From: a virus
Taxonomy: Duplodnaviria; Caudoviricetes
DNA: 62,625 nt
IMG/VR virus record: IMGVR_UViG_3300042475_004015
Span: 1 to 62,625 of that record
Strand: one strand, 5' to 3'
In this document: in pieces, positions 1-62,625 of the stretch
How the letters are laid out: the number at the start of each line of letters is the position of its first letter
Numbering within the stretch: the first letter of the stretch is position 1
Made by a program: the position numbers and the translations under genes
Notes under the pieces: model-generated
What the model was told of the DNA's origin: nothing
The model's input: only the letters and a program-made list of their open reading frames with translations
Databases searched by the model: none

Positions 1-127
1 ATCAGAGAATAAAGGGTTTGAGACACTACAGGGTGCCGGTCATAAATAACTGACCGTTTATCCTGTAGGTATTTTTTTACTCTTTCGTTAATCTCGCCTG
101 GGTATTTTTCTCTACCTTCACTAGCCC
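1..127. repeat. 127-bp terminal direct repeat (circular assembly overlap), left copy
   Basis: 1-127 is identical to 62499-62625; a CDS reads through the junction. Confidence 0.95.
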
Positions 128-215
128 TAATCGGCATATTAAAGGCTTCAGACAAGACTTTAGCTAGAGTGGATTTACCAGAATTGTCTGGGCCTTCAAG
201 TACGATAGTAGTCAT
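1..215 (-). CDS. 5' part of P-loop dNMP kinase / MazG-like pyrophosphatase fusion (continues at 62498-61793)
   Basis: ATG at 215 gives MTTIVLEGPDNSGKSTLAK...IYDRHPVVSQTLYSLI, in frame with the 61793-62524 ORF through the overlap; Walker A and DR motif of NMP kinases. Confidence 0.88.
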   Translation of the reverse strand, partial: MTTIVLEGPDNSGKSTLAKVLSEAFNMPIRASEGREKYPGEINERVKKYLQDKRSVIYDRHPVVSQTLYSL

Positions 216-290
216 GTAAAACTCTCTGTTGATTTTGGTTTGATTATTATTTAATAGTAAACACTCAACAAGTCAATCGAAAGGTTCAAC

Positions 291-485
291 ATGCTTTCTG
301 AGTATCTTACGGTAAAGGAAGCAGCTGATTTACTAGGTCTCAAACCCCCTACATTAAGTGCAAGAATAAGAAAAGGCCTTATAAAAAGTGAGAAAAAAGG
401 CTGGAACGTATTCATTCACCTAGATGAGATAAAGAGGCTTAAGTCAGATGCTGATACTACAAATATGGGCAAAACAACCCGGTGA
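291..485 (+). CDS. Excisionase-like HTH (HTH_17/MerR-type) DNA-binding protein
   Basis: YLTVKEAADLLGLKPPTLSARIRKGLIKSEK. Confidence 0.8.
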   Translation: MLSEYLTVKEAADLLGLKPPTLSARIRKGLIKSEKKGWNVFIHLDEIKRLKSDADTTNMGKTTR

Positions 486-2322
486 CTACTTCTTTATCAG
501 CACAAAATCAGCCGATAAGAAGTGGTATGATAAAGCCTTTCATAGGAGTGAGTTAAAAAAGGTAAGAGAATACATAGAGGATAATCTAGACAAAGACGTT
601 TATTGGTGTCCTCATGGTTTTTCTAAACCTTTTCGTCAAAAGAGGTTTTCAGTACCGCCTTTCCTATTATGGGCTGACCTAGATGAGGCTAATCCTAGCG
701 AAATACCAGTAAAGCCATCGGTAGCTTGGGAGTCTTCACCTGGTAGATATGCCTGTGTTTGGCTTGTAGATGAAAAAATAACCGACACTGTTAATCAAAG
801 ACTTACACAGTTTGTAGGGGCAGATCCCGGTGGGTGGGATTACACTCAGGTGCTTAGGGTACCTGGCACTAGGAATTATAAATACAGTAGCTCACCAAAA
901 GTTAGGTATATACTAAAAGATGGACCCTCTTATAGCTATAAAGAATTAATTAAGAGTATACCAAAAGCTAAAGAGGTCAAAAAAGAAGAACATGACTCAT
1001 CTGCTATCTTTAAAAAATATGAAAAGCAACTATCACCATTCGTTAGAAAAGAGTTGCTTAATGGTAAGCCGCAAATAGGTAAGAGAAGTGAAGTCTTCTG
1101 GAAATTAGCTAACGAATTAGTAGAAAGTGGTGTATCACGAGAAGAGACTAAAATACTATTAGCCAATTCTGTATGGAATAAATTTAAAGGTCGAAATGAC
1201 GAAGATCGCCAACTAAATGATGCTATAGAAAAAGCAGTGGAAGAAAAATTCAGTAAAAAAGATACTGAAGAAGAGCCCTATAAGTACCTATCAAAAACTT
1301 TAGAAGACTATGACGACGAAGAGACGGATTGGATAATACCGGGGTGGCTAGCAGCGAGTGAAGTAAATATACTACAGGGTGACCCCGGTATCGGAAAAAG
1401 CCAGTTAGCTCAGTACTTTGCAGGATGTATAGCTGATGGTAGAACTTTCCCTACAGATAAAAGGATGAAGCCTGTAGTAGGCTCTGTAGCATTGTTTGAT
1501 CCAGAAAATAGTCCATCTATAGTTACACGAAAGAGGATGAGGAATAATGGCTTTAAGTGCCTTAATAAGATCTTCTGTGAGGTTCAATCCTTTCAGCTAG
1601 ATGATGAAGCTACAGTAAATTATGTGATGGAGAGGCTTGATTCTGTAAAGGACTTAAAGCTTGTTATTTTTGATACCATCGGAAACTTTACTGGCTCTGT
1701 AGATACTCATAAAGGTTCCGATGTTACCAAAATGTTTTATGTTTTAAAACAGATAGCTATAAGGAAAAGGTGTTCAGTTTTAGTGCTTGCTCACCTTAAC
1801 AAGAGTAAAGGTAACTCTGCACTCTACAAAGGTATGGGAAGTATAGCATCAGCCGGTGCCGCAAGGATCGTAAACCAAGTAGCAAAACACCCTGTAGATG
1901 AGAATGTTTTAGTATTATCACAAGTTAAAAATAACCTAGGGCCTCACCAAAAGAGTAGGGTTTTTACTATCGAAAATTTACCGGATTTATTAAATGAAAC
2001 AGATAGATGTAAGATTATAATAGGTGACACAATAGATTTAAGTGCGGATGATGTTCTTAACTCAGATAAACACAAGGAGCAAAAGCCGGATGATCTACAG
2101 CAAAAAATAGAGGCCTGTATTGATTGGTTAGACATGATTTTAGGTGAAGGGCCCGTTGAGGCAGTGAAAGTTCAAACTGCATCTGATAAGAAAGGTTTTA
2201 GCAAGAGAGTACTACAATCCGCTTGCGAGACTATGGGTGTTATAAAAGATAAGAAAGGTTTTGGCGGTAAATCCTACTGGGGTTTACCAGGCAGTACTGC
2301 TAAAAAAGATAACCTTGAGTAG
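448..2322 (+). CDS. Primase-helicase (RepB-type primase + AAA_25/RecA-like helicase)
   Basis: LWADLD, WESSPGRY, LRVPGTRNYKY primase motifs; Walker A GDPGIGKS; LVIFD Walker B; HLNK. Confidence 0.85.
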   Translation: MLILQIWAKQPGDYFFISTKSADKKWYDKAFHRSELKKVREYIEDNLDKDVYWCPHGFSKPFRQKRFSVPPFLLWADLDEANPSEIPVKPSVAWESSPGRYACVWLVDEKITDTVNQRLTQFVGADPGGWDYTQVLRVPGTRNYKYSSSPKVRYILKDGPSYSYKELIKSIPKAKEVKKEEHDSSAIFKKYEKQLSPFVRKELLNGKPQIGKRSEVFWKLANELVESGVSREETKILLANSVWNKFKGRNDEDRQLNDAIEKAVEEKFSKKDTEEEPYKYLSKTLEDYDDEETDWIIPGWLAASEVNILQGDPGIGKSQLAQYFAGCIADGRTFPTDKRMKPVVGSVALFDPENSPSIVTRKRMRNNGFKCLNKIFCEVQSFQLDDEATVNYVMERLDSVKDLKLVIFDTIGNFTGSVDTHKGSDVTKMFYVLKQIAIRKRCSVLVLAHLNKSKGNSALYKGMGSIASAGAARIVNQVAKHPVDENVLVLSQVKNNLGPHQKSRVFTIENLPDLLNETDRCKIIIGDTIDLSADDVLNSDKHKEQKPDDLQQKIEACIDWLDMILGEGPVEAVKVQTASDKKGFSKRVLQSACETMGVIKDKKGFGGKSYWGLPGSTAKKDNLE

Positions 2323-2335
2323 TAAACTAGAAGAA

Positions 2336-2370
2336 ACCCACTAGATTATTAGTCTAGTGGGCTTATTTTT
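2336..2370. terminator. Hairpin terminator between convergent genes
   Basis: CCCACTAGA-ttattag-TCTAGTGGG followed by ttattttt. Confidence 0.7.
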
Positions 2371-2383
2371 AGTATAGGTGTTA

Positions 2384-3169
2384 CTAAACTTTTGGGTATT
2401 TTGAAGTGATAAACTCTTCAGGTGCTACTAGGTCAGCGAAGATAAGGGGGAAGATTTCCTTAGCGTATGGTAGAATACAAAGACTTAGCCTTCTGATTTC
2501 AGCATCAGCACCCTCGCCACCTCTTAATTCTAAAAAGTGTCTTAATGCTCTTAGGTTACAAGTCATTACCAGCCTTGTTTCTGCAGCATTGGGTAGTAAA
2601 GATCTAGCTGTTTCATTGATACGCTTTTTAAGCTTACTAGGTACTTTAACGTCTGAGTTTATATACCCTAAGTCTTTTTGAAGGTTAATGTAAGCCTGTA
2701 AGCTATGGTCACAAGCAGTCTTAAAGTTATTAATAAGACCCTCATCATTCAAGTCAACTAACAAGGGCGGAATAACAAACTTTAGGTCTTTAGCATCTAC
2801 ATACCGTTGGGACTCTTGACTCCATGCAAAGCCAGCTCTATGACGAACAAGCTCGTGACTACAGGAACGTGAGATACCAGAGATAGCGAAGGAGATGCTT
2901 GAGTGCTCAAGAACAGAGCCGTGTCTTTGCTCTAGAATGTTCTCGATATACTGTTTGCTATCACGACCCTTTTCCCAGGACCGGTAGCAGTGTCTACCAG
3001 CAAACTCAACTAGCGCATCTGGTACCTTAGAAGTAAACAACTGATGTAGCGGGGTAGACTCGTTATCAGCTAGATCGCCTAAACTATGATAATCGACCCA
3101 GTAATCCAGGTTTTCATGACTCATCGTAGACCAAGCAATGGGTACTACTGTAGGTTGTGTAAGATACAT
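2384..3169 (-). CDS. thyX: Flavin-dependent thymidylate synthase
   Basis: HGSVLEH, SHELVRHR...SQESQRY, NLRALRHFLELR, AEIR motifs. Confidence 0.95.
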   Translation of the reverse strand: MYLTQPTVVPIAWSTMSHENLDYWVDYHSLGDLADNESTPLHQLFTSKVPDALVEFAGRHCYRSWEKGRDSKQYIENILEQRHGSVLEHSSISFAISGISRSCSHELVRHRAGFAWSQESQRYVDAKDLKFVIPPLLVDLNDEGLINNFKTACDHSLQAYINLQKDLGYINSDVKVPSKLKKRINETARSLLPNAAETRLVMTCNLRALRHFLELRGGEGADAEIRRLSLCILPYAKEIFPLIFADLVAPEEFITSKYPKV

Positions 3170-3714
3170 AGATTCATAATCCTTTTAAAGTTAGCTTGAA
3201 GAGATATTAATACACTGGCTTGATCCATAGTCAACCCGACATCTTCTGGTAAACCCAGTGTAGAATACTGGCCTTCAACAGCCATATACTTTTTTTCTTT
3301 TTTTAAAGTAGCTTCATAACCCCCTTTATTAAACTCTTTTTTAGCAGCTGCTATAACCTCCCTAATAAAGGTATACGAGCCTATAAGTTTAGCTTTATCC
3401 CAGTGATTACCTATACTAAGAAGATAGTAATTTTTACTTCCACCCCAAAGCCCGCCACGGGTTATCACTAACCTAACATAGTCAACATGATCCGTTACCC
3501 AAAAGCCAAAAACGTAACTCCAACCCTCACCCATAAGAAGCTCGTCAGCTTTAGGTAGATTAGCGATCTGTATTTGATCTAAAAGTAAGTGCCTTAAATA
3601 CTCTGAGCTTGATATACTCAGTTTATGACATTGGTCTTCAATAAAGGCTCTATGATCTTCAGTGATAGAGGTATTGATAGTTACATCTTTATTCTTAAGT
3701 TTCTTGATTGACAT
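3145..3714 (-). CDS. Hypothetical protein with N-terminal ribbon-helix-helix-like segment
   Basis: INTSITEDHRAFIEDQCHKLSISSSEYLRHLL; GAGG upstream. Confidence 0.5.
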   Translation of the reverse strand: MSIKKLKNKDVTINTSITEDHRAFIEDQCHKLSISSSEYLRHLLLDQIQIANLPKADELLMGEGWSYVFGFWVTDHVDYVRLVITRGGLWGGSKNYYLLSIGNHWDKAKLIGSYTFIREVIAAAKKEFNKGGYEATLKKEKKYMAVEGQYSTLGLPEDVGLTMDQASVLISLQANFKRIMNLCILHNLQ

Positions 3715-3776
3715 AGTGACCTCTTTATTTAGGTTATAGTTAAGTTATTATAGATAAGATAGAGGTGAATGATACT

Positions 3777-4298
3777 TTAGATGCTTTGGATATAAGTACA
3801 CCATTGTGGTGCATTACGTTTTGTCCATTTTGGTAGAAGTTTATCAGCGGGCCAACGGGCGTTTAAATATGTACGATAAGCTTCAATAAGAGGTAGGTGT
3901 TTAAAGTCTAAGTCACGCTTTTTAGAAGCAGCAGCATTATAGAATTGTGGTAGATAACCGATAGGTAAGTTATTAATAAAAAGCTTTTCAAAAGGTTGTT
4001 TCATCTCATCGATAGTTTTATGGGACTTTTCAAACCTGTAGACATACTCATCGCATAATGCTATAAAATGTCTGTAAACCCAATATAGATTATCATAACT
4101 ATCAATAGCTTTTTGAGTTATTTGTGACTTTAGGTGACAGTCTTTATAAAGCTTCATATCACCAGTATCAATTTGTGGGTGACGTTTAATAGCGGTGCAC
4201 AAAAGCTGACAATTCTCAAGCACCATTTTACGGACTCGTTTATCATCGAGTGCCTGAGCGCTAAGTACAGGGCAATAATCGGTTACAAAAAGGTTCAT
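3777..4298 (-). CDS. Pyrimidine-dimer DNA glycosylase (Pyr_excise/DenV-like) family protein
   Basis: MNLFVTDYCPVLSAQALDDKRVRKMVLENCQLL, EYVYRFEKSH, AYRTY..K..WT.R..P.W family motifs. Confidence 0.75.
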   Translation of the reverse strand: MNLFVTDYCPVLSAQALDDKRVRKMVLENCQLLCTAIKRHPQIDTGDMKLYKDCHLKSQITQKAIDSYDNLYWVYRHFIALCDEYVYRFEKSHKTIDEMKQPFEKLFINNLPIGYLPQFYNAAASKKRDLDFKHLPLIEAYRTYLNARWPADKLLPKWTKRNAPQWCTYIQSI

Positions 4299-4425
4299 AA
4301 AAAAACTCCTATCAAGAGTTGAATCTTAATAGGAGTCAAGTTATAACACAACACCTTTACACTGGTATTCATTTAAGACACAACCCTTAAATGAACAACA
4401 CGATTTATCATAAACACAGGCATGA

Positions 4426-4725
4426 TTAATTGATACTATTATTTAATGAGTTTTTAATGGCTTCATAGTCGGTATTTAACTGTTCTACAGTTCCTTCATC
4501 TAAGGCCATTTTGCATGATAGCATAAGGTTTAACACTACACTAAGAAACATGACCTTGGAGACGTTAGAATCTGGTAGGCACTTAATCAGCTGATCGTGA
4601 GCTATGGTGTTAAGTGTAGACACAGCTTCGATATAGGAAAAGGCTGCTTCGGTAGCTGTATTTTTAACAGAGGCTTCTACGGCTATACTGTTAATAAACT
4701 TAATGGCTTCATTTTCAATGTTCAT
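4426..4725 (-). CDS. Hypothetical protein
   Basis: ORF coupled to the upstream exonuclease; GGAG upstream of the ATG at 4725. Confidence 0.55.
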   Translation of the reverse strand: MNIENEAIKFINSIAVEASVKNTATEAAFSYIEAVSTLNTIAHDQLIKCLPDSNVSKVMFLSVVLNLMLSCKMALDEGTVEQLNTDYEAIKNSLNNSIN

Positions 4726-5251
4726 TTTTAAGGTCTCCAATGATTTTACAGATCAAGTTAATCTGTGATTTACAGTCGTCTACAGCCTTGTGGGCTGTAC
4801 CTACTTTATCAGCGATAGCATCTTTTCTATACCTTATTCTGTAGAGCTCTTGAGCCGTTCGTATATCCATACACTTCTTGTAGTTAATAGGGCTTCTGTA
4901 GCCAAAAGCCTGTAGTAGAGAGTTAAGAAGGGGTATATCAAACGTAGCATGAGACCACACATAAGTATCCCTATCGATCATACTATCAATACAATCAATT
5001 AAAGAGGAGATAGGGTAACTATCCATTTTAAAGATTTCACGAGCTTCATTCGACTGTTTTAACCACCATTTAATAGTGGATGGGTCGGTAGTAAGCCCGG
5101 CTTTTATCTGCTCGGTCATTGATAGGTGTATATGTAGAGTCTTCAGGGGAGTAGGGTTAGGCGGATCAAATAGCACTATAGCAACATGAGTAACTACACA
5201 TCCAGGGGATTTACCCATAGTCTCTAAGTCAAGCATTGCGTGTATTGTCAT
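4715..5251 (-). CDS. DEDDh 3'-5' exonuclease (Rv2179c-like)
   Basis: MLDLETMG, WSHATFDIPLL, DIRT, HKAVDDCKSQ. Confidence 0.85.
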   Translation of the reverse strand: MTIHAMLDLETMGKSPGCVVTHVAIVLFDPPNPTPLKTLHIHLSMTEQIKAGLTTDPSTIKWWLKQSNEAREIFKMDSYPISSLIDCIDSMIDRDTYVWSHATFDIPLLNSLLQAFGYRSPINYKKCMDIRTAQELYRIRYRKDAIADKVGTAHKAVDDCKSQINLICKIIGDLKNEH

Positions 5252-5553
5252 TTTTTTACCCTACTTTCAAGAATGGTTATTTTAGCTTCTAGGACACCTC
5301 TTTCCCTTTCGCAGTGTATCAGGCTAACCTGCAGTGTATTAACCTCTTTCTCTAGGGCAACTATTTGAGACCTAAGGGAATCTACATGGTTCATTAAGCT
5401 TGATTGGAAGCTTAGATTATTCTTCATAGTTTGCTGATTAAGGTCACGCCTTTGGACCTGTATGGTTTTCACAGCAGCAACAACTGAAGCTAATATAGAC
5501 GCAAGTACTATGCCAAGGTCTTTTAGGGTTTGAAGTTCAAGTTCGATAACCAT
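5248..5553 (-). CDS. Single-TM coiled-coil membrane protein
   Basis: Hydrophobic GIVLASILASVVAAV followed by a heptad-rich tail. Confidence 0.55.
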   Translation of the reverse strand: MVIELELQTLKDLGIVLASILASVVAAVKTIQVQRRDLNQQTMKNNLSFQSSLMNHVDSLRSQIVALEKEVNTLQVSLIHCERERGVLEAKITILESRVKK

Positions 5554-5891
5554 TCGATTATATTAAACCTCCATTTATAAAGTGAGTAAGCTGTGATTGA
5601 AGTAACTAAAAATGTAGCTAACATCACTACGTTTATCATTATAGGTAACTGGTAAAATACGCCTAACACTTCTATAAATCGGTAGAGGCTACACAAGCCA
5701 ACAATTATGCCAAAAAGTGAGATAAAGCCTCTTAGAGGTGAAGGTTTAAGTGAAGAGGATTTTTGTAGTATATAATAGATGATCAGTACTATAGCAAGAT
5801 CTGATAAACCCGTCAGGGTGTTACTTAAAACAAAAAGATGTATGTTAAGGGGGTCTAAATCCCTAACAGTAGTGCACATCGCTAGACTCAT
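5523..5891 (-). CDS. Three-TM membrane protein resembling the ethylene-receptor-type sensor domain
   Basis: Three hydrophobic helices; LFVLSNTLTGLS, FISLFGIIVGLCSLYRFIEV, ATFLVTSITA. Confidence 0.5.
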   Translation of the reverse strand: MSLAMCTTVRDLDPLNIHLFVLSNTLTGLSDLAIVLIIYYILQKSSSLKPSPLRGFISLFGIIVGLCSLYRFIEVLGVFYQLPIMINVVMLATFLVTSITAYSLYKWRFNIIEWLSNLNFKP

Positions 5892-5939
5892 ATTGCCACC
5901 CCATTTATGGCAATATATACCCGCCGCAAATTTAAGTCA

Positions 5940-6434
5940 CTAGGATAATAATCTTTTCACAATACGATTCCTTACAAGATAAAGCTTATCTAGCAAAACA
6001 TCATTGCTAGTATCTGGTTGATTATCAAGCAAATATCCAATTAAGTCAGGATACCCTTTATAGTCCTTACCTAATGAGCCTCTATTAAAGATAGGTTTAA
6101 AATTAGCAGGTTTAAAGAAAAAGACATTAACTAAAATCCAATGTGGAATATCCTTTTGATCAGTGGGTGGTAGCGACCCTATTTGAGGGAACCCTAATTG
6201 TAAACAAAGATCATTATAACGATCTAACAACTTATCATTAAGCGTTATCGGGACCACTTTAAAATCATGAAACTTATTCTTAAGGCATCCTAAAGACTTA
6301 GTCCTACCTGTAGTAAGATTAACTTTTAAAACTTCTTTTGTTAAACCACAGTTACAGCTAACAATAGCTTTTGAGCCTTCTATAGATTTAACTGTCATAC
6401 AACCAAAAGGGTCACCTATATTAACTTTTTTCAT
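5940..6434 (-). CDS. Protein with the N-terminal motif typical of phage HNH/AP2 endonucleases, no HNH core evident
   Basis: GDPFGCMTV...SCNCG..KEV...L.TG.TKSLGC. Confidence 0.5.
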   Translation of the reverse strand: MKKVNIGDPFGCMTVKSIEGSKAIVSCNCGLTKEVLKVNLTTGRTKSLGCLKNKFHDFKVVPITLNDKLLDRYNDLCLQLGFPQIGSLPPTDQKDIPHWILVNVFFFKPANFKPIFNRGSLGKDYKGYPDLIGYLLDNQPDTSNDVLLDKLYLVRNRIVKRLLS

Positions 6435-6613
6435 CTTATATACTCTATAAATTGGGGTCTAATGTGTTCAGAAACACCAAAATCTATATTAAATAAAATG
6501 ATAACTATATCAAACTATTTCTTGTTGGTTATTTAACCCTTATATAACAGGTTGACCTAGTATTACTTTATAAATATCATCTTTTCTATCAAAAACTATC
6601 TATGGGAGGAATC

Positions 6614-6748
6614 ATGGAAGAGGAAAATGAGGGCATAGAGTTTTGCCCATGCTGTGAACAATGGGTTGACGAGTTATTGCCATGCCCTACCGATGACTTT
6701 ACCAGGGTATGTTTTGCATGCCTGGAATCAATGGAAGAAGATGAGTAA
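6614..6748 (+). CDS. Small acidic Cys-rich protein (44 aa, not in ORF track)
   Basis: GGAGGA RBS; MEEENEGIEFCPCCEQWVDELLPCPTDDFTRVCFACLESMEEDE. Confidence 0.55.
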   Translation: MEEENEGIEFCPCCEQWVDELLPCPTDDFTRVCFACLESMEEDE

Positions 6749-6751
6749 ACT

Positions 6752-7278
6752 ATGAAAAAGTACACACAAAAAGACCTAGAGGATCACAACTTAATCACTA
6801 ATGTATATGATTTTGTAAGGGATAAATTCCGAACACCTTGGGACCCAGAAAATGATAGCTTTGAAAGCTGTCTTCTTTCAAGATCACAGGTCTCTGAAAT
6901 GTTTAGGCTGATGTCAGATGCGACAGGTGTAGAAAAATCGGATTTAATAATAACCTTTGCAAACCACTACAAAATCCCTAAAAGAGGAGAAAGTCTATGA
7001 CTACGTTGTTGCTTTATAAAGATAAGTTTGCCTATTACGAAGTAAAACCTCTACAGCCATCTGATATTAAATGGGGGTTAGTCCCCTTTTATCATGATAA
7101 AGAGGCTCAACTTCAAAGAAGGCTATCTGAAGAGCATCAGGTTGAATATGGCTTTACTAAAACTAATATAGGTGTAAGTAAATTCCACGACCATATTATT
7201 GACTTTGGACTTGAGATAGTACCTATTTGCCTATCTAAAAATGGAGAAAAAGTTATTAAGGTCGAGGTAAAAGACTAA
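6752..7278 (+). CDS. Two coupled hypothetical proteins (6752-7000, 6997-7278)
   Basis: ATGA overlap; GAGGAG before the second gene. Confidence 0.55.
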
Positions 7279-7375
7279 ATCTTGATCAGTAATAGTGTAG
7301 CTTTTAGAATAGAGGTTTTATCTATAAAAAGAAATCATTATTATAAAACTACAACAACTGAAACAGGAGATTTAT

Positions 7376-7612
7376 ATGGTTGATGAAGATGACAGTGACG
7401 TTAAGCAATCAGCGGTTGATCGCTTTCAAGAGATTATGTATACAATCTCTGAATTAGCTCAAGAAGCAGTTGATTTATTGCCTGAACACGCAGTTGCAGC
7501 AGCTAAGTCTTATTGGTACCCCCATATCTTATGTGCTATCGGGGACTCATACCATGACTATCTGGGCGGTAGCATGTGCAGTATGGAGGATTCATTAGAA
7601 ACCTTACAATAA
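7376..7612 (+). CDS. Acidic hypothetical protein
   Basis: AGGAG RBS, 78 aa. Confidence 0.65.
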   Translation: MVDEDDSDVKQSAVDRFQEIMYTISELAQEAVDLLPEHAVAAAKSYWYPHILCAIGDSYHDYLGGSMCSMEDSLETLQ

Positions 7613-7622
7613 AGTATCAATG

Positions 7623-7697
7623 GGTCGTCTAGTTCAATGGTAGAACGTCCCGCTCATAACGGGTTAGTTATCGGTTCGAGTCCGGTGGCGACCACCA
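7623..7697 (+). tRNA. tRNA with CAT anticodon (Ile2 or elongator Met)
   Basis: Acceptor GGTCGTC/GGCGACC, anticodon loop CTCATAA, TTCGAGT T-loop, encoded CCA; paired 1:72 so not an initiator. Confidence 0.9.
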
Positions 7698-7764
7698 TAT
7701 AACAGTTGAACTTTTTAACAAAACGACATTATAATCCCTTCTAAACTTAATCAAAGGAGTCTTT

Positions 7765-7998
7765 ATGACAAACAAAAACCCTATCCAAGAAGTACCTGAC
7801 CTTTACGTTCAAAAAGTAGATGGTCTTATTCGCTCCGGCTTCAACTTAAACAAAGTAGCTATGTTTAATGTAGACAGACAGTCTGGTGTGATTAACCTTA
7901 CCTTGACTTTTGTTGTGGGTGTTAGTTATGTGGTTTCTTTAACTACAGAAGCTGAGCTGGAAGCTTTTGTTGCTAAGCTTGAAAAGATCATTAACTAA
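7765..7998 (+). CDS. Hypothetical protein
   Basis: AAGGAG RBS; TTGAAC-N18-TATAAT at 7706-7735. Confidence 0.65.
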   Translation: MTNKNPIQEVPDLYVQKVDGLIRSGFNLNKVAMFNVDRQSGVINLTLTFVVGVSYVVSLTTEAELEAFVAKLEKIIN

Positions 7999-8008
7999 CT
8001 ACTGGTCA

Positions 8009-8085
8009 GACCTCTTAGCTCAACTGGATAGAGCACCTGCCTTCTAAGCAGGATGTTACAGGTTCGAGTCCTGTAGAGGTCGCCA
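8009..8085 (+). tRNA. tRNA-Arg(TCT)
   Basis: Acceptor GACCTCT/AGAGGTC, anticodon arm CCTGC-CTTCTAA-GCAGG, GGTTCGAGTCC, CCA. Confidence 0.95.
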
Positions 8086-8111
8086 ACTTAACTTAACTTA
8101 TAGGAGATAAT

Positions 8112-8285
8112 ATGATACAGCCAAAAATTGGTGACTATGTAAGGGAACGTGCTACTGGTCTTGTATATTTAGTTATAACAGAAGCTCCTTGGCTTTTAGT
8201 AAAACCCGGTCAACTCCCAATAAAACATGCTATAGACCTTTATAACGCTACAGTTATAGAGTTAGTGCAAGTGACGAGTGTTTAG
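8112..8285 (+). CDS. Small hypothetical protein (57 aa, not in ORF track)
   Basis: AGGAG RBS; MIQPKIGDYVRERATGLVYLV... Confidence 0.55.
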   Translation: MIQPKIGDYVRERATGLVYLVITEAPWLLVKPGQLPIKHAIDLYNATVIELVQVTSV

Positions 8286-8296
8286 TATCAAGCGCC

Positions 8297-8325
8297 TTGA
8301 CAATGGGTTATTAACCAGTTATAGT
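8297..8325 (+). promoter_or_regulatory. Sigma70-like promoter
   Basis: TTGACA-N17-TATAGT. Confidence 0.7.
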
Positions 8326-8353
8326 AACTTAAGTAAAGTTATTAAGGTGAGTT

Positions 8354-9157
8354 ATGGCCAATAACATTAGCGTAAAAGATTCCTCTGGAGTTACTCAAGT
8401 AGTTAAAACTACAGAGGTTTCGTCGGTACATACCCCTCACCAAAATGCTCAATTATATGTTAATGGTCAGGATGTTACCAACCTAAATCCTGTCCCGGTA
8501 GATACTGGGCTTACACCTTTAACTAATACTGAGTTAAGGGCTACAGCTGTGCCTGTGTCCGGTCCATTAACTGATGCTCAACTAAGGGCTACAGCAGTAC
8601 CGGTATCTGGCCCATTAACAGATGCCCAGTTAAGGGCTACTTCTATACCTGTAACGACTGGCGGATTAACTGATGCAGAGTTAAGAGCTACTCCAATCCC
8701 CGTTACCAGTAATGGACTAACTAATACTGAATTAAGGGCTACGGCTGTACCTGTAACAGGGCCTTTAACTGATGCTCAATTAAGGGCATCGTCAATCCCC
8801 GTTACTAGTAATGGACTAACTGATGCAGAGTTAAGAGCTGACCCTATCAGTGTAACGAGTGAATCTGCTGTAGCAGTAAGAATGCTTAATGCTTTAATAG
8901 CACCCCTTACTTATGCTTGTAACCAAGCAAACGGTAAACTCCGTGTTGATGTAGCAGGTGAGACTCTGGGTACTGTAACCACAGTATCTACTGTAACTAC
9001 AGTATCTACAGTATCTACTGTAACTACAGTATCTACTGTAAATACAGTATCTACTGTAACAAACCTGGCTCAGATTGGTTCTATAGCTGCTAACTCGCTT
9101 ATCCTTGATGCGATGTATAACCAATACGCAAATGGCGTTCGTGCTAATATAACTTAA
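8354..9157 (+). CDS. Repeat-rich putative virion fibre protein
   Basis: 7 copies of (P/G)LT(D/N)x(Q/E)LRAxx(V/I)PV(S/T) and a TVSTVT run. Confidence 0.6.
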   Translation: MANNISVKDSSGVTQVVKTTEVSSVHTPHQNAQLYVNGQDVTNLNPVPVDTGLTPLTNTELRATAVPVSGPLTDAQLRATAVPVSGPLTDAQLRATSIPVTTGGLTDAELRATPIPVTSNGLTNTELRATAVPVTGPLTDAQLRASSIPVTSNGLTDAELRADPISVTSESAVAVRMLNALIAPLTYACNQANGKLRVDVAGETLGTVTTVSTVTTVSTVSTVTTVSTVNTVSTVTNLAQIGSIAANSLILDAMYNQYANGVRANIT

Positions 9158-9173
9158 ATAATAGGTCTATGCT

Positions 9174-10718
9174 ATGCCTACTGTATTAAATTTTAAAGAA
9201 ATCATAGATCTTCCTTTATGGAGACCTAATTCGCCGGCTTTTGTAGCTACTGCTGCTGGGGGATCTTTTGCTTATGATATGAGAAACACACAGCGAAATA
9301 GCCCATATAATTATTTCCTACACAACGCTACCTCTCTATATGCCTATGCTCCAAAAAATGATGAGTGGATGCTTATTGGTTCTCCAGCTTTAGCTGGAAC
9401 TTTTGGAGCTGGTGCTACCGCGATATTTCACCCAACTCAAGGCCCAAGAGGCACTATTGCGGCTGGTGCAACAACGACTACCTTTACACTAACTACTGCC
9501 TTACCTGCAGCTGTTGGAGCTAATCAATTAGCTAACAGGGGTGATGGTAAAGGTTTTCGTATAAGGCTTATTGGTAACAGCGCTGGCGGCTCAGGAAGAG
9601 TTGAAGAACGTATTATTATTGCTAATACTGCCGGTACTACACCCACTATTACAGTCGACTCTGCCTTTACCTTTACTCCGGCCTTAGGTAATACCTATGA
9701 GATACTAAGTGGCAGGGTGTTTATGCTTTCAGCGGGTACTCTGGCTGCTGGTATGTGGAAATGGTATGACTTAGCTACTAACTCTTTCAGTGGTAACTTG
9801 ACTACAACCAACTTACCTGCAACTGTGGCAGGGGATTCATCTCTTGTAGCATTGTCTGAGGGCCATATACCTAATAACCGTAATGAATTTACTGGGATGT
9901 TAAACACAATAACGGCCAGTGCAGCAACAGGTACAACCATCGTAGCAGCCACAGGTGTATCAAATGCCTTATTCGCTGATGAATACAGAAACTTTCAAGT
10001 AAGGGTTGTGGAAGATACAACCACACCAACAGCTGTAGGTCAGAGGAGGAGGATTAGTACTCATACCTCTGGTTTAACCCCTACTTTTACAGTAGCTGCT
10101 TGGGCGGTAACACCCTCGGCTACCGCGAAATTTGTGATTGAGAACGATGATGATAAAATTTTGCTATTCACTAACCAAACCGCTGTTTATACTTACAACA
10201 TAACAGCTAACACTTGGGATACTACTACTTTTGCTGCTGCGGCTGCTGCTGGAGCTGCAGGTATTGTTGCTAGCCAAGCTTTTGGCATAACACGTGATAC
10301 TATAGGAAATACTAGGCACTCACAGATTTACCGTATTAGAGGTGGTGCTGTAAACACTATTGACGTATTTGATATAGCCGGGGCTGCTACAGGGCTATGG
10401 TCAGCTGATATAGGTTATGGTAATAAAGGTGGGACAACTTTTACAACTGGTACTTGTGGTGCCTATGATCCTGTAACGCTTGATGGAAGGTATATGTATA
10501 TTAACCCAGGTAGTACTACAGGGCAAAGATTCTTAAGATTCGATGTCCGTAATAGGGTACTTGAGCCATGGGCTTACCTAAGAGTACCGGGTAGTACAGC
10601 AGTTGTTGGTGCAAAATTAGCTCTATCCTACTTTTTTGATGGAGCCACAAAACTTAGCTATTTGTCAGTTTTGCAAAACACAAGCATTAACCAATACTCT
10701 ATAGCTTGTCAAAATTAA
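9174..10718 (+). CDS. Beta-rich Thr/Ala/Gly-rich putative virion protein (propeller-like)
   Basis: 514 aa; repeated Y.Y.I..N.W / F..YD...N motifs; two similar inserted beta domains. Confidence 0.55.
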   Translation: MPTVLNFKEIIDLPLWRPNSPAFVATAAGGSFAYDMRNTQRNSPYNYFLHNATSLYAYAPKNDEWMLIGSPALAGTFGAGATAIFHPTQGPRGTIAAGATTTTFTLTTALPAAVGANQLANRGDGKGFRIRLIGNSAGGSGRVEERIIIANTAGTTPTITVDSAFTFTPALGNTYEILSGRVFMLSAGTLAAGMWKWYDLATNSFSGNLTTTNLPATVAGDSSLVALSEGHIPNNRNEFTGMLNTITASAATGTTIVAATGVSNALFADEYRNFQVRVVEDTTTPTAVGQRRRISTHTSGLTPTFTVAAWAVTPSATAKFVIENDDDKILLFTNQTAVYTYNITANTWDTTTFAAAAAAGAAGIVASQAFGITRDTIGNTRHSQIYRIRGGAVNTIDVFDIAGAATGLWSADIGYGNKGGTTFTTGTCGAYDPVTLDGRYMYINPGSTTGQRFLRFDVRNRVLEPWAYLRVPGSTAVVGAKLALSYFFDGATKLSYLSVLQNTSINQYSIACQN

Positions 10719-10847
10719 CAAGTTAATATCACCAACACTGTCTTCCTATATATGGTAGAGTTATTCATTAACTCTGCGGGTGATGGTTGACATTAATAGT
10801 TAGATAACTATGATACATATAAATCTAAATCTAAATAAGGTGACACT

Positions 10848-11336
10848 GTGTCTACTAAAGAGTTTTTAAGTCAAGAGTACCTAGAGCTGATGATCCTAAG
10901 GGGCATTACTGACTTTACTGGGCTTCACCTAGGCGGTTTAAAAGCCATGGGTGTTGATTTTAGTAAAGCCTTTTTTAATAATACAAACTTAAATGGTGTT
11001 GATTTTAGAGAAGCTAGGTTCTTTAAAAACAAGGATGTTTTTATCGACTGTTTTATGATAGAAACTATCTTTAAAAGCTGTGACTTATCCAAGGTAGGTT
11101 TCTTTCGTAATCAAATGGCTCGTAGCGATTTTCAGTTGGCCGACTTAACGGGCTCAGACTTTGTTGAGTGTGACCTAAGAGGTGCTATTTTTAATAACGC
11201 TACTTTAAAAAAGACCGTATTTAAAGAATGTATTTTAGATGATGTAAACTTTAGTAGGTCGAGTACACTTGAGGATGCTTCTTTTATTAACTGCATTTTA
11301 GGTGGAGTAACCGTCCGTACAATTAAGATGGTGTAA
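10848..11336 (+). CDS. Pentapeptide repeat protein
   Basis: TNLNG VDFRE ARF; SDFQL ADLTG SDFVE CDLRG AIFNN ATL; TTGACA-N16-TATGAT upstream. Confidence 0.9.
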   Translation: MSTKEFLSQEYLELMILRGITDFTGLHLGGLKAMGVDFSKAFFNNTNLNGVDFREARFFKNKDVFIDCFMIETIFKSCDLSKVGFFRNQMARSDFQLADLTGSDFVECDLRGAIFNNATLKKTVFKECILDDVNFSRSSTLEDASFINCILGGVTVRTIKMV

Positions 11337-11344
11337 TTTAGTGT

Positions 11345-12494
11345 ATGGCTTGGACTGACGAACAAAATAATATACTATTCTACCACGTGTCTCGTGTGTG
11401 CGTTAGGATGAAAGAGCAAAAAAAAGCTAACTATGACCCTAAGGTTACTTGTGATAGTCTTAGGTTATTATTAGAGGATAAATACGATGGGGAAAAAGTT
11501 ATTAAAGCAACTATCGAGATAATTCACAAAAAGAGTCGTATACCATTATCATTAGAGATAGAGAGGTTTATAAATGGAGAACATTGAACAGTCTTGCTAC
11601 AGTCAGCATAGGTCGATTAGGCATAAGAGACTAGACTGTGAGGTAGAATTTAAGCTTATAACAAAAAACAAGAAGCCACATCTTTATATTAAGACTTCAA
11701 AGAGATATGAAAAGATTGCTACATTTATTGATAGAGAAGATGCCATACTGATGTTTAGTGTTTTAGAAAGAGCTTTCGTACAAAAAGACCCTAATGCTGC
11801 TATGGAATTTTTATACAGGGATGAAAATTATAGTCAAATACCGTTTTAAAGGTCAAATAGCCTAACTTAGGCCAGTAAAGACAGGGTTGAAAAGAATATA
11901 AATCCATCTACAATAATAACTACTTCTTAAATAATAAGGTTAATCGCTATGGAACAAAGTAAAACAAAAGATCACTTTAAAGGTATAAACAGGATTGAGA
12001 TTAGCGGCGTACAAGCTATCTTTTTATCTCAAGACAAAGACACTACTGTTAGGGATGAGTATGGTAACAAGATATGGTATGGGGATCAGTGGTATTACTT
12101 TTGTGAGGAAGATCAAAATTATGTATCTTGTTATATACCCAGGGCTTATGGCGGTGGAAGTTTCTACAGTCCCCCTAAGGCGTTCTTCCTTTGTGATAAG
12201 TAGGGATTAATTATGGAAAAAGTACTCTACGGCCTGTGGCATATTCAGCATGGTGATCTACTAACAGTTACAGCTGAATCTAATAATAGAACCGATTGTG
12301 TAGATATCCATCACGACTTAAGTGTTGGTGATGACAATTATTGGTTAGTAAAGGATAGAACAGTTGCCGAGAAAGCTTCTGTTCATAGCGAAGCTTGGTA
12401 CAATGCTAGCTATGATACGCCTAGTAACAGGTACAAGGGTGAAACAAAAGTAGTTAAAGTAGTAGTATGTGTAGAAGAACAGGAGTTATCATGA
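11345..12494 (+). CDS. Four small hypothetical genes (11345-11587, 11574-11849, 11949-12203, 12213-12494)
   Basis: Closely packed co-oriented ORFs. Confidence 0.55.
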
Positions 12495-12805
12495 AAAAAT
12501 CACTACTTATTGGATTAAAATGTATTGTTAGAACATACTCTGCTGGGGTTTGGTTTGGCGAGATTATGGAGAAAAGCGGATCAGAGGTCATTTTAAAAGA
12601 TGCTAGACGTTTATGGTCTTGGAAGACAAATTTTGGAATCTCTTTAAGCGCTGTAGCTGTTTATGGAATAGATCGCCTAGAAAGTAAGGTTACAACACGT
12701 GTACCTCTGGTATGGTTAGAGGCGACTGAGATAATACCAGCATCAGAGGTTGCCATTGAATCTATCTCTGGGTGTCCAGAGGCAAAAGCACAAAAGTATG
12801 TGTAG
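12491..12805 (+). CDS. DUF6948-like conserved phage protein
   Basis: IVRTYSAGVWFG, VILKDARRLWSW, SLSAVA..GI, EIIP; AGGAG RBS. Confidence 0.75.
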   Translation: MKKSLLIGLKCIVRTYSAGVWFGEIMEKSGSEVILKDARRLWSWKTNFGISLSAVAVYGIDRLESKVTTRVPLVWLEATEIIPASEVAIESISGCPEAKAQKYV

Positions 12806-14668
12806 TTAAGATGTGTTCTATACAAGCAGAAAAAGCCTACGATGTTGACTCATTTGACAGCGTCCGTGAGATTTTAAGCGGTTACGGCGATGCTTTTGGT
12901 TATGGTTGGGGTTGTGGCTATGATAACCTTCAGGGTATTAATACAATAAGTGGCCCCATAAACCCTGACCCTAGCGCATACCTAGAACCGAAACCGCCAA
13001 TTACTTTTGAGGAACTCGGTAGAGGTGGATACAACTACATGAATGGTACTTATAGAAATAAGACATCGTGTAAGATGGATGGCACCGGCATTACTGTTCT
13101 GAATTGTAGTGAAAAAGACCCTAAAACTATAGAGGATGAAGTTGAGCAATTTATAATTAGAGCTATCAAGGGCAAAACCTCTCTTAAGATAGCCAGAAAG
13201 CTGTAGTATCTATAACTAACGTAAGTTATAAGTGTAAGTACAGATGCGGCTCACTTTTTCAATGATAATCAATACGTTAAATAATCACCCGCAGTCCATA
13301 TCATAGGTCGTTGAATGCAGTTTTTCCTGTGTTATTGTTCTTTTATGTCAATAAACACAGGAGAACAACATGACGCAGTCAAGACTAACACCAGTAATTA
13401 ATAAAATCATAAAAGTACTTAATGAATGCGATTTAAACTCGGATGAGGTACTTGCAGTAATCGCTATTTTAGGGCCAATAGTTGCTGATACTTTAGGCAT
13501 AGATATAGAAGAAGCTTATGATAGAGCTATGTGCGTCGTTAGAGAGGAAAACAGAAAGGCAGTCGCTAATGACCTGGCAATATCTTAACCCCTTTCCTTT
13601 ATCTAATAAGCATATTGGGTTGATTTATGAGACCAAGGAAAATCAACTGGTAGAGCTTATTTGTAAAAAGTTAGTACCAAACCCCTACCAAGGTAACCTA
13701 TCGCCAGTGTGGATTGTGAAGCCCTACCCACACCAGGCAGACAGGTTTTATGAAGTTGACAGCAGAGGTCGTAGCAGAGGTGGAGGTGTCGGACTACAGT
13801 GGTATGCACCTGTAGAGGTCAGGCACCTAAGCGATATTGAGGCCGTTATCTTATCACTTAGTCATAATGTGGTAATTACTGAAACGGGGCAAAGGGTTAG
13901 GTTTCACAATAATCGTTGGCGTGAGGTCAGCGACAAAGGTACTGTACTACTTGAAAGCTATTGGCCAGATAAAGACACTAAGTTTTACCTATGGAACTGT
14001 AGTAAAATCCAGGTGTCGGAGAATATAAGAGCTAAGTTAAGAAAGATATTAAGTGGTAACTACAAAAGCAACTACAACCTAACTGGAGTACAAAATGACT
14101 AAGCACGAACCCAACTATACCCGCCAAGAGTTATTGTCTATCTTAAGGGAGCATGCCTCAACGCCTATTGGTGACCCACTTAGAGGTTTTGCACTACCCA
14201 GTCGTGTTATCTTTAATGGTAGAGAGGGCATGATCGTAGCGCAATACATTAAAGAGGTAGTGAATCTCACCTATTATGATAAGCGAGACGGATCAGCTAT
14301 ACAAGTTAGTTTAAACACTACAGGTGTTATAGCCTTGGTAGAGTTCATAAGAGAGGTTTTTATAGACAAGGTTAACTCTGAAAAATTGGTAGAGGACTAA
14401 TATGATAAAGCTCATACAAGAGTATTTAGCACAAGACAACCATCTTACTGCTGCACCCGTCTTTATTACTACAGATGAATACCCGAGAGCATTTTTACTT
14501 GCCTCGGAGGCAGAGGAGTATGCCAAAAACCGGGGTGTATCGTTTCATATTTGTTCCTTGCCGCCTGGGTCGTCTATTCGCTATCTGTTATATCAGGCAG
14601 TCAATAACCTCCGCAGTCAATTAACCCCCCAAGAGCTTGACCAAGCAAGGAATTTACTTATCCTGTAG
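12772..14668 (+). CDS. Five early hypothetical genes (12772-13206, 13370-13588, 13518-14102, 14095-14400, 14402-14668); starts uncertain
   Basis: Co-oriented, tightly packed ORFs, several with GGAG/GAGG RBS. Confidence 0.5.
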
Positions 14669-14672
14669 AATA

Positions 14673-14730
14673 GTGGTATCAATTTATTGTTGCAATGTTT
14701 ATGTTTAAAACAACAAACAAACACAACAAA
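14673..14730 (+). promoter_or_regulatory. Phage-specific promoter motif copy
   Basis: GTGGTA, TATGTT 27 nt downstream, CA-rich leader. Confidence 0.5.
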
Positions 14731-14741
14731 AGGTGAACACT

Positions 14742-15119
14742 ATGAGACTCTCCAACACAAAATTAAGAGACATGTGGGGCATGAAAGCTGTATGCAACCG
14801 TGAACTACAACGAGTGTTAAATAAATACTATAACAATCATGATAGTGTTGTTTATCGTGGCTTGCTTAGTGCAATAAATAGGTTCTTAGGGTATCATGAT
14901 GAATTTGGTCATTATCATCCAGGTGACTACAGAGACTGCGGTATTATTAAAAACGGTATCATCACCTTTGATGAGCTTACCTTAGTGTATTCATACCAAC
15001 AAACCCTAGATGGACCACATGAGCCTACTTATGAACAAGCCTTATCACTTGTTCGCTCAACAGATGCTTTGTATAACCTACAAGCTGTTGTAGAAGCCTA
15101 TCACCTCAACTACATTTAA
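14742..15119 (+). CDS. Hypothetical protein, paralogue of 19013-19372
   Basis: VYRGLLSAINRFLG / VYSGLIKCINDFLG; RSTDALYNLQ / RDTDAVNKLQ. Confidence 0.7.
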   Translation: MRLSNTKLRDMWGMKAVCNRELQRVLNKYYNNHDSVVYRGLLSAINRFLGYHDEFGHYHPGDYRDCGIIKNGIITFDELTLVYSYQQTLDGPHEPTYEQALSLVRSTDALYNLQAVVEAYHLNYI

Positions 15120-15132
15120 TAGAGAGTTTATC

Positions 15133-15496
15133 ATGACAAAGTACCCTGCAAAGAAAAAGAAAGAACTGTTGCAAACGCTGGAGAAGCTTAGACAAGATTT
15201 AAGCAAGGCAACCGACAAGAGGAGAGTCGAGCTATTAAAACAATCTATTAAAGATTGCGAGAGAATCTTAAAAACCACAAAGGAGTAGTAACATGGTCAC
15301 CCTTATCGTTCTTATCATTAACATGGCTAATCTTGAGCCTCAACAAAGTGTCCATCTACAGAAGTATAAGACTGTAGAGCAATGTCAGCGTGTCGGTGAA
15401 GAGATTATAAAGCTCGAGACCGACGAACTTAAAAAGCGAGATGCCTTAAATAAAAATGGCAAAAGCTACCAGATCACGTTCCGTTGTATTAAGTAG
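15133..15496 (+). CDS. Two small hypothetical genes (15133-15288 basic, not in track; 15293-15496)
   Basis: Open frames with RBS-like sequences. Confidence 0.5.
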
Positions 15497-15504
15497 AGGT
15501 TAAC

Positions 15505-15864
15505 ATGCAGAGTCAAGAGATAATTATTCTACAGCACATTTTGGCCGAACTACAGGGTATAAGTGCAAGTATCACTAATGCCTTGTCGGTCCAAAGAGTA
15601 AAAATCCCTAGAGCAGCTAAGATCTCTCAGGCACAACAGTTAGTCTATGATACAATGGTAAAACTACATGAGGAAGATATAGCACCCACCCGTAGGATCA
15701 TAGCTGAGCGATCCGGTATGGATATGATACAGACCTCAAATACCGTTCAGTCTATGCTACGAAATGGTCTTATAAACTATACTGGTATAAGTACTTGTAC
15801 TATAACAGGCCGTAGAGTTCAGTCGTTTACAATAAACGCAATAGAACTTAATAAGATAGGCTAA
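15505..15864 (+). CDS. Winged-HTH protein, paralogue of 15892-16269
   Basis: PTRRIIAERSGMDMIQTSNTVQSMLRNGLI. Confidence 0.65.
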   Translation: MQSQEIIILQHILAELQGISASITNALSVQRVKIPRAAKISQAQQLVYDTMVKLHEEDIAPTRRIIAERSGMDMIQTSNTVQSMLRNGLINYTGISTCTITGRRVQSFTINAIELNKIG

Positions 15865-15891
15865 TCCACAACACTAACTACGGGAGTTAAC

Positions 15892-16269
15892 ATGCAAGAG
15901 ATACCAGTACTACAGGAGATTTTAGCTGAATTAAAAGCTATAAGATCGATTATATCTATCCAAGAAAGGCCTTCAGTTAAGCGAGCTATAGACCCGTTTC
16001 CTGAAGACAGAAGATTACCATTAGCTAAAGCAAGGATGGTAGCTAATGAAAAAAGGCTAATCTTAGAGGCTATAAAACAGCTTAATCATGATAATATAGT
16101 AGCTACTCGTAAATCTATAAGCGAGCTCTCAGGTATAGACGTGATACGAGCCTCAAATAGGCTACAGTCTTTAGTAAGTGATGGCCTTGTAGATAGTGAT
16201 ATATTTGAAAGTAGAGAGACCGCCCACAAAGTTCAATCATTTAAGATAGGAGCAAGAGATGCTAATTAA
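15892..16269 (+). CDS. Winged-HTH protein, paralogue of 15505-15864
   Basis: ATRKSISELSGIDVIRASNRLQSLVSDGLV; shared LQxILAEL N-terminus and VQSF C-terminus. Confidence 0.65.
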   Translation: MQEIPVLQEILAELKAIRSIISIQERPSVKRAIDPFPEDRRLPLAKARMVANEKRLILEAIKQLNHDNIVATRKSISELSGIDVIRASNRLQSLVSDGLVDSDIFESRETAHKVQSFKIGARDAN

Positions 16270-16678
16270 AAAGATAAGTATAAATGAGCTTGCAAAGTTA
16301 CTCCATAATACTAACTATGGAGACTGGAGGAATAATAGCGAAGCTTGTTATAAGCTGGCCAAGCACTTGGATGAAGTAGCTACTCTACAGGGTAAGCCTA
16401 TGGAGGTGGACGAGATAAAGTTAGTGCAAGAGTGGGACATCTATAAAAGCCTGAAGCATTGGATGGATGAGCATGGCGTTACGTCTGACAATTTGGAAGA
16501 CCTACCGGGTACTACGTTCATACCTTTAGATAACAGCTTGGGTGGATTGGCAGGCGGATTGATAGCTAAAAACATTAAAAAAGAGCCTTTACGAACTGGT
16601 GATCAGTATTTACTACAGGGTAACCCGACCACTGGTAAATCTTTAAAGGGTCTTTTCATGAGTAGCTTTAAACGATAA
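16259..16678 (+). CDS. Hypothetical protein, three-member paralogue family
   Basis: NYGDW...EACYKLAKHL motif shared with 18303-18608 and 18626-18943. Confidence 0.65.
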   Translation: MLIKKISINELAKLLHNTNYGDWRNNSEACYKLAKHLDEVATLQGKPMEVDEIKLVQEWDIYKSLKHWMDEHGVTSDNLEDLPGTTFIPLDNSLGGLAGGLIAKNIKKEPLRTGDQYLLQGNPTTGKSLKGLFMSSFKR

Positions 16679-16689
16679 CTTAAGAACAC

Positions 16690-16745
16690 GTCGTATAAAG
16701 GCATGATTTTTTGTTCTATATTTAATTATCAACACAAAACAAAGG
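16690..16745 (+). promoter_or_regulatory. Phage-specific promoter motif copy
   Basis: GTCGTA, TATATT 27 nt downstream, then TAATTATCAACACAAAACAAAGG. Confidence 0.55.
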
Positions 16746-16753
16746 AACACAAC

Positions 16754-17153
16754 ATGGAACACAACAATAAATTAGTGCCTTTATTTAAAAACATCATTAT
16801 AGGCACCTTTCAGACGCTTACATTAGCAAAAGCTCATGCTAAAAGGCACTTTCCTAACATGCGAACAGTCATTGTAAAAGATGGCAGTAAATACATCCTA
16901 ATGATAAAGTAGAGAGGATTTTATGGAAGACATCAGAAACCTAATCGACCTTGCTGCTCCTATACTATCACAAGAGGAGCTCAATAACTTTATAGCTTAT
17001 ATAGAAAAAGTGTCTAGTAACTTACACACAATAGTGGATACTGACCTTATTCAAATAAGCAGGGATGAAGCCGAAGCCCTTACTAAAGAGCTGAACTTCA
17101 TCACCTCAGAAGCTAAAAGATACTATCAACACAATACAGGAGATAAGTCATGA
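16754..17153 (+). CDS. Two small hypothetical genes (16754-16912, 16923-17153)
   Basis: AAGGA and GAGGA RBS. Confidence 0.55.
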
Positions 17154-17491
17154 GTAAGTTAATATGTTATTGTTGGGCTAATGGTAACATTGGGTTCAGT
17201 AAGACTCGTGTACCAAAAGGTGCACTACCTGTTGCTACGGGTGATGGTATAAAATGGAGGGGAGAGATAGAGGTTTTATGCAGGCTTGCCTATGATAATA
17301 AGACCTATATAATCTCTGAGGTTAGGGATGCCGTACTTCATGGCGGGGATGCTCTCGAAGCTTTACGTGATTTTATGACTAAGCTGGAGAAGTTGGGTTT
17401 AAAAGACCCTGATACAGTATTAGGTCAAAAGGTAAGAGAGTTAGCAAAGTCTAACCAAGACTTCGTAGATAAAATAAGGAGTAGTATATGA
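17150..17491 (+). CDS. Phage family often annotated as host nuclease inhibitor
   Basis: CYCWANGNIGF...PKGALPVA.G...CRLAYD motif. Confidence 0.5.
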   Translation: MSKLICYCWANGNIGFSKTRVPKGALPVATGDGIKWRGEIEVLCRLAYDNKTYIISEVRDAVLHGGDALEALRDFMTKLEKLGLKDPDTVLGQKVRELAKSNQDFVDKIRSSI

Positions 17492-17757
17492 GCCGAGTTT
17501 TAGTATATCACAGTTCAGACAAGGGCTTTTGTAGAGCCTATTTTTACTTGTATGAGGATGGCGTTAAGACAAAGGCACTTTATTGCCTACAGGAGGGTGG
17601 TCCTGTACCCGGTGTTTATCTTTATCGCTGTACTAGGGAATGGAATCCGTGCTATATGGTGACAATGAGTTCAGAGACTACAATGGAGCCACCTAAAGCT
17701 GGTGTAGATAGTTATGCAACAGGGTTATATAATACTTATCATGGATTAACGGATTAA
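17488..17757 (+). CDS. Hypothetical protein
   Basis: AGGAG RBS, ATGA overlap. Confidence 0.6.
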   Translation: MSRVLVYHSSDKGFCRAYFYLYEDGVKTKALYCLQEGGPVPGVYLYRCTREWNPCYMVTMSSETTMEPPKAGVDSYATGLYNTYHGLTD

Positions 17758-17767
17758 GGTGGTATAG

Positions 17768-18235
17768 ATGTTAAAAATAGGACAAAAGGTGGTTTTTAAC
17801 CATTGTGGGAACTATCCATATAAAAAAGACTTTATCTACTGTGGGTTAGATATAAAGCCAATCGACCATCAGGCTGAAAAACCAAAGCTCTTGCTCTGCA
17901 CTGACTTTGATTATGCAAGAGATTCTTGGGAGACAGTTACTTCGTATAACCCTGATAAGAACTTGGCTCTTATACTACCAGACATACATCAGCTAACTAT
18001 TTTATATGAGCTTAAAGACATCATAGGCTGCTTTCGTGACTACTTTTATTGGTCTTCTACTGAAGATACTATAGACACAGCTATAGGTATTCATTTTGGT
18101 AACGGCAAAGTCTCTACAGGGTCTAAACAGAGGATGTGTTACGTGAGGTACGTTTATTTGATAGCTGAGGAGACGTTAAGGCAGAAGTCACCCTTTTCGT
18201 TTTTAGCGTCGTATTTGGAGGACAATGGCTTATAG
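17768..18235 (+). CDS. DUF1566/Lcl-like domain protein
   Basis: LPDIHQL...FYWSSTE...A.GIHFGNG......K....YVR.V. Confidence 0.65.
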   Translation: MLKIGQKVVFNHCGNYPYKKDFIYCGLDIKPIDHQAEKPKLLLCTDFDYARDSWETVTSYNPDKNLALILPDIHQLTILYELKDIIGCFRDYFYWSSTEDTIDTAIGIHFGNGKVSTGSKQRMCYVRYVYLIAEETLRQKSPFSFLASYLEDNGL

Positions 18236-18239
18236 ATAA

Positions 18240-18275
18240 GTCGTTTTAATCTTTAAGACTTTGTTTATGTTTAAA
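18240..18275 (+). promoter_or_regulatory. Phage-specific promoter motif copy
   Basis: AAGTCGTTTTAAT...TGTTTATGTTTAA. Confidence 0.6.
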
Positions 18276-18302
18276 CATTATCTTAACAAGAGGAAACAAG
18301 TT

Positions 18303-18608
18303 ATGCTTATTACTATTCACAGTGTTAAAGAAGTTGCTGTTATGTTGCAAAAAGCAAACTACGGTGGGTGGAGTAAAGACCCGGAGGCTTGCTTTGCTCT
18401 TGCTCAATACCTTGAAAACCTATCTCAAGAAACAAAAACAGCTATCCAAGTTAATGTGGTAGACCTTGTTCAAAGATTTAGTATCTACAAAAACCTTAAA
18501 GACTATAATAACACGTTTGTGCCAAGTGTAGAAACGATAGATGAGATTAAAAAAGTGACAACAGTTATAAAGCTAGAAAAGGGCCGCTTCATTATTCAAG
18601 ACTTTTAA
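18303..18608 (+). CDS. Hypothetical protein, paralogue family with 16259 and 18626
   Basis: NYGGWSKDPEACFALAQYL...GRFIIQDF; GAGGA RBS. Confidence 0.7.
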   Translation: MLITIHSVKEVAVMLQKANYGGWSKDPEACFALAQYLENLSQETKTAIQVNVVDLVQRFSIYKNLKDYNNTFVPSVETIDEIKKVTTVIKLEKGRFIIQDF

Positions 18609-18625
18609 ACTGGAGACTATGAACT

Positions 18626-18943
18626 ATGTTTATCCAAACTGTCGAGTTATCTCAACATGAAGCTGCTTTACAACTTTTAAGGTCAGACATCTACCCTTGG
18701 AAGGGAGATATTGAGGCATGTATTGAACTTACCGAATACCTATGGAGTAAAGCAGTAGAGGAAAACAAACCTTTTGACTTTAATGTTAAAAAGTTGGTAG
18801 AGCGTTTTGAAGTCTACTATACGGTTGACCTCTTTAACCGAGAGCACAGTACTGCTTTTGAACACCCGGGCGAAATAGCTGATAAGTTAAATATAGTAAT
18901 TATCCCAATCCGTTATGGCCGTTTTATTGCTGAAGTCTTATAG
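18626..18943 (+). CDS. Hypothetical protein, paralogue family with 16259 and 18303
   Basis: YPWKGDIEACIELTEYL...GRFIAEVL; GGAG RBS. Confidence 0.7.
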   Translation: MFIQTVELSQHEAALQLLRSDIYPWKGDIEACIELTEYLWSKAVEENKPFDFNVKKLVERFEVYYTVDLFNREHSTAFEHPGEIADKLNIVIIPIRYGRFIAEVL

Positions 18944-18947
18944 ACAA

Positions 18948-19003
18948 GTCGTTTTAATGTGTTACTAGATTGTTTATGTTTAATTATCAACACAACAAAT
19001 GGA
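18948..19003 (+). promoter_or_regulatory. Phage-specific promoter motif copy
   Basis: AAGTCGTTTTAAT...TGTTTATGTTTAATTATCAACACAACAAATGG. Confidence 0.6.
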
Positions 19004-19012
19004 GCACACAAC

Positions 19013-19372
19013 ATGCAAGTACAAGTCACCACACAGCTGCAAGACCTGTTAGCCGCTAAATACACTAAAACCTTTATGGATGGTGACGTCCATATAATAA
19101 TGACTAAGATAGTCTACAGTGGCCTTATTAAATGTATCAATGACTTTTTAGGCCATGATGGCGAGGATGGTGAGTTCACCGACAACCTACTGGTTAAAAG
19201 CGGGTTTGTTACTATCGACGAAGATACCTTGGTGAAGTCCCACCTACTCTTAGGGAATACTACAACTGATCATGCACGAGCTGTTATACGAGACACTGAT
19301 GCTGTTAATAAACTACAGCAGCTTATCATTGATAACAACCTTACTACACTTGACAATCTTGGAGGAATTTAA
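19013..19372 (+). CDS. Hypothetical protein, paralogue of 14742-15119
   Basis: GGAG RBS; shared motifs with the paralogue. Confidence 0.7.
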   Translation: MQVQVTTQLQDLLAAKYTKTFMDGDVHIIMTKIVYSGLIKCINDFLGHDGEDGEFTDNLLVKSGFVTIDEDTLVKSHLLLGNTTTDHARAVIRDTDAVNKLQQLIIDNNLTTLDNLGGI

Positions 19373-19374
19373 CT

Positions 19375-20066
19375 ATGAGCGAGTTTACCGACCTGACTAC
19401 AGCAGTGGTCCATAATAATATCACCTACACGATAAGGCTAGAGTGGACTGGCTTCTCCCCATTGGATAATGATGATGGCTTTTGGCCTTCTAACGACCCG
19501 GAGGATCCTGGCTATGTATTGCCACAACACTATGAGCAAGCATGTCAGCAAGCTCGCCAAAGGTATACTGCTTGGTCTAATGATGAATGGTACTTTGCAG
19601 ATGTTCATATAGATGCGACTATGACTGTAAAGCTTGATCTCTACACCGATAGACAGGTGATCTTCACTAGTGTGGCGATCATAGGCGGTGTAGAGTCAGA
19701 TGATATTGAAAGTATCTGCTGCCTGGCAACTGTGGGTTTACTACCAAATGCTATAGAGTATACCGAGCAACTGATCAACAAAATGGCAACTTTAATACGG
19801 AGCTAATCATGAAAGTTAAGCTGCATCACTATCTACATATTAAGGAGCAGATCCGCAACTCTGTGACAAAACAGCGAGCTGAAACTCATAAAAAGTTCCT
19901 TATATCAGAGGGCAGATACAAGTGTTTAGAGACTCGTTTAGTCTTTGACATCGCTTATATGGCGGACCTCTCGCGTTTCGTTAGTGATAACATCTACAGT
20001 TATGCAGATGATAGCCATTTAAAAACAGCCTACAGGAGGGCTTGTTTAGAGCTTGGTTTACTGTAA
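19375..20066 (+). CDS. Two hypothetical genes (19375-19806 acidic, 19809-20066)
   Basis: GGAGG and GGAG RBS. Confidence 0.65.
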
Positions 20067-20074
20067 ATAGTTAC

Positions 20075-20220
20075 TTTTTATACAGGTTAAGCTTTTTTAA
20101 GACTTACATAATAGCGGTTTTTATACAGGCCAAGGTTTTTTAAGATTTACATAATAGCACTTATTGTAAATCATAAGGTTTTTTAAGGTTTACATAATAT
20201 CACTTATTGTATAGGCTAAG
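20075..20220. repeat. Three imperfect 43-bp tandem repeats
   Basis: TTACATAATA at 20104, 20147 and 20190, each preceded by AAG(C/G)TTTTTTAAG. Confidence 0.85.
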
Positions 20221-20912
20221 AGTTTTTCAGCATAAAATGTAAATGTTGAAAAACCCTTGGCCTGTATAATAAATATAAACCAAATTTTCTACAGGCTATA
20301 TTTTAGGGTGCTAAAACATGTACAACATGAGGGGTCATTTGGTGATTTACATTTTGCGATTCTATGGATCGAATTTTTTAAAGTTTGCTATTCTATGGAC
20401 GCTTTGCTAGCCTATTTTGATCAAAATGTAAAAAGTAAGGGTTTTTTGGTTTGTATTAGGTTGTTGTTTTTAAAGACTATGTAAATCATAGGAAAATTTG
20501 GGTATCAATGAATCGCAAACACACACATTCGTTTTGCTATTCATTGACGAGTATGGATCGAATGTGTATTTGCTACAGGAAAATTTATAGTAGTATTTTA
20601 TGTTGATTTTTGGTTTTGTCTATTAAATAGCAGAGCATCCATTGTTAAGCAAACGAATAATACTTGGTTTTATACATAATAATATAAATAGTATATATAT
20701 ATCAATGTATTATTATTTTTTAAATGGTTTTTTGTTTACAGTCTGAAGCAAACGAGTGTGTTACGCGAAGGGTTTTTGCTATTTAATGGACGGGTTAGAA
20801 AATGGGTAAGTTAGTCGTACCTGTAGTGATAAGATAAGCCTGTAGATAGGTAGTTGATCTTTTGTTGTGAACAAGATAAGATATAAATAGATAAATTAAA
20901 TGGAGTACAAGT

Positions 20913-21749
20913 ATGAGCCAGTGTGTATTAAAAGCTATAGCGGGATCGCTGATAACTTTTTATGTAGTTATCGCGACTCCTCGCGAAATAAACGAACAAT
21001 CAGGGGTAAATTATGTTGATAAAAGCCTCGAAAGGGTCGAAAAATTTAAGCCTAGCATACGGGGTTACGAAAGGTTCCTAGGGAATACTAGGCTCGAATG
21101 CAAACCTAGTTCTGATGAACAAAAAATTCAGTGCCGTTAAGTCGTCCAACTGTAGTAATAGGGGGTAGTGATATGATTAAAAATTTAACCCATTTTCGAA
21201 AGTATATTAAAGATGGCGTAAAGTTTAAGGTATATGGATTCTTTAATGGCCTTGATAAAATAAACTCAGATTATGACCCTGTAGTTGGTAAGACTGTGAT
21301 CATAAAACGTCACAATCGAAGAGGTTTTGTTGTAGCAGATAATGATAAGGAGTATTGGGTACCCTATCCTTGGGGCCCTGGTTTTAAATGCGAAAAACGG
21401 CTTAATAAAACAGTAGTAATACTTTTTAGGCCTGGTCATAGTAGTGGTAAACATCTAATCTTGGAGTTAAATGATGAATGATTTTGGCTATATAGGTGGC
21501 GAGTTTTGGGAAAGACCTGAAATTAAAGGTTTTAAATTCTATTGGAATGTAGCTGTGATACTTAGACACCCTTTGTTACATAATGGGGCCCTAAGTTTAA
21601 TAGCAGACCATTTTAATATACCTAATTATACATTAGAAACTGTTGAAGATTTAGCAGATTTTATGGTAATCAATGGCTATTGTGATTGGTCCCTTAAAAA
21701 TGTTAGTAAAAATGTCTGGATTTTAAAATATGGAGAGAGAAATGACTGA
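20913..21749 (+). CDS. Three hypothetical genes (20913-21140, 21131-21481, 21471-21749)
   Basis: Co-oriented overlapping ORFs; GGAG RBS on the first and third. Confidence 0.55.
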
Positions 21750-21981
21750 AGTAAGTGAAAGACTGGAGAGCTACATCGAAAGATTAGAGAATCTACATGC
21801 AGAGATTAAAGACCTTAAAGGGGATATAAAGCTTGTATTAAAAGAGGCTAAATCAGAAGGGCTTGAACCAAAGGCTTTAAAAGCGATTGTATCCATGAAG
21901 AAGAAAGGCCTAGAAACGGTCAGGGAAGAGATGACCACCGTAGAGATGTACTGTAGTGCTATTGGGATTGAGATCTCCTAA
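21742..21981 (+). CDS. gapR: GapR-like (DUF2312/UPF0335) DNA-binding protein
   Basis: ERLESYIERLENL..EIKDL..DIK....EAKSEG...KALKAIV.M.K...R.E...VEMY..AIG. Confidence 0.85.
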   Translation: MTEVSERLESYIERLENLHAEIKDLKGDIKLVLKEAKSEGLEPKALKAIVSMKKKGLETVREEMTTVEMYCSAIGIEIS

Positions 21982-22419
21982 AAAGTGCCTTAAGGAAAAG
22001 GGCCTAGCCCTAAAAGGGCCTAAGCTTAAAAGTCCTTTAATAAAGATAACATAAAAGCCTGTAGAAAAAGCTACCATACAAGTAAAGTAAATATGGTTAT
22101 TCTCTACAGGCTTATTAGTAGGTAATCGAGCACTATAGTAGTTTTGTTTAGCACTAATTTATACAAGTTACCATTTGTAATATAGTAAAGATTATTCATC
22201 ACCCATGTTGGATTAACAGTAAATAAGTATAGGTTGTTTCCAGCAAATAGCACTGTTATTAGCTGAAAATAGATAGTACATAAGGATAGTTTTATAAAGG
22301 TATTTAAGTTCTAGTCTCTAGCTATGGATGTTCATTAAACATACCAATAATTATTTTTACTAACAGCAAGTAATTCTTACCAAAAATAAGTTATCAAAAA
22401 AAATCAAAGTACTAGAAGT

Positions 22420-22480
22420 AAATTGGTAGAGAGCTTTATGCAGGTGTAAGAAAAAATTGGTAGAGACAAATTGGTAGAGA
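22420..22480. repeat. AAATTGGTAGAGA direct repeat x3
   Basis: Copies at 22420, 22454 and 22468. Confidence 0.85.
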
Positions 22481-22527
22481 CCTTTTGTGGCGGTGACAGA
22501 GATGGCAACATATATGTGGGTTTAATT

Positions 22528-22600
22528 AAATTCATCATAAATTCATCATAAATTCATCATAAATTCATCATAAATTCATCATAAATTTATCATAAATTTA
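22528..22600. repeat. 11-bp tandem array AAATTCATCAT (5 perfect plus variants)
   Basis: Direct reading of the sequence. Confidence 0.95.
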
Positions 22601-22757
22601 TATCAATTTTTAATTAAATAATATCCCTAAAATATATATCAAATTTTATATAAAAATAATCATATATCAAAATGAATTTGAATCAACCTTTTTTGTGTGT
22701 TGTGTTGTGTGACATATATATATGTATAAATTTTTTTCACCCCCATACATTTTTTTG

Positions 22758-22855
22758 TTGCATCATGAAAAAAAATTTTTTAATGTGATTTTATTGATCA
22801 TCACACAACACACAATGATCATGTTCAACACAACACAAAATGAAATGACACAATC
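22758..22855 (+). promoter_or_regulatory. Island promoter 1 and leader
   Basis: TTGCAT-N17-TAATGT; leader ends CAACACAACACAAAATGAAATGACACAATC-ATG. Confidence 0.65.
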
Positions 22856-23290
22856 ATGAAAAATACACACAACACAAAACAAAAAAAACATTTAAACATT
22901 GTTTCAAATGATGAAACAATTTTAAATGATGTTTCACATGAAACAATTTTAAATGATGTTTCAAATGATGAAACAAAAATCAATTTAAATGAATTTCAAC
23001 AATTTAAACATTTTGAAAATATCAAATTGTTTATTGAAACAAACAAAAATGATTTTTTCAAATTGACACAAATTGCAAAATTAATACAATGTGATGCAAA
23101 AACATTGAGACAAAAATTTAGAAAAATTTATGCAATTTTTGATCAATCAAAATTGACACAAATTGTTGCATCACAAAATGACAATGAAAAATGGTTGTTT
23201 GCATTTAATGAAAAAAATTTATTAAATGTTTTGAAAATGTCATACATGCAAAATATAAAAATTGAAATGCAATTATTAAAAATTGCATAA
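22856..23290 (+). CDS. Island ORF1, HTH DNA-binding protein (no Pro or Gly)
   Basis: KLTQIAKLIQCDAKTLRQKFRK...KWLF; own promoter and terminator; N-terminal 30-bp repeats. Confidence 0.75.
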   Translation: MKNTHNTKQKKHLNIVSNDETILNDVSHETILNDVSNDETKINLNEFQQFKHFENIKLFIETNKNDFFKLTQIAKLIQCDAKTLRQKFRKIYAIFDQSKLTQIVASQNDNEKWLFAFNEKNLLNVLKMSYMQNIKIEMQLLKIA

Positions 23291-23305
23291 TCAATACATG
23301 AAATG

Positions 23306-23344
23306 ATTGTGTGATATGTGAAAATGTATCACACAATTTTTTTT
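23306..23344 (+). terminator. Intrinsic terminator of island ORF1
   Basis: ATTGTGTGATA-N10-TATCACACAAT plus T-run. Confidence 0.8.
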
Positions 23345-23364
23345 CATCATCATTCATTTTTTTG

Positions 23365-23456
23365 TTGCATGATGAAAAAAAATATGACATGATATAAACA
23401 TGATCAAAACAAAATGATCATGTTCACAACACAACACAAAATGAAATGACACAATC
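23365..23456 (+). promoter_or_regulatory. Island promoter 2 and leader (duplicate of promoter 1)
   Basis: TTGCAT-N17-CATGAT with extended TG; same leader end as promoter 1. Confidence 0.65.
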
Positions 23457-23921
23457 ATGAAAAACACAATACACATAATGAACACAATGAACATAAAACA
23501 CAACATCACATTTGATGTGAATGATGAAAATTTTAATATAAATGATGTTGATTTTTATCATAAAAACATATTTGATGATATGTATAATCAATATAAATTA
23601 AACATTGATAAAATTGAATACAATGAACATGAAAAAAATTTTTTTCATCATTTTATAAATTTATTTGATAAAAAACAATTTAATAAAATTGTTATTGATT
23701 TTTTGTATATTATGAATCAATTTTGTGAACAACACACAAAAAATGATAAAAACATTTTTTTGCAAAATGTTTTATTTGAAAATGATTTTTATGAATATAT
23801 CAATAAAATATGTTTTGACAATTTATGTGATATTGATGATTTGTTTTGTTTGATTGATCATCATGATGATTATAATGATGTTCAATGTGATATATTATTT
23901 AATAACATTGTAAACAATTAA
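23457..23921 (+). CDS. Island ORF2, acidic Asn/Asp/Phe-rich protein (no P, G, R, W, S or A)
   Basis: 154 open codons in very AT-rich DNA; duplicated leader; terminator. Confidence 0.7.
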   Translation: MKNTIHIMNTMNIKHNITFDVNDENFNINDVDFYHKNIFDDMYNQYKLNIDKIEYNEHEKNFFHHFINLFDKKQFNKIVIDFLYIMNQFCEQHTKNDKNIFLQNVLFENDFYEYINKICFDNLCDIDDLFCLIDHHDDYNDVQCDILFNNIVNN

Positions 23922-23978
23922 ATCAATGTATTCATGATGATGTATATTGTTATATAATGCACATTATGACAAATCAAT

Positions 23979-24017
23979 AAATGATGCAACACATAAAAAT
24001 GTTGCATCATTTTTTTT
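23979..24017 (+). terminator. Intrinsic terminator of island ORF2
   Basis: AAATGATGCAACA-N8-TGTTGCATCATTT plus T-run. Confidence 0.85.
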
Positions 24018-24091
24018 ATTTATATATATCAAATTTTATTTAATCTTTATACACATTTAATGTGTATTGCAACCTTTTAATAATACATACA

Positions 24092-24160
24092 ATTTAATAT
24101 ATATTTAATACATATTTAATACATATTTAATACATATTTAATACATATTTAATATATATT
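24092..24160. repeat. 11-bp tandem array ATTTAATA(C/T)AT x6
   Basis: Direct reading of the sequence. Confidence 0.9.
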
Positions 24161-24320
24161 TTAACCATCACTATCTCCCCATCCATACCACCCCCACACC
24201 TATTTATTGTCAAGCACAGAAATTAGGGGATAGATACAAGAGAAATTATTACTTGGCCAAAGTATTTTCACTTTTAGGTTCAAAAAATTATAAGGGGTAA
24301 ACCTGCTATAGGGAAAAATC

Positions 24321-24349
24321 TTGTATTTCTATATTTCATAGATTATGAT
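24321..24349 (+). promoter_or_regulatory. Sigma70-like promoter
   Basis: TTGTAT-N17-TATGAT. Confidence 0.55.
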
Positions 24350-24382
24350 TATCTATCACTAATCATCAACTAAGGAGTTCTT

Positions 24383-25336
24383 ATGTCACACGAAATCGAA
24401 ACTATCGCATATACGAATGAAGTACCTTGGCACGGCCTTGGGACTTATATCCAAGATGCACCCTCTGTAGACGACATGCTAATAAAAGCAGGACTTGATT
24501 GGACTGTAGTGAAAGCTCCAGTACACGCTGAACACGATACCGGCCTTGTATCAACTAACGAACATTTTGCTCTTGTTCGTAGCACTGACGGCAAAATACT
24601 TGACGTCTGTGGAAAACACTACATCCCAGTACAAAATCGGGACGCTTTAGGGTTCTTTCGATCCTTTGTAGAGGCTGGCGATGCTACTCTTGAAACTGCG
24701 GGTTCACTAAAAGGCGGTAGAAACATTTGGGGACTAGCTAACCTCGGTCAAAACTTCCACCTGAAGAACAACACATCCGACCAATTAAAGTCGTACTTGC
24801 TTATCTCTTCACCTCACGAGGTCGGTAAATCACTACAGATTAAATTTACTTCTGTCCGTGTAGTGTGTAACAACACGCTAACCCTTGCTTTAAACTCGGC
24901 TGCTCAATTCCGTATGTCTCACAGAGTGCAGTTCGACGAGTTCAATCAAGAGCGAGCTCGTGAAGTACTTGGCATTGCAAGAGATGAGTCTAAACAGTTC
25001 GAGCAAACAGCTAATCTACTCTCTACACAAAAATTGTCTCATGATGACATTATCCGAGTGCTACAACCCGTCTATCAACCTGACCATAATCCTGTAGATC
25101 TTATTAATAGTTCCGACAAGTACTTGTCACCAACTATTAAAGCGATCATGTATGCTAACGAAAATGCACCAGGTGCCGACCCCACCACTGCATGGGGACT
25201 GTTAAATGCAGTAACATACTACTCCGACCATGTAGCATCTAGGTCTGTAGATAAACGCATGTATAACGCATGGTTCGGCAAAACTGCTAATCATAAAGAA
25301 AAAATACTTAACACGCTAGTTTCTATGGCTGCATAG
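24383..25336 (+). CDS. DUF932 / TIGR03299 phage-plasmid protein
   Basis: VPWHGLG, AGLDWTV, Y.PVQN, ETAGSLKGGR, RVVCNNTL, TAWGLLNAVT. Confidence 0.92.
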   Translation: MSHEIETIAYTNEVPWHGLGTYIQDAPSVDDMLIKAGLDWTVVKAPVHAEHDTGLVSTNEHFALVRSTDGKILDVCGKHYIPVQNRDALGFFRSFVEAGDATLETAGSLKGGRNIWGLANLGQNFHLKNNTSDQLKSYLLISSPHEVGKSLQIKFTSVRVVCNNTLTLALNSAAQFRMSHRVQFDEFNQERAREVLGIARDESKQFEQTANLLSTQKLSHDDIIRVLQPVYQPDHNPVDLINSSDKYLSPTIKAIMYANENAPGADPTTAWGLLNAVTYYSDHVASRSVDKRMYNAWFGKTANHKEKILNTLVSMAA

Positions 25337-25357
25337 CATTCATTACTAACTATTAAC

Positions 25358-25391
25358 TATAGCCTAGTAAACCTTTACTAGGCTATTTTTT
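25358..25391. terminator. Hairpin terminator between convergent genes
   Basis: ATAGCCTAGTAAA-cc-TTTACTAGGCTAT plus TTTTT. Confidence 0.8.
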
Positions 25392-25716
25392 AAGGGTCGT
25401 TTTGGAAGTCTTCATCGTCTTCGTCATAGTCAGCGGGTAATACTGGAAGGGTTAATCCGCAATTATGACATAGGAGACTTAACGGATCCATGAGTAAATG
25501 GAATAACTGACATCCGCACTGACATTCTCGCCTTACGACCCCGTTACTAGGTGCTACACCGTATAATCTTCTACCTGTAGGTGTTCCACAATCTGGGCAT
25601 TCCACCAAGGCTACTCCGGCTGGTGAACAAGCTACCCATAAACACCCGCACAGGGTACAAATGGCCTCACCTGTTATATGCGGTAGTCGTTCGGTTAAAT
25701 CTACTATGTTAGTCAT
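25390..25716 (-). CDS. Zn-ribbon protein with multiple CxxC motifs
   Basis: CTLC, CPDC, CQCGC, CHNC. Confidence 0.7.
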   Translation of the reverse strand: MTNIVDLTERLPHITGEAICTLCGCLWVACSPAGVALVECPDCGTPTGRRLYGVAPSNGVVRRECQCGCQLFHLLMDPLSLLCHNCGLTLPVLPADYDEDDEDFQNDP

Positions 25717-25719
25717 TAC

Positions 25720-25881
25720 TTATCTCTTTACGATTTTACTTAGTAACCCTACTAATGCTAATAGTATTAAGATAAATATAGGTGTAAGTGTAGGTGAAAG
25801 TACCCACAACCAATTCCAGTCTATATAATCAGTAAGTTTAAGCGTTATAAAAACTAAAGTCAAAGCTGTTAGGAAATTCAT
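25720..25881 (-). CDS. Small membrane protein (53 aa, not in ORF track)
   Basis: FITLKLTDYIDWNWLWVLSP, a common phage LKL..I.W.W.WVL.P family. Confidence 0.75.
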   Translation of the reverse strand: MNFLTALTLVFITLKLTDYIDWNWLWVLSPTLTPIFILILLALVGLLSKIVKR

Positions 25882-25883
25882 GA

Positions 25884-26135
25884 TTACCTCTGTCCTATTT
25901 TAATAGCGATGTAGTAAAAGACTCTGTTACCTGACTTATCCTTAGACTGTGATAACATTGTGACAGACGAAATAAGCCCTTCATTAATTGCTTTATTTAT
26001 GCACCTTATGCTTATAGGAGGGGCTTGATATCCGTAGACAACTTTTTCACCTAGCGGTGCATTGTCTAAAAATTCATTAAAGTCTAATTTTGTTTTAAGT
26101 CTTTTTAGTTTTGTGATGTCGAGTTTTTTTATCAT
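25884..26135 (-). CDS. Hypothetical protein
   Basis: ORF within the minus-strand operon. Confidence 0.55.
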   Translation of the reverse strand: MIKKLDITKLKRLKTKLDFNEFLDNAPLGEKVVYGYQAPPISIRCINKAINEGLISSVTMLSQSKDKSGNRVFYYIAIKIGQR

Positions 26136-26225
26136 GCCCTGGTCCTAGCTCGTTTGTGTTATGATGTGCTTTAGGTTTTTCATGTGATGTTGTTAAGGAA
26201 AAAATGTTTTAGGTTTTTAAAATGT

Positions 26226-27116
26226 CTAAAACTCATCCATTTTCATCCTTAAAAACACTGGGTGACGAGGTTTATCTTTAACACCTATTGGGAAATGTTT
26301 ATAGGTTACAATCTTACCCATTAAACCTCTACGGTTATCCCAAAAGGTTTGTCTAATCTCGTCAGTAAATCCACTACCGATGCTGAACTCTACATCAGCA
26401 TAGTGTAGTGAATCGGGTAAACCTCGTACTAATAAATTGCCAAGTGTATTGCCGGGTCGCATATTTGCTTTGTGGCTTGAGCGTTCTTGCTTGCCGAGTT
26501 CATTAATAGTAGGAGGATTGTCGTTAATAAGCAATTCGTCATAGCCAATGATGACTGCTTCGCCGTCTAAGAATTTTTTAAGCTTAATCAAGCCATTCTC
26601 GCGAAGTGTTGAGCGACCGTTTTTGTAGGTACCATAGGGGTCACGGAGCATAACACCTTCGTAACCGTCTTGTAGGGTATCATGTTCATATTTTACTAAC
26701 TGTTCTACAGATCTAAGTATAGTATGATCCCATAACTTAACAGGACCATCTGTAGTTAGTCGAGTCTTTACTAAACCCAAGCGGGTGAGGTACTTCTCTG
26801 ATTCGCCTAAAAGGTCGAAAGCATATAAAGTTACATCAGGCTCGCCATCATGACTCATAACACCACTAGAGGTACTCCTGTAGGCATCATGGCTGTTTGG
26901 TTCGCCAACTATTAGTTCACCGTCAAAGCCCTCATATTCAGGTTTAGCGAAAAGTTTTTGCACATAACGATTAGGGATAGGCTTAAGTGATCTGCTGTAT
27001 ACAACACCATTTTGTATTGTGGCTCGTATACCATCTAATTTTGGGCTGGCTAGGTAAGGGAAATTTAAGTCGTTTAGGTCCTCAGCTGTCGCTGATAACA
27101 TCGGCTTCTGTATCAT
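26226..27116 (-). CDS. ATP-dependent DNA ligase
   Basis: SPKLDGIR, FDGEL, YAFD, EGVMLR, KLK motifs; OB-fold GSGF. Confidence 0.95.
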   Translation of the reverse strand: MIQKPMLSATAEDLNDLNFPYLASPKLDGIRATIQNGVVYSRSLKPIPNRYVQKLFAKPEYEGFDGELIVGEPNSHDAYRSTSSGVMSHDGEPDVTLYAFDLLGESEKYLTRLGLVKTRLTTDGPVKLWDHTILRSVEQLVKYEHDTLQDGYEGVMLRDPYGTYKNGRSTLRENGLIKLKKFLDGEAVIIGYDELLINDNPPTINELGKQERSSHKANMRPGNTLGNLLVRGLPDSLHYADVEFSIGSGFTDEIRQTFWDNRRGLMGKIVTYKHFPIGVKDKPRHPVFLRMKMDEF

Positions 27117-27663
27117 CTGTTTCTTCTCCTTTTTGTGGATATTTAGATATTAAATCTATAAGACATTTTTTAATGTCCTCAACGGGTTTTCCCTGTGGCC
27201 ATGACCATCCCACTACAGGTTTATGTATTCCACCACGCTTAAGTAGTCTTCTGGCCCGCTTAGGGGTAATGTTAAGGTCTTGTACTATAGCATGTAGGTC
27301 TACTAAATCTTGCACCTCTTGCTTAGTGGACTGTAGTGATGCTGTTTTAAGTTTGTGAATCTCTTTAGACCTATTAGGGGTGTATTCCTTCTTTTTAGGG
27401 TCTTGTCTCTTATCAGGGGATTGCTCTATATCACTAAATCTACCGCCTTTAATAATAGGTAGGCGTATAGTTGTGTTATCTTCACAGGTTATGGTCTCAT
27501 ATAAATCATGACCAAAACTAGAGATAGTTTTTCTTGAGACCTCAGGGCTATGCTGTAGTAAAGCTTTTAGTGTTTCTTTAGCCTCTGATAGTGTGCCAAA
27601 AACCCATACTTCTTGCTTTTTATCATGGGTTATACAAAACGAACACGCGGGGTTTGGTACCAT
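27082..27663 (-). CDS. Protein with C-terminal HTH
   Basis: LVDLHAIVQDLNITPKRARRLLKRGGIHKP..GWSW. Confidence 0.6.
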   Translation of the reverse strand: MVPNPACSFCITHDKKQEVWVFGTLSEAKETLKALLQHSPEVSRKTISSFGHDLYETITCEDNTTIRLPIIKGGRFSDIEQSPDKRQDPKKKEYTPNRSKEIHKLKTASLQSTKQEVQDLVDLHAIVQDLNITPKRARRLLKRGGIHKPVVGWSWPQGKPVEDIKKCLIDLISKYPQKGEETDDTEADVISDS

Positions 27664-27752
27664 AAATAAATCCTTATATACTGTTTACAAGTTATATGTT
27701 ATTATCTTATAAAGAAAGAGTCAAACAATGATCTCGTGGTTTGGAGAAAAAT

Positions 27753-28268
27753 ATGCCCGCAAGTAGAGGTTTTCATCAGAAAAGGCTGTCTATTAAAGAC
27801 CCCACTATTAAGGCCAAGTTTTTAAAGGTCTTAGCTGAGACTGGTCTACCAAAATTTGCGTCCACAGCTTGTGGTGTAGTATATCAGCAGGTGAGAAAAG
27901 AGATACGAGAGAATGCCGAGTTTGCTGAAGAGGTCGCTGAAGCCCAGGAGGAGTACAACGACACACTAGAGATGGAGATACACCGTAGGGCTGTAGATGG
28001 TTGGAACGAGCCTGTGTATAGCCAAAAACTTGGGGTTAAAATTGGTACTATTCGTAAATACAGTGATAAGTTACTTGAGCTTAAGGCTAAACGGCATATC
28101 TCTGCTTACCGTGAACGTAAGTTTGAGGATCAAAATGTTATAGCCGGTGTTATGGTTGTGGGTTTAGTACAAAATAGTCCAGACAAGTGGGTTGAACAGT
28201 ATAAAGACGCAGAGGTTCAATCTCTTGTTTTTGATAATAAAATGAAAGAAGTAGATTATGAAGACTAA
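27753..28268 (+). CDS. terS: Terminase small subunit
   Basis: KFLKVLAETG..., LEMEIHRRAVDG, YSDKLL; upstream of TerL. Confidence 0.8.
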   Translation: MPASRGFHQKRLSIKDPTIKAKFLKVLAETGLPKFASTACGVVYQQVRKEIRENAEFAEEVAEAQEEYNDTLEMEIHRRAVDGWNEPVYSQKLGVKIGTIRKYSDKLLELKAKRHISAYRERKFEDQNVIAGVMVVGLVQNSPDKWVEQYKDAEVQSLVFDNKMKEVDYED

Positions 28269-28542
28269 AGTTTCTGTTAAGTTAGTATTTGAGACCGATA
28301 ATGGTGAGACGTCTTACCGGGTGCAAGTGTGGTCTATTATCAGGCCAAAGCTTTCCGCTTATTCCGATATTAGCATAAATGAAAAAAACCTACCATACAA
28401 GATCATGAGCATGGCTGGTATGATCGCTGAAAACTTTTGTATGAAATATAGGGATACACTTGACCCAGATGCTGTCGCTAGAGCCGCTTATGAGGCCTAT
28501 GTAGACTTACAGCTAGACTTGCGTAAACAAGGGATTGCATGA
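28258..28542 (+). CDS. Hypothetical protein
   Basis: Overlaps both terminase genes. Confidence 0.6.
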   Translation: MKTKVSVKLVFETDNGETSYRVQVWSIIRPKLSAYSDISINEKNLPYKIMSMAGMIAENFCMKYRDTLDPDAVARAAYEAYVDLQLDLRKQGIA

Positions 28543-30080
28543 AGTTAGAGTGGAGAGAAGGTAAAGAAGGCGATGGGAAACCGGCGTATTACGCTGTTAT
28601 GGTTCATGAAGACGGTCGTGAGACCGATGTAGTTTGGGCACCACAGAAGGGTTCTCAGGAGGCTTTTTTATCCTGTCCCTTAAGCGAATGCCTGTACGAG
28701 GGTACACGAGGTCCAGGCAAAACTGATGGACTGATAATGGACTTTGCTCAGCACTGTGGCCCTAAAGTACAGCCTACAGATAAGAAAGGCTATGGGCCTG
28801 AGTGGCGAGGTATCCTATTCCGTAGGACGTACCCTGAGCTACAGGATGTTATTGACAAGTCTAAAAGATGGCTGCCTCGTATATTTCCTGGTGTTAGATA
28901 CAACGAGGCTAAAAACTTTTGGGAGTGGCGTACTGGTGAAAAATTGTTCTTTAGACAGTTTGACAAGCAGTCCGACTATTGGTCGTACCATGGTCACGCT
29001 TATCCATGGATTGCTTGGGAAGAGTTAACCACTTGGCCAGATGATAAGTGTTATAAGAGCATGTTCTCTTGTGCTCGTTCTACGGTGCCCGGTATACCAA
29101 TTAAGATTAGGGCTACCACTAACCCTTATGGTGTAGGCCATAACTGGGTTAAAAGAAGATTTAAATTGCCAATAGCTAAAGGTAAAATTATTGGACCTAT
29201 TATTGAAAACGCTAAAGATATTAATGGTGATATTGATCCGCCAAGAGTTGCTATTAGAGGTCATATTAGTGAAAACCTTATCTTGTTAAAAGCTGACCCA
29301 AGCTATGTTCAACGTATTAGAACAGCTGCTCGTAACAAGAGTGAGATGTTGGCGTGGCTTGACGGTAGTTGGGATATTGTCGCTGGCGGTATGTTTGATG
29401 ATATATGGAACACAGAGATTCATGTAGTACCTGACCTACCCTTTGAACTTATACCCAATGGGTGGACTATCGACAGGTCCTACGACCATGGCTCGTCTAG
29501 GCCATTCTCTGTAGGGTGGTGGGCAGAAAGTAACGGCGAGCCTGTGACCTATAAAGGCCATAAATATGGCACAGTAAGGGGTGACCTATATAGGATAGCC
29601 GAGTACTATGGCTGTAGGGCTAATAGTCCGAATGAAGGTTTAAGACTAAGTGGTACTGAGATTGCTAAAGAGATAGTAAAAAGAGAAAAACAATGGGGTA
29701 TATGGGGTCGTGTGAAAGCCGGTCCTGCAGATACTGGTATTTTTGATGAGTATGAGAAACAAAAAACTATCTCTGGTGATATGGCAAAACTTAAGGTTTA
29801 TTGGCTTAAAGCTGATAAGGGCCCTAACAGTAGGGTTCAAGGTTGGGAACAAATAAGGAAGATGTTAAAAGGCTCTAAACCTAAAAAAGGTACACCAAGA
29901 GAAGACCCTGGCTTGTTTATCATGGAACGGTGCGAAGATTGCAGGTTGTTATTTCCAGTTCTCCCGCGAGATGATAAAGTACTTGACGATGTAGACACTA
30001 ACTCTGAAGATCATATTGGAGACGATATACGATACAGGATTAGGGTTAAAAGAAAAACTATGTACAGAGGTAGTTTCTAA
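28539..30080 (+). CDS. terL: Terminase large subunit
   Basis: EGTRGPGKT, WEELT, ATTNPYGVGH, DHGSSRPF, EDHIGD. Confidence 0.95.
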   Translation: MKLEWREGKEGDGKPAYYAVMVHEDGRETDVVWAPQKGSQEAFLSCPLSECLYEGTRGPGKTDGLIMDFAQHCGPKVQPTDKKGYGPEWRGILFRRTYPELQDVIDKSKRWLPRIFPGVRYNEAKNFWEWRTGEKLFFRQFDKQSDYWSYHGHAYPWIAWEELTTWPDDKCYKSMFSCARSTVPGIPIKIRATTNPYGVGHNWVKRRFKLPIAKGKIIGPIIENAKDINGDIDPPRVAIRGHISENLILLKADPSYVQRIRTAARNKSEMLAWLDGSWDIVAGGMFDDIWNTEIHVVPDLPFELIPNGWTIDRSYDHGSSRPFSVGWWAESNGEPVTYKGHKYGTVRGDLYRIAEYYGCRANSPNEGLRLSGTEIAKEIVKREKQWGIWGRVKAGPADTGIFDEYEKQKTISGDMAKLKVYWLKADKGPNSRVQGWEQIRKMLKGSKPKKGTPREDPGLFIMERCEDCRLLFPVLPRDDKVLDDVDTNSEDHIGDDIRYRIRVKRKTMYRGSF

Positions 30081-31543
30081 TGGCTGAGTTACCAGACCCT
30101 TCAATACCCAGTAAGCAATACCTTGAGATGTTGCCTAAGTGGGATAAGATCAATACCTTAATAGAAGGTACTGAAGCTATGAGAGCTTCCGGCCCTAAGT
30201 ATCTACCAAAATACCCATTAGAGACCGATGAAGGTTATAATGCTAGACTAGAGTCTGCAGTACTATATAACTTTATTGAACTTACGCTTAACAGTATGAC
30301 TGGTAAGCCTTTTAGTGATTTAATAGACTTAAGTAAAGTATCAGAGGACCTAAAGCCCTACTTAGATAATGTCGACCTACAGGGTAACCACCTGTTAGTT
30401 TTTATAAGGGGCTGGCTAAAGGATTCATTAGCTAAGGGTTTTTCTCACTGCTATGTAGACTTCCCACGAGTAGATAAAGAAAATAGAACACTTGCTGATG
30501 ATCGTGAAGAAGGTGTAAGGCCTTACCTTGTAGCTATTAAACCTGAGGATATTATTTTTGGTCATTCAGACATAGAGAATGGCGAAGAGAAACTTAAGAT
30601 GATACGAATCCGGTCAGTGGAGACCACACTTGACGGATTCGATGTCAAGACTGTAGAGCAAATAAAGGTGATAACACCGGGTCTTGTGCAGATATACCAT
30701 GAGATAAAAGATGATAAAAATAAGAAACCCAGGTGGGAGAAAAAAGAAGAATATACTTATGATTTAGACTTTATACCACTAGTAACTTTCTACAGTGAGC
30801 GGACTGCCTTTATGTTAAGCAAGCCACCCTTGCTTGACCTTGCTGACCTTAACATCCGACACTGGCAATCTACAGCTGACCAACAGTCTATCTTGACTGT
30901 AACACGTTTTCCCATATTAGCTGGGAGTGGTGTTACTCCAGATGAAGCTAAATTAGCTATTGGACCAAAGACTTACCTTATCACAAGTGACCCACAGGGT
31001 AGATTTTATTATGTAGAGCATACGGGTAAAGCTATTGAGGCTGGTCGACAAGAGCTACTTGACCTTGAGGAACGTATGGCTAATTATAGTGCCGAGTTCC
31101 TAAAGAAACGGGTTGGCCGCACAAGTGCTACAGCTAAGGCTATTGATACCGCTGAGTCATTCTCAGTATTACAGGATATTACTTATCGGTTCGAGGATGC
31201 TGTAGCACAAGCATTATATTATATGGCTTTATGGATAAGTAAACAGGATGGTGGCACTGTACAGCTTAATAAGGACTTTGGTCCAGACGTTTCTGATAAA
31301 CAAGACTTGGATGCTATATTAGAAGCTCGTAAAAATGGGGATTTATCAAGAGAAAACTTTTTGAATCAGCTTAAGAGAAGAGGTATACTTGAGCAAGACT
31401 TTAGTATAGAGGAAAATGAAGAGGATCTTGAGGAAGAAGAGTCTATATCCTTAAAACCCATGAGCGGTAACCTTGACCCTAATAATCCAGAGAATGAAGA
31501 CCAAGAGGACGAAGACACTGTAGAAGAGCCTGGTGACGACTAA
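30080..31543 (+). CDS. Portal protein (DUF4055-type)
   Basis: YLPKYPLE..EGY.ARL, KPPLLDLA.LN..HWQ; position after TerL. Confidence 0.9.
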   Translation: MAELPDPSIPSKQYLEMLPKWDKINTLIEGTEAMRASGPKYLPKYPLETDEGYNARLESAVLYNFIELTLNSMTGKPFSDLIDLSKVSEDLKPYLDNVDLQGNHLLVFIRGWLKDSLAKGFSHCYVDFPRVDKENRTLADDREEGVRPYLVAIKPEDIIFGHSDIENGEEKLKMIRIRSVETTLDGFDVKTVEQIKVITPGLVQIYHEIKDDKNKKPRWEKKEEYTYDLDFIPLVTFYSERTAFMLSKPPLLDLADLNIRHWQSTADQQSILTVTRFPILAGSGVTPDEAKLAIGPKTYLITSDPQGRFYYVEHTGKAIEAGRQELLDLEERMANYSAEFLKKRVGRTSATAKAIDTAESFSVLQDITYRFEDAVAQALYYMALWISKQDGGTVQLNKDFGPDVSDKQDLDAILEARKNGDLSRENFLNQLKRRGILEQDFSIEENEEDLEEEESISLKPMSGNLDPNNPENEDQEDEDTVEEPGDD

Positions 31544-32760
31544 TGGTTAAAAAAACCAAGAGCCAAGCCTATTTTGATGCTAGCCTTTTACACCAGATAG
31601 CTGTTCGTAGATTTACCTCTATGCAGGTAAAGGAGCTTTTACTTATAGTAGAAAAAGCTGACATTGAGCTATCTAAAGAATTAAGGGCTAAACTACCTGG
31701 TATAAAAAACTATCAATCAAAAAGATTAGAGGCTTTGTTAGCCGATCTTAAGATAGCTAGGCAAGAATTGATGAAGTCGCTGTCTAAAAATATAAGGGCT
31801 ACAGTAGCTGATTTTATTAAATCTGAAGCACAGTTCGAGAATCAGGCTATAGATTTAGCACTTGATGTAGCATTAGTTTCTACTAGTGTTCCGCTTAGTG
31901 TATTAAAAGAAGTAGTATTCAGTAAACCTTTTTCCATAAGTCAAACGGGTGCTCAAACTATCCGTGGTTGGCTAGATCAAATGGAAGCAACCGATATAGA
32001 GAATATCAACAATGCCTTACAGCTTGGCATTATAAATGGCGAATCTGTTAAAACTATCGTCTCCCGCATTGTAGGTACTAAGGATAATGATTATAGCGAC
32101 GGTGTTCTTGGCACCACAAGACGTAACTTGGATGCTATCATTAGAACTGCTATTAATCATGCAAGTAACTCTGCTAGGGAAGAAATCTGGAAGGGTAATG
32201 AAGATATTATCGATGGTCTTCGGTGGACATCCACACTAGACGGCAGGACATCAGCTATCTGTAGGTCAAGGGATGGACTTATAGCACCTGTAGGTAATAA
32301 GAATATACCAGTGGGTTTTAAAAAGCTTAACCCAGTTGATGCTAGGCCGCCCGCCCACCCAAGGTGTCGCTCTATAATGGTTGCTGTATTTGATGGTATT
32401 GGCGTTATTGGTAAAAGACCTTTTGTTTCAGATGCTAGGACTCGTGAAAAAAGAGAAATAGACTTTGAGTCTGAAGCTAAAGCAGCTGGCTTATCATTAA
32501 GAGAGTATAAAAAATTATGGGCTAGCAAGAATGTGGGACAGGTTGAGGCAGCCCTCACTTATGAAGACTGGCTTAAAGGTCAGAGCAATGGTTTTAAAGA
32601 AGAGGTATTAGGTAAGACTAAAGCTAAGCTTTTTAATACTGGTAAGATTAGATTAACTGAGTTTGTGGATATTAAAGGTAAGGAAATAACACTAGAGCAA
32701 TTAGCTAAAAGCCATAGCAGGATTTTTGAATTAGCTGGATTAAATCCAAAAAGCTATTGA
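31543..32760 (+). CDS. Minor head protein (SPP1 gp7 / Mu F)
   Basis: STLDGRTSAICRSRDG, PPAHPRCRS. Confidence 0.9.
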   Translation: MVKKTKSQAYFDASLLHQIAVRRFTSMQVKELLLIVEKADIELSKELRAKLPGIKNYQSKRLEALLADLKIARQELMKSLSKNIRATVADFIKSEAQFENQAIDLALDVALVSTSVPLSVLKEVVFSKPFSISQTGAQTIRGWLDQMEATDIENINNALQLGIINGESVKTIVSRIVGTKDNDYSDGVLGTTRRNLDAIIRTAINHASNSAREEIWKGNEDIIDGLRWTSTLDGRTSAICRSRDGLIAPVGNKNIPVGFKKLNPVDARPPAHPRCRSIMVAVFDGIGVIGKRPFVSDARTREKREIDFESEAKAAGLSLREYKKLWASKNVGQVEAALTYEDWLKGQSNGFKEEVLGKTKAKLFNTGKIRLTEFVDIKGKEITLEQLAKSHSRIFELAGLNPKSY

Positions 32761-32848
32761 GTAATAATTTGGCCTTTGTCATAATGGTTACGCTTGCTAG
32801 TGGGTGAACCATTAGTGGGTGATCCTTAAACAAGCAACGGAGACTAAA

Positions 32849-33610
32849 ATGAATTTCGACTTTGAAAAAAACATGGTAGTGGATACACTCGACGTAGTCC
32901 CTGACCAATTTAAACCGCTTTACGTCGAAAAAGAGGGTAAATACTCTATAGACAATACTGACCCAAGGACTAAGTCTGTAGTTGAGGCTATCCTTGGTTT
33001 TAATAAAGCTTTAAAAGCTTCTAGGGGTGAAGCTGATAACCTTCGTAAAAAATCAGTAGACTTATCATCATTAAGAGAGTTTGGTGATACGCCAGAGGCT
33101 ATTAAAGCTGCCTTTGATGCTAAACTTACTGAGCTATCTAAAAACCCTCAAGTGGATATCGACAAGATCAAGTTAGATATCTCAAAAGGTTTTCTAGCAG
33201 AAAAGGATGGTTTAGCCAAAAAAGCTGAAGCACTACAGAGTCAACTTTATAGCGTACTTGTAGAGAATACTGCGCTGTCCGCTATTAACGAATTAAAAGG
33301 TATACCAGAGTTGATTATGCCTTATGTTAAAAATCAGGTAAAAGCTTTAACTGAAGATGGTAAGTTTAAAGTAGTTGTAGTAGATGCTGATAACAACACC
33401 CGGTATAGTACCACAACTGGTGAGCCTATGACTGTTAAAGAATTTATTGTGGAGATGAAATCCACTGAAAGATTTGGCAGGTTGTTTGAAAGTGAATCCC
33501 GTAGTGGTGCAGGTATTAAACCCACCACCGGCAAAGCTAGCCCTAATACAACCCCATTAAATTCTGTAGATAAAATTGCTATGGGATTAAAAGCTGGTTT
33601 AAGACAATAA
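32849..33610 (+). CDS. Capsid scaffolding protein
   Basis: Helical, charged protein between gp7 and MCP; GGAG RBS. Confidence 0.75.
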   Translation: MNFDFEKNMVVDTLDVVPDQFKPLYVEKEGKYSIDNTDPRTKSVVEAILGFNKALKASRGEADNLRKKSVDLSSLREFGDTPEAIKAAFDAKLTELSKNPQVDIDKIKLDISKGFLAEKDGLAKKAEALQSQLYSVLVENTALSAINELKGIPELIMPYVKNQVKALTEDGKFKVVVVDADNNTRYSTTTGEPMTVKEFIVEMKSTERFGRLFESESRSGAGIKPTTGKASPNTTPLNSVDKIAMGLKAGLRQ

Positions 33611-33616
33611 ATACTA

Positions 33617-33676
33617 TTGACGTAGTAGGTAAGCGATGGTAAAGTGGGTGTGTGGTTAATCTACACACTCCACTTA
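33617..33676 (+). promoter_or_regulatory. Sigma70-like promoter and leader hairpin before MCP
   Basis: TTGACG-N17-TAAAGT with extended TG; AAGTGGGTGTGT...ACACACTCCACTT. Confidence 0.6.
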
Positions 33677-33751
33677 AAGTGATTTTTTGATGGGGTAAGG
33701 CCATCCAGGTGACCTGGCTCAAACTCAAAATCATTTTAATGGAGAAAAACG

Positions 33752-34720
33752 ATGCCTACAGTTACTCTTGCAGAGTCGGCAAAACTCACCCAAAACCTGC
33801 TAGTCCAGGGTGTTATTGAAAACGTCATCACCGTAAACCGGATGTTTGAAGTTCTACCTTTTATGGGTATTGAAGGAAACGCACTTAGTTATAACCGTGA
33901 GAACGCACTTGGACATGTTGCTACTACTGGTGTTGGTGATGCTGATGGTACTATTGGTGCCGGTGCTACTGGTACTAACTCGGCTGAGCGGTTGTTAGCT
34001 AAGGATGCAGCTACGTTTACTAACATTACGGCTTCTCTAACCACTATTGTTGGTGATGCTGAGGTTAACGGTTTAATCCAGGCTACCCGTGGTAACTCTG
34101 GTAACGATCAGGCTGCTGTTCAGATTGCTTCTAAAGCAAAATCTGCTGGACGTAAATACCAACAGATGTTAGTTACTGGTGATGGTACTTTGTTTACCTT
34201 CCCAGGGTTACTATCCTTGGTTGTAGCTGGTCAACAGGTTGCTACTGGTGCTAACGGCGGTGCTTTATCCTATGCGTTCTTGGATGAATTGCTTGACCTG
34301 GTTGTAGATAAAGATGGCCAAGTTGACTACATCACTATGCACGCCCGTACCATCCGTTCATACAAAGCCTTGTTAAGAACCGCTGGTGGTGCCATGATTA
34401 ACGAAGTTGTTGAATTACCTTCTGGTAATTCAGTGATGGCTTACTCTGGTGTACCTATCTTTAGGAATGACTACTTACCTATTAACCAGGTTAAAGGTAC
34501 TGGATCAGCACAGACTACTATTGTCGCTGGTACTTTTGATGACGGGTCTATGACTCACGGTATTGCTGGTCTTACTGCTTCTAGTGAAGCCGGTATCCAT
34601 GTAGTTGATGTTGGTGAATCTCAGACTAAAGATGAGCACATCTGGCGTGTTAAATGGTACGCTGGGTTAGCCTTGTTTTCTGAAAAAGGTATTTCCTTTG
34701 CAAACGGTATCACTAACTAA
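33752..34720 (+). CDS. Major capsid protein
   Basis: TLAESAKL...GVIE...LPF.GIEGNAL.YNRE...RVKWY.GLALF, YuA/phiJL001-type. Confidence 0.92.
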   Translation: MPTVTLAESAKLTQNLLVQGVIENVITVNRMFEVLPFMGIEGNALSYNRENALGHVATTGVGDADGTIGAGATGTNSAERLLAKDAATFTNITASLTTIVGDAEVNGLIQATRGNSGNDQAAVQIASKAKSAGRKYQQMLVTGDGTLFTFPGLLSLVVAGQQVATGANGGALSYAFLDELLDLVVDKDGQVDYITMHARTIRSYKALLRTAGGAMINEVVELPSGNSVMAYSGVPIFRNDYLPINQVKGTGSAQTTIVAGTFDDGSMTHGIAGLTASSEAGIHVVDVGESQTKDEHIWRVKWYAGLALFSEKGISFANGITN

Positions 34721-34725
34721 TATAA

Positions 34726-34753
34726 TAGGGGTAACGATAAAAAGTTACCCCTA
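34726..34753 (+). terminator. Hairpin after MCP
   Basis: TAGGGGTAAC-gataaaaa-GTTACCCCTA; no clear U-tract. Confidence 0.5.
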
Positions 34754-34768
34754 ACCTATGAGGATGCT

Positions 34769-35400
34769 ATGTCTGAACCTATCACGCTTACCCTAGTACT
34801 AGTTGGGGCTCATGCCGGAAAAGATATTACACTTAACCATCGCGTATTCCGCAAAGGTGAGTGTGTCTTTTCTGGTCAACCCGAGCAAATTTGGGGTGCA
34901 GTAGCCTACTTAAGAAATTACTACGGTGCTTATATTAAAGATAGTGCCGAGCATCTAGCTGCACAAGAAGCTTATGATAGTTCTGTAGGTAAACCTGTAG
35001 TACCAGACTTAGAGAAACTTAAAAAAAAGCTAGCTTCACTAGACCACTCTGATGATCTTCAATGGACTAAAAATGGTAAGCCATCTTTAGCTTTTCTTGA
35101 AGAAGCTCTTAACTTTCCAGTTACTAAAGAGATGGTTGAGTCTGTTGGCCCTGTTATCAAAAGATCAATCTAACCATAAAGGAGAAAACAATGGGACCTA
35201 AAGGTAAATTGGATGTTGCGGCTTCGTTTATGTTTAATAAAAGTACTACTATGACTGGTACACCGGCCACTGCACAAGGCCCGGCTATTAGTATGGTAAA
35301 AGCTAGTCCTATGGACTCTAACATTTTTAAGGGTACTGGTCGTAAATTACCTATTAATAACTCTTATATTAAGTCCACCAGCTTATCCTACTCAAAATAA
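34769..35400 (+). CDS. Two head-region hypothetical proteins (34769-35173, 35191-35400)
   Basis: GAGGA and AGGAG RBS; hairpin at 35425-35457 follows. Confidence 0.65.
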
Positions 35401-35490
35401 GGTTGTTATTATAGGTAAATTAGTTAAAGGCTATTGCTTTAAAATCAGTAGCCTTTATTAAATATACCCATAATATCGCTGGTATAAGCT

Positions 35491-36026
35491 ATGGCTATAA
35501 CTTACTACACCGAAGAAGATGTTGAAGTTACTAAAGGCGATGACTGGGCCCCTGTATACGTTTATCTAGATGGCGATGGTCAAGCTGTAGATATTACCGG
35601 CTATACATTTAAACTTTCTATTAAAGAATCAAAGTCTAGTACAAGCACCATTATTGGACCTATTACAGGTACTATAATAAGTGCCCCCCAAGGAAAATTC
35701 TCCTTTTTAGTTACTTCTTCTCAAACCAATACCTTATTAGAAAGATCATACGTTTATGACATACAAGTTACTGATAACAATAACGTCATAACCACACGTA
35801 GAAAAGGGTTACTAACCATAAGCCATCAGGTGACCCCCTTATGATAATCCTTACTGAGCAAGATAGGGATTATATTAAACATGATAGTCAGCTAGTTATG
35901 TCTACTATAGTAGATCTTTATACTATAAAAAGGTTGAGTATTTTGGGTACAAAACCTATAATCCTTTTATTCGGTACCTGGGATTTCTCTAGTGAAGACA
36001 ATAGTGCTTTAATCTTAACTATTTAG
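35491..36026 (+). CDS. BppU-N-like beta protein (35491-35844) and small coupled ORF (35841-36026)
   Basis: KGDDW...VDITGYT...G.F.F...YVYDIQV motif. Confidence 0.6.
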
Positions 36027-36033
36027 TAGGTGC

Positions 36034-36663
36034 ATGATGGCATTTATAGTAGAAATTGGTCAACAAAGCCCATACTCCAACGCTTATGTTTCTACAGCCT
36101 TTGTGGACGATTATCAGTCGTCTAGGGGTAGGGTTGACTGGTCAAATGAGTTAACCTCAATAAAAGAGGCGGCCATTATTAGGGCTACTGATTATATTGA
36201 ACAAAGGTTTGGTAAAAGGTTTAGAGGTTATAAAAGGTCTAAAATACAGGCGCTTGAGTGGCCAAGGAATAATGCCTGGGATAATGATAATTGGTTTTTT
36301 ATGGGTGAGGATGAGATACCGCCCCAGCTTAAAAAAGCCTGCGCTGAGTATGCTCTTATAGCATTAAGGATAGGTGAACTATTGCCCAATCCGCCTTTAC
36401 CAGTCAATCAACAGGGTTTAACTGCTAACTCATCCCAAACTATACTACCTACTGGTGTAGTGGTTAATAAAAGGGAAAAGGTTGGACCGATAGAGGAAGA
36501 AACTAAGTATCAAAGTTCTGCTGAGTCTCAAAAGCTCAGCGGTATCTTACCTTCTAAGTCAAGCCTAGTTAACAGCTTTTTTATACCTGAGTACCCTATT
36601 GCCGATTTATGGATGGAAGAACTACTAACTAACCCATATAGTAGAACCTTTGAGAGAGCATAA
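36034..36663 (+). CDS. Head-tail adaptor (DnaT-like family)
   Basis: NAYVS, KEAAIIRATDYI, QALEWPR, IPPQLKKACAE, EKVGPIE. Confidence 0.85.
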   Translation: MMAFIVEIGQQSPYSNAYVSTAFVDDYQSSRGRVDWSNELTSIKEAAIIRATDYIEQRFGKRFRGYKRSKIQALEWPRNNAWDNDNWFFMGEDEIPPQLKKACAEYALIALRIGELLPNPPLPVNQQGLTANSSQTILPTGVVVNKREKVGPIEEETKYQSSAESQKLSGILPSKSSLVNSFFIPEYPIADLWMEELLTNPYSRTFERA

Positions 36664-37082
36664 TGGCTGACTACGCTAAGTTTAAAGCCCTTGCTAAAAG
36701 ACTAATAGAGTCTAATGGCCGGCCGATAACCTTACTTAAATCCGGGACCACAGCTGTAGATGTTACTAAGCCTTGGAGGGGTTCTACTAATCAAGCTACT
36801 AATTCTACTACGTCGTCTATAAGTACTATAGGGCTTTTTGTTCACCCATTCTTAGATAGTGACTTGTTATCCCTTGTATCTGCTATTAACGTACCCTATA
36901 ACGATACTAGTGATTCTGTAAGTGTACTTTTACATGCTGATTTATTGGACGGTACAGGTGAAGCCCGGGTAGAGCTTTTTGACCTTTTAAAAGATGGTAC
37001 TACTCTGTATAAAGTAAACAAAGTTAAGTTACTATCCCCTGGGAATATAAGAATAGCTTATGCGTTAGAGGTATCACAATGA
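36663..37082 (+). CDS. Head closure protein
   Basis: Position; A.RLI..NGR.ITL. Confidence 0.65.
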   Translation: MADYAKFKALAKRLIESNGRPITLLKSGTTAVDVTKPWRGSTNQATNSTTSSISTIGLFVHPFLDSDLLSLVSAINVPYNDTSDSVSVLLHADLLDGTGEARVELFDLLKDGTTLYKVNKVKLLSPGNIRIAYALEVSQ

Positions 37083-37516
37083 CCTCTATCACTACAGCAA
37101 GAAACGATATCCTAACACTTTTTTCTACTGCCTGGAATGCTGGGCCGCCTTCACAGGGTATTGCTGTCCTATACGATGATTCTATAGGTATAAAACCTAA
37201 ATCCGGTCAACCTCTATTACCCTGGGTCAGGGCTGTCGTAAGGCACCTAAGCGGTGGTCAAGCTAGCCTATCTAATTTTAATGGTGTTAGTAGGTATAGA
37301 AGGTCTGGTATTTTTACAGTTCAAGTTTTTACCCCTTATGGAGGTGGTTTAAGTTTGTCAGATTCCCTGGTTAGTGTTATTGTAAATGCGTTCGAAGGGA
37401 AAGCCTCAGCTAATGGGGTTTGGTTTAGACAAATAAGAGTTAATGAGATAGGTCAAGATGGTGTTTGGTATCAAACTAATGTCTTGATTAATTTTGAGTA
37501 CGATGAAGTAAAATAG
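37079..37516 (+). CDS. Tail terminator
   Basis: G.F.VQVFTP.G.G, WYQ.NV...FEYD; precedes the tail tube gene. Confidence 0.75.
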   Translation: MTSITTARNDILTLFSTAWNAGPPSQGIAVLYDDSIGIKPKSGQPLLPWVRAVVRHLSGGQASLSNFNGVSRYRRSGIFTVQVFTPYGGGLSLSDSLVSVIVNAFEGKASANGVWFRQIRVNEIGQDGVWYQTNVLINFEYDEVK

Positions 37517-37525
37517 GAGATAGTA

Positions 37526-39055
37526 ATGCCCCAGGTAAGTAAGATTGATAGCAATATCACCGGCCTAAGGTACGCAGAGGAGCTTACCCTAAAGGTTTTG
37601 CCAGGATCGCCTGTATGGATACCACTAGAGCCTAATAGCTATAGTGATTTCGGTGCAAACATCACCACTGTAGCAAGGAACCCTATTAACCCCTCTAGGC
37701 AAAAGAAAAAAGGTGTTGTAACTGACCTTGATGCCTCAGGGGGTTTTAACACAGACCTTACTTCTACTAACGTTCAAGAGCTATTTCAAGGCTTCCTGTT
37801 TGCAAACATGAGGAGAAAAGATGAATTAACTGTAGCCACTATTGATGGTGTAGGTGAAGCTTTCCAGCCTACCTCCGGTGGACTTGGCTACCGTGCTAAC
37901 GATCTTCTATTCGCTAAAAACTTTGTTGCTACTGCTAACAATGGTTTACACCTCGTAAGTGGTACACCCACGGCCACTAACATCGTTGTGACTACTAACC
38001 TTACAGCTGCCACCTCTCAGACTGGCACCATAAGCCGTGTAGGTTTTCAGTTTGCCTCAGGTGATGCTGTTATCACAAACAGCGGTTCTGCTTACCCTAC
38101 CCTAACTACTACTACTAAAGACTTGACACAGCTTGGGCTTATCCCTGGTGAATGGGTGTTTATTGGTGGGGATATTGCTGCCCAACAGTACAACACTGTA
38201 GCCAATAACGGGTTTGCTAGAGTTAGGTCTATTGCTACCAATACTATTGTTTTTGATAAAACTCAAAATACTATGGTAACAGATGCTGGTGCCGCTAAAA
38301 CCATTAGGATCTTCTTCGGAAGGGTTCTTAAGAATGAATCAGCAAGTAACCTTATTGTAAGAAGAAGTTACCAGCTCGAGAGAACTCTTGGTGCACCCGA
38401 TGACTCATTCACGTCTCAAATACAATCAGAGTATCTTGTAGGTTCTATCCCTAATGAACTTACTGTTAATATACCTACAGCGGAGAAGGTCACTGTTGAC
38501 TTATCCTTTGTAGCACTAGATAGTGAGTTAAGAACAGGTCCCACTGGTGTAAAATCTGGGACAAGGCCAGCGCTTGTGGAAAGCGATGCACTAAATACCT
38601 CTTCTGATATAAGCCGTATGTCTATGTCTGTAGTGTCACCTATTAATGGTAATCCTACTAACCTGTTTGCTTATTTAACTGAAGCGACTATCTCTATAAA
38701 CAATAATGTTTCACCAAATAAAGCAGTGGGTGTACTAGGTGCTTTTGATGCTACAGCTGGTACCTTTGAGGTTACTGGAAGTGTGACTGCCTACTTTGGT
38801 AATATAACAGCCATACAGGCTGTAAAGGATAACTCCGATGTTACTATTGACATACAGTTAGTAAAGTCTAATACTGGAATAACTATCGACTTACCCTTAC
38901 TAGCACTTGGTGATGGAAGAGTAAACATCGAGCAAGACCAACCTATTACGATACCATTATCATTGGATGCTGCTACTGGTGCTAAACTTAACAGCGCATT
39001 AGACCATACTTTAATGATGGTATTTTATGACTATTTACCAAACTTAGCAGGTTAA
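37526..39055 (+). CDS. Major tail tube protein
   Basis: IDSNITGLRYAEE, EPNSYSDFG, RNPINPSRQ.KKG; YuA-like; 509 aa. Confidence 0.88.
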   Translation: MPQVSKIDSNITGLRYAEELTLKVLPGSPVWIPLEPNSYSDFGANITTVARNPINPSRQKKKGVVTDLDASGGFNTDLTSTNVQELFQGFLFANMRRKDELTVATIDGVGEAFQPTSGGLGYRANDLLFAKNFVATANNGLHLVSGTPTATNIVVTTNLTAATSQTGTISRVGFQFASGDAVITNSGSAYPTLTTTTKDLTQLGLIPGEWVFIGGDIAAQQYNTVANNGFARVRSIATNTIVFDKTQNTMVTDAGAAKTIRIFFGRVLKNESASNLIVRRSYQLERTLGAPDDSFTSQIQSEYLVGSIPNELTVNIPTAEKVTVDLSFVALDSELRTGPTGVKSGTRPALVESDALNTSSDISRMSMSVVSPINGNPTNLFAYLTEATISINNNVSPNKAVGVLGAFDATAGTFEVTGSVTAYFGNITAIQAVKDNSDVTIDIQLVKSNTGITIDLPLLALGDGRVNIEQDQPITIPLSLDAATGAKLNSALDHTLMMVFYDYLPNLAG

Positions 39056-39056
39056 T

Positions 39057-39458
39057 ATGAGTATCTATTCCGCTTTTAAAACAGACAAACAACTAGAAGA
39101 AACTGGTATCTGGCTTAATTATGGCGATTTTAAAATCAAAATAGCTAGAGCAGGTGGTAGTAATAAGAGATTTGAGAACTCTTGTAAAAACAGGCTTAAA
39201 GGTTATGAAAGAGCCCTACAGATAGGTGCTTTAAGTAATGATAAAGCTAATGAACTAATGCAAGAGATTTACGCCGAATCTGTAATCCTTGATTGGGAGG
39301 GTGTTAAAGATGAAGAAGGGAATACGCTTGAATGCAATAAAGAAAATGTTCTTAAAGTACTTAAAGACTTACCTGAACTCTTTAAAGACCTTGAAGATAA
39401 CTCCAAAAAAATTGCTCTCTTTCGTCAAGACATTCTGGAAAAAGACCTAAAAAATTAA
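39057..39458 (+). CDS. Tail assembly chaperone (G)
   Basis: IARAGGSN, ILDWEGV; ends at A AAA AAT slippery site. Confidence 0.85.
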   Translation: MSIYSAFKTDKQLEETGIWLNYGDFKIKIARAGGSNKRFENSCKNRLKGYERALQIGALSNDKANELMQEIYAESVILDWEGVKDEEGNTLECNKENVLKVLKDLPELFKDLEDNSKKIALFRQDILEKDLKN

Positions 39459-39787
39459 TTAGCTTCCTGCTTTATAGCCTTGAGCAGGGGGCTGTTGAGT
39501 CTAAAATAATTAAGGCTGCATTAAGCTGTGGTCACCCTATACCCCAAAAAATACAGAATGCTCCCACACTTACTGAAGGTCTATACTTTTACTACCTAGC
39601 TTTTATTGATCTACACACCTGTAGGTCTTTTAATGGTTTTGATGAGGGTCCTATTCCCTGGCACTACGTCGACCAATATGCCGTTAGGCATAACTTTTCA
39701 GATGACGAATATCAGGAATTATGGTATTTTATAAAGGAGATGGATCGAGCCTATCTAAGTTTTAATAGAGCTAGGAAAACCAAATAA
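39449..39787 (+). CDS. Tail assembly chaperone -1 frameshift extension (GT), not in ORF track
   Basis: Open -1 frame KKLISFLLYSLEQG...AFIDLHTCR...GPIPW...EMDRAYL, ending at TAATG overlap with next gene. Confidence 0.82.
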   Translation, partial: KKLISFLLYSLEQGAVESKIIKAALSCGHPIPQKIQNAPTLTEGLYFYYLAFIDLHTCRSFNGFDEGPIPWHYVDQYAVRHNFSDDEYQELWYFIKEMDRAYLSFNRARKTK

Positions 39788-40221
39788 TGGCAAAAGCTAA
39801 TGAGTTCATCCGTAGAATAAATCTTAAGGCTTCAAAGATACCTGAGAATGCTAATAAGATAAAACGTAAAGCTGCATTAGCTATAGACCAAACTGTGGTA
39901 CTAGCTACACCTGTGGACACTGGCCGTGCTAGGTCTAACTGGTTAGTACAACTTAATTCCCCAGAGACTTCGCCCATAGAACCCTATTCACCTGGTAAAA
40001 AATTGGGTAAAAGTGATAGCGCTAATGCTTCTGCTGCCATAGCACAAGGCTTATCCGTTATTGCCCAGGCTAAACCCGGTGATACTATCTATATATCAAA
40101 TAACCTAGACTATATTGCTAAATTGAATGCCGGGTCCTCTCAACAGGCACCCTCTATGTTCGTAGAAAAGTCAATCGATGCAGCTATTCAAGCTATCTCC
40201 GGTGAAAGGTTATTAAAATGA
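39787..40221 (+). CDS. HK97 gp10-like neck/tail completion protein
   Basis: TPVDTGRARSNW, IYISNNLDYI..LN.GSSQQAP. Confidence 0.85.
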   Translation: MAKANEFIRRINLKASKIPENANKIKRKAALAIDQTVVLATPVDTGRARSNWLVQLNSPETSPIEPYSPGKKLGKSDSANASAAIAQGLSVIAQAKPGDTIYISNNLDYIAKLNAGSSQQAPSMFVEKSIDAAIQAISGERLLK

Positions 40222-42917
40222 CCACAGAGAGATTTGATATTACGGTTAGAGAAGATGGCTCTAAGGAAGTTGATAGAAAAATAAGAAAAATTGGTACTGG
40301 TGCTAAGGAAACTGAAAGCGCAGTAGCCAAACTTAATACATTACTTAAAAGCCTTATAGGTGTTGGTATAATAGAAAGGTTAAGGCAATATGCGGATACT
40401 TATACTAACCTACAAAACCGTTTAAAATTGGTTACAAATAGTACAGCTCAACTGTCTGTAGTTCAACAAAAACTGTTTGACATATCACAGAAAACCAGAT
40501 CCTCGTTACCAGCTAACGTTGAGCTATTTACTAGACTGTCTTTTGCAACAAAAGAGTTAGGCACTTCACAGGCTGAGCTGTTAACCTTAACAGAAAGAAT
40601 TAACAAGGCTATCGTTATTTCAGGGGCTAATACTCAAGAAGCCCAAAACGCCCTTATTCAGTTTGCTCAGGGTTTATCATCTGGTGCACTTCAAGGTGAA
40701 GAGCTTAGATCAGTTTTAGAGCAATTACCTAGAGTAGCTGATGTTATTGCTAAACAGTTTGGTGTGCTTAATCCAGATATAGAAGTTACAAGGGCAGCTT
40801 TAAAAGAGCTTGGTAAACAAGGCAAGATTACCCCAGAGGTAATCCTAACTGCCTTTAGAAACTTTGGTGGCACATTAGATCAAGAGTTTGGTTTAACTAC
40901 AGCCACAATCGGTCAAGCATTTTTAAAACTTAACAACTCTATACTTAAGAGCTTTGGTGAACTGGATGCTAAATTGGGTATCTCGAGTACCATAGTTGCT
41001 GGTGTAGATTTTTTAAGAGAAAATCTTGAACTACTTGGCCGTGTAGCGATAGCAACAGGTATAGCCTTTGCAGTAGGTTTAGTAGCTAAAGGTATAAATA
41101 AAGCAATAACTGGCCTCAAAGATTTAGCTGCCTATATCCTTAAAAACCCCTTCACCTTTTTGGCACAGTCACTTACTGTAGTGATTAGTCTATTAACAGC
41201 TTTCTCTGACAGGATTACTATTAGTAAAGATGGCTTAGTAACATTAGAGGATTTTGGAAAAGCTGCTTTTGATGTGCTTATTAATGGCGGTACTAATGCT
41301 GCTAAAGCTACTGATACTTCTACTAATGCAATTAATAACTTAGCTATAGATGGTCAAACTGCTTTTGATGCTATAACTAAAGGTATTATTAACGTGATTG
41401 CTGCCTTGGCTAATGCGGGAGACTCAGCTGAAATCTTTTATCAAACCTTAGTATTAGGTTATAGAGAAATAATTATAAGCTTTAGTAATTTACCCCAAGA
41501 TTTTAGTATTATCTTTGCTAAAGCCCTTAATGGTGCTATACAAATTGTAGAAGATGGTGTAAATAAGATAACAAAATCACTAAGCTCAGTAACTGAGTTT
41601 GTTGGTGCTGGCCGTATAAGCGATGTAGCACTAGGTCGCTTAAATGAGAACTTTCCTAAGACTGACCCAAAGACTGACCCAGAGGTTATTGAGGCTACTA
41701 ATAGAATAAAAGAGTTAGAGGCTAGCAGAGATGCTAGAGTAGCTAATCTTACTAAGTTGCTTGAGAGTATAAAGAGTGCAGCTAAGGAGATTAGTGATAA
41801 ACGTATTGCTGATAAAGCAAAAGCTGATGCTGAAGAAGCTGCAGCACTTAAAGCCTTAGAAGAAGCTTCTGATAAAGCTAGTAAACTAGCTGCTGCAAGC
41901 GATAGTTCAGGTAGTGGAAAAGGTGCAGCTAATGATAATCAAAAAATTAGCTTAAAGGAGATTTTAAGTGACCTAGAGCAACAAGGTAAGTTGCTACAGT
42001 TAAACAACCGGGAACGTGAAATCCAAAACCAGTTAATTGGTATAGAGAATGAGTTTAAGCGTGAAGGTATACCGCTTAATCAGGCTGAGAAAGATTTACT
42101 TGAAAGCCGTCTTAGTAACCTACAGGCTTTAAACGATCAAGCTCAGATTTATGATCAGATTAAAGGTCCTTTGATCGAGAATCAAAGAAGTCAAGAGGCT
42201 TTAAATGCCCTATATGAACAGGGTAAGATTTCTATAGATGAGTATAACCAGGCACTTAATAACCTTCAAACACAAGCACTAGAAACTGATAGAACCTTAG
42301 AAGGTGGTCTATCAAGAGGGCTGGGCAGGGTAGCAGAAGAGTTTGGTAATGTATCCACTGTAGCTGAAGACCTTGTAGTAAACGCTTTTGGTAAAGCTGA
42401 AGACGCCCTAGTTGACTTTGTAGAAACAGGTAAGCTTAGCTTCAAAGATTTAGTAAACAGTATTCAGGCGGACCTTACCAGGCTTGCTGTACGTCAACTT
42501 GTAACTGCACCTCTCGCTGGTTTATTAGGTGGTGCTAGTGGTGGTCTTAGCGGCTTATTTGGAGGGGCTGCTGGTGGTGCTAGTGGTACATCGCCACTTA
42601 CCGCTTCTTCACCTGCTGGTAATGTAAGCTATAGTCCAGCTGGTAGTTCAGGAGGCTTTTTCTCCGATTTGTTTGGCTTTGCTAACGGCGGTCAGTTTCA
42701 AGTAGGTGGCCAAGGCGGTACAGATAGCCAATTAGTAGCCTTTAGAGCTAGTCCTAATGAGACAGTAACAGTTAATAAACCAGGCCAGTCTCAGGGTGGT
42801 GGAAACATCGTCATAAACATACAGACACAGGATGTAGCTTCTTTTAAAAGATCTGAGGGTCAGATATTGGGTCAGTTTGCTCAAAACCTATCAAGACAAA
42901 AGAAGAGAATGACCTAA
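40218..42917 (+). CDS. Tape measure protein
   Basis: Tape_meas motif QFAQGLSSGALQGEELRSVLEQ; helical; FANGG C-terminal motif. Confidence 0.95.
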   Translation: MTTERFDITVREDGSKEVDRKIRKIGTGAKETESAVAKLNTLLKSLIGVGIIERLRQYADTYTNLQNRLKLVTNSTAQLSVVQQKLFDISQKTRSSLPANVELFTRLSFATKELGTSQAELLTLTERINKAIVISGANTQEAQNALIQFAQGLSSGALQGEELRSVLEQLPRVADVIAKQFGVLNPDIEVTRAALKELGKQGKITPEVILTAFRNFGGTLDQEFGLTTATIGQAFLKLNNSILKSFGELDAKLGISSTIVAGVDFLRENLELLGRVAIATGIAFAVGLVAKGINKAITGLKDLAAYILKNPFTFLAQSLTVVISLLTAFSDRITISKDGLVTLEDFGKAAFDVLINGGTNAAKATDTSTNAINNLAIDGQTAFDAITKGIINVIAALANAGDSAEIFYQTLVLGYREIIISFSNLPQDFSIIFAKALNGAIQIVEDGVNKITKSLSSVTEFVGAGRISDVALGRLNENFPKTDPKTDPEVIEATNRIKELEASRDARVANLTKLLESIKSAAKEISDKRIADKAKADAEEAAALKALEEASDKASKLAAASDSSGSGKGAANDNQKISLKEILSDLEQQGKLLQLNNREREIQNQLIGIENEFKREGIPLNQAEKDLLESRLSNLQALNDQAQIYDQIKGPLIENQRSQEALNALYEQGKISIDEYNQALNNLQTQALETDRTLEGGLSRGLGRVAEEFGNVSTVAEDLVVNAFGKAEDALVDFVETGKLSFKDLVNSIQADLTRLAVRQLVTAPLAGLLGGASGGLSGLFGGAAGGASGTSPLTASSPAGNVSYSPAGSSGGFFSDLFGFANGGQFQVGGQGGTDSQLVAFRASPNETVTVNKPGQSQGGGNIVINIQTQDVASFKRSEGQILGQFAQNLSRQKKRMT

Positions 42918-43516
42918 TGGCTTTTCATGACATAAGATTTCCTGAAGACCTTAGCTACGGTGCTCAGGGTGGACCTGAGTTTAATACTACTGTAGTAATC
43001 ATGAAGTCAGGTCAAGAAAGTAGGAATCAAAACTGGCTAGAGTCTAGGGTAAGGTGGGATGTTAGCACCGCTATTAAAGATAAAGGGGATGCTGAAATAC
43101 TTATAGCTTTCTTTAGACTTAGAAAAGGTAGATTCCATGCTTTTAGGTTCAAAGACCACTTGGACTATATTGCTACTCTACAACCCATTGGTACTGGTAC
43201 AGGGGCCCTAACCACCTTTCAGCTATCAAAAACATACAATGATGGTTTGATCTCGACAAACAGGGTTATAACAAGGCCTGTAGATAATACTACTAAAATC
43301 TATTTTAATGGTGTTCAACAGACGACCGGCTGGACTGTTAATATCACTACAGGTGTAGTAACTTTTTCGGTCGCCCCTGGTGCTGGTGTAGCTATAACAG
43401 CTTCTTTCGAGTTTGACATACCAGCACGTTTTGATATAGATCAACTTAGGGTTACTATACAAGGTTATGATGCTTTTATAGCTGACTCTGTAAATATCGT
43501 GGAGATAAGAGAATGA
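42917..43516 (+). CDS. Distal tail protein DUF2460 (RcGTA g12-like)
   Basis: FHDIRFP, GGPEFNT, FRFKD, FEFDIPARFD. Confidence 0.92.
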   Translation: MAFHDIRFPEDLSYGAQGGPEFNTTVVIMKSGQESRNQNWLESRVRWDVSTAIKDKGDAEILIAFFRLRKGRFHAFRFKDHLDYIATLQPIGTGTGALTTFQLSKTYNDGLISTNRVITRPVDNTTKIYFNGVQQTTGWTVNITTGVVTFSVAPGAGVAITASFEFDIPARFDIDQLRVTIQGYDAFIADSVNIVEIRE

Positions 43517-44376
43517 CACTAAGTATACCCTTATCTATACAAGCTACCTTAGATAGCGGATCTACTAGCCTTTGCACGCTTATACTTATTATCAGAGAGG
43601 ATACTCAAGAGTTTGCCTTCACTGATTTAGATAGGGATGTAGTTTTTAGTGGTAAGACCTATAAAAGTAAAGGCGGGTTTAATGCCTCATCAGTACAATC
43701 CACATCAGGATTATCTGTAGATAACATGGACTTTGACGCAGTTATCGACGACGTAAGCATCACTCAAGATGACCTTAAGCGAGGCCTATTTAATAATGCA
43801 AAGGTGTTTGTATATCTTGTAGACTATAATAACCTAGGTAGTGGTGACAAGGTTATTTTAAGACAAGGTACGCTTGGTGATGTAACAGTTAAAGATAACG
43901 GCTCTTATTATGCTGAAGTAAGGGGTTTAAGTAACAGACTACAAACCCGTATAGGCTTAGTTTATACACCTCTGTGCAATGCCCGACAACTTGGGGATGC
44001 TCGTTGTAAGAAGTCGTTAACGGGTTTAAGTTTTGTGACATCAGTACTAGCAGTTACAAATAACCGCACCTTTACTCACAATACCTCAGTACAGGGTACT
44101 GGTTTTTTTGACTACGGAATTATAGAATGGCTTGCTGGTTCGTCTAATAACGGTGCAAAAATAGAGATTAAAAGCTACACAGTATCAGGAGGTGTTGGGA
44201 CGTTTGTACTACAGTTGCCTATGCCCAAAAACATTATAACCGGTAATAGTTTTAGAGCTATAGCCGGGTGTGATCGTAAGTTGCAGACTTGTAGGGATAG
44301 GTTTAATAATGTGGTTAATTTTAGAGGCTTCCCTAGTTTACCTGGACTCGATGAGATGTTAAAGTCTGGATCATGA
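43513..44376 (+). CDS. Baseplate hub DUF2163/BR0599 (RcGTA g13-like)
   Basis: FTDLDRD, GLSVDN, LGDARC, AGCDRKLQTCRDRFNNVVNFRGFP. Confidence 0.92.
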   Translation: MTLSIPLSIQATLDSGSTSLCTLILIIREDTQEFAFTDLDRDVVFSGKTYKSKGGFNASSVQSTSGLSVDNMDFDAVIDDVSITQDDLKRGLFNNAKVFVYLVDYNNLGSGDKVILRQGTLGDVTVKDNGSYYAEVRGLSNRLQTRIGLVYTPLCNARQLGDARCKKSLTGLSFVTSVLAVTNNRTFTHNTSVQGTGFFDYGIIEWLAGSSNNGAKIEIKSYTVSGGVGTFVLQLPMPKNIITGNSFRAIAGCDRKLQTCRDRFNNVVNFRGFPSLPGLDEMLKSGS

Positions 44377-44810
44377 TATACTCAACCGACATTGTTAAAG
44401 TTGCAAGAGAATGGATTGGTACACCTTATCATCACCAAGCTGCACTTAAAGGTATAGGCTGTGACTGCATAGGGTTACTTATAGGTGTCTGGAGGGAAAT
44501 TATTGGTAACCTGCCTGTAGAGCCGCCTGTCTACTCACCTCAATGGCACTTACACCAAAAAGAGAGCCAGTTAATCTCTGTATTAGAAAATTCTTATGGC
44601 TTTAAACGTATAAACTGTAGTAATCCACCCAGTGGTTCAGTTTTATGTATGGGTCTTAGAAAGGGGCCAGCCCACCATGCTGGTATAGCTACCGGTGATA
44701 ATACTTTTATACACTCCTTTATGACCGCCAAAAAAGTTGTAGAGGTTACTTTAGATAATGATTGGAGAAGTAGAACACACGCCGTGTTAGTATACCCGGG
44801 GGTAATCTAA
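44373..44810 (+). CDS. NlpC/P60 tail peptidase (RcGTA g14-like)
   Basis: AREWIGTPYHHQA..KGIGCDCIGL, HAGI, FIHS. Confidence 0.92.
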   Translation: MIYSTDIVKVAREWIGTPYHHQAALKGIGCDCIGLLIGVWREIIGNLPVEPPVYSPQWHLHQKESQLISVLENSYGFKRINCSNPPSGSVLCMGLRKGPAHHAGIATGDNTFIHSFMTAKKVVEVTLDNDWRSRTHAVLVYPGVI

Positions 44811-45436
44811 TGGCTCAATTAGGTATAGGGTTAGCTGGTAGTGCAGTTGGTGCTTTTTTTGGTGGCCCAGTTGGAGCAAGAATAGGGTTTGCAGCTGGTT
44901 CACTATTAGGGGGTATATTATTTCCAGGAGATGGCCCGCCTGATCAGGTTAATGAAGGTCCAAGAATTAGTGATACACGAGTACAGACTAGTGCCTATGG
45001 TCAATATATGTTAAAGCCGTATGGTACTGTAAGATTAGCTGGTAACCTAATATGGGCTAGCCCTATCAGGGAAGTAATACAAGAGTCTAACCAAGATGTA
45101 GGCGGTAAAGGCGGGGGAGGTGCAACTTTAACTACAAGAACCTATCTTTATTATAGGTCTTTTGCTATAGGGGTATGTTTAGGCCCAATAACCTCTTACA
45201 AAAAGATATGGGGTAATACAGAGCTTATTTATGATTCGACTACTGGTAACTCATCCTATGCTAATACTCGGTATTTAGGTAATGAGACTCAAATGCCAGA
45301 CTCGATTATACAATCCTTTGGCGATCCTAGTTATATCCCAGCTTATAGGGGTTTAGCTTATGTAGTTTTTAATGATATGCTTCTCTCTAACTTCGGTAAT
45401 TCTATACCATCACTTAGTTTTGAGGTAGAGGTATAA
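44810..45436 (+). CDS. Megatron/host-specificity N-terminal module, copy 1 (stand-alone)
   Basis: EGPR, YG..RLAGNLIWA, GGKGGGG, PAYRGLAYVVF, FGN.IPSLSFEV. Confidence 0.85.
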   Translation: MAQLGIGLAGSAVGAFFGGPVGARIGFAAGSLLGGILFPGDGPPDQVNEGPRISDTRVQTSAYGQYMLKPYGTVRLAGNLIWASPIREVIQESNQDVGGKGGGGATLTTRTYLYYRSFAIGVCLGPITSYKKIWGNTELIYDSTTGNSSYANTRYLGNETQMPDSIIQSFGDPSYIPAYRGLAYVVFNDMLLSNFGNSIPSLSFEVEV

Positions 45437-47176
45437 ATGGCTATACTTGCAATAGGTATCGTTGGCGCTGGTATTGGCTCTAGTGTAGGCATGACCGCAC
45501 TTGGGTTTGGTTTAGGCACAGCTATTGGCTCACTTTTATTTCCCGGTAATGAGCCTAACTCTGCTAAACCAGAGGACGGTAAGTTAAGAATAACCGACAA
45601 TGTTTTACAGACCAGTTCTTACGGAGCCTATATGGCTGTAGGGTATGGCTTATATAAAGTGTCAGGTAATGTTATATGGGCTACTCCGATTGAAGAAGTT
45701 ACAGAAGAAACGACAAACTCTACATTAAGTTCAGGCAAGGGTATCGGCGGTGATGGTGATACTAGGGCCCCAATAATCTCTGCAAGAACTTTTTTTAGAT
45801 CAAGTATAGCGGTAGCTTTTGCTGAGGTTCCGCAACATAGACTCGAACCCGTAGTTTATAACACTACTCAGGAAAGCCAAGAAGATGGTGATATGGTGAA
45901 TATCACAGAAAGAAAAAGCTTTGTTGGTATTAGAAGGTTATGGCTTAATAATTATTTGGTAAGAGATGGGCGCTCGAGTCAGTTTGAGCCACCCAGTATA
46001 CTTAACGTTGAGGAGTATTTAGGTGATGAGAGTCAAGTACCAAGCCCTATAATTCAATCTTTTGATGGGGTAAATAACGTACCTGCTTATCGAGGTGCAT
46101 GTTATGTAGTAATACCAAACTTAGATTTAACCCCGTTTGGAAATACGCTACCTTCAGCTAGTGCTGAACTTTATGAAAGAGCTGATAGGATAGATGACCT
46201 AGAGGAAGGCGTAGAGGGGCTTGCTTTAAGTCCAGATGAGAAATACCTTTGGGTTACTAGTCATACTAAAAGAGTTGTTCAAAAAGTTGATACAAAAACT
46301 CTTGAGGTTGTTGCTCGTATTGGAAGAGACACTCAAGACCCAAATGAATATCTTGGGCTTTTACCTGCTCATCCTTGGAGATGTGCAACAAGCCTAGATG
46401 GTGCCTATGTTTGGGTTGTTCACAAAGGCGCAAAAAAGCTTACTAGAATCACAGTATCAGATAATACTTGGGTTAGTTATGATGTGGATAAAAAGTATGC
46501 TACAGACGTAGCAGTTGATGGTAGTGGTAATGTTTGGGTAACTTATCCTTTTTATGATAAGGTAACAAAATACAATTCTAGTGGTGTTAAACAACTAGAT
46601 ATAACTATATATAGTGCACCCTGGTGCATTGGATATGACCGTGAGTATAACTATCTTTGGGTAAGTACTAATAAGTCTGTTGATAGAATTAACCCTATTG
46701 ATAATACTACTTTTTCACTAAATCTTGGAGGAAATTCTACTTTAAGTAGTGGACCAGATCGAGGTCGATATTTTCATAGTGATCAGGCTTTTGTAAGAAG
46801 AAATAGTGATATGTGGGTTGCAACAACTGGTAATGATGTTGCAACTATAATAAATAGAACAGGTTTCCTTCCTTCGTATGACCCTTCATATAGAAGAACA
46901 AGGAATGTACCAACTTATCCAACAGGTGCTGATTGTAATTATAATGATATTCCTGATTTTATCCCTAATGTTCCCAATGATCCCACCCGTGGATATGGAA
47001 CAATTTACATAAGTGGCTTTGCTGGAAATAGGTTACGGGCGTTTAGTTATCAAGCAAGAGGTCATTTAAATGCAGGAACGATAGCTTTTCCTGGACAATG
47101 TGTTGCAATGCCGGATGGAAAGTGTTTTGTTACCAACACAAGACTTGGAATTGTTCAGCGAATAGATACGAGGTAA
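45437..47176 (+). CDS. Megatron N-terminal module copy 2 fused to a beta-propeller
   Basis: YG..KVSGNVIWA, PAYRGACYVV, FGNTLP; then GLALSPDEKYLWVT and DVAVDGSGNVWVT blades. Confidence 0.8.
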   Translation: MAILAIGIVGAGIGSSVGMTALGFGLGTAIGSLLFPGNEPNSAKPEDGKLRITDNVLQTSSYGAYMAVGYGLYKVSGNVIWATPIEEVTEETTNSTLSSGKGIGGDGDTRAPIISARTFFRSSIAVAFAEVPQHRLEPVVYNTTQESQEDGDMVNITERKSFVGIRRLWLNNYLVRDGRSSQFEPPSILNVEEYLGDESQVPSPIIQSFDGVNNVPAYRGACYVVIPNLDLTPFGNTLPSASAELYERADRIDDLEEGVEGLALSPDEKYLWVTSHTKRVVQKVDTKTLEVVARIGRDTQDPNEYLGLLPAHPWRCATSLDGAYVWVVHKGAKKLTRITVSDNTWVSYDVDKKYATDVAVDGSGNVWVTYPFYDKVTKYNSSGVKQLDITIYSAPWCIGYDREYNYLWVSTNKSVDRINPIDNTTFSLNLGGNSTLSSGPDRGRYFHSDQAFVRRNSDMWVATTGNDVATIINRTGFLPSYDPSYRRTRNVPTYPTGADCNYNDIPDFIPNVPNDPTRGYGTIYISGFAGNRLRAFSYQARGHLNAGTIAFPGQCVAMPDGKCFVTNTRLGIVQRIDTR

Positions 47177-47177
47177 T

Positions 47178-48566
47178 ATGGCTGGTGTTGCAGAAGCTTA
47201 TTTTGGTTTAGAAGAGGATCAACCAATTCCTAGTCTTGATAGGGCAACGCTGTTCATAGAAGACAATGATGAGCTGTTAAACTTCTATGATACCCAAAGA
47301 AAGAGGGTGCAAAAGTTCGCTGATAGCTATCTACAGGATGCGGCCAACCCTGTAGTTACAATGATCTCAGCAGGGTCTACTACACTCACCCCTGAGGTAG
47401 CTAAAACCCGGTTAGGTTTTCAAGATTTTAGACGTATGCAAGTGTTAGTTCAGGGTTGGAAAACCTTTAACAATACTGACTATCGAGATCATGCAATGCA
47501 GATGATTCTAGATTGGGCTGATACTAATATACCTAATGGTCACCCGATTAACCAGACCCATCTAGAGGGATTGCATTATGCTCTTAAAGACTTAGCCCCT
47601 AACGGTACACCCGGACAATTTACTACCACTGATTATAATACTAGGGTTAAACCATGGCTACAGGCTATTCGCGATGCTACAGTAGCTTGGGCTTTTCCGC
47701 CGGAGCCAGGCGGGGGCACACTTTTATATGGGAATCACTATACTCACCATTATATGCAACTGTATATGTGTTATTTATCTTTGGGCGATACCACATCCGC
47801 CTCTAATTTATTAACCGCTGTAGATACACATGCTACACAAAACTTCCCCTTCGGCAATGCGGCAATAACCTACCCTCAAGTTTTTGCAGTAACTGCACTT
47901 AATCAAGGGAGTAAGTGGTATGAGATAACAGGGGATTTTACCACTCGGTTTTTAACAGGTGTAACCTTTAATATAGTTAGCTCTACAGGTAATAATGGTT
48001 TATATACTTGCTCAGCTAACTCTACCTTAGTTTTAGGAAGGACACGGATCACCGTTGTAGAGTCAATACCTTCAGCTGTAGCAAATGGTTCTGTAAGTGA
48101 GGTTTTTCAAACACCTCCCCACCAGATGCCCCGTGCTGCAACCAATGTCGGTGAAAGTATAGATTTTATTCGGCGGGATTCTTTTCATTATCATACCTAT
48201 GATATGCAGCCATGGTTAACCTTGGCTATAGCAGAGGGAACAAACCGCTATCAAACCAAGATGACTCAGGCATGGGACTGGTGGTGGGATAAGGTTCTTG
48301 ATGTTAATGATTTACACACAGAATTTACAAACAGCTCTGATGATTTTGACCAACTCCGGTGGGAGGGATCTCGGTCCGAGTATCTTCAGCCAGGGACCTT
48401 TTGGATGCCGGATGAAGCAGCAAGAACTATTTGCCTTTATTATCAATATCAATTAACATTAAATCCAAGCTATCCTATCAATGACGCTATACTTGCAATG
48501 GCCTTACGAAGTGATAGAATCTCTACTGAATGGGCATACTGGTTCCGGTTTACGTTAGGTGTTTGA
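47178..48566 (+). CDS. Alginate-lyase-like (alpha/alpha toroid) polysaccharide lyase
   Basis: ILDWA...P.GHPINQT, GNHYTH, GESIDF.RRDSFHYHTYD.QP resemble the bacterial Alginate_lyase family. Confidence 0.65.
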   Translation: MAGVAEAYFGLEEDQPIPSLDRATLFIEDNDELLNFYDTQRKRVQKFADSYLQDAANPVVTMISAGSTTLTPEVAKTRLGFQDFRRMQVLVQGWKTFNNTDYRDHAMQMILDWADTNIPNGHPINQTHLEGLHYALKDLAPNGTPGQFTTTDYNTRVKPWLQAIRDATVAWAFPPEPGGGTLLYGNHYTHHYMQLYMCYLSLGDTTSASNLLTAVDTHATQNFPFGNAAITYPQVFAVTALNQGSKWYEITGDFTTRFLTGVTFNIVSSTGNNGLYTCSANSTLVLGRTRITVVESIPSAVANGSVSEVFQTPPHQMPRAATNVGESIDFIRRDSFHYHTYDMQPWLTLAIAEGTNRYQTKMTQAWDWWWDKVLDVNDLHTEFTNSSDDFDQLRWEGSRSEYLQPGTFWMPDEAARTICLYYQYQLTLNPSYPINDAILAMALRSDRISTEWAYWFRFTLGV

Positions 48567-50198
48567 ATGGCTTTACTTTCTAATGTTATAATTGATATTT
48601 GTCAAAGGGCCGGATATGACGTATCCGAGATAGATGTCACACAGATCACTGGAACTGTAGACGGCTTTGTACTTTCTAACCGATCAACTGCTAGATCTAT
48701 GATCGAAGAGCTACAAAAAGCTTTTCTGTTTGAGGGTATTGAGAGCGGATCTACTATTAAGTTTGTACCTATAAACCAGCCATCCATAGCATCTATTAGT
48801 GTAAATGAGCTATTACCTATAGGCTCAGATGAGGACCCTAAATACCTAGAGATAGGTCAAATAGATACTAATGACTTACCAAAAACACTTTCTATAAACT
48901 ATATAGCCAAGACCGCTGACTATCAACAAGGGACCCAAGAGGCTATAAGGCAGATAGCTGATGCTGGTGAAGCCGAGACTATATCAGTCGCTGTAGTAAT
49001 GGATAATGATACTGCTAGGCAGTTAATTGAAAAGATAATGTATATTAGGTGGACTAAAAGTGTATCTTTTAATTTTTCTTTACCTATTAAGTATTTAAGG
49101 CTAGAACCTGGTGATGTTATATCCTTAGTAGATACTACTATCACTCACAATATCCGGATTATAAAAAAACAGTTTTCTGGTCAGACTATACTCTTTGAGG
49201 GTGAAAAAATCGATACTGAAGCCTTTAACCAAACAATATCAGGCGGCCCTATATCTGTTATAGGCGGTGTAGTGTTTGACCCAGGTGATACCTCGTTATT
49301 CAACTTGGATATACCCCTATTAAGAGAAACTGATAATAATGCTGGTTTTTATATTGCTGCTGGTAGGGTAAAGACCACTTGGAGGGGTGCTCAGATCTAT
49401 AGATCTAATGATAATATAACCTACAGCTTGATGTCAAGTTTACCGGTCCCTACAGTCTCTGGCTCGGCACTTACCGCATTAGCTAATGGTCCACATAATT
49501 ATATGGACAGAATTAATACCGTGGATGTTCAGTTATTGTACGATGACCAGTTAACCTCTACTACCTTAGATAACCTATTAAACTCAGTTAACAGTTGTGT
49601 ACTTGGCGATGAGATAGTCCAATTTCAAACTGCTACCCTTATTGGTACTCGCACTTATAGGTTGTCTAATCTATTAAGGGGAAGGCTTGGTAGTGAGCAG
49701 TTTAAAGCCTCTCATATAATAGGGGATAGGTTTGTCATGCTGCAACCAGGCGGTAACCTTGATAGGGTATTAGACTCGGCCGGCTCACTAAATATCTCTA
49801 AATACTATAAGCCTGTATCTGTAGGTCAAGATATTATTGATGTTACTGCTTCTACATTTACGAATACTGGTAGAGGTTTAAAGCCTTATTCACCTTGTCA
49901 ATTTAAATCAGCTAAACAGGTATCTGGTGATTTTATACTTACTTGGGTAAGACGTACTAGATTCAACGGCGGATGGCTTAGTAACTCCGATGTACCACTT
50001 AACGAGGAAAGGGAAGAGTACACCATAAATATCTATAATGGTTTAGTAATAGTAAGGACTGCTATTGTAAGTTCACCCATTTTTACTTATACTGCTGCTA
50101 TGCAAGTTACTGATTTTGGCTCAACGCAGTCGACTATTAATGCTAAGGTTGCTCAGAATAGTGCGATCATTGGGCCAGGTTATTATGAAAGCTTATAG
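48567..50198 (+). CDS. Megatron C-terminal module (Phage-tail_3 / Rcc01698-like)
   Basis: IIDICQRAG, LEPGDVI, EIVQF, LSNLLRGRLG, WVRRTR, DVPLNEERE.Y. Confidence 0.88.
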   Translation: MALLSNVIIDICQRAGYDVSEIDVTQITGTVDGFVLSNRSTARSMIEELQKAFLFEGIESGSTIKFVPINQPSIASISVNELLPIGSDEDPKYLEIGQIDTNDLPKTLSINYIAKTADYQQGTQEAIRQIADAGEAETISVAVVMDNDTARQLIEKIMYIRWTKSVSFNFSLPIKYLRLEPGDVISLVDTTITHNIRIIKKQFSGQTILFEGEKIDTEAFNQTISGGPISVIGGVVFDPGDTSLFNLDIPLLRETDNNAGFYIAAGRVKTTWRGAQIYRSNDNITYSLMSSLPVPTVSGSALTALANGPHNYMDRINTVDVQLLYDDQLTSTTLDNLLNSVNSCVLGDEIVQFQTATLIGTRTYRLSNLLRGRLGSEQFKASHIIGDRFVMLQPGGNLDRVLDSAGSLNISKYYKPVSVGQDIIDVTASTFTNTGRGLKPYSPCQFKSAKQVSGDFILTWVRRTRFNGGWLSNSDVPLNEEREEYTINIYNGLVIVRTAIVSSPIFTYTAAMQVTDFGSTQSTINAKVAQNSAIIGPGYYESL

Positions 50199-50206
50199 GG
50201 TTTAAA

Positions 50207-51832
50207 ATGGTAAGTTATAGCGTTAGACATCAGGTACCATTCTTAGAGATTGCTCAAGCCCAAAAAGAAACAACGCATAATGAAGCGTTAAGGATTATAG
50301 ACGTCTTAGCAAACCTACTTATTAAGGACCGTGATCTTGCAACACCCCCAGGGTCACCAGTTAATGGCGATACTTACCTTATTGCAGCTTCACCTACAGG
50401 TGCTTGGGCTGGTCAAGCTGGCAAGATTGGTTTTTACTATGACGGCTGGACTTTTATTACTGCCTTTGAGGGGCTTCAGGGTTGGGTAGATGATGAAGAA
50501 CGGCAGATTATTTTTAGTGATGGTATTTGGCGTGAATCTTCAGGTGCTTGGGCTGTAGGTATAGGCACAAGCGCAGTCACCGATCAAGTAAATCTTTTAA
50601 CTGCCGACACAGGGTCGATTAAACCTGTAGGTACAGGGACTGATAGTGGTATTGTTATACTTCCACAGCTATCTACAGTTGATAGCCGTGGCATGATAGG
50701 GGTAAAAAAGACAAACGCAGATGACACTGCTTTGATTATCCACGGTTTCCCACTTAACCTTTTAACCTATGCTAACGATCAGAGCAATGCAGCTTGGGTA
50801 AAGACCTTTACTACAATTAGCGCAAACACCGGAACTGACCCAAGCGGGGGAACCACACTAGATAAACTACAAGAGGACAACACCACAAACTTACATGAGA
50901 TAGCTCAAGTATATGCTAAACCTTTCGGTGTTACTAGGCTTGTGGCAAGCTTTGTAGTTCAAGCCGTTGAGCGTAACACGGTGATGTTAATGCTTGATCG
51001 TGGAAGCTCTGCAAACCGGGCAGAGATGCGTGTTGCTTTATCGACTAATACGGTAAGTAACACAGCAAGTGCCGGTGATGGTACCTATGTTAGTGGTACA
51101 TGCACAGATTTGCCAAACGGTAACAAGCTTATTACTCTTGTTGCTGATGTCACAGCAGCAGCCAACAACTGGTCAACTCGTCTAAGACTTTTTAATGCTA
51201 CTTCCACATACCTTGGTGTAACAGGTAGTGGTGTTTTTATGGGCCGTGCTCAACTGGGATTCTATAACCCATTACCAGCCTGGAGTGCAGCACAAGACAC
51301 TGTAGCAACCAATGCTATCGAGACCATAGACGGAGTAACAACCCGTGAGTTAAGAAGCCAGGGTTCGACCTTTGTTGCTTTTAAGGGTGCGACTGAATGG
51401 GCTATCTTGAGGGCAGAGCCCGATATCGACTCAGGTACATGGACCCCTACAGTAAGTGGATCAACTACAGGTGGCTCACAGACCTATGGTACTCGTGTGG
51501 GTCATTGGACTAGAAGGGGCAGGTTTGTAGACTTCTTTTGTAGTGTAAACGTCTCTACACTTGATGCTGCTACTGCTGGTAACTTAAGGATTACGGGGTT
51601 ACCCTTTGCTGCGTTAAATACTACTGGTTTTCAACAACCCTTAACTATAAACGTACGAAGTAACCTAACTTTAACTGCTGGTTATACTATGTACTCTGCA
51701 TATATGGCCAATAACAGCGCTATTATAAACTTAGCTCAGATGGGTAGTAACGTAGCTCAAGCTTTACTACAAGCGACGGCTGCTGCTAGTGGATTAACTA
51801 TTGACATACAAGGTACAATAAGGATCAACTAA
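50207..51832 (+). CDS. Tail fibre / receptor-binding protein with N-terminal DUF2793
   Basis: QAQKETTHNEAL..ID, PPGSP..GD.Y....PTGAWAG; C-terminal GTWTPTV fibre domain. Confidence 0.85.
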   Translation: MVSYSVRHQVPFLEIAQAQKETTHNEALRIIDVLANLLIKDRDLATPPGSPVNGDTYLIAASPTGAWAGQAGKIGFYYDGWTFITAFEGLQGWVDDEERQIIFSDGIWRESSGAWAVGIGTSAVTDQVNLLTADTGSIKPVGTGTDSGIVILPQLSTVDSRGMIGVKKTNADDTALIIHGFPLNLLTYANDQSNAAWVKTFTTISANTGTDPSGGTTLDKLQEDNTTNLHEIAQVYAKPFGVTRLVASFVVQAVERNTVMLMLDRGSSANRAEMRVALSTNTVSNTASAGDGTYVSGTCTDLPNGNKLITLVADVTAAANNWSTRLRLFNATSTYLGVTGSGVFMGRAQLGFYNPLPAWSAAQDTVATNAIETIDGVTTRELRSQGSTFVAFKGATEWAILRAEPDIDSGTWTPTVSGSTTGGSQTYGTRVGHWTRRGRFVDFFCSVNVSTLDAATAGNLRITGLPFAALNTTGFQQPLTINVRSNLTLTAGYTMYSAYMANNSAIINLAQMGSNVAQALLQATAAASGLTIDIQGTIRIN

Positions 51833-52255
51833 ATGTTTGATATAATTAACCTGGCTACTAGTGTTATCGACAAGCTATTCCCAGATAAAACTGAGGCTGC
51901 TGCACAAAAGGTGAAGCTTGTAGAGCTTCAACAAAGCGGCGAATTAAAAGACTTAGAGCTGTTTTTACAGGATGTAAAGAGTGCTAGAGAAAGGGAGATA
52001 GCTGTTAAAGACAGTATGCCAGCAATCCTATCCCTATTATCTCTTGCCTTGTTTGCTTTCACCCTTTATGCACTCTTCAGTAACATGATTAGTCATGATA
52101 CAAGCGAGGTAGCTTATATGTTATTAGGTACTGTTACAAGCCTTATAACTACAGTCTTTGGCTATTATTTTGGGACTACACGGGGTAGTAATCTTAAGAC
52201 AACCATGATGGTTGATATGCAAAAAGCAGCAGACTATAGGAAAAAAGATGTTTAA
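51833..52255 (+). CDS. Holin (3TM-holin-like)
   Basis: IDKLFPD, SARERE, two TM segments, GYYFG. Confidence 0.8.
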   Translation: MFDIINLATSVIDKLFPDKTEAAAQKVKLVELQQSGELKDLELFLQDVKSAREREIAVKDSMPAILSLLSLALFAFTLYALFSNMISHDTSEVAYMLLGTVTSLITTVFGYYFGTTRGSNLKTTMMVDMQKAADYRKKDV

Positions 52256-52718
52256 ATTATCTAATAGCTCTTTATCAAAACTTAAAGGGGTTAACCCGCT
52301 CTTGGTAAACCTAATCAAAGACGGTATTAAAATTACCAGGGTTGACTTCGGTGTAACCTACGGCTTAAGAACAAAAGAGCAACAAGAAGAGTTAGTCAAG
52401 GCAGGCAAAAGCAGGACTATGAACTCTAGGCATTTAACTGGCCACGCTGTAGACTTAGCAGCTTATATCTACAACGTATTATCATGGGATACTAAGTATT
52501 ACTATGAAATAGCTAGGGCTATAAGGCTAGTAGCTATACAACAGAATACGCCTGTAGTATGGGGCGGTGTATGGGATAAACTACTTAATGAATTATCTGA
52601 AGATTTAGAATCTGAAGTAAAAGCTTACCATGATAGATACAAAGTAACAAACCCTAAGAAAAAGCCCCTCTTTGATGGTCCACATTTTGAACTATCTCGA
52701 GGGGCTTTTCCAGCTTAG
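52248..52718 (+). CDS. Endolysin, M15 peptidase
   Basis: GLRT.EQQ..L...GKS.TMNSRHLTGHAVDL, WGG.W, DGPHFEL. Confidence 0.92.
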   Translation: MFKLSNSSLSKLKGVNPLLVNLIKDGIKITRVDFGVTYGLRTKEQQEELVKAGKSRTMNSRHLTGHAVDLAAYIYNVLSWDTKYYYEIARAIRLVAIQQNTPVVWGGVWDKLLNELSEDLESEVKAYHDRYKVTNPKKKPLFDGPHFELSRGAFPA

Positions 52719-53047
52719 TATTCGTCGCTAGAGTCATCGAAAAAGGTGGTTTCTTCCTCTTCTTCGGTACCTTCAGAGACAGGCTCAGCAGCAGCTTTAA
52801 GCTTTTTAGCCTTAGTTTTTACTGGCTTTGCTTCTTCAGGTGCTTCAGCTTGAAGCTCAGCTACCACATTATCAAACTCTTCTTGGGTCCATTCATAAGA
52901 ACGGCCAGCTTTTTTAATGCTAGCTGCACGCAGTCTTACTCGTGCTGAGGCTGGCTTAATGTTCAATACTTCTGAAAGGTCATTAATACCTAGTTTCTTT
53001 TCAGTTTCTACTTCTTGAACTACTTCTTTAGTTTTAGCTTTTGCCAT
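52715..53047 (-). CDS. HTH DNA-binding protein with acidic tail
   Basis: LGINDLSEVLNIKPASARVRLR..SIKKAGRSYEW; AAGGAG RBS. Confidence 0.7.
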   Translation of the reverse strand: MAKAKTKEVVQEVETEKKLGINDLSEVLNIKPASARVRLRAASIKKAGRSYEWTQEEFDNVVAELQAEAPEEAKPVKTKAKKLKAAAEPVSEGTEEEEETTFFDDSSDEY

Positions 53048-54359
53048 AAGTTACTCCTTTGAGGCTTTTAAGTACAGTGTCACTGATTGACTTTTTGGAT
53101 AATATAGCTTCATAGATCGCTTCGTCAATAGTATTCTTTGCGTAGACCAAGTATATTTTGACATCCCTAGTCTGACCATACCTATGAACCCGTGCTAGGG
53201 CCTGCTCATAGTCTATAAAACTATACGTCAAGGAGTAAAAGATGGCATTGCAAGAACTGTAGAGGTCTATACCAACACCTCCGGTTTTTATTTGACATAT
53301 TATCACGTCATATAGCCCGGCTTGAAAGTCTTCAATCATCTTACTTCTATTCCTAGTTTGGCCATTTAATACCGCTACTTTTAAATGAGATAGCTCATCA
53401 GCCACTATTTTTATTTCTTCAAGGTATTTACAGAAGACTACTATAGGTGTGGTCATATTTTTTATGAGTGAACTTATACGACGTACCTTAGCCCGACCTA
53501 TTGAGAAGGTTTCTTGGTCTTCATTTATGATAAAACCTCCACATATTTGTTGAAGTTTGGCTATCTGGGTTATTTTAAGCTCTACAGCAACAGTCTCACC
53601 TTCTAAGGAGGTTATCATCTCATTGCTCATCTCTTCATATACCCGTAGTTGCTTACCAAGTAACTCTACAGGGGATAATACTACTTCCATTTTTGGTAAG
53701 TCTAGTACATCGGCCTTTACTACACGGATGCAGTACGGTTTAAGCTTTTCTAAGAACTCGGGTAACTTTTTGAGCCTAAACTTTATCTCTTTACCCATAA
53801 AGCCGGTCTTGTAACAATACTCATCTTCAAAGTCTTTCCACCGTGTGCCAAAAACCCCAGGGGCTACAAACCTAAATTGGGCCCACATATCTATAGGTGA
53901 CTTATCAATAGGCGTCCCTGATAGGATTACCTTATGGTCTGCTAACTTTAGCCTTGCTGCACGTTTTGATTGTTGAGTATTGCGGCCTTTTATTCTCTGA
54001 CTTTCATCCATTGCAATCAAAGTCCAGTGAACCTTGCATAGCTTATCTATAAACTTTGGGAGACCCTCATAATGAGTAAGGAATAATTTTGGCCCATCTC
54101 TGTAGGCTTTATACTCATTGAAATCTTTAAAGATAGCCAGGTCTTTAAACTGTGATAAGGTTTTTAGCCAAGTTGTATCTATATTTGTTAGGGGTACTAT
54201 AAGTAGATACTCAGACTTAGCGTGAAGTAGTTTCTCAATTATACCAGCAGTAACCCAGGTTTTGCCAGTACCCTGGTCGAATAATAGTGCAGTACTGGGC
54301 TGAGTACAGATAGTATCAACTGCGGCTTTTTGATAATCGAATAGCTTTTCGTACAGCAT
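53034..54359 (-). CDS. SNF2-family helicase
   Basis: QGTGKT, DESQ, SGTP, QALARVHRYGQ. Confidence 0.93.
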   Translation of the reverse strand: MLYEKLFDYQKAAVDTICTQPSTALLFDQGTGKTWVTAGIIEKLLHAKSEYLLIVPLTNIDTTWLKTLSQFKDLAIFKDFNEYKAYRDGPKLFLTHYEGLPKFIDKLCKVHWTLIAMDESQRIKGRNTQQSKRAARLKLADHKVILSGTPIDKSPIDMWAQFRFVAPGVFGTRWKDFEDEYCYKTGFMGKEIKFRLKKLPEFLEKLKPYCIRVVKADVLDLPKMEVVLSPVELLGKQLRVYEEMSNEMITSLEGETVAVELKITQIAKLQQICGGFIINEDQETFSIGRAKVRRISSLIKNMTTPIVVFCKYLEEIKIVADELSHLKVAVLNGQTRNRSKMIEDFQAGLYDVIICQIKTGGVGIDLYSSCNAIFYSLTYSFIDYEQALARVHRYGQTRDVKIYLVYAKNTIDEAIYEAILSKKSISDTVLKSLKGVTYGKS

Positions 54360-54624
54360 CTATGGCCTCCTCAGCTGTAGTAATAGTCATGGAGACTCCC
54401 CCATTTTCTATGACTAACTCTATCTCGTATAATTGTCTGGCTGTAGGCTGTTCGCCTGGCTCTTTTACCTCGAACTCAAAATATAGGCCCTTAACACAAC
54501 CTACTAAATCAAGCATACAAGGCTGAAAAGGGCCGCCATGAATCTTTTTCCAGCGGCCCCCAACAGTAGCTTCCAATGCCTTACGGATTTTTAATTGCCG
54601 TTTTGACTCTGGTTTTTTAGGCAT
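54316..54624 (-). CDS. VRR-NUC nuclease
   Basis: LDLVG...EFEVK.PG..PTARQ. Confidence 0.85.
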   Translation of the reverse strand: MPKKPESKRQLKIRKALEATVGGRWKKIHGGPFQPCMLDLVGCVKGLYFEFEVKEPGEQPTARQLYEIELVIENGGVSMTITTAEEAIDAVRKAIRLSKSRS

Positions 54625-55339
54625 CTTCTTCCATAAAGCCAGCAGTAATCAGTGCCTCGATAACCACATTGATCTTTTTACGGAGTGTGGTGTATTCAGA
54701 CAAGGTTACATCTAAGCCAAGTTTTTCAACTAAGGTTTCCAGCTCATCAGCGTCCATGTCCATAATATCATCAGAGGTGTATTCTACCTTTGCTTTACTA
54801 GTTTTCTTGGCAACTGGTGCTTCTTCCTCTTCAACCTTAGTACTTTTCTTAGCAGCTTTAGGGGCTTCTTCCTCGTCTTCATCATCCTCAACTTTAGTAG
54901 CTTTTTTCTTTACTACAGTGGGTTGTTCATCAGAGTCATCATAAAAGGTGTAACCAGTGATACGGTGATTATTTTTACCGTCATAAGAGTTATCTTCTAC
55001 TGTAGCACTGAATCTTCTACCGATCAACTCATCTAAGTCTAACTCAAATGCACCTGATGGGATCTCAACCTCCACAGCTTCCAGTAACTGTCTTAAAACC
55101 CATAAGCTTTGAGGTTGAAGGTTTAAAACGACATTTAAAGATTTATCAACAAACTTAGGGTATGGTGAGTCAATAATTGTAGTCTTAAGTTGTATTTGAT
55201 CTTGACCTGACTGACTGCTTTTACCGAAAATTGCTGAGGTAATTTGGAAAGCATACTGACCGCTAAATCCGTGAAGATTAAGACGACTATCAATAGCTGA
55301 TAAGTCAAGTCTAACAGTATTCTTTTTAGTTTTAGCCAT
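54617..55339 (-). CDS. Putative ssDNA-binding protein (DUF669-like)
   Basis: OB-like N-terminus, LW.LRQLLEA, long acidic/Lys linker; AAGGAG RBS. Confidence 0.65.
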   Translation of the reverse strand: MAKTKKNTVRLDLSAIDSRLNLHGFSGQYAFQITSAIFGKSSQSGQDQIQLKTTIIDSPYPKFVDKSLNVVLNLQPQSLWVLRQLLEAVEVEIPSGAFELDLDELIGRRFSATVEDNSYDGKNNHRITGYTFYDDSDEQPTVVKKKATKVEDDEDEEEAPKAAKKSTKVEEEEAPVAKKTSKAKVEYTSDDIMDMDADELETLVEKLGLDVTLSEYTTLRKKINVVIEALITAGFMEEDA

Positions 55340-55340
55340 A

Positions 55341-56126
55341 TTATTCTCCTTTGATGATGGCGTTGAGTTCCTCAAAACTTGGGTTCTTTATGAACTTAGG
55401 TACTGAGAAGTTTTTAGGTTTTCTTACCTTAGTTGTATACACTGAATTGGGCGCTAACCTTAAACAAAAGTCATAAACTTCCTCCTCTATTTTTTTACCT
55501 TTAATTTCCTTAACTTTTACCCTAGAGCGGATAAAAGTATTGGCAATCACTGAAGCTACAGAGTTCAGGTGATCTTTTACTGCTGGTGATAAACGAGCCC
55601 CTACTTCAGGGTTAAGATTATCACCGTCGAGCTCAGCTTCTTCACCAGCATTAAACACTCTCTCTTGAGCTAAAAAGACTACGTGCATCTTTAAGTTTCT
55701 TAAGCGAGTTATCCAATCTTTCATGAGTGAGCTTACTTCACCCCATTCTTTTTTGGTCATAGTTCCCCATTCACCAGCATTTTCTACCCTTTTATTCTTT
55801 TTAGCTAATATGTGTTCAAGCGCTAATCCCTGGAGTTGTGTAACCGTGTCTATAGTAAGTGTTTGATACTCATGGTTTTTGTTAGCTAATAACCACCAAT
55901 AAACGTCTTCAAACTCTTCCCAACTATCGATCCTAATAAGATCAATACCCTCTACATCAGCTATACTTTCTGTGCCATCATCTCTTATATCAAGATGTAA
56001 CAGCTTTTTAGGGAATGTAGATGATAGTGTAGTCTTACCTGTACCGCTTCTACCATAAATAGCATAGCTCCTAAAACCTCTACTATCAGAGATGGGTAAT
56101 ATGGGTAACTTACTTGGTGTTTTCAT
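55341..56126 (-). CDS. AAA_24 / Sak4-like ATPase
   Basis: YGRSGTGKTT, TLTIDTVT, VFLAQE. Confidence 0.88.
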   Translation of the reverse strand: MKTPSKLPILPISDSRGFRSYAIYGRSGTGKTTLSSTFPKKLLHLDIRDDGTESIADVEGIDLIRIDSWEEFEDVYWWLLANKNHEYQTLTIDTVTQLQGLALEHILAKKNKRVENAGEWGTMTKKEWGEVSSLMKDWITRLRNLKMHVVFLAQERVFNAGEEAELDGDNLNPEVGARLSPAVKDHLNSVASVIANTFIRSRVKVKEIKGKKIEEEVYDFCLRLAPNSVYTTKVRKPKNFSVPKFIKNPSFEELNAIIKGE

Positions 56127-57084
56127 TTTTAAGACCTTTGTTTTCTACTTTATACTGACCTTTTATTATCATGTCTACGTCCGAGCCAGTCAGTTCAGCT
56201 CTACAGATAGATTCATAGTCACAAAATTTGCAGTGCATTCCGATGTTTTTTACCTTTTTCTTTCCATGATTCTCCACTAATTCCTGGGCGCTGTCAATAA
56301 AATCTTTATAGACAGACTCCACTATACTCTGGTTAATTGGAGTGAATACCCTTATAAAATAGTTAGATAGGTTTTGCTGTGCAGCGTCTATTAGCTTCTT
56401 AGAGAAGTTTGGATCATAGCCCTGTTCTTCAGCATACCTACGGATAACACCCGGCAATGTGTTGAGTTTAGCCTCTGATAATTTACCGCTTTTTAATATC
56501 CTGGGTATCTCAGGTGCACCGCTGTGGATATAATCCCAACACATGCCGTCAGCCTCAGCTAACCCAGTAATCTGTAGAGCTTTTAGGTATACAGCTGACT
56601 GAATGTTTCTCCATCTTTCATCATTAGCGGGCATCCGGTTAAAGGTTTTATGCTCTACTACCCATACTAACTTATTAGCTGTTTTAGCTATAGCATCTAT
56701 CTTACCAGTAAAGATAATACCATCAGCTATCTCTATATTAAACTCATGTTCAGCATACCTACCGCCCCTTCTAAGATAAAAGAGTGAGTCATCACCCCAG
56801 TACTCAAAGTACTCCATCATGATGTTTCGGATATCATTTATAAGATCGCCGTATAACTCATACTCTTCTTGGAACATTTTACCCTTTTCAGCCTCGATAG
56901 CATCCAGTTTTTTAAAGGGATCCCTATTGTTAGCCTGTTCTTCTATTAGTTCATGAATTATTCCACCAAACGTAAAAGGTCTTTTAATAGTCTTTTTTCT
57001 TAAAAGCTCTACATACTTCTGATGATAAGCAAACTGACATTGACGCCAGGTCTTAATTTTTGATTGACTTACTTTGACTTCCAT
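56110..57084 (-). CDS. PD-(D/E)XK Cas4/RecB-like exonuclease
   Basis: SQS.I..WRQC, GKIDAI, VEHKT, Q..VY, CKFCDYESIC. Confidence 0.88.
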   Translation of the reverse strand: MEVKVSQSKIKTWRQCQFAYHQKYVELLRKKTIKRPFTFGGIIHELIEEQANNRDPFKKLDAIEAEKGKMFQEEYELYGDLINDIRNIMMEYFEYWGDDSLFYLRRGGRYAEHEFNIEIADGIIFTGKIDAIAKTANKLVWVVEHKTFNRMPANDERWRNIQSAVYLKALQITGLAEADGMCWDYIHSGAPEIPRILKSGKLSEAKLNTLPGVIRRYAEEQGYDPNFSKKLIDAAQQNLSNYFIRVFTPINQSIVESVYKDFIDSAQELVENHGKKKVKNIGMHCKFCDYESICRAELTGSDVDMIIKGQYKVENKGLKNENTK

Positions 57085-59546
57085 TTTTCTAAACTAACTC
57101 CTTTGCTCCATGGACCAATCTGTGCTTCACCCAGTATGGGGACCCGAAGGTCAACACCAAACTCTTCTAATAGGTCAGGGCCAGACATCACCTGTAGTAT
57201 CCTGTTATAAACTTCTTCTACATACTCATCTTTAACCAAAAACATAGTAGCATCATGAACTGTACCAATAACCCTAACTTTGTCTACACCATATTCTCTA
57301 GAGATCTGCAGGGCAGTCATTAGGTTTAGGTCATTAGCGAATGATTGAACGGGTGAATTAATAGCTTGCCTTTCAGCTTCTTTCTTACCTGGTGTATCAT
57401 AAGTAGCTTTAGCTTCTGGTAATCTTCTCTTTCTACCGATAAGGCTTTCTACATAACCATACCTTTTTGCAAAGCTTTTTTGTTCATTATGCCATTCCAA
57501 AAACTTTGGGTATAGTTCAAAGAAGGCATCTCGGCTAGCTCTAGCTTCATCGTCAGTAACAGTTACCCCATAATTATCACGAGCATAGTCTTTAAACTTT
57601 ACCCACCACATGCCATACAAAAACCCAAAGTTAATAGCTTTAGCTTTTTTTCTTAACTCTTTCCAACCCTTATCAAATTCTTGAGATTTTTCAGGGCCAT
57701 ACTTTAATAGTACCTGTATAGCCTCGCCATAATTAAGGGGCTTATCTGGGAGTACGTCATACTTTTTTAGTAAGCAAGTAGCTGTATGTTTTATTAACTC
57801 AGGTTGACTACCCTGCCTACCTAACTCCCTTATCAAGGTTAACCAGTGAACATCTACACCTGTAGCAAAAGCGTGTAACATAGTTGTCTCATTAGCTACC
57901 TCAGCAGCTACTCTTAACTCAATTTGTGAAAGGTCAGCGTCTATTAATTGCCAACCTTCGGGTGCTGTTATTAAGGACCTTATTCTTGGATCCCGTGGTA
58001 CTTGCTGTAGGTTAGGTCTTTCACAAGATAACCTGCCGGTCACTGTACCATGAAGCTTAAAGCTAGGGTGTAGTGTACTGTCTACAATAAAGGGTTTCCA
58101 GCCTTCAATGAAAGCACTCAGTTGTTTTGATGCCTCTCGGTATCTTAGTAGTGAGGCACACATGGGATGGTCTATTTGTTTAATAACAGACTCGCTTGTA
58201 GCTCTACCGCCTTTAGGTGTGTATGACACTACAGGTATATTAAGCTTATCATAGAGTAGCTCACCAAGCTGTTTAGGTGAATTCCAGTTTGTACCTGGGC
58301 CCCACTTTTCAAGTACTTTTAATGCTTCAGTAAGCTCATTCTTTAGGTAGTCCTCAGCATCCTGCATTTTTGACAGGTCAATATAGATACCGTAGTATTC
58401 TATAGTTATAAATAACCTTACACAGGGCATAATGATTTTATCAAAGACCCTTTTAGTTTTAGGCTCTTTAGCTAACCTTTTGCTAAATATACTATAAAGC
58501 TTTAAAGTGTATAATAAGTCTAGCCCATGATACTTAGATACTACTTCTAAAGTACCGCTAATTTTATCCTCACCACCAATGTCATAACTCGGTGCACCAC
58601 AGTAAATAGTAGCTAAGTATTTTAAACCATGTTGACTATTTTCATCCAATGAATAGTGAGCCATCATAGTATCAAAGTCTAAGTACCAATCTACCTTATA
58701 GTGTACTTTCATCCATAGCATATCAAACTTGCCATTATGAGCAACAAGAATACAGTCTTGAAGTTTGTCGGTTAACTCTCTTACTATCGCTTTTCTGTTA
58801 CGATAACCCCATAAGGAGTATTGTTTGGCTAAAGGGATAGACCATTGAAAATTCTTAGTACCAAAGCCGATAAAGTTTATCTCTGCACCATTATCCCATG
58901 GATAAAGACCAGTAGTTTCTATATCAAAAGACACTACACCCTTAAGGTCATTCATCATCTCGTCAAAGGTTTCGTCATCATTTACGACCCTAAGGTTAAG
59001 TGATTCTTCTTCTAATAATCCGCCGTTTTGAATTAAACTGCTAAAAGTTGATAAGTCAGCCTCAACTACAGAGGATAATGCTGGGTCATATAAAAGGTTA
59101 CTTATAGAATAAGTTGGCATATATACTATATCGTTAACCTTAAGCGGTTTACCTCTAGCTTTCTTTATACCCTTTATCTCAAGTGCCGATTGCAATGCTA
59201 CGTTACCTAGCAGTAGGATAAATTTAGGCTTAACTAACTCTATCTCTTTTTGTAGCCAATACCGACAAGCATTTATCTCAGTCTTTGTAGGGTCTTTATC
59301 ACCAGGTTTTCTACAGTGAACTGCGTAGGTATAATAGTAGTCTTGTATACCTGCACTAGATAACAGATCGTGAACACTCTGACCATACTTGCTACTATAA
59401 GCTCTATCACATTCATCATCCTCCCGAGAAGGCGAGTCAATGATAACCATCACTAATGACTTAACATCTGTAGAGTAGTTACCTAATAAGCATACACTTT
59501 GGCAACCAGAGGACAGTTTACATTTAGTACAGTTTATATCCCTCAT
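57069..59546 (-). CDS. polA: Family A DNA polymerase with N-terminal UDG-like domain and 3'-5' exonuclease
   Basis: FDIETTG, HNGKFD, TGRLS, DLSQIELR, KAINFGFLYG, VHDA; N-terminal C..C.L...CR...EI.AC. Confidence 0.95.
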   Translation of the reverse strand: MRDINCTKCKLSSGCQSVCLLGNYSTDVKSLVMVIIDSPSREDDECDRAYSSKYGQSVHDLLSSAGIQDYYYTYAVHCRKPGDKDPTKTEINACRYWLQKEIELVKPKFILLLGNVALQSALEIKGIKKARGKPLKVNDIVYMPTYSISNLLYDPALSSVVEADLSTFSSLIQNGGLLEEESLNLRVVNDDETFDEMMNDLKGVVSFDIETTGLYPWDNGAEINFIGFGTKNFQWSIPLAKQYSLWGYRNRKAIVRELTDKLQDCILVAHNGKFDMLWMKVHYKVDWYLDFDTMMAHYSLDENSQHGLKYLATIYCGAPSYDIGGEDKISGTLEVVSKYHGLDLLYTLKLYSIFSKRLAKEPKTKRVFDKIIMPCVRLFITIEYYGIYIDLSKMQDAEDYLKNELTEALKVLEKWGPGTNWNSPKQLGELLYDKLNIPVVSYTPKGGRATSESVIKQIDHPMCASLLRYREASKQLSAFIEGWKPFIVDSTLHPSFKLHGTVTGRLSCERPNLQQVPRDPRIRSLITAPEGWQLIDADLSQIELRVAAEVANETTMLHAFATGVDVHWLTLIRELGRQGSQPELIKHTATCLLKKYDVLPDKPLNYGEAIQVLLKYGPEKSQEFDKGWKELRKKAKAINFGFLYGMWWVKFKDYARDNYGVTVTDDEARASRDAFFELYPKFLEWHNEQKSFAKRYGYVESLIGRKRRLPEAKATYDTPGKKEAERQAINSPVQSFANDLNLMTALQISREYGVDKVRVIGTVHDATMFLVKDEYVEEVYNRILQVMSGPDLLEEFGVDLRVPILGEAQIGPWSKGVSLEKWKSK

Positions 59547-60007
59547 GGCATTATTACCTTATTGTTAGAGTGATCGAGTAGATATCCTGATGGGGTAACT
59601 TGGTATACTTCTATACCGCTTTTAATCAATAGTGCTAATGATGTGGTATCTCTGTATGCTACTTCATAATATACAGCTTTAATGCCAGCAGCCATTAGTT
59701 TTTCAGCACACACTAGGCACGGTGAGTGTGTTACATAAATTGACTTATCTTTAGCCCATTCACTATTTGGGATAAACCGTATAGCATTATCCTCGGCATG
59801 AAGACTTTTACTGCATCCACCACTTGTTGATAAAGGGCAGTGATTACCTTTGCAGTGTTCTTCACCTGATGGTGAGCCATTATAGCCAATAGAAACTACA
59901 CGGTTCTCTACAACTATAACACAGCCTACATTTAAGCGATGGCAGGTAGACCGTTTTGAGGCTGAACGGGCCATTTCCATAAACATCTGGTTACGACTTA
60001 TTCTCAT
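59543..60007 (-). CDS. dCMP deaminase
   Basis: RSTC, GYNG, HAE, PCLVC. Confidence 0.93.
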   Translation of the reverse strand: MRISRNQMFMEMARSASKRSTCHRLNVGCVIVVENRVVSIGYNGSPSGEEHCKGNHCPLSTSGGCSKSLHAEDNAIRFIPNSEWAKDKSIYVTHSPCLVCAEKLMAAGIKAVYYEVAYRDTTSLALLIKSGIEVYQVTPSGYLLDHSNNKVIMP

Positions 60008-60016
60008 AGGGTTGCT

Positions 60017-60856
60017 TTATTTAGGTGAACCAAAAAGTGTGATGTAGTCATTTACAAACAAGTGTAGGCTTACGATGTGCATAGTAAAAAGTCCAGGCCT
60101 AATTTTGTTCCAATAGTCTGGGTCCCTTAGTCTTAGTTGGTCAAGTACCCAAAGTTGTAGTAGTACAGTCAAGTAAATGTCATCTCTAAAGTGTCTAACA
60201 AAATCACAAGACCTTAGGTAGTAAGTGATGTGTAACTTATCCTGCCTTACTATAAAATGATACCCTAAACTACATGGTATTCTACCGCCATTAACACAGC
60301 CAGTATCCTCTGGGAAAAAGACTGGTAAATAAGCTTGCCTTGTAAGTGGCTGTTCTTTTAAAAGTTTCACCAAGTCGTTAAGATCACCCAATATCGTATC
60401 AGGCCTTACACCTCTATTAAACTTAAAGTGGTCATGGTATGGACTTGTAGGGTCACATATAGTACCACTAAGCTCACCTTGATCGGTTAACCCAGCATAA
60501 GTCGGCCAATATCTCTCCATATAGTTATGGTTAAATTGACCGTTAGCATCACGGAACTTATCGGCAGAGTGACTGTAGGGCCAGTTTGCCCACTCTTTAC
60601 CAGGGTTAAGGGGCTCACCACATACTCTTTCCTTAAAGTGGTCATCCGCCCACGGTAAGTTTGGCTGTATTGCTTTAGCTAATACCGACCTGTCTTCAGT
60701 CTGAACTTCGCAAGTAAAAGAGTGGTTTAATAACTCATAAGTAGTCATAGCACCTTGTTTTGATATGTCTAAACCTTGCCATTTTTCGGTGTGAACTTTA
60801 TAAGACTTATTTTTAAGCCTTATTTTAGCATCTTCTATATATACTTCAAAACTCAT
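60017..60856 (-). CDS. ThyA-fold nucleotide C5 modifier, probably dCMP (hydroxy)methylase
   Basis: TRQAY, IPC, RSCDFVRHFRDD (Asp at the Asn177 position), SLHLF. Confidence 0.8.
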   Translation of the reverse strand: MSFEVYIEDAKIRLKNKSYKVHTEKWQGLDISKQGAMTTYELLNHSFTCEVQTEDRSVLAKAIQPNLPWADDHFKERVCGEPLNPGKEWANWPYSHSADKFRDANGQFNHNYMERYWPTYAGLTDQGELSGTICDPTSPYHDHFKFNRGVRPDTILGDLNDLVKLLKEQPLTRQAYLPVFFPEDTGCVNGGRIPCSLGYHFIVRQDKLHITYYLRSCDFVRHFRDDIYLTVLLQLWVLDQLRLRDPDYWNKIRPGLFTMHIVSLHLFVNDYITLFGSPK

Positions 60857-61619
60857 TTAGGTAATCCTTTGCTAGTTTTATTATTCTTCTTGTTTCTGCT
60901 GGGTAAAGTAAAGAGCGAGCCCTATCTCTTGTAACAGTAGCTTGTTTAAACTTTAATATACCCCTATCGTCGTCAAGGTATTTTAACGTCCACCTCATAA
61001 CATAACGAGAAAACCTATCACTCTTATCGAGTGCCTTATAAAACTCCATAGGAGAGTCATAGAGTGCAGCTGCCGTAAGAAAATACATAGGATGAAGAGT
61101 GATATTTGCAAAGTGACAATTTACACTCTTTAGCTTAACCTCTTTAAAGTTAAAACCTGGTATCAAATTGTTATAGATAAAGTAAAGATCAGCAGGAAAC
61201 TTTTTAAAAAGTTCGGTAGTCCTGTAGAAGATATCCATCTCAGCATGGTCTTTGTCTAGGTGGGAAATAACCACCGACTGTAAACAGGGCCCTCTTGTGC
61301 TTACTTTTTCTAATGGGGAGGTTGCACCGGGTTTTATCAAGTGATTATAACAATGGAAAGATGTGCTAGAGTATTTACCTCTTTCTACAAAATAATCCCA
61401 CATTTGGATAGCCTTGTCATAACTTTCCTGATGTAGGTACAATTTTTTAAGCATACTGATCTTGGTTTTAGTATAGCCAATATCCAATAGATCAATATCG
61501 GAGGTTGGTGACTCAAAACGAATACTCCTTGAGCGAAAAATCTTCCTTTCGGCAGCGTATAAGTCACCCGGTTGACCCACTAATAATAAACAAGCATTAA
61601 GCCATTGATTAGTTAGCAT
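60846..61619 (-). CDS. Second, highly divergent ThyA-fold protein
   Basis: GPCLQSVVI...FYRTTELFKKFPADL...HFANITLH parallels PC...RSxD...N/D...H. Confidence 0.6.
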   Translation of the reverse strand: MLTNQWLNACLLLVGQPGDLYAAERKIFRSRSIRFESPTSDIDLLDIGYTKTKISMLKKLYLHQESYDKAIQMWDYFVERGKYSSTSFHCYNHLIKPGATSPLEKVSTRGPCLQSVVISHLDKDHAEMDIFYRTTELFKKFPADLYFIYNNLIPGFNFKEVKLKSVNCHFANITLHPMYFLTAAALYDSPMEFYKALDKSDRFSRYVMRWTLKYLDDDRGILKFKQATVTRDRARSLLYPAETRRIIKLAKDYLNEF

Positions 61620-61800
61620 TAATTATGCCCCCTTTAAAGATATTGATAAGGTTATCATGGTTATTTTTAACCTCCTCTGGCTCGCTAGCTGTTTCAACTA
61701 CAAACTCGTCACTATATAGTTCAGAGTTAGTATACTCTACTACAGCCAATAAACCTTTAAGTAGGTCATTTTCTGTTATGGTAATTTGTTTATTAGTCAT
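61609..61800 (-). CDS. Small acidic hypothetical protein
   Basis: Overlaps both neighbours in the operon. Confidence 0.55.
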   Translation of the reverse strand: MTNKQITITENDLLKGLLAVVEYTNSELYSDEFVVETASEPEEVKNNHDNLINIFKGGIINAN

Positions 61801-62625
61801 AAGAAGGGTCTTTCAATAAATCTATAAGTACAGGAGCTTTCCAGCCTTGTGGTTTAACTACGTCAAGAACAGAGCCTCTTTTACTTTGAGAACTATCAGT
61901 TGCACGAATTTTAGCCATATTGGCTGCATGAACTCTCTCCCAACCCTTAATAAAAGGAAAACCATGTAGATAAGCAGTACCCAATAATACATAAGCTAAG
62001 TCTACAAGGCCGTCAAATGCCTTTTCTAAATGCTCTAGAGATTCTGGTGACTGATAACCAGGCAAAGCTATTTGATTAATAGTATTATGATAGTTCTTCA
62101 TAGCTTCTACATACTCGTCGAGTTCTTCCTGCATAAACTTTATCCTAAAGTCTTCCATATCACCAGGTAAGGCTCGTGGGCCTGACTCATAATCTAGGCC
62201 AAACTTCTGATGAAAGAGTGCTATGTCTACTACTGGATTAAAAGCATAAATACGACTTATTAAGTCAGGTATACTATCACCTATCCGGTAAATAAGGTGG
62301 GCATTATTAACTGCCCAATCATCATACTCAGCACTAAGTGAGTCGTATTTTTCATCGATTAAGTTTAGATATTCCGGCTCATCATATTCTTTATTTACGT
62401 GGCCTTCCATTCTGTTAAGTGCTTTACAGTAAATAAATATAGGCTTAGAGCTATAAAATTGATCTACAAGCTCATCATCTATTTTTGTATTCTTAACTAT
62501 CAGAGAATAAAGGGTTTGAGACACTACAGGGTGCCGGTCATAAATAACTGACCGTTTATCCTGTAGGTATTTTTTTACTCTTTCGTTAATCTCGCCTGGG
62601 TATTTTTCTCTACCTTCACTAGCCC
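61793..62625 (-). CDS. 3' part of kinase / MazG-like (PRA-PH) dNTP pyrophosphatase fusion (306 aa in total, start at 215)
   Basis: FHQKFG, QEELDEY, DGLVDLAYV, VHAANMAK, KPQGW..P. Confidence 0.88.
   Translation of the reverse strand, partial: ASEGREKYPGEINERVKKYLQDKRSVIYDRHPVVSQTLYSLIVKNTKIDDELVDQFYSSKPIFIYCKALNRMEGHVNKEYDEPEYLNLIDEKYDSLSAEYDDWAVNNAHLIYRIGDSIPDLISRIYAFNPVVDIALFHQKFGLDYESGPRALPGDMEDFRIKFMQEELDEYVEAMKNYHNTINQIALPGYQSPESLEHLEKAFDGLVDLAYVLLGTAYLHGFPFIKGWERVHAANMAKIRATDSSQSKRGSVLDVVKPQGWKAPVLIDLLKDPSYD
62499..62625. repeat. 127-bp terminal direct repeat, right copy
   Basis: Identical to 1-127. Confidence 0.95.

Follow-up and report, generated by a model that had tools for sequence, protein, structure and literature searches.

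What are the repeated intergenic motifs between 13.3 and 20.1 kb of this phage genome? The window analysed is the complete genome, 62,625 bp with 127-bp terminal repeats. The phage is uncultured and of lake (freshwater) origin, and its DNA polymerase is at most 49% identical to that of any deposited phage. The original prediction read the motifs as activator-dependent middle promoters that carry no modifiable C where the DNA melts and is first transcribed, following the duplex rule of an island at 22.5-24.2 kb (each C followed by A, each G preceded by T). We found five modules, P13307, P14673, P16690, P18240 and P18948, which are probably promoters of a distinct class, judged from their sequence and placement.

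As claimed, GT(C/G)GT(A/T) starts 26-27 nt 5' of TAT(G/A)TT at 14673, 16690, 18240 and 18948, and the weaker copy at 13307 has its box 26 nt upstream of a poorer TATTGT. All five modules are on the plus strand. In the weak module P13307 (13307-13369), GTCGTT at 13307 is followed by a candidate -10, TATTGT, at 13333-13338 and by an AGGAG leader before the ATG at 13370. P14673 (14662-14741) has an upstream block starting at the previous gene's stop codon, GTGGTA at 14673, the -10 TATGTT at 14700-14705, a predicted start at about 14712 and a CAA-rich leader ahead of the ATG at 14742; in the relatives L024 and L025 its box is GTAGTA and its -10 TATATT. P16690 (16679-16753) carries GTCGTA at 16690, TATATT at 16717-16722, a predicted start at about 16729 and the ATG at 16754, with TATCAACACAA at 16727-16737 in its leader. 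P18240 (18231-18302) carries GTCGTT at 18240, TATGTT at 18266-18271, a predicted start at about 18278 and the ATG at 18303. In P18948 (18939-19012), GTCGTT at 18948 and TATGTT at 18975-18980 precede a predicted start at about 18987, a leader beginning TATCAACACAAC and the ATG at 19013.

The pattern of the original prediction matched five times against 0.16 expected, and five matches were reached in none of 300 dinucleotide shuffles, although the pattern was defined from the same sites that its count includes. Four of these matches are intergenic (14673, 16690, 18240 and 18948) and the fifth, at 35339, lies inside a gene. The block TGTT(N)TAT(G/A)TTTAA matched at the same four sites against 0.06 expected (0/300 shuffles). 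The motif is present in all five gaps of at least 60 nt between 13.0 and 20.1 kb, whilst the remaining gaps there are all 27 nt or shorter, and the distance from -10 to ATG is uniform across the modules at 37-42 nt. A two-block promoter-like module without a -35 heads every operon in this 13-20 kb block. Part of the similarity between modules is common descent, since P18240 and P18948 stand in paralogous contexts, as do the genes at 14742 and 19013.

The absence of TTGACA at the -35 position was borne out, with all five sites missing from a consensus sigma-70 scan. The best -35-like hexamer at 16-18 bp spacing, read by eye, matches TTGACA at 2-3 of six positions. The -10 hexamers are of the TAnnnT type (TATGTT at three sites, TATATT and TATTGT). 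The TG of an extended -10, one base 5' of the hexamer, was not found at the modules; their TG sits 2-3 bases upstream of it (TTGTT-TATGTT; TTGTTC-TATATT). By contrast, the region just upstream (6552-11914, plus strand) contains consensus-like sigma-70 promoters with 9-11 of 12 matches, all intergenic, at 6552, 7282, 8297, 10787 and 11887. The top sigma-70 matches fill five gaps at 6.5-12 kb and none falls at the five modules. The fifth -10 position also separates the two classes, being T in all four strong modules and A in four of the five early promoters.

Each of the five modules, four strong and one weak, heads one small-gene operon between 13.3 and 20.1 kb, and a module has four parts. The first is an upstream block of about 20 bp that runs from the preceding stop codon to the GTCGT-type box, which takes the place of a -35 but lies about 4 bp further 5'. 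After a variable spacer comes the contiguous core TTGTT(N)TAT(G/A)TTTAA, with a usable -10 (TAnnnT) but neither a -35 nor a correctly placed TG, and the fourth part is a leader of 25-30 nt. We propose that host RNA polymerase starts about 7 nt past the -10. A putative phage factor at the upstream block probably assists it, and such help is probably needed because the -35 is absent. A factor-dependent class following a sigma-70-type early block would make the modules delayed-early or middle promoters. This would give an uncultured freshwater phage a testable regulatory map, a sigma-70 early block and then a distinct -35-less class.

The activator dependence originally claimed gained no support from the gene content, with a sigma factor, a phage RNA polymerase, MotA and AsiA all undetected in the genome. 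For MotA and AsiA, PF09114 and PF09010 had no match in the genome at E <= 1, a search that structural analogues may escape. The sole match to sigma region 4 is the sub-threshold helix-turn-helix of a small HTH_17 protein at 264-485, which is also the only clear DNA-binding protein found. The arrangement nevertheless resembles the middle promoters of T4, which depend on sigma appropriation by MotA and AsiA. These likewise combine a host-type -10 with a phage-specific upstream box in place of the -35 and likewise follow an early block served by consensus sigma-70 promoters. However, the module box is unrelated in sequence to the MotA-box consensus of PMC2988021, which places the MotA box 12 +/- 1 bp from the -10, whereas the module box ends 16-18 bp away. 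T4 also has nearly 60 middle promoters, against four to five sites here, and no homologue of its MotA or AsiA was found in this phage.

Conservation was assessed in three relatives that are about 90% identical (L021, L024 and L025). In the comparison with L024, 14 of 274 module positions are changed (5.1%), as against 364 of 3141 in the remaining aligned DNA (11.6%; Fisher p 6e-4), and the modules are better conserved than the coding DNA that flanks them. P16690 has two differences in 63 nt, P18240 three in 72 nt, one of them a 1-nt spacer insertion, and both differences in P18948 are in the spacer. P13307 is identical in L025. Conservation is strongest in the contiguous block from -10 to leader.

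Gene-cassette insertions and deletions have their junction in the leader at three loci. L025 has an extra 71-aa gene inserted after P13307, whilst L021 and L024 have an extra 142-aa gene after the P18948 leader. At P16690, a variable plus-strand cassette of two genes (16754-16912 and 16923-17153) occupies 16742-17123 between TATCAACACAA repeats at 16727 and 17124. Both L024 and L025 lack it, and run X6 has 323 other letters in its place, joined at 16747/17121. In runs X4, X5 and X8, a record matches 16729-16764 alone, the leader and start codon. The module, above all its TATCAACACAA leader core, also provides a short homology for cassette insertion, loss and replacement among related phages. 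Another two indels in this region rely on ordinary repeats at gene boundaries and not on the modules.

PeSLs (promoter-early stem-loops) of T4-type phages are regulatory cassettes at which close relatives have gained, lost or exchanged DNA (PMC2839356 and PMC4122927). The modules here are similar in being short and conserved and in separating small non-essential genes within a hyperplastic region, with junctions between close relatives at three loci. A PeSL is a strong sigma-70-like promoter plus a terminator stem-loop; the modules have neither a -35 nor a predicted terminator, and their junction homology lies in the mRNA leader. In this lineage, accessory genes are exchanged at a short promoter-leader module, which carries the PeSL idea beyond T4-type phages and places the exchange point in the mRNA leader. 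This genome is unrelated to the T4-type phages of the PeSL comparison.

The leaders had been described as CpA-only, with the stretch 14681-14730 obeying the island rule fully and others nearly so. The first part is correct, as in 14677-14731 (55 nt, 12 C+G) every C is in CpA and every G in TpG. This is the longest clean run outside the island and the only one there beyond the shuffles, exceeding all 200 (maximum 49 nt, 11 C+G). The generalisation was too broad. Three of the five leaders are CpA-only, but that of P18240 is not, and P18240 and P13307 have four violations each between -12 and +21. The clean run of P18948 (18969-19001, 33 nt) is as long as the longest run of an average shuffle (33.7 nt). 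The leader quoted as typical occurs twice at up to three mismatches, at 16722 and 18980, whereas that of P14673 is different and CAA-rich. The similar minus-strand leader reported at 26152-26194 has four violations among 14 C+G, and the promoter motif is absent upstream of it.

Between predicted start and Shine-Dalgarno sequence, the three obeying leaders consist of A and C alone and are rich in ACA and CAA. CC is never found inside these A/C-only leaders, which the island rule likewise predicts. An A/C-only composition is a stricter, strand-asymmetric rule and points to RNA rather than duplex DNA. When ACA and CAA are counted in the 40 nt preceding each gene start, the five highest totals among 107 genes are 12, 11, 10, 9 and 9 (mean 2.0), and they belong to the genes behind the three modules and to the two island genes; P18240 and P13307 score 5 each. 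Predicted RNA folding is weak in the module leaders and also in early-promoter controls, so lack of structure does not distinguish them. The omega leader of plant viruses is CAA-rich.

ACA motifs 5' of the Shine-Dalgarno sequence enhance translation in Salmonella, according to PMC3879156. As in the yifK and dppA enhancers described there, the modules place ACA and CAA triplets directly 5' of the Shine-Dalgarno sequence, and flexible position is common to both, the activity here being putative. A leader of A with isolated C (ACA and CAA repeats in three modules and two island genes) may act as an unstructured ACA-type translation enhancer, its CpA-only character being a by-product of that composition. 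In the island, the leader of ORF1 (leader at 22822-22855, plus strand) is of the same CAACACAAC type as in the modules and that of ORF2 (leader at 23424-23456, plus strand) is the same module, both without a Shine-Dalgarno sequence. There the enhancer reading would require Shine-Dalgarno-independent initiation.

Taken as translation enhancers and recombination junctions, the leaders make better sense than as a sign of DNA-modification avoidance. As a whole, we favour with moderate confidence an explanation in which the loci are compact promoter-leader modules with ACA-type enhancer leaders that double as recombination junctions. The repetition of the modules, their placement, their conservation and the cassette junctions are observed, and from these we infer promoter activity, its timing, factor dependence and the enhancer role.

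A rather unlikely alternative dispenses with promoters, the operons being expressed by early sigma-70 read-through. The conserved blocks would then act in translation and RNA processing, and as repeats at cassette boundaries that recombination maintains. The operons run in the same direction as the early block, and a terminator scan found none between them and none at the five modules, so read-through alone could express them. The indel junctions in the leader and the strong conservation of the contiguous -10-to-leader block also fit this alternative. However, two conserved blocks with a variable spacer and a TAnnnT 37-42 nt from each ATG look promoter-like, the GTCGT block lies outside any transcript element that starts at the leader, and the other indels nearby do without the modules.

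The C-free bubble of the original prediction is also unlikely, although its premise of cytosine modification is plausible. A probable cytosine-replacement cluster on the minus strand (59543-62134) encodes a dCMP deaminase (59543-60007), a thymidylate-synthase homologue (60017-60856), a 257-aa protein and a MazG-like NTP pyrophosphatase (61793-62134). In the thymidylate-synthase homologue the base-specifying residue is Asp, and the best relatives with solved structures are CMP 5-hydroxymethylases. From these genes, the phage very probably replaces or modifies cytosine, and it probably has a hydroxymethyl-type cytosine as T4 does. In T4, cytosine modification is reported to alter the activity of some middle-promoter boxes (PMC2988021). 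The island rule is real and extreme, with clean runs of 365 and 850 nt, and the unique run at 14677-14731 is in its favour. Between -12 and +21, the modules have 1-4 violations each against 4-7 in the five early promoters.

Against this, just three of the five promoters agree with the idea that modifiable C is absent where the DNA melts and transcription begins, the other two violating the rule in the predicted bubble or initial transcript. Over the whole module, every Shine-Dalgarno sequence and the GTCG recognition box violate it, the latter on both strands, and in relatives the leader after P18948 contains CC and CT beyond what a Shine-Dalgarno sequence needs. The obeying leaders lack G and T, whereas the island employs TG as readily as CA, and a nucleotide-level pathway such as this would modify every C regardless of its neighbour. 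The leaders had also been offered as independent support for the island model. The island genes, however, carry the same leader module, and a gene that relatives have behind P18948 is homologous to one that another relative has in its island. Because leaders and island are thus of common descent, the leaders are not independent evidence; the island model loses a false prop. The original observations of a two-block motif, a missing -35 and the 14677-14731 run stand, as do the repeated promoter-like class and the cytosine premise as a plausible one. The general leader and its minus-strand copy are borne out only in part, and activator dependence, the C-free bubble and independence are not supported.

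It is also improbable that the modules are promoters for a phage sigma-like factor or an unrecognised polymerase reading a core of about 26 nt (TTGTT...TTTAATTATCAACACAA) instead of a host -10. In favour of this, the core is unbroken and hardly varies among three of the four strong sites and in relatives, its TATGTT or TATATT has the T noted above, and two early proteins (267 and 514 aa) belong to no assigned family. Against it, the Pfam single-subunit RNA polymerase and sigma-70 region 2 were unmatched (the polymerase search has little weight, having matched no control genome) and outside identified genes there is no open frame big enough for a known single-subunit polymerase.

The link to the island remains of interest in its own right, as it connects the island genes with the pool of ordinary cassettes. 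One island gene has a homologue of normal composition behind a P18948-type module, a hint that genes may move between normal and recoded states. A broader reading, that modules and island share one duplex-level grammar in a cytosine-replacing phage, we regard as distinctly unlikely. If true, the grammar would mark DNA that either evades a context-dependent secondary modification or receives it uniformly, a few cassettes could be transcribed and translated under conditions where the rest of the genome cannot be, and genes would pass between the two states via shared-leader recombination. The spacer of P14673 also resembles island sequence.

The box GT(C/G)GT(A/T) was found at 14673, 16690, 18240 and 18948, in each case starting 26-27 nt upstream of a TAT(G/A)TT hexamer. 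A weaker copy lies at 13307, where the box stands 26 nt upstream of TATTGT. These five promoter-leader copies are referred to as modules P13307, P14673, P16690, P18240 and P18948, after their box starts. The repeated two-part motif claimed in the original prediction was borne out. Its pattern matched five times on both strands against 0.16 expected, a count reached in 0 of 300 dinucleotide-preserving shuffles, and the core TGTT(N)TAT(G/A)TTTAA matched four times against 0.06 expected, at the same sites 14673, 16690, 18240 and 18948; these figures are generous because the pattern was derived from the very sites counted. The fifth pattern match, at 35339, was rejected as a module as it is intragenic and lacks a CAA leader. 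Placement provides a separate argument. Exactly five gaps in the 13.0-20.1 kb stretch are at least 60 nt long (163, 73, 75, 67 and 69 nt), every one of them with a single copy of the motif, all remaining gaps being 27 nt or shorter.

A sigma-70 consensus scan recovered none of the five modules, in agreement with the predicted lack of a TTGACA-type -35. Its best-scoring intergenic matches, at 6552, 7282, 8297, 10787 and 11887, agree at 9-11 of 12 positions and fall in the five gaps of the block before the modules. The scan gave 68 matches in total versus 67.3 in shuffles, so that these five predicted early promoters are distinguished by score and position, not by enrichment. When the five modules were aligned with the corresponding stretches of relatives, four parts emerged. 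The first is an upstream block, which starts at the stop codon of the gene before it and closes with the GTCGT box and then a T-rich AAT. A variable stretch of 12-13 nt serves as spacer to the core TTGTT(N)TAT(G/A)TTTAA, and the leader beyond it sets the ATG 37-42 nt downstream of the hexamer's first base. TG stands 2-3 nt before the hexamer and the modules are therefore not extended -10 promoters. The hexamers TATGTT and TATATT have T at the fifth position in all four strong sites, while four of the five early promoters have A. On this sequence evidence the modules are a real, conserved family of putative promoters of a distinct class.

Next, conservation was studied. Searching metagenomes with the promoter pattern yielded 13 loci; of these, L021, L024 and L025 are true relatives with 84-98% identity to 6.1-24.2 kb of the window. 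The other ten were rejected as chance matches without similarity to the window, and the single match in a viral_contigs scan with the same pattern also arose by chance. Viral_contigs scans with the protein of 17768-18235 and with the DUF6948 protein gave no match, and the leader searched as an exact string gave 0 matches. The 12.8-20.1 kb region is absent from the three records L004-L006, which carry the rule-obeying island discussed below. Differences from L024 affect 14 of 274 positions (5.1%) across the four strong modules, versus 364 of 3141 (11.6%) in the rest of the aligned, mostly coding DNA (Fisher p = 6e-4), a background that takes in the poorly aligned stretch 16600-16678 and falls to about 10% without it. 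Both changes in P18948 fall within the spacer, one of the three in P18240 is a 1-nt spacer insertion, and one change in P16690 is immediately before the -10. The counterpart of P14673 in relatives has the box GTAGTA and the hexamer TATATT, indicating that the middle base of the box is free. Between the orthologues of genes 15293 and 15505, L024 (1780-1865) and L025 (8972-9057) also carry an 86-nt insert, absent from the window, which contains a hairpin with CA-rich flanks.

The modules had been proposed to be activator-dependent middle promoters. Pfam and PHROGs scans, which covered 45 proteins of the window drawn from its early, middle, island and replication regions, identified no sigma factor and no known activator. 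Sigma-70 region 2, MotA and AsiA had no Pfam match in the window, and a single-subunit polymerase model matched neither the window nor any control genome. The only region-4 match comes from the helix-turn-helix in a small HTH_17 protein (264-485). The paralogues at 15505 and 15892 gave one sub-threshold winged-helix hint, and for a 267-aa early protein the protein atlas returned only unnamed clusters and a poor model. Orthologues of island ORF1 were considered as helix-turn-helix or antirepressor proteins and rejected, the hints being sub-threshold (E 0.1-0.2). The modules resemble T4 middle promoters in pairing a host -10 with a phage box that replaces the -35, downstream of a strong sigma-70 early block. 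By contrast, their box sequence, box to -10 distance and factors all fall outside the T4 class.

We then checked the leaders against the rule by which C occurs only before A and G only after T. Genome-wide, just 31% of C stand before A and 30% of G after T, and about 27% of all bases break the rule; the island has clean runs of 365 and 850 nt. The stretch 14681-14730, described in the original prediction as obeying fully, does so: 14677-14731 is the longest clean run outside the island (55 nt, 12 C+G) and exceeds 200 of 200 shuffles (maximum 49 nt, 11 C+G). The broader claim of CpA-only leaders held for three modules but not for P18240 and P13307, and the 33-nt clean run of P18948 equals the mean longest run of shuffles. 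Between -12 and +21 the modules have, in genome order, 4, 1, 2, 4 and 2 violations among 7-10 C+G, versus 4-7 among 6-9 C+G in the five early promoters. This difference between the classes is real but carried by three leaders. Once base composition is taken into account, just two modules remain exceptional, P14673 (p = 0.02) and P18948 (p = 0.009).

RNA folding was rejected as a distinguishing trait, as leaders and early-promoter controls are predicted to be equally weakly structured. The three obeying leaders consist exclusively of A and C from the predicted start to the Shine-Dalgarno sequence and so are strand-asymmetric, while the island uses CA and TG alike. The rule is broken by the GTCG promoter box, by all Shine-Dalgarno sequences and by the P18240 and P13307 leaders, and the leader following P18948 in relatives contains CC and CT. 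Ranked by ACA plus CAA triplets over the 40 nt preceding the start codon, the three obeying modules and the two island genes are the top five of 107 genes (12, 11, 10, 9 and 9; mean 2.0). ACA motifs upstream of the Shine-Dalgarno sequence are documented translation enhancers (PMC3879156). For three leaders the restriction of C to positions before A is real, and it is better explained at the RNA level than by melted and initially transcribed DNA being kept free of modifiable C.

Cytosine itself is probably modified in this phage, judging from its gene content. A minus-strand cluster (59543-62134) encodes a dCMP deaminase, a thymidylate-synthase homologue, a 257-aa protein without assigned function and a MazG-like NTP pyrophosphatase. 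Among solved structures, CMP 5-hydroxymethylases are the best relatives of the thymidylate-synthase homologue, and a thymidylate-synthase chain comes next. In this family, replacement of Asn by Asp at the base-specifying position switches the base from uracil to cytosine; Asp is found at the aligned position in the homologue and also in the matched thymidylate-synthase chain. The cluster suggests that a 5-substituted form fully replaces cytosine. Acting at the nucleotide level, this pathway would alter C in every context, and any context rule would need a second step. A ThyX gene is also present (2384-3169).

The leaders had also been offered as independent support for the island model, which was not borne out. 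The CAACACAAC-type leader recurs at the island genes but has no Shine-Dalgarno sequence there. In L021 the gene behind the P18948 module, of normal composition, shows full-length homology to an island gene of L006 that obeys the rule (31% identity, E 9e-6, composition-adjusted), and the spacer of P14673 resembles island sequence. Taken together, leaders and island form one cassette pool, and since they are linked by descent the leaders lend the island model no independent support. Kinship of the L021 cassette protein with island ORF2 of the window was rejected, as the match appeared only with composition correction off. In the island (22521-24164; also in L004, L005, L006 and L021) C occurs almost solely before A and G almost solely after T, at a GC content of about 23%. 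Its two open frames (144 and 154 aa) lack Shine-Dalgarno sequences and have few Arg and Trp codons, located at the rare rule violations. Islands of close relatives differ in size and gene content, and the ORF1 orthologue of L021 and L006 has an N-terminus of normal composition. The left flank (22527-22600) repeats an 11-bp tandem unit about six times by k-mer spacing, and the right flank (24090-24160) a 13-bp unit about five times by eye.

Among relatives, the leader is the junction of three indels. In L025 an additional 71-aa gene directly follows the P13307 promoter, and the distal leader is duplicated before the next gene. The segment 16742-17123, which carries two small genes and is flanked by TATCAACACAA at 16727 and 17124, is missing in L024 and L025, where the promoter leads straight into the gene at 17150; a contig from metagenome run X6 has 323 other letters in place of 16748-17120. 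This segment is present, absent or replaced, giving three alleles behind one leader. L021 and L024 carry an additional 142-aa gene downstream of the P18948 leader. In a record shared by runs X4, X5 and X8, similarity to the window is confined to 16729-16764, which spans the leader and the initial codons; the sequence to either side is unrelated. Two further regional indels removed the genes at 13569 and 16259 and did not use the modules, which are thus favoured but not sole junctions. Among the runs listed for 13000-20000 none was an RNA run, and no molecule ends were seen in the four DNA runs compared with the region. PeSL cassettes (PMC2839356 and PMC4122927) are similar in evolutionary behaviour; unlike them, the window modules lack a terminator and have the junction within the leader.

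The window is a complete virus record of 62,625 bp with exact direct terminal repeats of 127 bp, and the DNA runs holding it are lake and freshwater metagenomes. Megablast found no match among deposited phages, and the family-A DNA polymerase has at most 49% identity to any deposited record. This polymerase (57069-59546, minus strand) bears an N-terminal uracil-DNA-glycosylase-superfamily domain (residues 29-156). A simple custom ORF model and family scans placed replication and nucleotide-metabolism genes at both ends, small rightward genes at 6.6-22 kb, a non-coding repeat region at 20.1-20.9 kb and structural genes at 27.7-52.7 kb. An early gene at 10890-11336 (plus strand), downstream of a consensus sigma-70 promoter, encodes a pentapeptide-repeat protein that may be a DNA mimic.

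CG-rich tetramers and some palindromes are strongly avoided genome-wide (CGCG 0.13, GAATTC 0.05 and TTCGAA 0.10 of expectation), which suggests restriction-site avoidance. The most over-represented hexamer is CTACAG (reverse complement CTGTAG), with 173 copies on both strands versus 26 expected from composition; CTACAGG has 57 versus 5. Most copies are intragenic, with every frame represented, and the spacing averages about 360 bp; this density is similar in the relatives (L004-L006, L021, L024 and L025) and low in unrelated loci. CTGTAG also forms the beginning of two promoter modules. By eye, the non-coding region (20067-20912) shows a unit of about 43 bp in three tandem copies, with a -10-like TACATAAT at the end of each, and four copies of an iteron-like motif, TTTGCTATTC(T/A)ATGGAC, as well as a stretch made up of A and T only. 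The region is a candidate origin of replication or further promoter cluster.

Follow-up and report, generated by a model that had tools for sequence, protein, structure and literature searches.

A phage cassette in which cytosine is followed only by adenine on both strands

Several phage systems resemble parts of the locus described here. Glucosylation in T2 and T6 skips some hydroxymethylcytosines according to the neighbouring base, which is a precedent for context dependence; we are aware of no stretch of a T-even genome in which particular cytosine contexts are avoided. In acr-aca loci, a strong promoter and a helix-turn-helix Aca repressor stand beside small, rapidly exchanged proteins, and we know of no composition rule for these loci. 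The T7 gene 0.3 product, Ocr, is a DNA mimic. To our knowledge, no moron has been reported to obey a strict dinucleotide rule on both strands. Fungal RIP, a context-dependent mutator, removes CpA instead of sparing it. The first-step-transfer (pre-early) region of T5 and the leading end of T7 hold a small first-expressed gene set read by host polymerase, on exposed DNA that lacks nuclease targets (for T5, the accessible part of bioRxiv 10.1101/866236), and we propose here a parallel between these regions and the locus.

The window analysed in this work is the whole 62.6-kb genome of a lake phage (62,625 nt), a circular assembly with a 127-bp overlap. An earlier note on this DNA had claimed that, from 22744 to 24044, C occurs solely in CpA and G solely in TpG with three exceptions, and the full dinucleotide count confirmed this CpA-only island. 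The 1301 nt of the strict core (A 578, T 456, C 136, G 131; GC fraction 0.206, approximately 80% A+T) have CA for 136/136 C and TG for 128/131 G; CC, CG and CT are absent, and GC occurs only 14 times, each within TGCA. The three exceptions (AG at 23108 and 23120, GG at 23193) are all on the template strand and lie in AGA, AGA and TGG codons, as had been claimed; these are codons 85, 89 and 113 of the first island gene (ORF1, start 22856). The edges are exact, with the nearest outside violations at 22743 (left) and 24045 (right). Violations make up 24.7% of the dinucleotides over the whole window, where the longest violation-free run elsewhere is 56 bp. Among 1,052,498 bases from 117 unrelated viral loci, most of them AT-rich, such runs reached at most 120 bp, with a median of 41.

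Composition-matched (mononucleotide) shuffles of the island gave 146.7 ± 7.2 violations (n = 2000, minimum 125), that is, about 147 expected against 3 observed, so the rule exceeds the base composition of the island. Recoding of the two island proteins with A/T-ending codons favoured gave minima of 19 and 5 violations, compared to 3 and 0 observed. The rule is kept in all three codon phases and crosses codon borders, because an NNT codon precedes 61/61 G-initial codons and an ANN codon follows 25/25 NNC codons; a tRNA- or codon-level cause was rejected, as the rule spans these junctions. In a composition scan of 77 ORFs (scored out of 100 greedy ORF calls), the two island ORFs showed CA/C of 1.00 and 1.00 and TG/G of 0.93 and 1.00, while the remaining 75 ranged from 0.18 to 0.61 and from 0.16 to 0.44, respectively, and none was near the island values. 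There was no gradient across the scored ORFs, and a graded early-to-late form of the rule was rejected. The recoding controls, and the sharp break between the island ORFs and all 75 others, argue for selection over chance or codon bias, and we read the sequence as probably held to this grammar by strong purifying selection, not by mutational bias. Two physical causes were also rejected: thermodynamic softness, since CT/AG is banned although it is less stable than CA/TG by nearest-neighbour values, and avoidance of UV dimers, since TT and TC are plentiful in the island.

The two halves of the rule are not equal. The template-strand half (plus-strand G only after T, equivalent to template-strand C only before A) is both wider and stricter than the other half. 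It holds over 22520–24212 with the same 3 exceptions, the AG/GG/CG-free runs being 22519–23108, 23120–23193 and 23193–24213. In the coding regions of the window and of the related locus L003 there are 42 coding-strand violations (0+0+36+0+0+4 plus 2 CG already included) vs. 6 on the template strand, and all 6 are Arg, Arg and Trp codons. Positions 1–905 of another relative, L001, also follow the template-strand half-rule (0 AG, 0 GG, 2 CG). The asymmetry is visible at the protein level, as Pro is tolerated in island-family proteins and Gly is absent (0/1548 residues). The asymmetry points to the template strand.

The island edges coincide with the borders of a cassette of two self-contained units, each composed of a T-tract with a TTGCAT box, a CA-rich leader lacking a Shine-Dalgarno sequence, a small ORF and an intrinsic terminator, all on the plus strand. 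Just beyond the left edge of the wider zone, the 13-nt motif AAATTGGTAGAGA, a candidate operator, is present on the plus strand in three exact copies at 22420, 22454 and 22468 (22420–22480); in L003 two copies lie inside the zone and are the source of 6/9 G-type violations there. A left tandem repeat with an 11-bp period (22527–22603; family D1, 5 overlapping 33-nt copies) is followed by the left copy (22632–22654) of an approximately 22-nt direct repeat that brackets the cassette, 90–95% identical to the right copy at 24022–24044 (families D17/D19). Putative promoter 1 (22728–22786; family D4) comprises a T-tract, TTGCAT at 22758–22763, a 17-nt spacer and a weak -10-like TAATGT, in a conserved block. 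Leader 1 (22797–22855; families D5 and D12) is unstructured, contains a TGATCA inverted repeat and includes a mini-ORF of three codons, ATG AAA TGA (22840–22848). ORF1 (22856–23290) encodes a basic protein of 144 aa and is followed by terminator 1 (23305–23338), a 15-pair stem with a T-run (-21 kcal/mol, z -4.31, 0/200 shuffles as stable). Putative promoter 2 (23335–23383; T-tract, TTGCAT at 23365–23370) is 88% identical to promoter 1 (D4), and leader 2 (23395–23456; D12) shares with leader 1 an identical stretch of 27 nt that includes the mini-ORF (23441–23449). ORF2 (23457–23921) encodes an acidic protein of 154 aa (net -15) from a fast-evolving family, and terminator 2 follows at 23979–24012 (-15.9 kcal/mol, z -5.04, 0/200 shuffles). 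To the right are a second tandem repeat with an 11-bp period (24092–24168; family D2), with extra copies in L001, and a C-rich, G-free tract on the plus strand (24165–24201) between the cassette and the upstream region of a DUF932 gene; the length of this tract varies among the three variants of the locus.

The promoter regions, leaders and both terminator stems obey the rule, as the earlier note had stated, and all lie within the violation-free stretch. The T-tract/TTGCAT block is conserved in 4/4 aligned upstream regions. TTGCAT matches 5/6 of the -35 consensus, the -10 boxes are weak, and the promoters of the island were not listed by a consensus promoter scan (promoter 1 has fewer than 9/12 matches). 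Shine-Dalgarno sequences are absent from the island leaders although present at most other ORFs; promoters or translation of the Bacteroidota type were rejected in view of the strong Shine-Dalgarno sites at other genes. The Rfam search gave only sub-threshold miRNA-like chance matches. From its unit anatomy, with its own terminators, the cassette looks like units read by the host polymerase, in agreement with the earlier note. A gene for a GapR-like DNA-binding protein is located 0.7 kb upstream of the island. Between the island and the terminase there are the DUF932 gene, then a ligase and others, of ordinary composition; the terminase small subunit is at 27741–28268.

Both island proteins lack Pro and Gly, which was verified on the translations, and ORF2 also lacks Arg, Trp, Ala and Ser. 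In 11 island-family proteins (1548 residues), Gly was found 0 times vs. 117.6 expected, Pro 25 vs. 63.5, Arg 22 vs. 75.9 and Trp 7 vs. 24.8. The only rule breakers of ORF1, Arg85 (AGA), Arg89 (AGA) and Trp113 (TGG), are invariant in 5/5 ORF1 homologues. At the 'LP' position, ORF1 has Pro in 4/5 homologues and Thr in the window (CCA vs. ACA), and where L003 encodes Arg by CGA/CGC the window uses AGA/AGA; such differences (CCA/ACA and CGA, CGC/AGA) lower the violation count and all are transversions. The ORF1 model covers residues ~45–143, the C-terminal domain, at block pLDDT 66–94 with an order of secondary structures that fits a winged helix. Foldseek listed mostly MarR-type and other winged-helix regulators as weak matches (best E 0.059, TM ~0.28), so the assignment of ORF1 as a basic winged-helix-like DNA-binding protein is a weak one derived from the model. 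The ORF2 model (pLDDT 45.6) was too poor for a structure search. Pfam and PHROGs gave no significant match for ORF1, ORF2 or two extra L003 ORFs, and no sequence or confident structural similarity to Acr/Aca families was detected in the island proteins (Pfam, PHROGs, Foldseek). The acidic proteins of the islands (net -6 to -22) are variable and sit beside one conserved regulator-like gene. This arrangement of a conserved gene for a putative DNA-binding regulator by small, acidic, exchanged proteins, with TGATCA palindromes as candidate operators, resembles acr operons with an Aca repressor, and small acidic proteins recall Ocr; unlike in acr operons, both genes here carry a promoter and a terminator of their own.

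The rule recurs at the same locus in two related lake phage variants with different, fast-changing gene content, and it is absent from more distant relatives, which answers the earlier note's call for the same scan in related phages. L003 has a violation-free run of 1,133 bp with four ORFs, two of them unrelated to those of the window; it is 99.98% identical over 11,037 nt to L002, a different record. L001 has flanks 94.7–96.6% identical to the window and an ORF2-like protein that is only 43% identical and still compliant. In these sequences the rule is conserved while gene content changes. Anchoring on the DUF932 neighbour gave 8 viral-contig loci and a further 20 from metagenome contigs; islands were present in L001/L009 and L002/L003 only, and in none of 24 others (35–60% identity). 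Using the GapR-like neighbour, the ORF2 homologue P0002 and the ORF1 alignment as queries revealed nothing further in viral contigs. No match was found for the ORF1 alignment in genome contigs, in an exact search for the 31-nt leader, or when the island, its flanks and P0005 were compared by BLAST with named phages, a set from which near-identical records may be missing. The promoter-motif search returned the L002/L003 records and two AT-rich chance matches without islands. Matches in the ORF1-family and island searches were limited to these phages and short metagenome contigs, the ORF1-family homologues sitting on contigs of 1.2–6 kb. Two complete (CheckV 100%) distant relatives, which harbour the same Asp-type thymidylate-synthase homologue as the window, have no island at any position, their violation-free runs reaching at most 27 and 21 bp.

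The earlier note had proposed a cytosine modification of virion DNA that depends on the 3′ neighbour and spares CpA. Modification of cytosine is predicted from pathway genes that it had not cited; the sparing of CpA found no support, since this gene set is reported to act in all contexts and no context-specific enzyme was found. The predicted cytosine-replacement pathway, PolA included, occupies 57069–62524 on the minus strand in the order PolA, dCMP deaminase (59543–60007; PF00383/PF14437), Asp-type thymidylate-synthase (TS) homologue (60017–60856; catalytic Cys, and Asp at the uracil/cytosine specificity position), an unknown ORF adjoining the TS homologue (60846–61619) and a PRA-PH/MazG-like pyrophosphohydrolase (61793–62524; PF01503). 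The best solved relatives of the TS homologue are a CMP 5-hydroxymethylase (E 0.0018) and an L. casei TS chain with D at the aligned position, and its Asp aligns with the specificity Asn of TS (E. coli N177). Cys195 and Asp226 are invariant in 30/30 members of the family, and in 4/4 in the comparison including the complete distant relatives. The accessible part of PMC8670742 gives N177 to Asp as a pyrimidine-specificity rule for TS-fold enzymes. The same gene set is described, in the accessible parts of PMC8670742 and bioRxiv 10.1101/2024.12.05.627091, on metavirome contigs whose cytosines are modified in every context via the nucleotide pool, and the gene order of the window matches the neighbourhood reported in the accessible part of the latter. 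The components of pool-level replacement are thus all predicted: the Asp-type TS-fold enzyme from its relatives and specificity residue, and, from their domains, the nearby dCMP deaminase and the pyrophosphohydrolase, which would remove dCTP. From these genes we predict that all cytosines are replaced by 5-methyl- or 5-hydroxymethylcytosine through the nucleotide pool, similar to the cytosine replacement of T-even phages and Xp12, which uses a dCMP hydroxymethylase or methylase, a dCTPase and a dCMP deaminase. As the gene set is reported where C is modified in all contexts, CpA cytosines would carry the modification as well, and 'unmodified' would not describe the island.

Searches of the phage with PF00145, PF01555, PF00535, PF00534, PF02543 and PF01702 gave no match with working controls; hence no DNA methyltransferase (C5, N4/N6), glycosyltransferase (GT1, GT2), carbamoyltransferase or transglycosylase (TGT) was found in the 6 informative family searches. 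Searches for T4 glucosyltransferase (PF09198) and TET/JBP (PF12851) were uninformative, their controls being silent. Unlike in the T-even phages, no second-step enzyme (GT1, GT2, carbamoyltransferase) was found here, and relatives with the same TS-type enzyme lack the island. Most early ORFs have no family match; for two unknown ORFs of 257 and 514 aa, an atlas look-up yielded nothing beyond unnamed viral clusters and a weak lead to TS, and the 257-aa one resembles no PDB entry in sequence and is not significantly similar to the TS homologue. We know of no enzyme with a 'C not followed by A' specificity and found none in the literature. A neighbour-dependent second modification step is possible, including one by an enzyme of an unrecognised family.

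The explanation that we put first, tentatively and as something less than probable, is that the island is an immediate-early cassette kept blind to a cytosine-directed, 3′-neighbour-sensitive activity that blocks transcription. It would be a bracketed, exchangeable cassette with two autonomous units readable by unaided host RNA polymerase, and it may act as an immediate-early takeover or anti-defence module, ORF1 binding DNA and the acidic ORF2 diversifying rapidly. The activity would place a transcription-blocking state, such as a bulky second-step mark, an abasic site, a nick or deamination, at C before C, G or T and would spare CpA. The cassette genes would have to be transcribed from incoming DNA while this state exists, and the grammar (cytosine only as 5′-CA-3′) would be enforced most strictly on the transcribed (template) strand. 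Because cytosines are predicted to be modified throughout, the activity would act on modified C. Its agent could be a second-step modification by the phage itself, as the earlier note had it, or a host or competitor enzyme attacking modified C; each of these, taken singly, is unlikely, and a small part of the weight of the explanation falls on agents other than these two. The grammar and its conservation, the layout of the cassette, the asymmetry between strands and the prediction of pool-level modification come from the sequence analysis itself; that expression is early, that selection works through transcription, and that an agent exists and of what kind it is, we infer.

The unit anatomy (T-tract/TTGCAT in 4/4, terminators with z -4.3 and -5.0, no Shine-Dalgarno) counts for this explanation. 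So do the controls against chance and codon bias, the persistence of the rule while gene content changes, the selection at the protein level (Gly 0/1548), the changes toward fewer violations, the asymmetry in favour of the template strand, the arms-race style of content, with a conserved regulator-like gene and variable acidic proteins, and the predicted modification of cytosine. Against it, replacement of C in all contexts is by itself no reason for a CpA rule, and the predicted modification alone does not require the cassette, because the two complete distant relatives carry the enzyme without having an island. The lack of a context-specific enzyme candidate, the weak -10 elements, the promoters unlisted by the consensus scan and the weak fold assignment of ORF1 also count against it. 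Moreover, a template-strand block needs a further assumption for the approximately 100 other ORFs, namely that gene products of the island either adapt the polymerase or else eliminate or neutralise the agent. In an extended form, a 'boot sector', full C replacement and a transcription block at every non-CpA cytosine in the virion DNA of this phage clade would leave the island as the sole part readable by unmodified host RNA polymerase, and its products, the DNA-binding protein and the variable acidic proteins, would unlock or protect the rest; we consider this form improbable.

Generic target minimisation, in which first-entering DNA is written in a reduced alphabet with few restriction or CRISPR-PAM sites before protection, as in the T5 first-step-transfer region, is a rather unlikely alternative. 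The rule leaves 612 of 4096 hexamers and removes CC/GG, AG/CT and CG, which are common in PAMs and restriction sites. Located 3.7–5 kb upstream of the terminase small subunit, the island could be near the last-packaged, first-ejected end, judging from common phage layouts. In T5 only sites within the first-entering 8% are vulnerable to EcoRI and CRISPR (accessible part of bioRxiv 10.1101/866236). However, rule-compatible palindromes are not avoided in the 1.3 kb (CATG 14, TGCA 14, GATC 6, TGATCA 6, TCATGA 5), and the genes from the island to the terminase (DUF932, ligase and others) are ordinary in composition. A circular assembly with a 127-bp overlap does not fix the physical ends, and the end position and stepwise entry of T5/T7 would be assumptions for the island. 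In T5 and T7 particular 4–8 bp sites are avoided, whereas here a dinucleotide grammar reshapes proteins, is asymmetric between strands and is not common to neighbouring genes. A duplex-site model leaves the strand asymmetry unexplained, and the exactness of one simple rule suggests one agent.

A rule at the RNA level is a quite improbable alternative. Transcripts would avoid C before C/G/U and G after A/G/C on account of a ribonuclease, an RNA-binding repressor or Shine-Dalgarno-independent translation. The island ORFs all share a strand, in mRNA the stricter half amounts to 'G only after U', the lack of AG and GG leaves no Shine-Dalgarno-like or GGA motif in transcripts, and the leaders are CA-rich and unstructured. 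The two halves are nevertheless exact complements, which comes free from a duplex rule but not from an RNA rule. Compliance in all codon phases and over codon junctions, and coverage of promoter-upstream DNA and of repeats beyond the terminators, also argue against RNA as the target. ACA, the E. coli MazF site, is abundant in the island, and we know of no ribonuclease with the specificity of this rule.

On these data, 'only targets remain' is indistinguishable from 'only non-targets remain', and CpA/TpG might instead be a positive signal, the island being saturated with the mark of a modification enzyme or of a DNA-bending or DNA-binding protein. The 11-bp phased repeats that flank the island and the GapR-like protein encoded 0.7 kb upstream fit this idea. 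We consider it very doubtful, as a positive signal has no need to ban all other contexts to the point of Gly loss, CA/C is ordinary elsewhere in the genome (0.18–0.61) and family searches gave no enzyme candidate.

Mutational erosion, in which a context-specific cytosine deaminase or similar hypermutation destroyed non-CpA C and selection kept indispensable codons, is highly unlikely. The island does share A+T-rich DNA (approximately 80%, GC fraction 0.206) and skewed dinucleotides with fungal RIP, CpG decay and APOBEC-type editing, and survivors outside CpA/TpG are found only in invariant Arg and Trp codons. But such mutators leave transitions and broken genes, while the ORF1 C-domain differs between the window and L003 by 15 transitions and 40 transversions (five flanking comparisons give ratios of 0.85–1.9), and genes and signals here are intact. 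CCA/ACA, CCA/CAA, CGA/AGA and CGC/AGA are transversions, impossible by deamination. ORFs of 144–170 codons are open in 80% A+T, the promoters and terminators are conserved and functional-looking, and the edges match the cassette borders. Neither the excess of C-to-T/G-to-A nor the decayed genes of deaminase-type hypermutation were found.

A foreign 'moron' cassette that retains the composition of a rule-bound donor genome is just as hard to credit as erosion. The cassette has the marks of a moron: its own promoters and terminators in autonomous, direct-repeat-bracketed promoter-ORF-terminator units, lower G+C than its surroundings, patchy distribution, and presence or content that varies between close relatives. 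In morons, unlike here, overall composition alone deviates; the ORF1-family and island searches revealed no donor, only these phages and short metagenome contigs; and ORF1 of the window differs from 4/5 homologues toward better compliance, so the rule is enforced where the cassette now sits. Finally, the contig end of L001 inside the island and the 1.2–6 kb homologue contigs suggest that such DNA assembles poorly, yet an assembly artefact or chimeric insert, which the earlier note had named as a refutation, has a negligible probability, as three island variants share one locus and the same neighbours, both junctions are contained in L003, the different records L002 and L003 agree at 99.98%, the ORFs are conserved as proteins and, as weak support, four runs contain at least 0.96 of the sampled words of 21500–25500, one of them not flagged as a possible source.

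No CpA-only or comparable cassette was found in the published literature that we searched, and the supplements of PMC8670742 and bioRxiv 10.1101/2024.12.05.627091 may list similar contigs. A rule strict enough to delete Gly implies that a single misplaced dinucleotide is costly, and hence that some component of the infected cell senses DNA (or RNA) dinucleotide by dinucleotide. If identified, this reader would be either a new context-specific phage hypermodification step or a new host activity against modified cytosine, together with first-expressed counter-measure genes; either outcome would matter for the arms race between phages and hosts and be of interest as an enzyme tool in epigenetic sequencing. 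The island proteins offer natural examples of domains that fold without Gly, and largely without Pro, Arg and Trp, within a dipeptide grammar. Being simple, the rule can also serve as a search signature, as violation-free runs of several hundred bp do not arise by chance, and such cassettes, along with the genes that act first in uncultured phages, might be located with it from sequence. The 'boot sector' form, if true, would amount to a new principle in the way infection by hypermodified viruses begins, and it would call for a DNA-modifying or DNA-attacking enzyme whose dinucleotide specificity is new.

Between positions 22744 and 24044 of the window, all 136 C were followed by A and 128 of the 131 G were preceded by T. 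CC, CG and CT were absent, and the only violations of the rule (C only in CpA, G only in TpG) were AG at 23108, AG at 23120 and GG at 23193. The nearest flanking violations were located at 22743 and 24045; the description in the earlier note was exact, edges included. The violating dinucleotides (CC, CG, CT, AG and GG) make up 24.7% of the whole genome. The comparison with shuffles that had been proposed confirmed the departure: 146.7 ± 7.2 violations (minimum 125) were obtained when the island's own bases were permuted 2000 times, vs. 3 observed. Re-encoding the proteins of the two island genes, ORF1 and ORF2, in favour of A/T-ending codons gave minima of 19 and 5 violations (3 and 0 observed respectively). 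All 61 G-initial codons followed an NNT codon and all 25 C-ending codons preceded an A-initial codon; the rule spans all codon phases and is therefore a dinucleotide rule, not a codon preference. We scored 77 of 100 greedy ORF calls, the island pair included. CA/C was 1.00 in both island ORFs and TG/G was 0.93 and 1.00, compared to 0.18-0.61 and 0.16-0.44 in the other 75 ORFs, which showed no gradient. Outside the island, CA/C peaked at 0.61 in a 69-aa ORF (16703-16912, G+C 0.31), whose TG/G was ordinary (0.32). Violation-free runs reached 852 and 365 bp in the window; across 1.05 Mb of unrelated viral DNA (117 loci, mostly AT-rich), the longest was 120 bp (median 41).

The rule is held by selection, not by mutation. 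Glycine was absent from 11 island-family proteins (1548 residues), compared to 117.6 residues expected from the genome's large ORFs, and Pro (25 vs. 63.5 expected), Arg (22 vs. 75.9) and Trp (7 vs. 24.8) were reduced. The codons of Arg85, Arg89 and Trp113 account for all three violations in the window, and these residues do not vary among the five ORF1 family members. The window encodes Thr (ACA) where four of five homologues carry Pro (CCA), and its ORF1 Arg codons are AGA/AGA vs. CGA/CGC in the related phage locus L003; these differences leave fewer violations in the window and are all transversions. Between the window and L003, the ORF1 C-domain differed by 15 transitions and 40 transversions, while the transition/transversion ratio was 0.85-1.9 in five flanking comparisons. 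Mutational erosion of the deaminase type, as an alternative origin of the island, predicts the opposite of this transversion excess.

The island consists of two units of common design, each with a T-tract/TTGCAT block, a leader, an ORF and an intrinsic terminator. The conserved T-tract followed by TTGCAT occurs once per unit (TTGCAT at 22758-22763 and 23365-23370). We consider these blocks putative sigma-70-type promoters from the conserved -35-like block, because the -10 boxes are weak and a consensus scan did not return these promoters. Each leader combines a TGATCA inverted repeat with an unstructured, CA-rich stretch incapable of holding a Shine-Dalgarno sequence, which is present at most other ORFs of the genome. 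A three-codon mini-ORF, ATG AAA TGA (22840-22848 and 23441-23449), ends 7 nt upstream of the start of ORF1 (144 aa, 22856-23290) and ORF2 (154 aa, 23457-23921), and also precedes the L003 ORF1 homologue (L003 about 3014-3022); it may be a start-stop element for Shine-Dalgarno-independent initiation. The terminators (23305-23338, z -4.3; 23979-24012, z -5.0) are built from TG/CA pairs. A direct repeat of ~22 nt brackets both units (22632-22654 and 24022-24044). Outside it there are tandem repeats with an 11-bp period (22527-22603 and 24092-24168), present in higher copy number in the related locus L001 (707-830); this spacing nearly matches one turn of the helix and suggests bent DNA or iterons at the flanks. 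The 13-nt motif AAATTGGTAGAGA, a candidate operator, has three exact copies at the left border (22420-22480) and single near-copies at 14383 and 5676. Eight matches with at most 2 mismatches were found, a number reached by 1 of 100 shuffles. The cassette is separated from the DUF932 gene by a C-rich tract (24165-24201) that lacks G on the + strand and is G-rich on the - strand. It has counterparts at L001 about 824-905 and L003 about 5497-5530, its length differs across the three variants, and it may serve for Rho loading or be prone to form a G-quadruplex.

ORF1 encodes a basic protein and ORF2 an acidic one (net charge -15); Pfam and PHROG searches assigned neither to a family. Besides the L003 homologue, exhaustive searching without profiles turned up just three more representatives of the ORF1 family (71, 50 and 52% identity). 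In the predicted model, the C-terminal ~100 residues of ORF1 are folded with confidence (block pLDDT 66-94) and have the helix/strand order of a winged helix. The structure search gave no significant match (best E 0.059); among the non-significant ones, winged-helix regulators, those of the MarR type included, predominated. In the N-terminal part, a 27-nt tandem duplication (22911-22964, ETILNDVS twice) stands in place of the Pro-rich linker of L003 and of P0003, another ORF1-family homologue. Homologues of ORF2 (82, 43 and 35% identity) were found solely in relatives of this phage.

A search anchored on the neighbouring DUF932 gene recovered two further versions of the locus. L003 covers both junctions, and a separate record, L002, agrees with it at 99.98%. 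It carries an ORF1 homologue, a spacer with two 13-nt motifs and a 1.5-kb stretch of three ORFs (a new ORF, an ORF2 homologue and another new ORF) with a violation-free run of 1,133 bp. The flanks of L001 are 94.7-96.6% identical to the window, while its ORF2-family protein is just 43% identical; this protein has no Gly, Pro, Arg or Trp, and its gene is nearly compliant (1 CG and 1 CT in 486 nt). The scan of related phages thus revealed the same rule at the same locus in both variants, and the rule persists even as the content is exchanged at a much faster pace than the surroundings. Nothing comparable was found in 24 more distant DUF932 loci (35-60% identity, mostly G+C-rich). A chimeric assembly, which the earlier note had named as a possible refutation, is very unlikely, because three variants occupy one locus and one of them was recovered in two independent records.

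The earlier note described the rule as applying to both strands. This holds within the core (22744-24044), but an asymmetry between the strands had gone unseen. For the island genes, requiring T before every G on the + strand amounts to requiring A after every C on the template strand. This half of the rule spans 22520-24212 with just the three codons as exceptions, extends across L001 1-905 (0 AG, 0 GG, 2 CG), and covers about L003 2800-5500, save for the two copies of AAATTGGTAGAGA (3545-3585), its chief breaker there, and the codons of those two Arg residues and the Trp. The coding-strand half is laxer: the L003 ORF1 homologue contains 21 CC, 13 CT and 2 CG, mostly in Pro codons, and it is freely violated in the flanks and in the C-rich tract. 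The same asymmetry is seen in the proteins, where Gly never occurs and Pro sometimes does. The template strand is bound harder, as expected if the cost arises while RNA polymerase reads it.

The window comprises an entire phage genome, assembled as a single contig of 62,625 bases, with an exact direct overlap between bases 1-127 and 62499-62625 that leaves a unique genome of 62,498 bp. Given this identity of its ends over 127 bases, the contig is a circular assembly and does not give the physical ends; the overlap is labelled 'direct terminal repeats' at source, and may simply be assembly overlap. CpG is depleted genome-wide (observed/expected about 0.56 from dinucleotide counts), and CT/AG and CC/GG are mildly over-represented. 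The genome encodes terminase, structural and replication genes and two tRNA genes, tRNA-Arg(TCT) (8009-8085) and tRNA-Met (7623-7697); the former reads AGA, the sole Arg codon used in the island. The island's neighbours encode a DUF932 protein (24383-25336, E 1.8e-39), a type frequent in plasmid leading regions, and a GapR-like DNA-binding protein (21730-21981, E 1.6e-19). Also among the neighbours are a member of a 'host nuclease inhibitor' PHROG (17150-17491, E 3.1e-11) and an ATP-dependent DNA ligase.

Genes for PolA, a dCMP deaminase (PF00383/PF14437), a thymidylate synthase (TS) homologue, an ORF of unknown function and a PRA-PH/MazG-type pyrophosphohydrolase lie in a row, with the ThyX and ATP-dependent DNA ligase (26226-27116) genes apart from it. 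The closest solved relatives of the TS homologue are cytosine 5-hydroxymethylases. It has Asp at the position of the uracil-specifying Asn of thymidylate synthase, and this Asp and the catalytic Cys were invariant in 30 of 30 sampled members of a family of 4,404. PMC8670742 and bioRxiv 10.1101/2024.12.05.627091 report the same domains together on metavirome contigs that had been chosen for modification of cytosine in every sequence context, and Asp at the specificity position as the mark of the modified class, several of whose enzymes made 5-methyl-dC. This domain set and the Asp-type homologue make it very probable that every C in the phage DNA is substituted, via the nucleotide pool, by 5-methyl- or 5-hydroxymethyl-C. 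The modified cytosine proposed in the earlier note is thus predicted from the genes, but the unmodified CpA and unmodified island that it envisaged are contradicted by the predicted replacement at the pool level. A context-dependent second step would be needed, because pool replacement would modify CpA too. Six informative family searches returned no DNA methyltransferase, glycosyltransferase, carbamoyltransferase or transglycosylase. Two complete distant relatives with the same Asp-type enzyme had no island genome-wide (longest runs 27 and 21 bp), and the predicted modification alone therefore does not call for the cassette. The ORF of unknown function in this row (257 aa, 60846-61619, - strand), flanked by the genes of the TS homologue and the pyrophosphohydrolase, may be a second TS-fold enzyme. 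It resembles TS-containing clusters solely by language-model features, its alignment with the TS homologue across the Cys and Asp motifs is non-significant (E 4.6), and it had no PDB relative.

Our tentative reading is that an immediate-early cassette is kept free of the contexts hit by a cytosine-directed, transcription-blocking activity sensitive to the 3' neighbour. Generic site minimisation in first-entering DNA has a precedent in T5, according to bioRxiv 10.1101/866236, but permitted palindromes are plentiful in the island and the neighbouring genes are ordinary. A rule acting on RNA would leave the complementarity of the two halves and the coverage of the flanks without account. CpA/TpG as a positive signal and retained donor composition were also considered, and an explanation beyond all of these has an appreciable chance of being right, though a smaller one than our tentative reading.

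Full-text literature searches returned no gene cassette written under a dinucleotide rule and no enzyme telling CpA from the other three CpN, and we know of neither. Glucosylation in T-even phages is neighbour-dependent. This glucosylation, target-site avoidance in first-entering phage DNA, acr-aca operons and morons are the nearest known systems; each matches one aspect, and the CpA rule itself is found in none. Under the activity that we tentatively propose, host polymerase would read the cassette, unaided, as an immediate-early module, while a transcription-blocking state would be created at certain cytosine contexts that the cassette DNA, its template strand above all, would have to avoid. 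The agent might be a clade-specific second-step modification, or a host or competitor enzyme that acts on such cytosines once modified. That the rule stays constant across variants speaks for an equally constant agent on the phage side, and the arms-race style of the cargo speaks for one on the host side.

Follow-up and report, generated by a model that had tools for sequence, protein, structure and literature searches.

Two candidate autonomous cassettes without a Shine-Dalgarno sequence precede ORFans in an AT-rich island of a lake phage

Introduction

How are two small phage genes expressed that are each preceded by nearly the same sequence, and neither of which has a Shine-Dalgarno (SD) sequence ahead of it? 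The question arises in a 62,625-nt stretch of DNA (the window, meaning the whole stretch that was analysed) from a lake phage. The original prediction had described the locus as two monocistronic immediate-early units, each headed by a copy of one promoter-leader module and translated by SD-independent initiation from an unstructured leader. To our knowledge, repeated promoter/terminator cassettes in front of ORFans have so far carried an SD in every case and come chiefly from T4-like phages. In that setting the cassettes drive phage genome plasticity, and the island considered here would show the same logic in an unrelated lake phage without a usable SD. Its leaders of about 60 nt also offer a natural, compact test bed for start choice without SD in an SD-using host.

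Results

An island with a strict dinucleotide rule

The two genes lie in an island whose composition deviates from that of its flanks (GC 0.18–0.22 versus about 0.39), and which is bordered by repeats.

22521..24213, no strand assigned: the island as a whole, 1.7 kb, about 20% GC
22420..22481, plus strand: three direct copies of AAATTGGTAGAGA(C/G) (GGTAGAGAC repeats) at the island's left border, which may be binding sites (iterons/operators)
22527..22603, no strand assigned: 11-bp tandem array (TAAATTCATCA) in the left flank of the island, repeat family D1
24092..24168, no strand assigned: 11-bp tandem array (ATTTAATACAT) in the right flank of the island, repeat family D2

Within the window, copies of AAATTGGTAGAGA(C/G) with 0–1 mismatch were confined to the left border; in the relative L005, five direct-repeat copies are found upstream of the island and two more before its second promoter. 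The dinucleotides AG, GG, CG, CT and CC are almost wholly missing from the island, with T standing before 143 of its 146 G and A after 171 of its 197 C. Gaps free of purine-G extend over 589 and 1020 nt, compared to a maximum of 66 nt elsewhere in the window. The rule also holds at codon junctions (NNC codons are followed by A in 9/9 and 16/16 cases, and G-initial codons are preceded by T in 28/28 and 33/33), and a tRNA- or codon-level cause was dropped on this ground. A mutation-only origin by deamination was rejected by argument, as deamination cannot remove ACT, TCT, GCT and CCN codons because protein selection protects their C. In relatives the rule is asymmetric between strands: gene A of L015 contains 30 CT/CC but 0 AG and 1 GG, and sense-strand G occurs almost only as UG even where the C rule is relaxed.

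Such a composition could be expected if the island were the leading, first-expressed part of the genome, the rule an adaptation to DNA-level defence, and the units strong early promoters for counter-defence genes. The rule permits only 15% of all hexamers and 22 of the 64 palindromic ones, and the genome as a whole avoids AATATT (observed 0, expected 40), ATGCAT (0/15), CAATTG (0/15.5) and CATATG (0/14.5), none of which is present in the island either. There is published precedent for leading regions devoid of recognition motifs (PMC12455610; PMC10644984), repeat arrays flank the island as they do the T5 injection stop region in the account given in PMC10644984, and the gene B product is very acidic. 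We nevertheless give this explanation little credence. The permitted palindromes TGATCA (6 copies) and TCATGA (5) are not avoided in the island, which displays no general avoidance beyond the genome-wide set, and the L005 island carries 8 ATGCAT and 4 AATATT, neither of which occurs in 9.8 kb of sequence from elsewhere in that phage. Strand asymmetry in relatives is likewise not what an argument from double-strand recognition predicts; together with the ATGCAT and AATATT sites of L005 it also weakened the idea that the rule stems from a general avoidance of restriction sites. Finally, the island sits within a long, co-directional plus-strand block of small genes and not at a known genome end, while the 127-bp terminal repeat of the record looks like an assembly overlap.

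The phage encodes a portal, a tape-measure protein and a family A polymerase; it is not T4-like, and neither are its nearest isolates, which share less than 50% identity. It also has a dCMP deaminase, a MazG-like gene and a thymidylate-synthase-like gene in which Asp occupies the Asn position. No sign of a temperate lifestyle was seen among the annotated ORFs, and an Rfam scan of positions 20000–26000 (E up to 1) returned nothing near the gathering score.

Two ORFans, each followed by its own terminator

The island genes and their terminators are as follows.

22856..23290, plus strand: gene A, 144 aa, pI 9.1, without Gly or Pro
23305..23346, plus strand: intrinsic terminator of gene A (stem-loop 23305–23338), a 15-pair stem, then a T-run
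23457..23921, plus strand: gene B, 154 aa, pI 4.7, without Gly, Pro, Arg or Trp
23979..24020, plus strand: intrinsic terminator of gene B (stem-loop 23979–24012), a 13-pair stem, then a T-run

Because the dinucleotide avoidance is so strict, Gly is missing from the island proteins, and Pro, Arg and Trp are missing or nearly so. Gene A combines a variable N-terminus with a conserved C-terminal part of ~100 aa; the gene B family evolves fast, with 34–82% identity among relatives. Neither protein matched a family in Pfam or PHROGs, and at E values up to 10 only sub-threshold matches were obtained, e.g. to ANT/KilAC and, in 2/7 members, to HTH_AraC. A gene A profile matched no PDB sequence. It recovered only 2 metagenome loci and 3 representatives among 1.84 billion proteins, and none in 185,579 species genomes; a search of IMG/VR did not place the two distant homologues P0009 and P0010, and gene B's own patterns yielded no locus there. 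The helix-turn-helix (HTH) hints for gene A are weak and were taken as leads only. Atlas feature matches of the island proteins (0.80–0.88) were likewise kept as leads.

A terminator scan revealed 3 sites versus 0.2 expected from shuffled sequence, the third being the minus-strand reading of the gene B terminator. Each ORF thus has a terminator directly after it, with a T-run of 8 or more T. The stems, described in the original prediction as CA/TG-only, consist of A and T together with TG and CA steps, and that of gene B also contains a TGCA. The T-run of the gene A terminator is at the same time the first T-run of the second cassette copy described below.

Could the repeats and ORFs be by-products of slippage-prone, low-complexity AT-rich DNA, such as a replication origin or a packaging region with iterons? 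The tandem arrays, the iteron-like repeats and the 20% GC resemble origin regions, and a by-product would also be consistent with the poor AlphaFold models of A and B (mean pLDDT 47.6 and 49.0) and the lack of a Pfam or PHROG family. We regard this as very improbable, given that DNA of 80% AT holds uninterrupted ORFs of 144 and 154 codons, that the C-terminal domain of gene A is kept in relatives to about 50% identity with an invariant Arg and Trp that violate the rule, and that terminators stand exactly after each ORF. Moreover, four sequencing runs from four studies contain the same stretch (96% of sampled words), as do separate IMG/VR and JGI contigs.

A repeated promoter-like block with comparative support

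Two copies of one cassette are present in the window, at 22731–22863 and 23337–23464. In each, a T-run and a CAyCAT spacer precede T7-GTTGCAT; next come a -10-like hexamer, a 5′ hairpin, an SD-less CA/A-rich leader and ATGAAAAA. The repeated element claimed to precede both genes was found as TTTTTTTGTTGCAT(C/G)ATGAAAAAAAA at 22750–22775 and 23357–23382, and the exact 16-mer CATTTTTTTGTTGCAT has its 2 occurrences there and none elsewhere in the window; at up to 3 mismatches, one further window site is obtained (14680, 3 mismatches).

22731..22763, plus strand: conserved block copy 1, consisting of T7, CACCCCCATACA, T7 and GTTGCAT, with the -35-like TTGCAT at 22758–22763
22781..22786, plus strand: -10-like TAATGT, 17 nt after TTGCAT, predicted start near 22793
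23337..23370, plus strand: conserved block copy 2, consisting of T8, CATCATCATTCA, T7 and GTTGCAT, with the -35-like TTGCAT at 23365–23370
23385..23393, plus strand: TGn and -10-like CATGAT (hexamer 23388–23393), 17 nt after TTGCAT, predicted start near 23400

Both -10-like boxes therefore have the 17-nt spacing that had been predicted. The longest exact repeat in 22650–24080 measures 38 nt, while 200 first-order Markov simulations of the same sequence gave a mean of 13.9 and a maximum of 20; the repeat is therefore not due to chance, even in this restricted composition. Similarity is unevenly distributed along the copies, with 43/49 identical positions in the upstream block (22728–22776 versus 23335–23383) and 19/37 in the spacer, -10 and 5′ hairpin arm between block and leader. 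Copy 1 is preceded only by an AT palindrome (22712–22725) and T7, which is weaker than the stem-loop ahead of copy 2.

By consensus, the cassette promoters are weak. TTGCAT agrees with TTGACA at 3/6 positions, and TAATGT and CATGAT agree with TATAAT at 3/6 and 4/6, respectively. A sigma-70 consensus scan listed neither cassette site, and in the region as a whole it called fewer promoter-like sites (13) than in shuffled sequence (27.7). The best support for these putative promoters is comparative. Three island versions in related lake phages provide six distinct units (W_A and W_B in this genome, L015_A, L015_B, L002_A and L002_u2), across which TTTTTTTCAyyAyCATnCATTTTTTTrTTGCA is invariant or nearly so (6/6), while spacer, -10 and leader differ. 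All six nevertheless have a -10-like hexamer at 16–17 nt (TAATGT, CATGAT, TAATAT, TATGAT, CATATT and TATCAT), always with A2 and T6 and in three cases preceded by TGn. In L015/L016, the unit orthologous to copy 1 has TAATAT (4/6) and that orthologous to copy 2 has TGn-TATGAT (5/6) at 16 nt. A hairpin begins 5–8 nt after the -10-like box in 5/6 units, built from three different arm sequences. In this genome the boxes lie 69–70 nt and 63–64 nt before the ATGs, for predicted leaders of 63 and 57 nt, and are the only conserved ones found ahead of the two ATGs; a leaderless mRNA would begin no more than a few nt from its start codon. The units are paralogues, and their shared block, like the upstream AUG box described below, may reflect descent in part and not constraint only. 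A Bacteroidota-type promoter was dismissed: visual inspection of the leaders showed no TAnnTTTG motif, and other genes of the phage use SDs.

At 33 nt, the invariant block exceeds what a sigma-70 promoter needs and leaves room for a dedicated protein or another polymerase. It might be recognized by a phage activator or repressor, for which gene A with its HTH-like product is one candidate, or by an alternative sigma factor or a phage RNA polymerase, and the units would then be regulated instead of constitutively early. Such a factor could explain why the block is kept over its whole length while the -10 region and spacer drift, why the -35-like hexamer is poor and why the scan calls no promoter; gene A, with its basic product and weak HTH hints, is accompanied by the direct repeats AAATTGGTAGAGAC in both island types. 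Furthermore, the block motif occurs nowhere else in the genome and is therefore not the phage's general early promoter. We consider a dedicated factor rather unlikely, however. Neither an RNA polymerase nor a sigma gene was recognized among the ORFs scanned with Pfam or PHROGs, many of which are unannotated, and A2/T6 boxes at sigma-70 spacing in every unit, half of them with TGn, fit the host polymerase. T-tracts upstream of the -35 are, as described in PMC2839356, usual in strong phage early promoters, including those of the promoter-early stem-loop (PeSL) elements. We thus retain host-type promoters as the preferred reading. With regard to the claim of two monocistronic units, the self-contained series of block, leader, ORF and terminator supports it as far as sequence can, and the weak promoter, unlisted by the scan, speaks against it. 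The predicted immediate-early timing found no support in any of the sequence tests.

SD-less leaders with a conserved upstream AUG box

Downstream of the predicted starts, the following elements were distinguished.

22689..22711, plus strand: TG-rich inverted copy of CA-rich leader/5′ coding sequence, 91% complementary to 22866–22888
22795..22821, plus strand: 5′ hairpin of leader A, arms 22795–22801 and 22815–22821, with two TGATCA sites
22814..22855, plus strand: CA/A-rich SD-less leader A, with the upstream AUG box AAAATGA at 22837–22843 and the upstream AUG (uAUG) 16 nt before the start
22840..22848 and 22845..22859, plus strand: mini-ORFs of leader A, the first being ATGAAATGA and the second having a TGA that overlaps the start as ATGA
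23397..23424, plus strand: 5′ hairpin of leader B, 10 pairs
23413..23456, plus strand: leader B, which copies leader A from the 3′ arm of the hairpin as far as the start codon, with its uAUG box at 23438–23444

The two leaders had been called near-identical but for a CA, and indeed 22814–22863 and 23413–23464 agree at 50/52 positions with a CA indel as the sole difference. The inverted copy had also been noted correctly; its pairing with 22866–22888 in a hypothetical read-through RNA was not significant (z = −1.5). Of the claim that the leader is unstructured, the 35–40 nt before the ATG stand, being open in the predicted fold, while a hairpin of 7–10 bp occupies the predicted 5′ end. Leader fold energies did not differ from those of shuffled sequences except for W_B (−12 kcal/mol over a 95-nt stretch, z = −2.35).

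AG and GG are absent from both leaders, hence the absence of AGGAG that had been reported, and a canonical SD (a purine-rich element 4–10 nt before the start) was not found for either island gene. The SD is missing because the island as a whole avoids purine-G dinucleotides. Tested at the first start codon against a generic anti-SD tail, which may not be that of the host's 16S rRNA, 61/85 other ORFs (≥70 aa) paired with −4 kcal/mol or better (median −5.9), in line with the claim that most other genes use an SD; 38% of 613 control windows reached the same value, and the island genes reached −1.3 kcal/mol. When the start was chosen to favour an SD, a core of at least 4 nt was present for 73/87 ORFs and for none of the island genes. 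The initiation region thus appears unable to hold a canonical SD, and to this extent the predicted SD-independent initiation stands. Only two tRNAs were found in the window. A phage-borne initiator tRNA was rejected, as the tRNA-Met reads as having a paired 1-72 end.

What the leaders do contain is ACA, with 11 copies in the 63 nt predicted for A and 8 in the 57 nt for B; the density of ACA is 0.060 per nt over the island and 0.017 over the remaining genome. Outside the hairpin, the leader copies are predicted to be unpaired. In addition, an upstream AUG box, N-A-[AC]-AUG-[AU], lies 12–19 nt before 9/9 gene starts (7/7 distinct initiation regions), and its stricter form AA[AC]AUG[AU] before 7/9. 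The loose and strict forms match 46 and 26, respectively, of all 269 island ATGs. The box is a conserved candidate start signal.

Ribosomes might engage this upstream AUG, translate mini-ORFs such as ATGAAATGA and ATGACACAATCATGA and then reinitiate at the true start a short distance on, or else might use the sole SD fragment permitted by the rule, (U)GUGA/UGAUC pairing with UCAC/GAUCA of the 16S tail. The box at every gene start would be expected under reinitiation, as would the overlap of the mini-ORF stop with the start as ATGA in W_A, W_B, L015_A and L015_B/L016_B. However, the frame relation between uAUG and gene is not conserved, with a start overlap in three regions and none in the four L002 regions, among which the uAUG frame varies, and ATGA overlaps are common by composition, as 49/79 island ATGs are ATGA. 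The frequency of ATGA-overlapping mini-ORFs (3/7 distinct initiation regions versus 8/49 island ATGA sites) was not significant either. Since the mini-ORFs themselves lack an SD, reinitiation would only move the loading problem upstream. Regarding the SD fragment, ATGAATGTGA-type regions give 4-bp GUGA:UCAC pairing of −3.5 to −3.7 kcal/mol, and the best anti-SD pairing in this window is only that of −1.3 kcal/mol given above. Reinitiation or an SD fragment is possible, yet on the whole doubtful.

Exchange of genes and leaders between island versions

The cassette is present in two copies here and in each of L015, L016 and L002, and island content differs among these close relatives: genes A and B here, A and B′ in L015/L016, and A with three other ORFs in L002/L005. 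Genes and leaders are swapped between island versions. W_B tracks L015_B over promoter and hairpin; at the 3′ arm of the hairpin it switches to W_A, which it matches up to ATGAAAAA. Leader B is evidently a chimera in this genome, with a B-type promoter and hairpin joined to an A-type leader, and the near-identity of the two leaders therefore reflects a recent conversion. The predicted duplicated module, of which both copies were found, is accordingly refined into two layers, an old block shared by six units and a recent copy of ~50 nt of leader in this genome only.

In five more distant relatives (DUF932 gene 47–53% identical), no such island was found in the upstream DNA compared (roughly 6 kb at four of the loci, roughly 2 kb at L008). 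The pattern TTTTTTGTTGCATNNTGAAAAA occurred at 4 loci in IMG/VR, two of which were known relatives; the other loci considered as further cassettes, L012 and L013, are AT-rich contigs without the island and were taken as chance matches.

Discussion

We propose that each of the two repeats serves as the regulatory head of its own autonomous cassette in a siphovirus-type lake phage. In each, the T-run of a preceding terminator would lead into the ~33-nt block, followed by a -10-like hexamer 16–17 nt on, a 5′-end hairpin, 35–40 nt of open leader, an ATGA start, a small ORF and a strong intrinsic terminator. The T7-GTTGCAT block may combine an UP-like T-tract with a weak -35, from which host sigma-70-type RNA polymerase would initiate near 22793 and 23400, ~7 nt downstream of each -10-like box. 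The RNA would be stabilized by its 5′ hairpin, and the open ACA-rich leader would load ribosomes through S1-type binding and an ACA/CA enhancer effect, with start selection perhaps aided by the upstream AUG box or by mini-ORFs in place of an SD. The repeated blocks would serve as homology patches for cassette and leader exchange, as PeSL elements do in T4-like phages. Cassette anatomy, block conservation, absent SD pairing, AUG box and chimeric leader B are all established from the sequence and its comparison with relatives. We consider it just on the probable side that the island is a hypervariable ORFan island of PeSL- or moron-like autonomous cassettes that the host RNA polymerase transcribes and whose translation does not depend on a canonical SD.

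A bolder interpretation, which we hold to be unlikely, is that of a purine-G-free module whose starts are chosen by the AUG box 12–19 nt upstream on an open ACA-rich leader. If true, its mRNAs would be devoid of any SD-like, GGA or GGAG element and the genes independent of the anti-SD. They could then be immune to RNases or repressors that target SD or GGA motifs (RegB-like, CsrA-like), or to ribosome damage at the 16S tail, and expression could persist while SD-led translation of host or other phage genes is shut down. Bacterial translation would then have a start signal of a new kind, coupled to an equally new kind of sequence-level escape. Whichever cause underlies the rule, be it avoidance of an RNA-level nuclease or of anti-SD pairing, context-dependent DNA modification or avoidance of defence, it would be of wider interest for phage-host conflict.

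Full-text literature searches, which are no proof of absence, retrieved nothing that describes an island of this type or SD-less early cassettes like these, and searches that touched on the upstream AUG box only indirectly brought up no description of it. Several known systems share parts of the design.

The recognition-motif-free leading regions of T5/BF23 first-step-transfer DNA and of Autographiviridae early regions (PMC10644984; PMC12455610), as these sources present them, are similarly short, variable ORFan regions with strong motif avoidance and repeat-rich borders. They differ by their position at the entering end, whereas the island is placed inside a co-directional gene block; island avoidance acts at the dinucleotide level and more strictly on the sense strand, and one relative's island carries sites that its remaining genome avoids. 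A precedent for selection on purine-G motifs in phage early mRNAs is the RegB/S1 system of T4, which cleaves the ribosome-binding sites of early mRNAs at GGAG (PMC3014915). An mRNA without GGA or GGAG would escape a RegB-like nuclease, and a link to the island is hypothetical; among the annotated ORFs of this phage no RegB-like gene was recognized.

CA-repeat translational enhancers and S1-dependent loading on open leaders are known in SD-independent initiation. The island leaders resemble SD-independent leaders, open and A/U- or CA-rich, in being ACA-packed, open and without anti-SD pairing, and differ by the added conserved AUG box 12–19 nt before the start. ACA motifs enhance initiation in enterobacteria on SD-bearing mRNAs; in the published case (PMC3879156) the enhancer acts together with an SD, which the island leaders lack.

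The island units are also reminiscent of morons. Morons of lambdoid and other phages are autonomous promoter-gene-terminator units of deviant composition. Likewise, each island gene has a predicted promoter-like element and its own terminator, and the island (20% versus 39% GC) is missing at the same place in more distant relatives. Unlike morons, two to four units share one island bounded by repeat arrays, under a strict dinucleotide rule and not just a GC shift, in a phage whose annotated ORFs give no sign of its being temperate.

A further comparison is with the PeSL cassettes in the hyperplastic regions of T4-like phages, for which promoter activity, terminator activity and mini-circles are reported from experiments (PMC2839356; PMC4122927). 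As these papers describe them, PeSLs have an SD at their 3′ end, where the island cassettes have none; their stem-loops are of the GGGG...CCCC type instead of A/T/TG/CA steps and lie between -35 and -10, whereas here a terminator precedes the putative promoter and a second hairpin follows the -10-like box. The island phage is siphovirus-like and not T4-like, and its cassettes are predicted from sequence. In common with PeSLs, they are small composites of terminator and putative promoter, AT-rich upstream of the -35-like box, placed before ORFans and ending at the next start codon. The adjacent terminating stem-loop typical of PeSLs is present too, as 23305–23338 runs into the T-run of copy 2, and so are several copies around ORFans with exchanges that distinguish close relatives. 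As in T4-like phages, the copies may act as homology patches at which genes or leaders are replaced, here seen in the chimeric W_B leader and the differing cassette content.

Repeated cassettes precede both island genes

Upstream of both island ORFs, gene A (22856-23290; 144 aa) and gene B (23457-23921; 154 aa), stand in turn a T-run, a CAyCAT-type spacer of 12 nt and T7-GTTGCAT, with a -10-like hexamer 17 nt past TTGCAT (TAATGT for gene A; CATGAT, with TGn before it, for gene B). The final 50-52 nt up to and including ATGAAAAA are the same in both leaders save one CA indel, and the longest exact repeat measures 38 nt, against at most 20 nt in composition-matched simulations (n = 200). Strong intrinsic terminators follow both ORFs. 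The TG-rich inverted copy (22689-22711) was confirmed; in a read-through RNA it would pair with the first gene A codons, in a fold no better than that of shuffles (z = -1.5). Every sequence feature listed in the original prediction is present in the window.

Relatives were found by searches with gene A, the flanking DUF932 gene and the promoter pattern. All six distinct upstream regions, which come from different genes and different phages, share the block TTTTTTTCAyyAyCATnCATTTTTTTrTTGCA with little or no variation. Alignment of these six units revealed that the sequence drifts downstream of the block while the architecture is kept: at 16-17 nt all six have a -10-like hexamer that retains A2 and T6 (TAATGT, TAATAT, CATGAT, TATGAT, CATATT, TATCAT; TGn in three), a 7-10 bp hairpin begins 5-8 nt past it in five of the six, with three distinct arm sequences, and an open CA/A-rich stretch runs up to the ATG. 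The gene B cassette of the window matches the B unit of the related locus L015 across promoter, -10 and hairpin, and, onward from the 3' hairpin arm as far as ATGAAAAA, its own neighbour, the gene A cassette; an A-type leader on a B unit occurs only in this genome. This chimera indicates that the near-identity of the leaders stems from a recent conversion of ~50 nt between two paralogous cassettes, with the ATGATCAT arm as shared homology. The predicted duplicated module is thus a real repeat, but one of two layers, a block common to six units and a recent leader conversion restricted to the window.

Predicted transcription units

Read with the features of the promoter consensus, a host sigma-70-type polymerase would initiate near 22793 and 23400, with the T-tracts as UP-like element and an extended -10 making up for a weak -35 in some units. 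This putative sigma-70-type assignment is based on comparative conservation and not on a consensus scan, which listed neither predicted site and found fewer promoter-like sites in the region than in shuffles. Termination at 23338 and 24012 would render the units monocistronic in the window; in the related locus L002, three ORFs are apparently served by one promoter. The region's closest fit to the sigma-70 consensus (TTGACA, 16 nt, TACAAT; 11/12) lies inside gene A at 23063-23090, within the conserved coding stretch KLTQIAKLIQ; relatives retain it only in part, which makes it probably a coding by-product.

A dinucleotide rule excludes AGGAG-type Shine-Dalgarno (SD) sequences

The island (22521-24213) has a GC content of ~20%, versus ~39% outside. 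Within it, G follows T in 143 of 146 instances and C precedes A in 171 of 197, while AG occurs twice, GG once and CG never. Purine-G-free gaps reach 589 and 1020 nt, whereas none exceeds 66 nt in the rest of the genome. Inside genes the rule is broken only in gene A, at two AGA codons (Arg) and one TGG codon (Trp). The rule works on dinucleotides, not codons: the codon after NNC begins with A in 9/9 cases in gene A and 16/16 in gene B, and G-initial codons follow a T-ending codon in 28/28 and 33/33 cases, respectively. It accounts for the amino-acid gaps of both proteins (no Gly or Pro in A; no Gly, Pro, Arg or Trp in B) and makes an AGGAG-type SD impossible in the island, as had been predicted. 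In gene A of L015 the C side is relaxed (14 CT, 16 CC; NNC then A in only 8/16) and the G side strict (0 AG, 1 GG; G-initial codons after T in 29/29), an asymmetry that identifies sense-strand purine-G avoidance as the strictest layer of the rule.

Tandem arrays of 11 bp bound the island. Three AAATTGGTAGAGAC repeats lie on its left side, with no other copy at 0-1 mismatch in the genome. These direct repeats, AAATTGGTAGAGA(C/G), all stand in a single orientation ahead of the island (3 copies in the window, 22420-22481; 5 in the related locus L005, 2530-2640), and in L005 two further copies (3555-3600) lie ahead of the island's second promoter; they could serve as operators for the gene A product, which is HTH-like, or as iterons. 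The right border is a C-rich plus-strand tract free of G, with G-runs on the minus strand (24160-24213), and is longer in relatives (L003 830-905; L015 5925-5995). The contigs of L003, L004, L015 and L016 terminate within the island or at its arrays of repeats, which marks these assemblies as prone to break there. The island stretch was found in lake/freshwater metagenome runs, with 96% of sampled words in four runs from four studies, and is therefore not an artefact of a single assembly.

Island versions and genes A and B

Three island versions were distinguished: that of the window; L015/L016; and L002 = L005 = L014 together with L004 = L011. All sit between a GapR-like gene block and the DUF932 gene. 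L003, grouped with the window, combines a 100% identical DUF932 gene with a B gene of the L015 type, and its sequence ends within the island. Gene content varies (A+B in the window, A+B' in L015, A+B'' in L016, A plus three other small ORFs in L002). The island is absent from the fetched upstream DNA of five more distant relatives with 47-53% identical DUF932 (~6 kb for four, ~2 kb for L008). For gene A, only six close clusters emerged from 5.8 billion proteins, with two more representatives at ~50% identity from 1.84 billion; all of these are Gly-free, and the C-terminal ~100 residues are strongly conserved while the N-terminus is not. Its two invariant Arg are AGA in the window and CGA or CGC in relatives. 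Relatives of gene B are 34-82% identical. By these comparisons A and B are real, fast-evolving ORFan genes.

Translation initiation

With a generic anti-SD tail, genes A and B each pair at -1.3 kcal/mol, against a median of -5.9 for the 85 other ORFs, of which 61 reach -4 kcal/mol or better, versus 38% of control windows. An SD core of at least 4 nt precedes 73 of 87 ORFs when starts are picked to favour SD, a count inflated by that choice. Leaders A and B hold 11 and 8 ACA triplets; ACA motifs boost initiation in Salmonella mRNAs (PMC3879156). Moreover, 12-19 nt ahead of 9/9 starts examined (seven distinct initiation regions) stands an upstream AUG whose context is N-A-[AC]-AUG-[AU], the loose context being found in 46 of 269 island ATGs overall; strict AA[AC]AUG[AU] is present at 7/9 starts versus 26/269. 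The most likely mode is SD-independent loading on the open leader, with the upstream AUG box as a candidate start-selection aid. Two variants are live. Reinitiation would draw on mini-ORFs running from such an AUG to a TGA overlapping the start (ATGA), found in 3/7 regions against a background of 8/49, which alone is not significant. Partial pairing with the 16S tail would use GUGA, the sole SD fragment allowed by the rule, which forms 4 bp at -3.5 to -3.7 kcal/mol in ATGAATGTGA-type regions of relatives.

Possible causes of the rule

DNA-level and RNA-level components of the cause each have some support. A codon or tRNA cause is disfavoured, as the rule is also kept at codon junctions. A purely mutational cause is countered by argument only: C-to-T pressure cannot remove ACT or CCN codons without protein change. 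Simple restriction avoidance is opposed by the strand asymmetry in relatives and by the palindromes of the L005 (= L002) island (about 2650-5480), which carries 8 ATGCAT and 4 AATATT, with none in 9.8 kb of L005 outside it. TGATCA and TCATGA are tolerated in the window and absent from both the L005 island and the rest of L005. It is possible that the island passed between lineages that differ in avoidance profile.

Some support for a DNA-level component comes from the compliance of both strands in the window, including flanks outside transcription units, and from genome-wide palindrome avoidance. Outside 22400-24250, by a first-order model for the whole remaining window, palindromic hexamers number 763 against 1056 +/- 33 expected; AATATT (40.4 expected), ATGCAT (15.2), CAATTG (15.5), CATATG (14.5) and TACGTA (13.8) are at zero, and GAATTC (1; 11.9 expected) and TGTACA (3; 20.3 expected) are rare. 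Such avoidance suggests that the host carries many type II systems. A nucleotide-metabolism set lies on the minus strand (59543-62524 and 2384-3169), including:

61793-62524, minus strand, MazG-like pyrophosphohydrolase
60017-60856, minus strand, divergent thymidylate-synthase-like protein
59543-60007, minus strand, dCMP deaminase

An unknown 256-aa ORF also belongs to it, and ThyX is encoded elsewhere. The best PDB matches of the thymidylate-synthase-like protein are to CMP 5-hydroxymethylase (MilA), and it has an Asp aligned to MilA's Asp, at what we take to be the site where thymidylate synthases carry Asn and Asp denotes a cytosine substrate. The set suggests a modified cytosine, and context-dependent DNA modification could be relevant to the C-before-A rule.

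Some support for an RNA-level component lies in the strict sense-strand avoidance of purine-G, which eliminates all SD-like, GGA and GGAG elements. T4 RegB, which uses S1 as its cofactor, cleaves early ribosome-binding sites at GGAG, a precedent for pressure against purine-G motifs (PMC3014915). No RegB-like gene was recognised in this phage.

Genomic setting

The window spans a complete IMG/VR virus record (62,625 nt); its 127-nt terminal repeat is of assembler-overlap size, so the record does not fix the physical genome ends. The phage encodes terminase, portal, major head and tape-measure proteins as well as a family A DNA polymerase (<50% identical to nearest isolates), helicase, primase-like protein and ATP-dependent ligase. 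The island sits within a plus-strand block of small genes (~6.7 to 25.3 kb); the predicted immediate-early timing found no support. Shortly upstream of it, a GapR-like DNA-binding protein is encoded (21730-21981; PF10073, E = 1.6e-19); GapR-type proteins bind AT-rich DNA. A stretch of ~0.8 kb in this presumably early block (20066-20900) has no convincing ORF and a GC near 0.30, and could be a site of regulatory elements or a small RNA; an Rfam E-value scan of it gave nothing credible. The presumably early small genes include a host-nuclease-inhibitor (Gam-like) PHROG match (17150-17491; E = 3e-11) and a pentapeptide-repeat protein (10848-11336), a possible DNA mimic. Genes for tRNA-Met (CAT) and tRNA-Arg (TCT, reading AGA) lie at 7623-7697 and 8009-8085; the 1-72 end of tRNA-Met is paired as read here, and it is thus not a standard initiator.

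Comparison with known systems

Overall, the observation behind the original prediction was confirmed and its interpretation supported in part; its interest comes chiefly from the forced lack of an SD and the unexplained compositional rule around the cassettes. A literature search found nothing like such an island or SD-less cassette, which is weak evidence of novelty. The cassettes fit the moron concept. The closest known kind is PeSL, a composite terminator/promoter element that stands before ORFans in hyperplastic regions of T4-like phages and mediates modular exchange (PMC2839356; PMC4122927). The present cassettes resemble PeSLs in how they are laid out, where they lie and the evidence for exchange. 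They are not of the PeSL family: they lack an SD, have different stems and a different order of parts, and belong to a phage that is not T4-like. What is new is an ACA-rich leader that lacks an SD and carries a conserved upstream AUG box, set in a purine-G-forbidding island.
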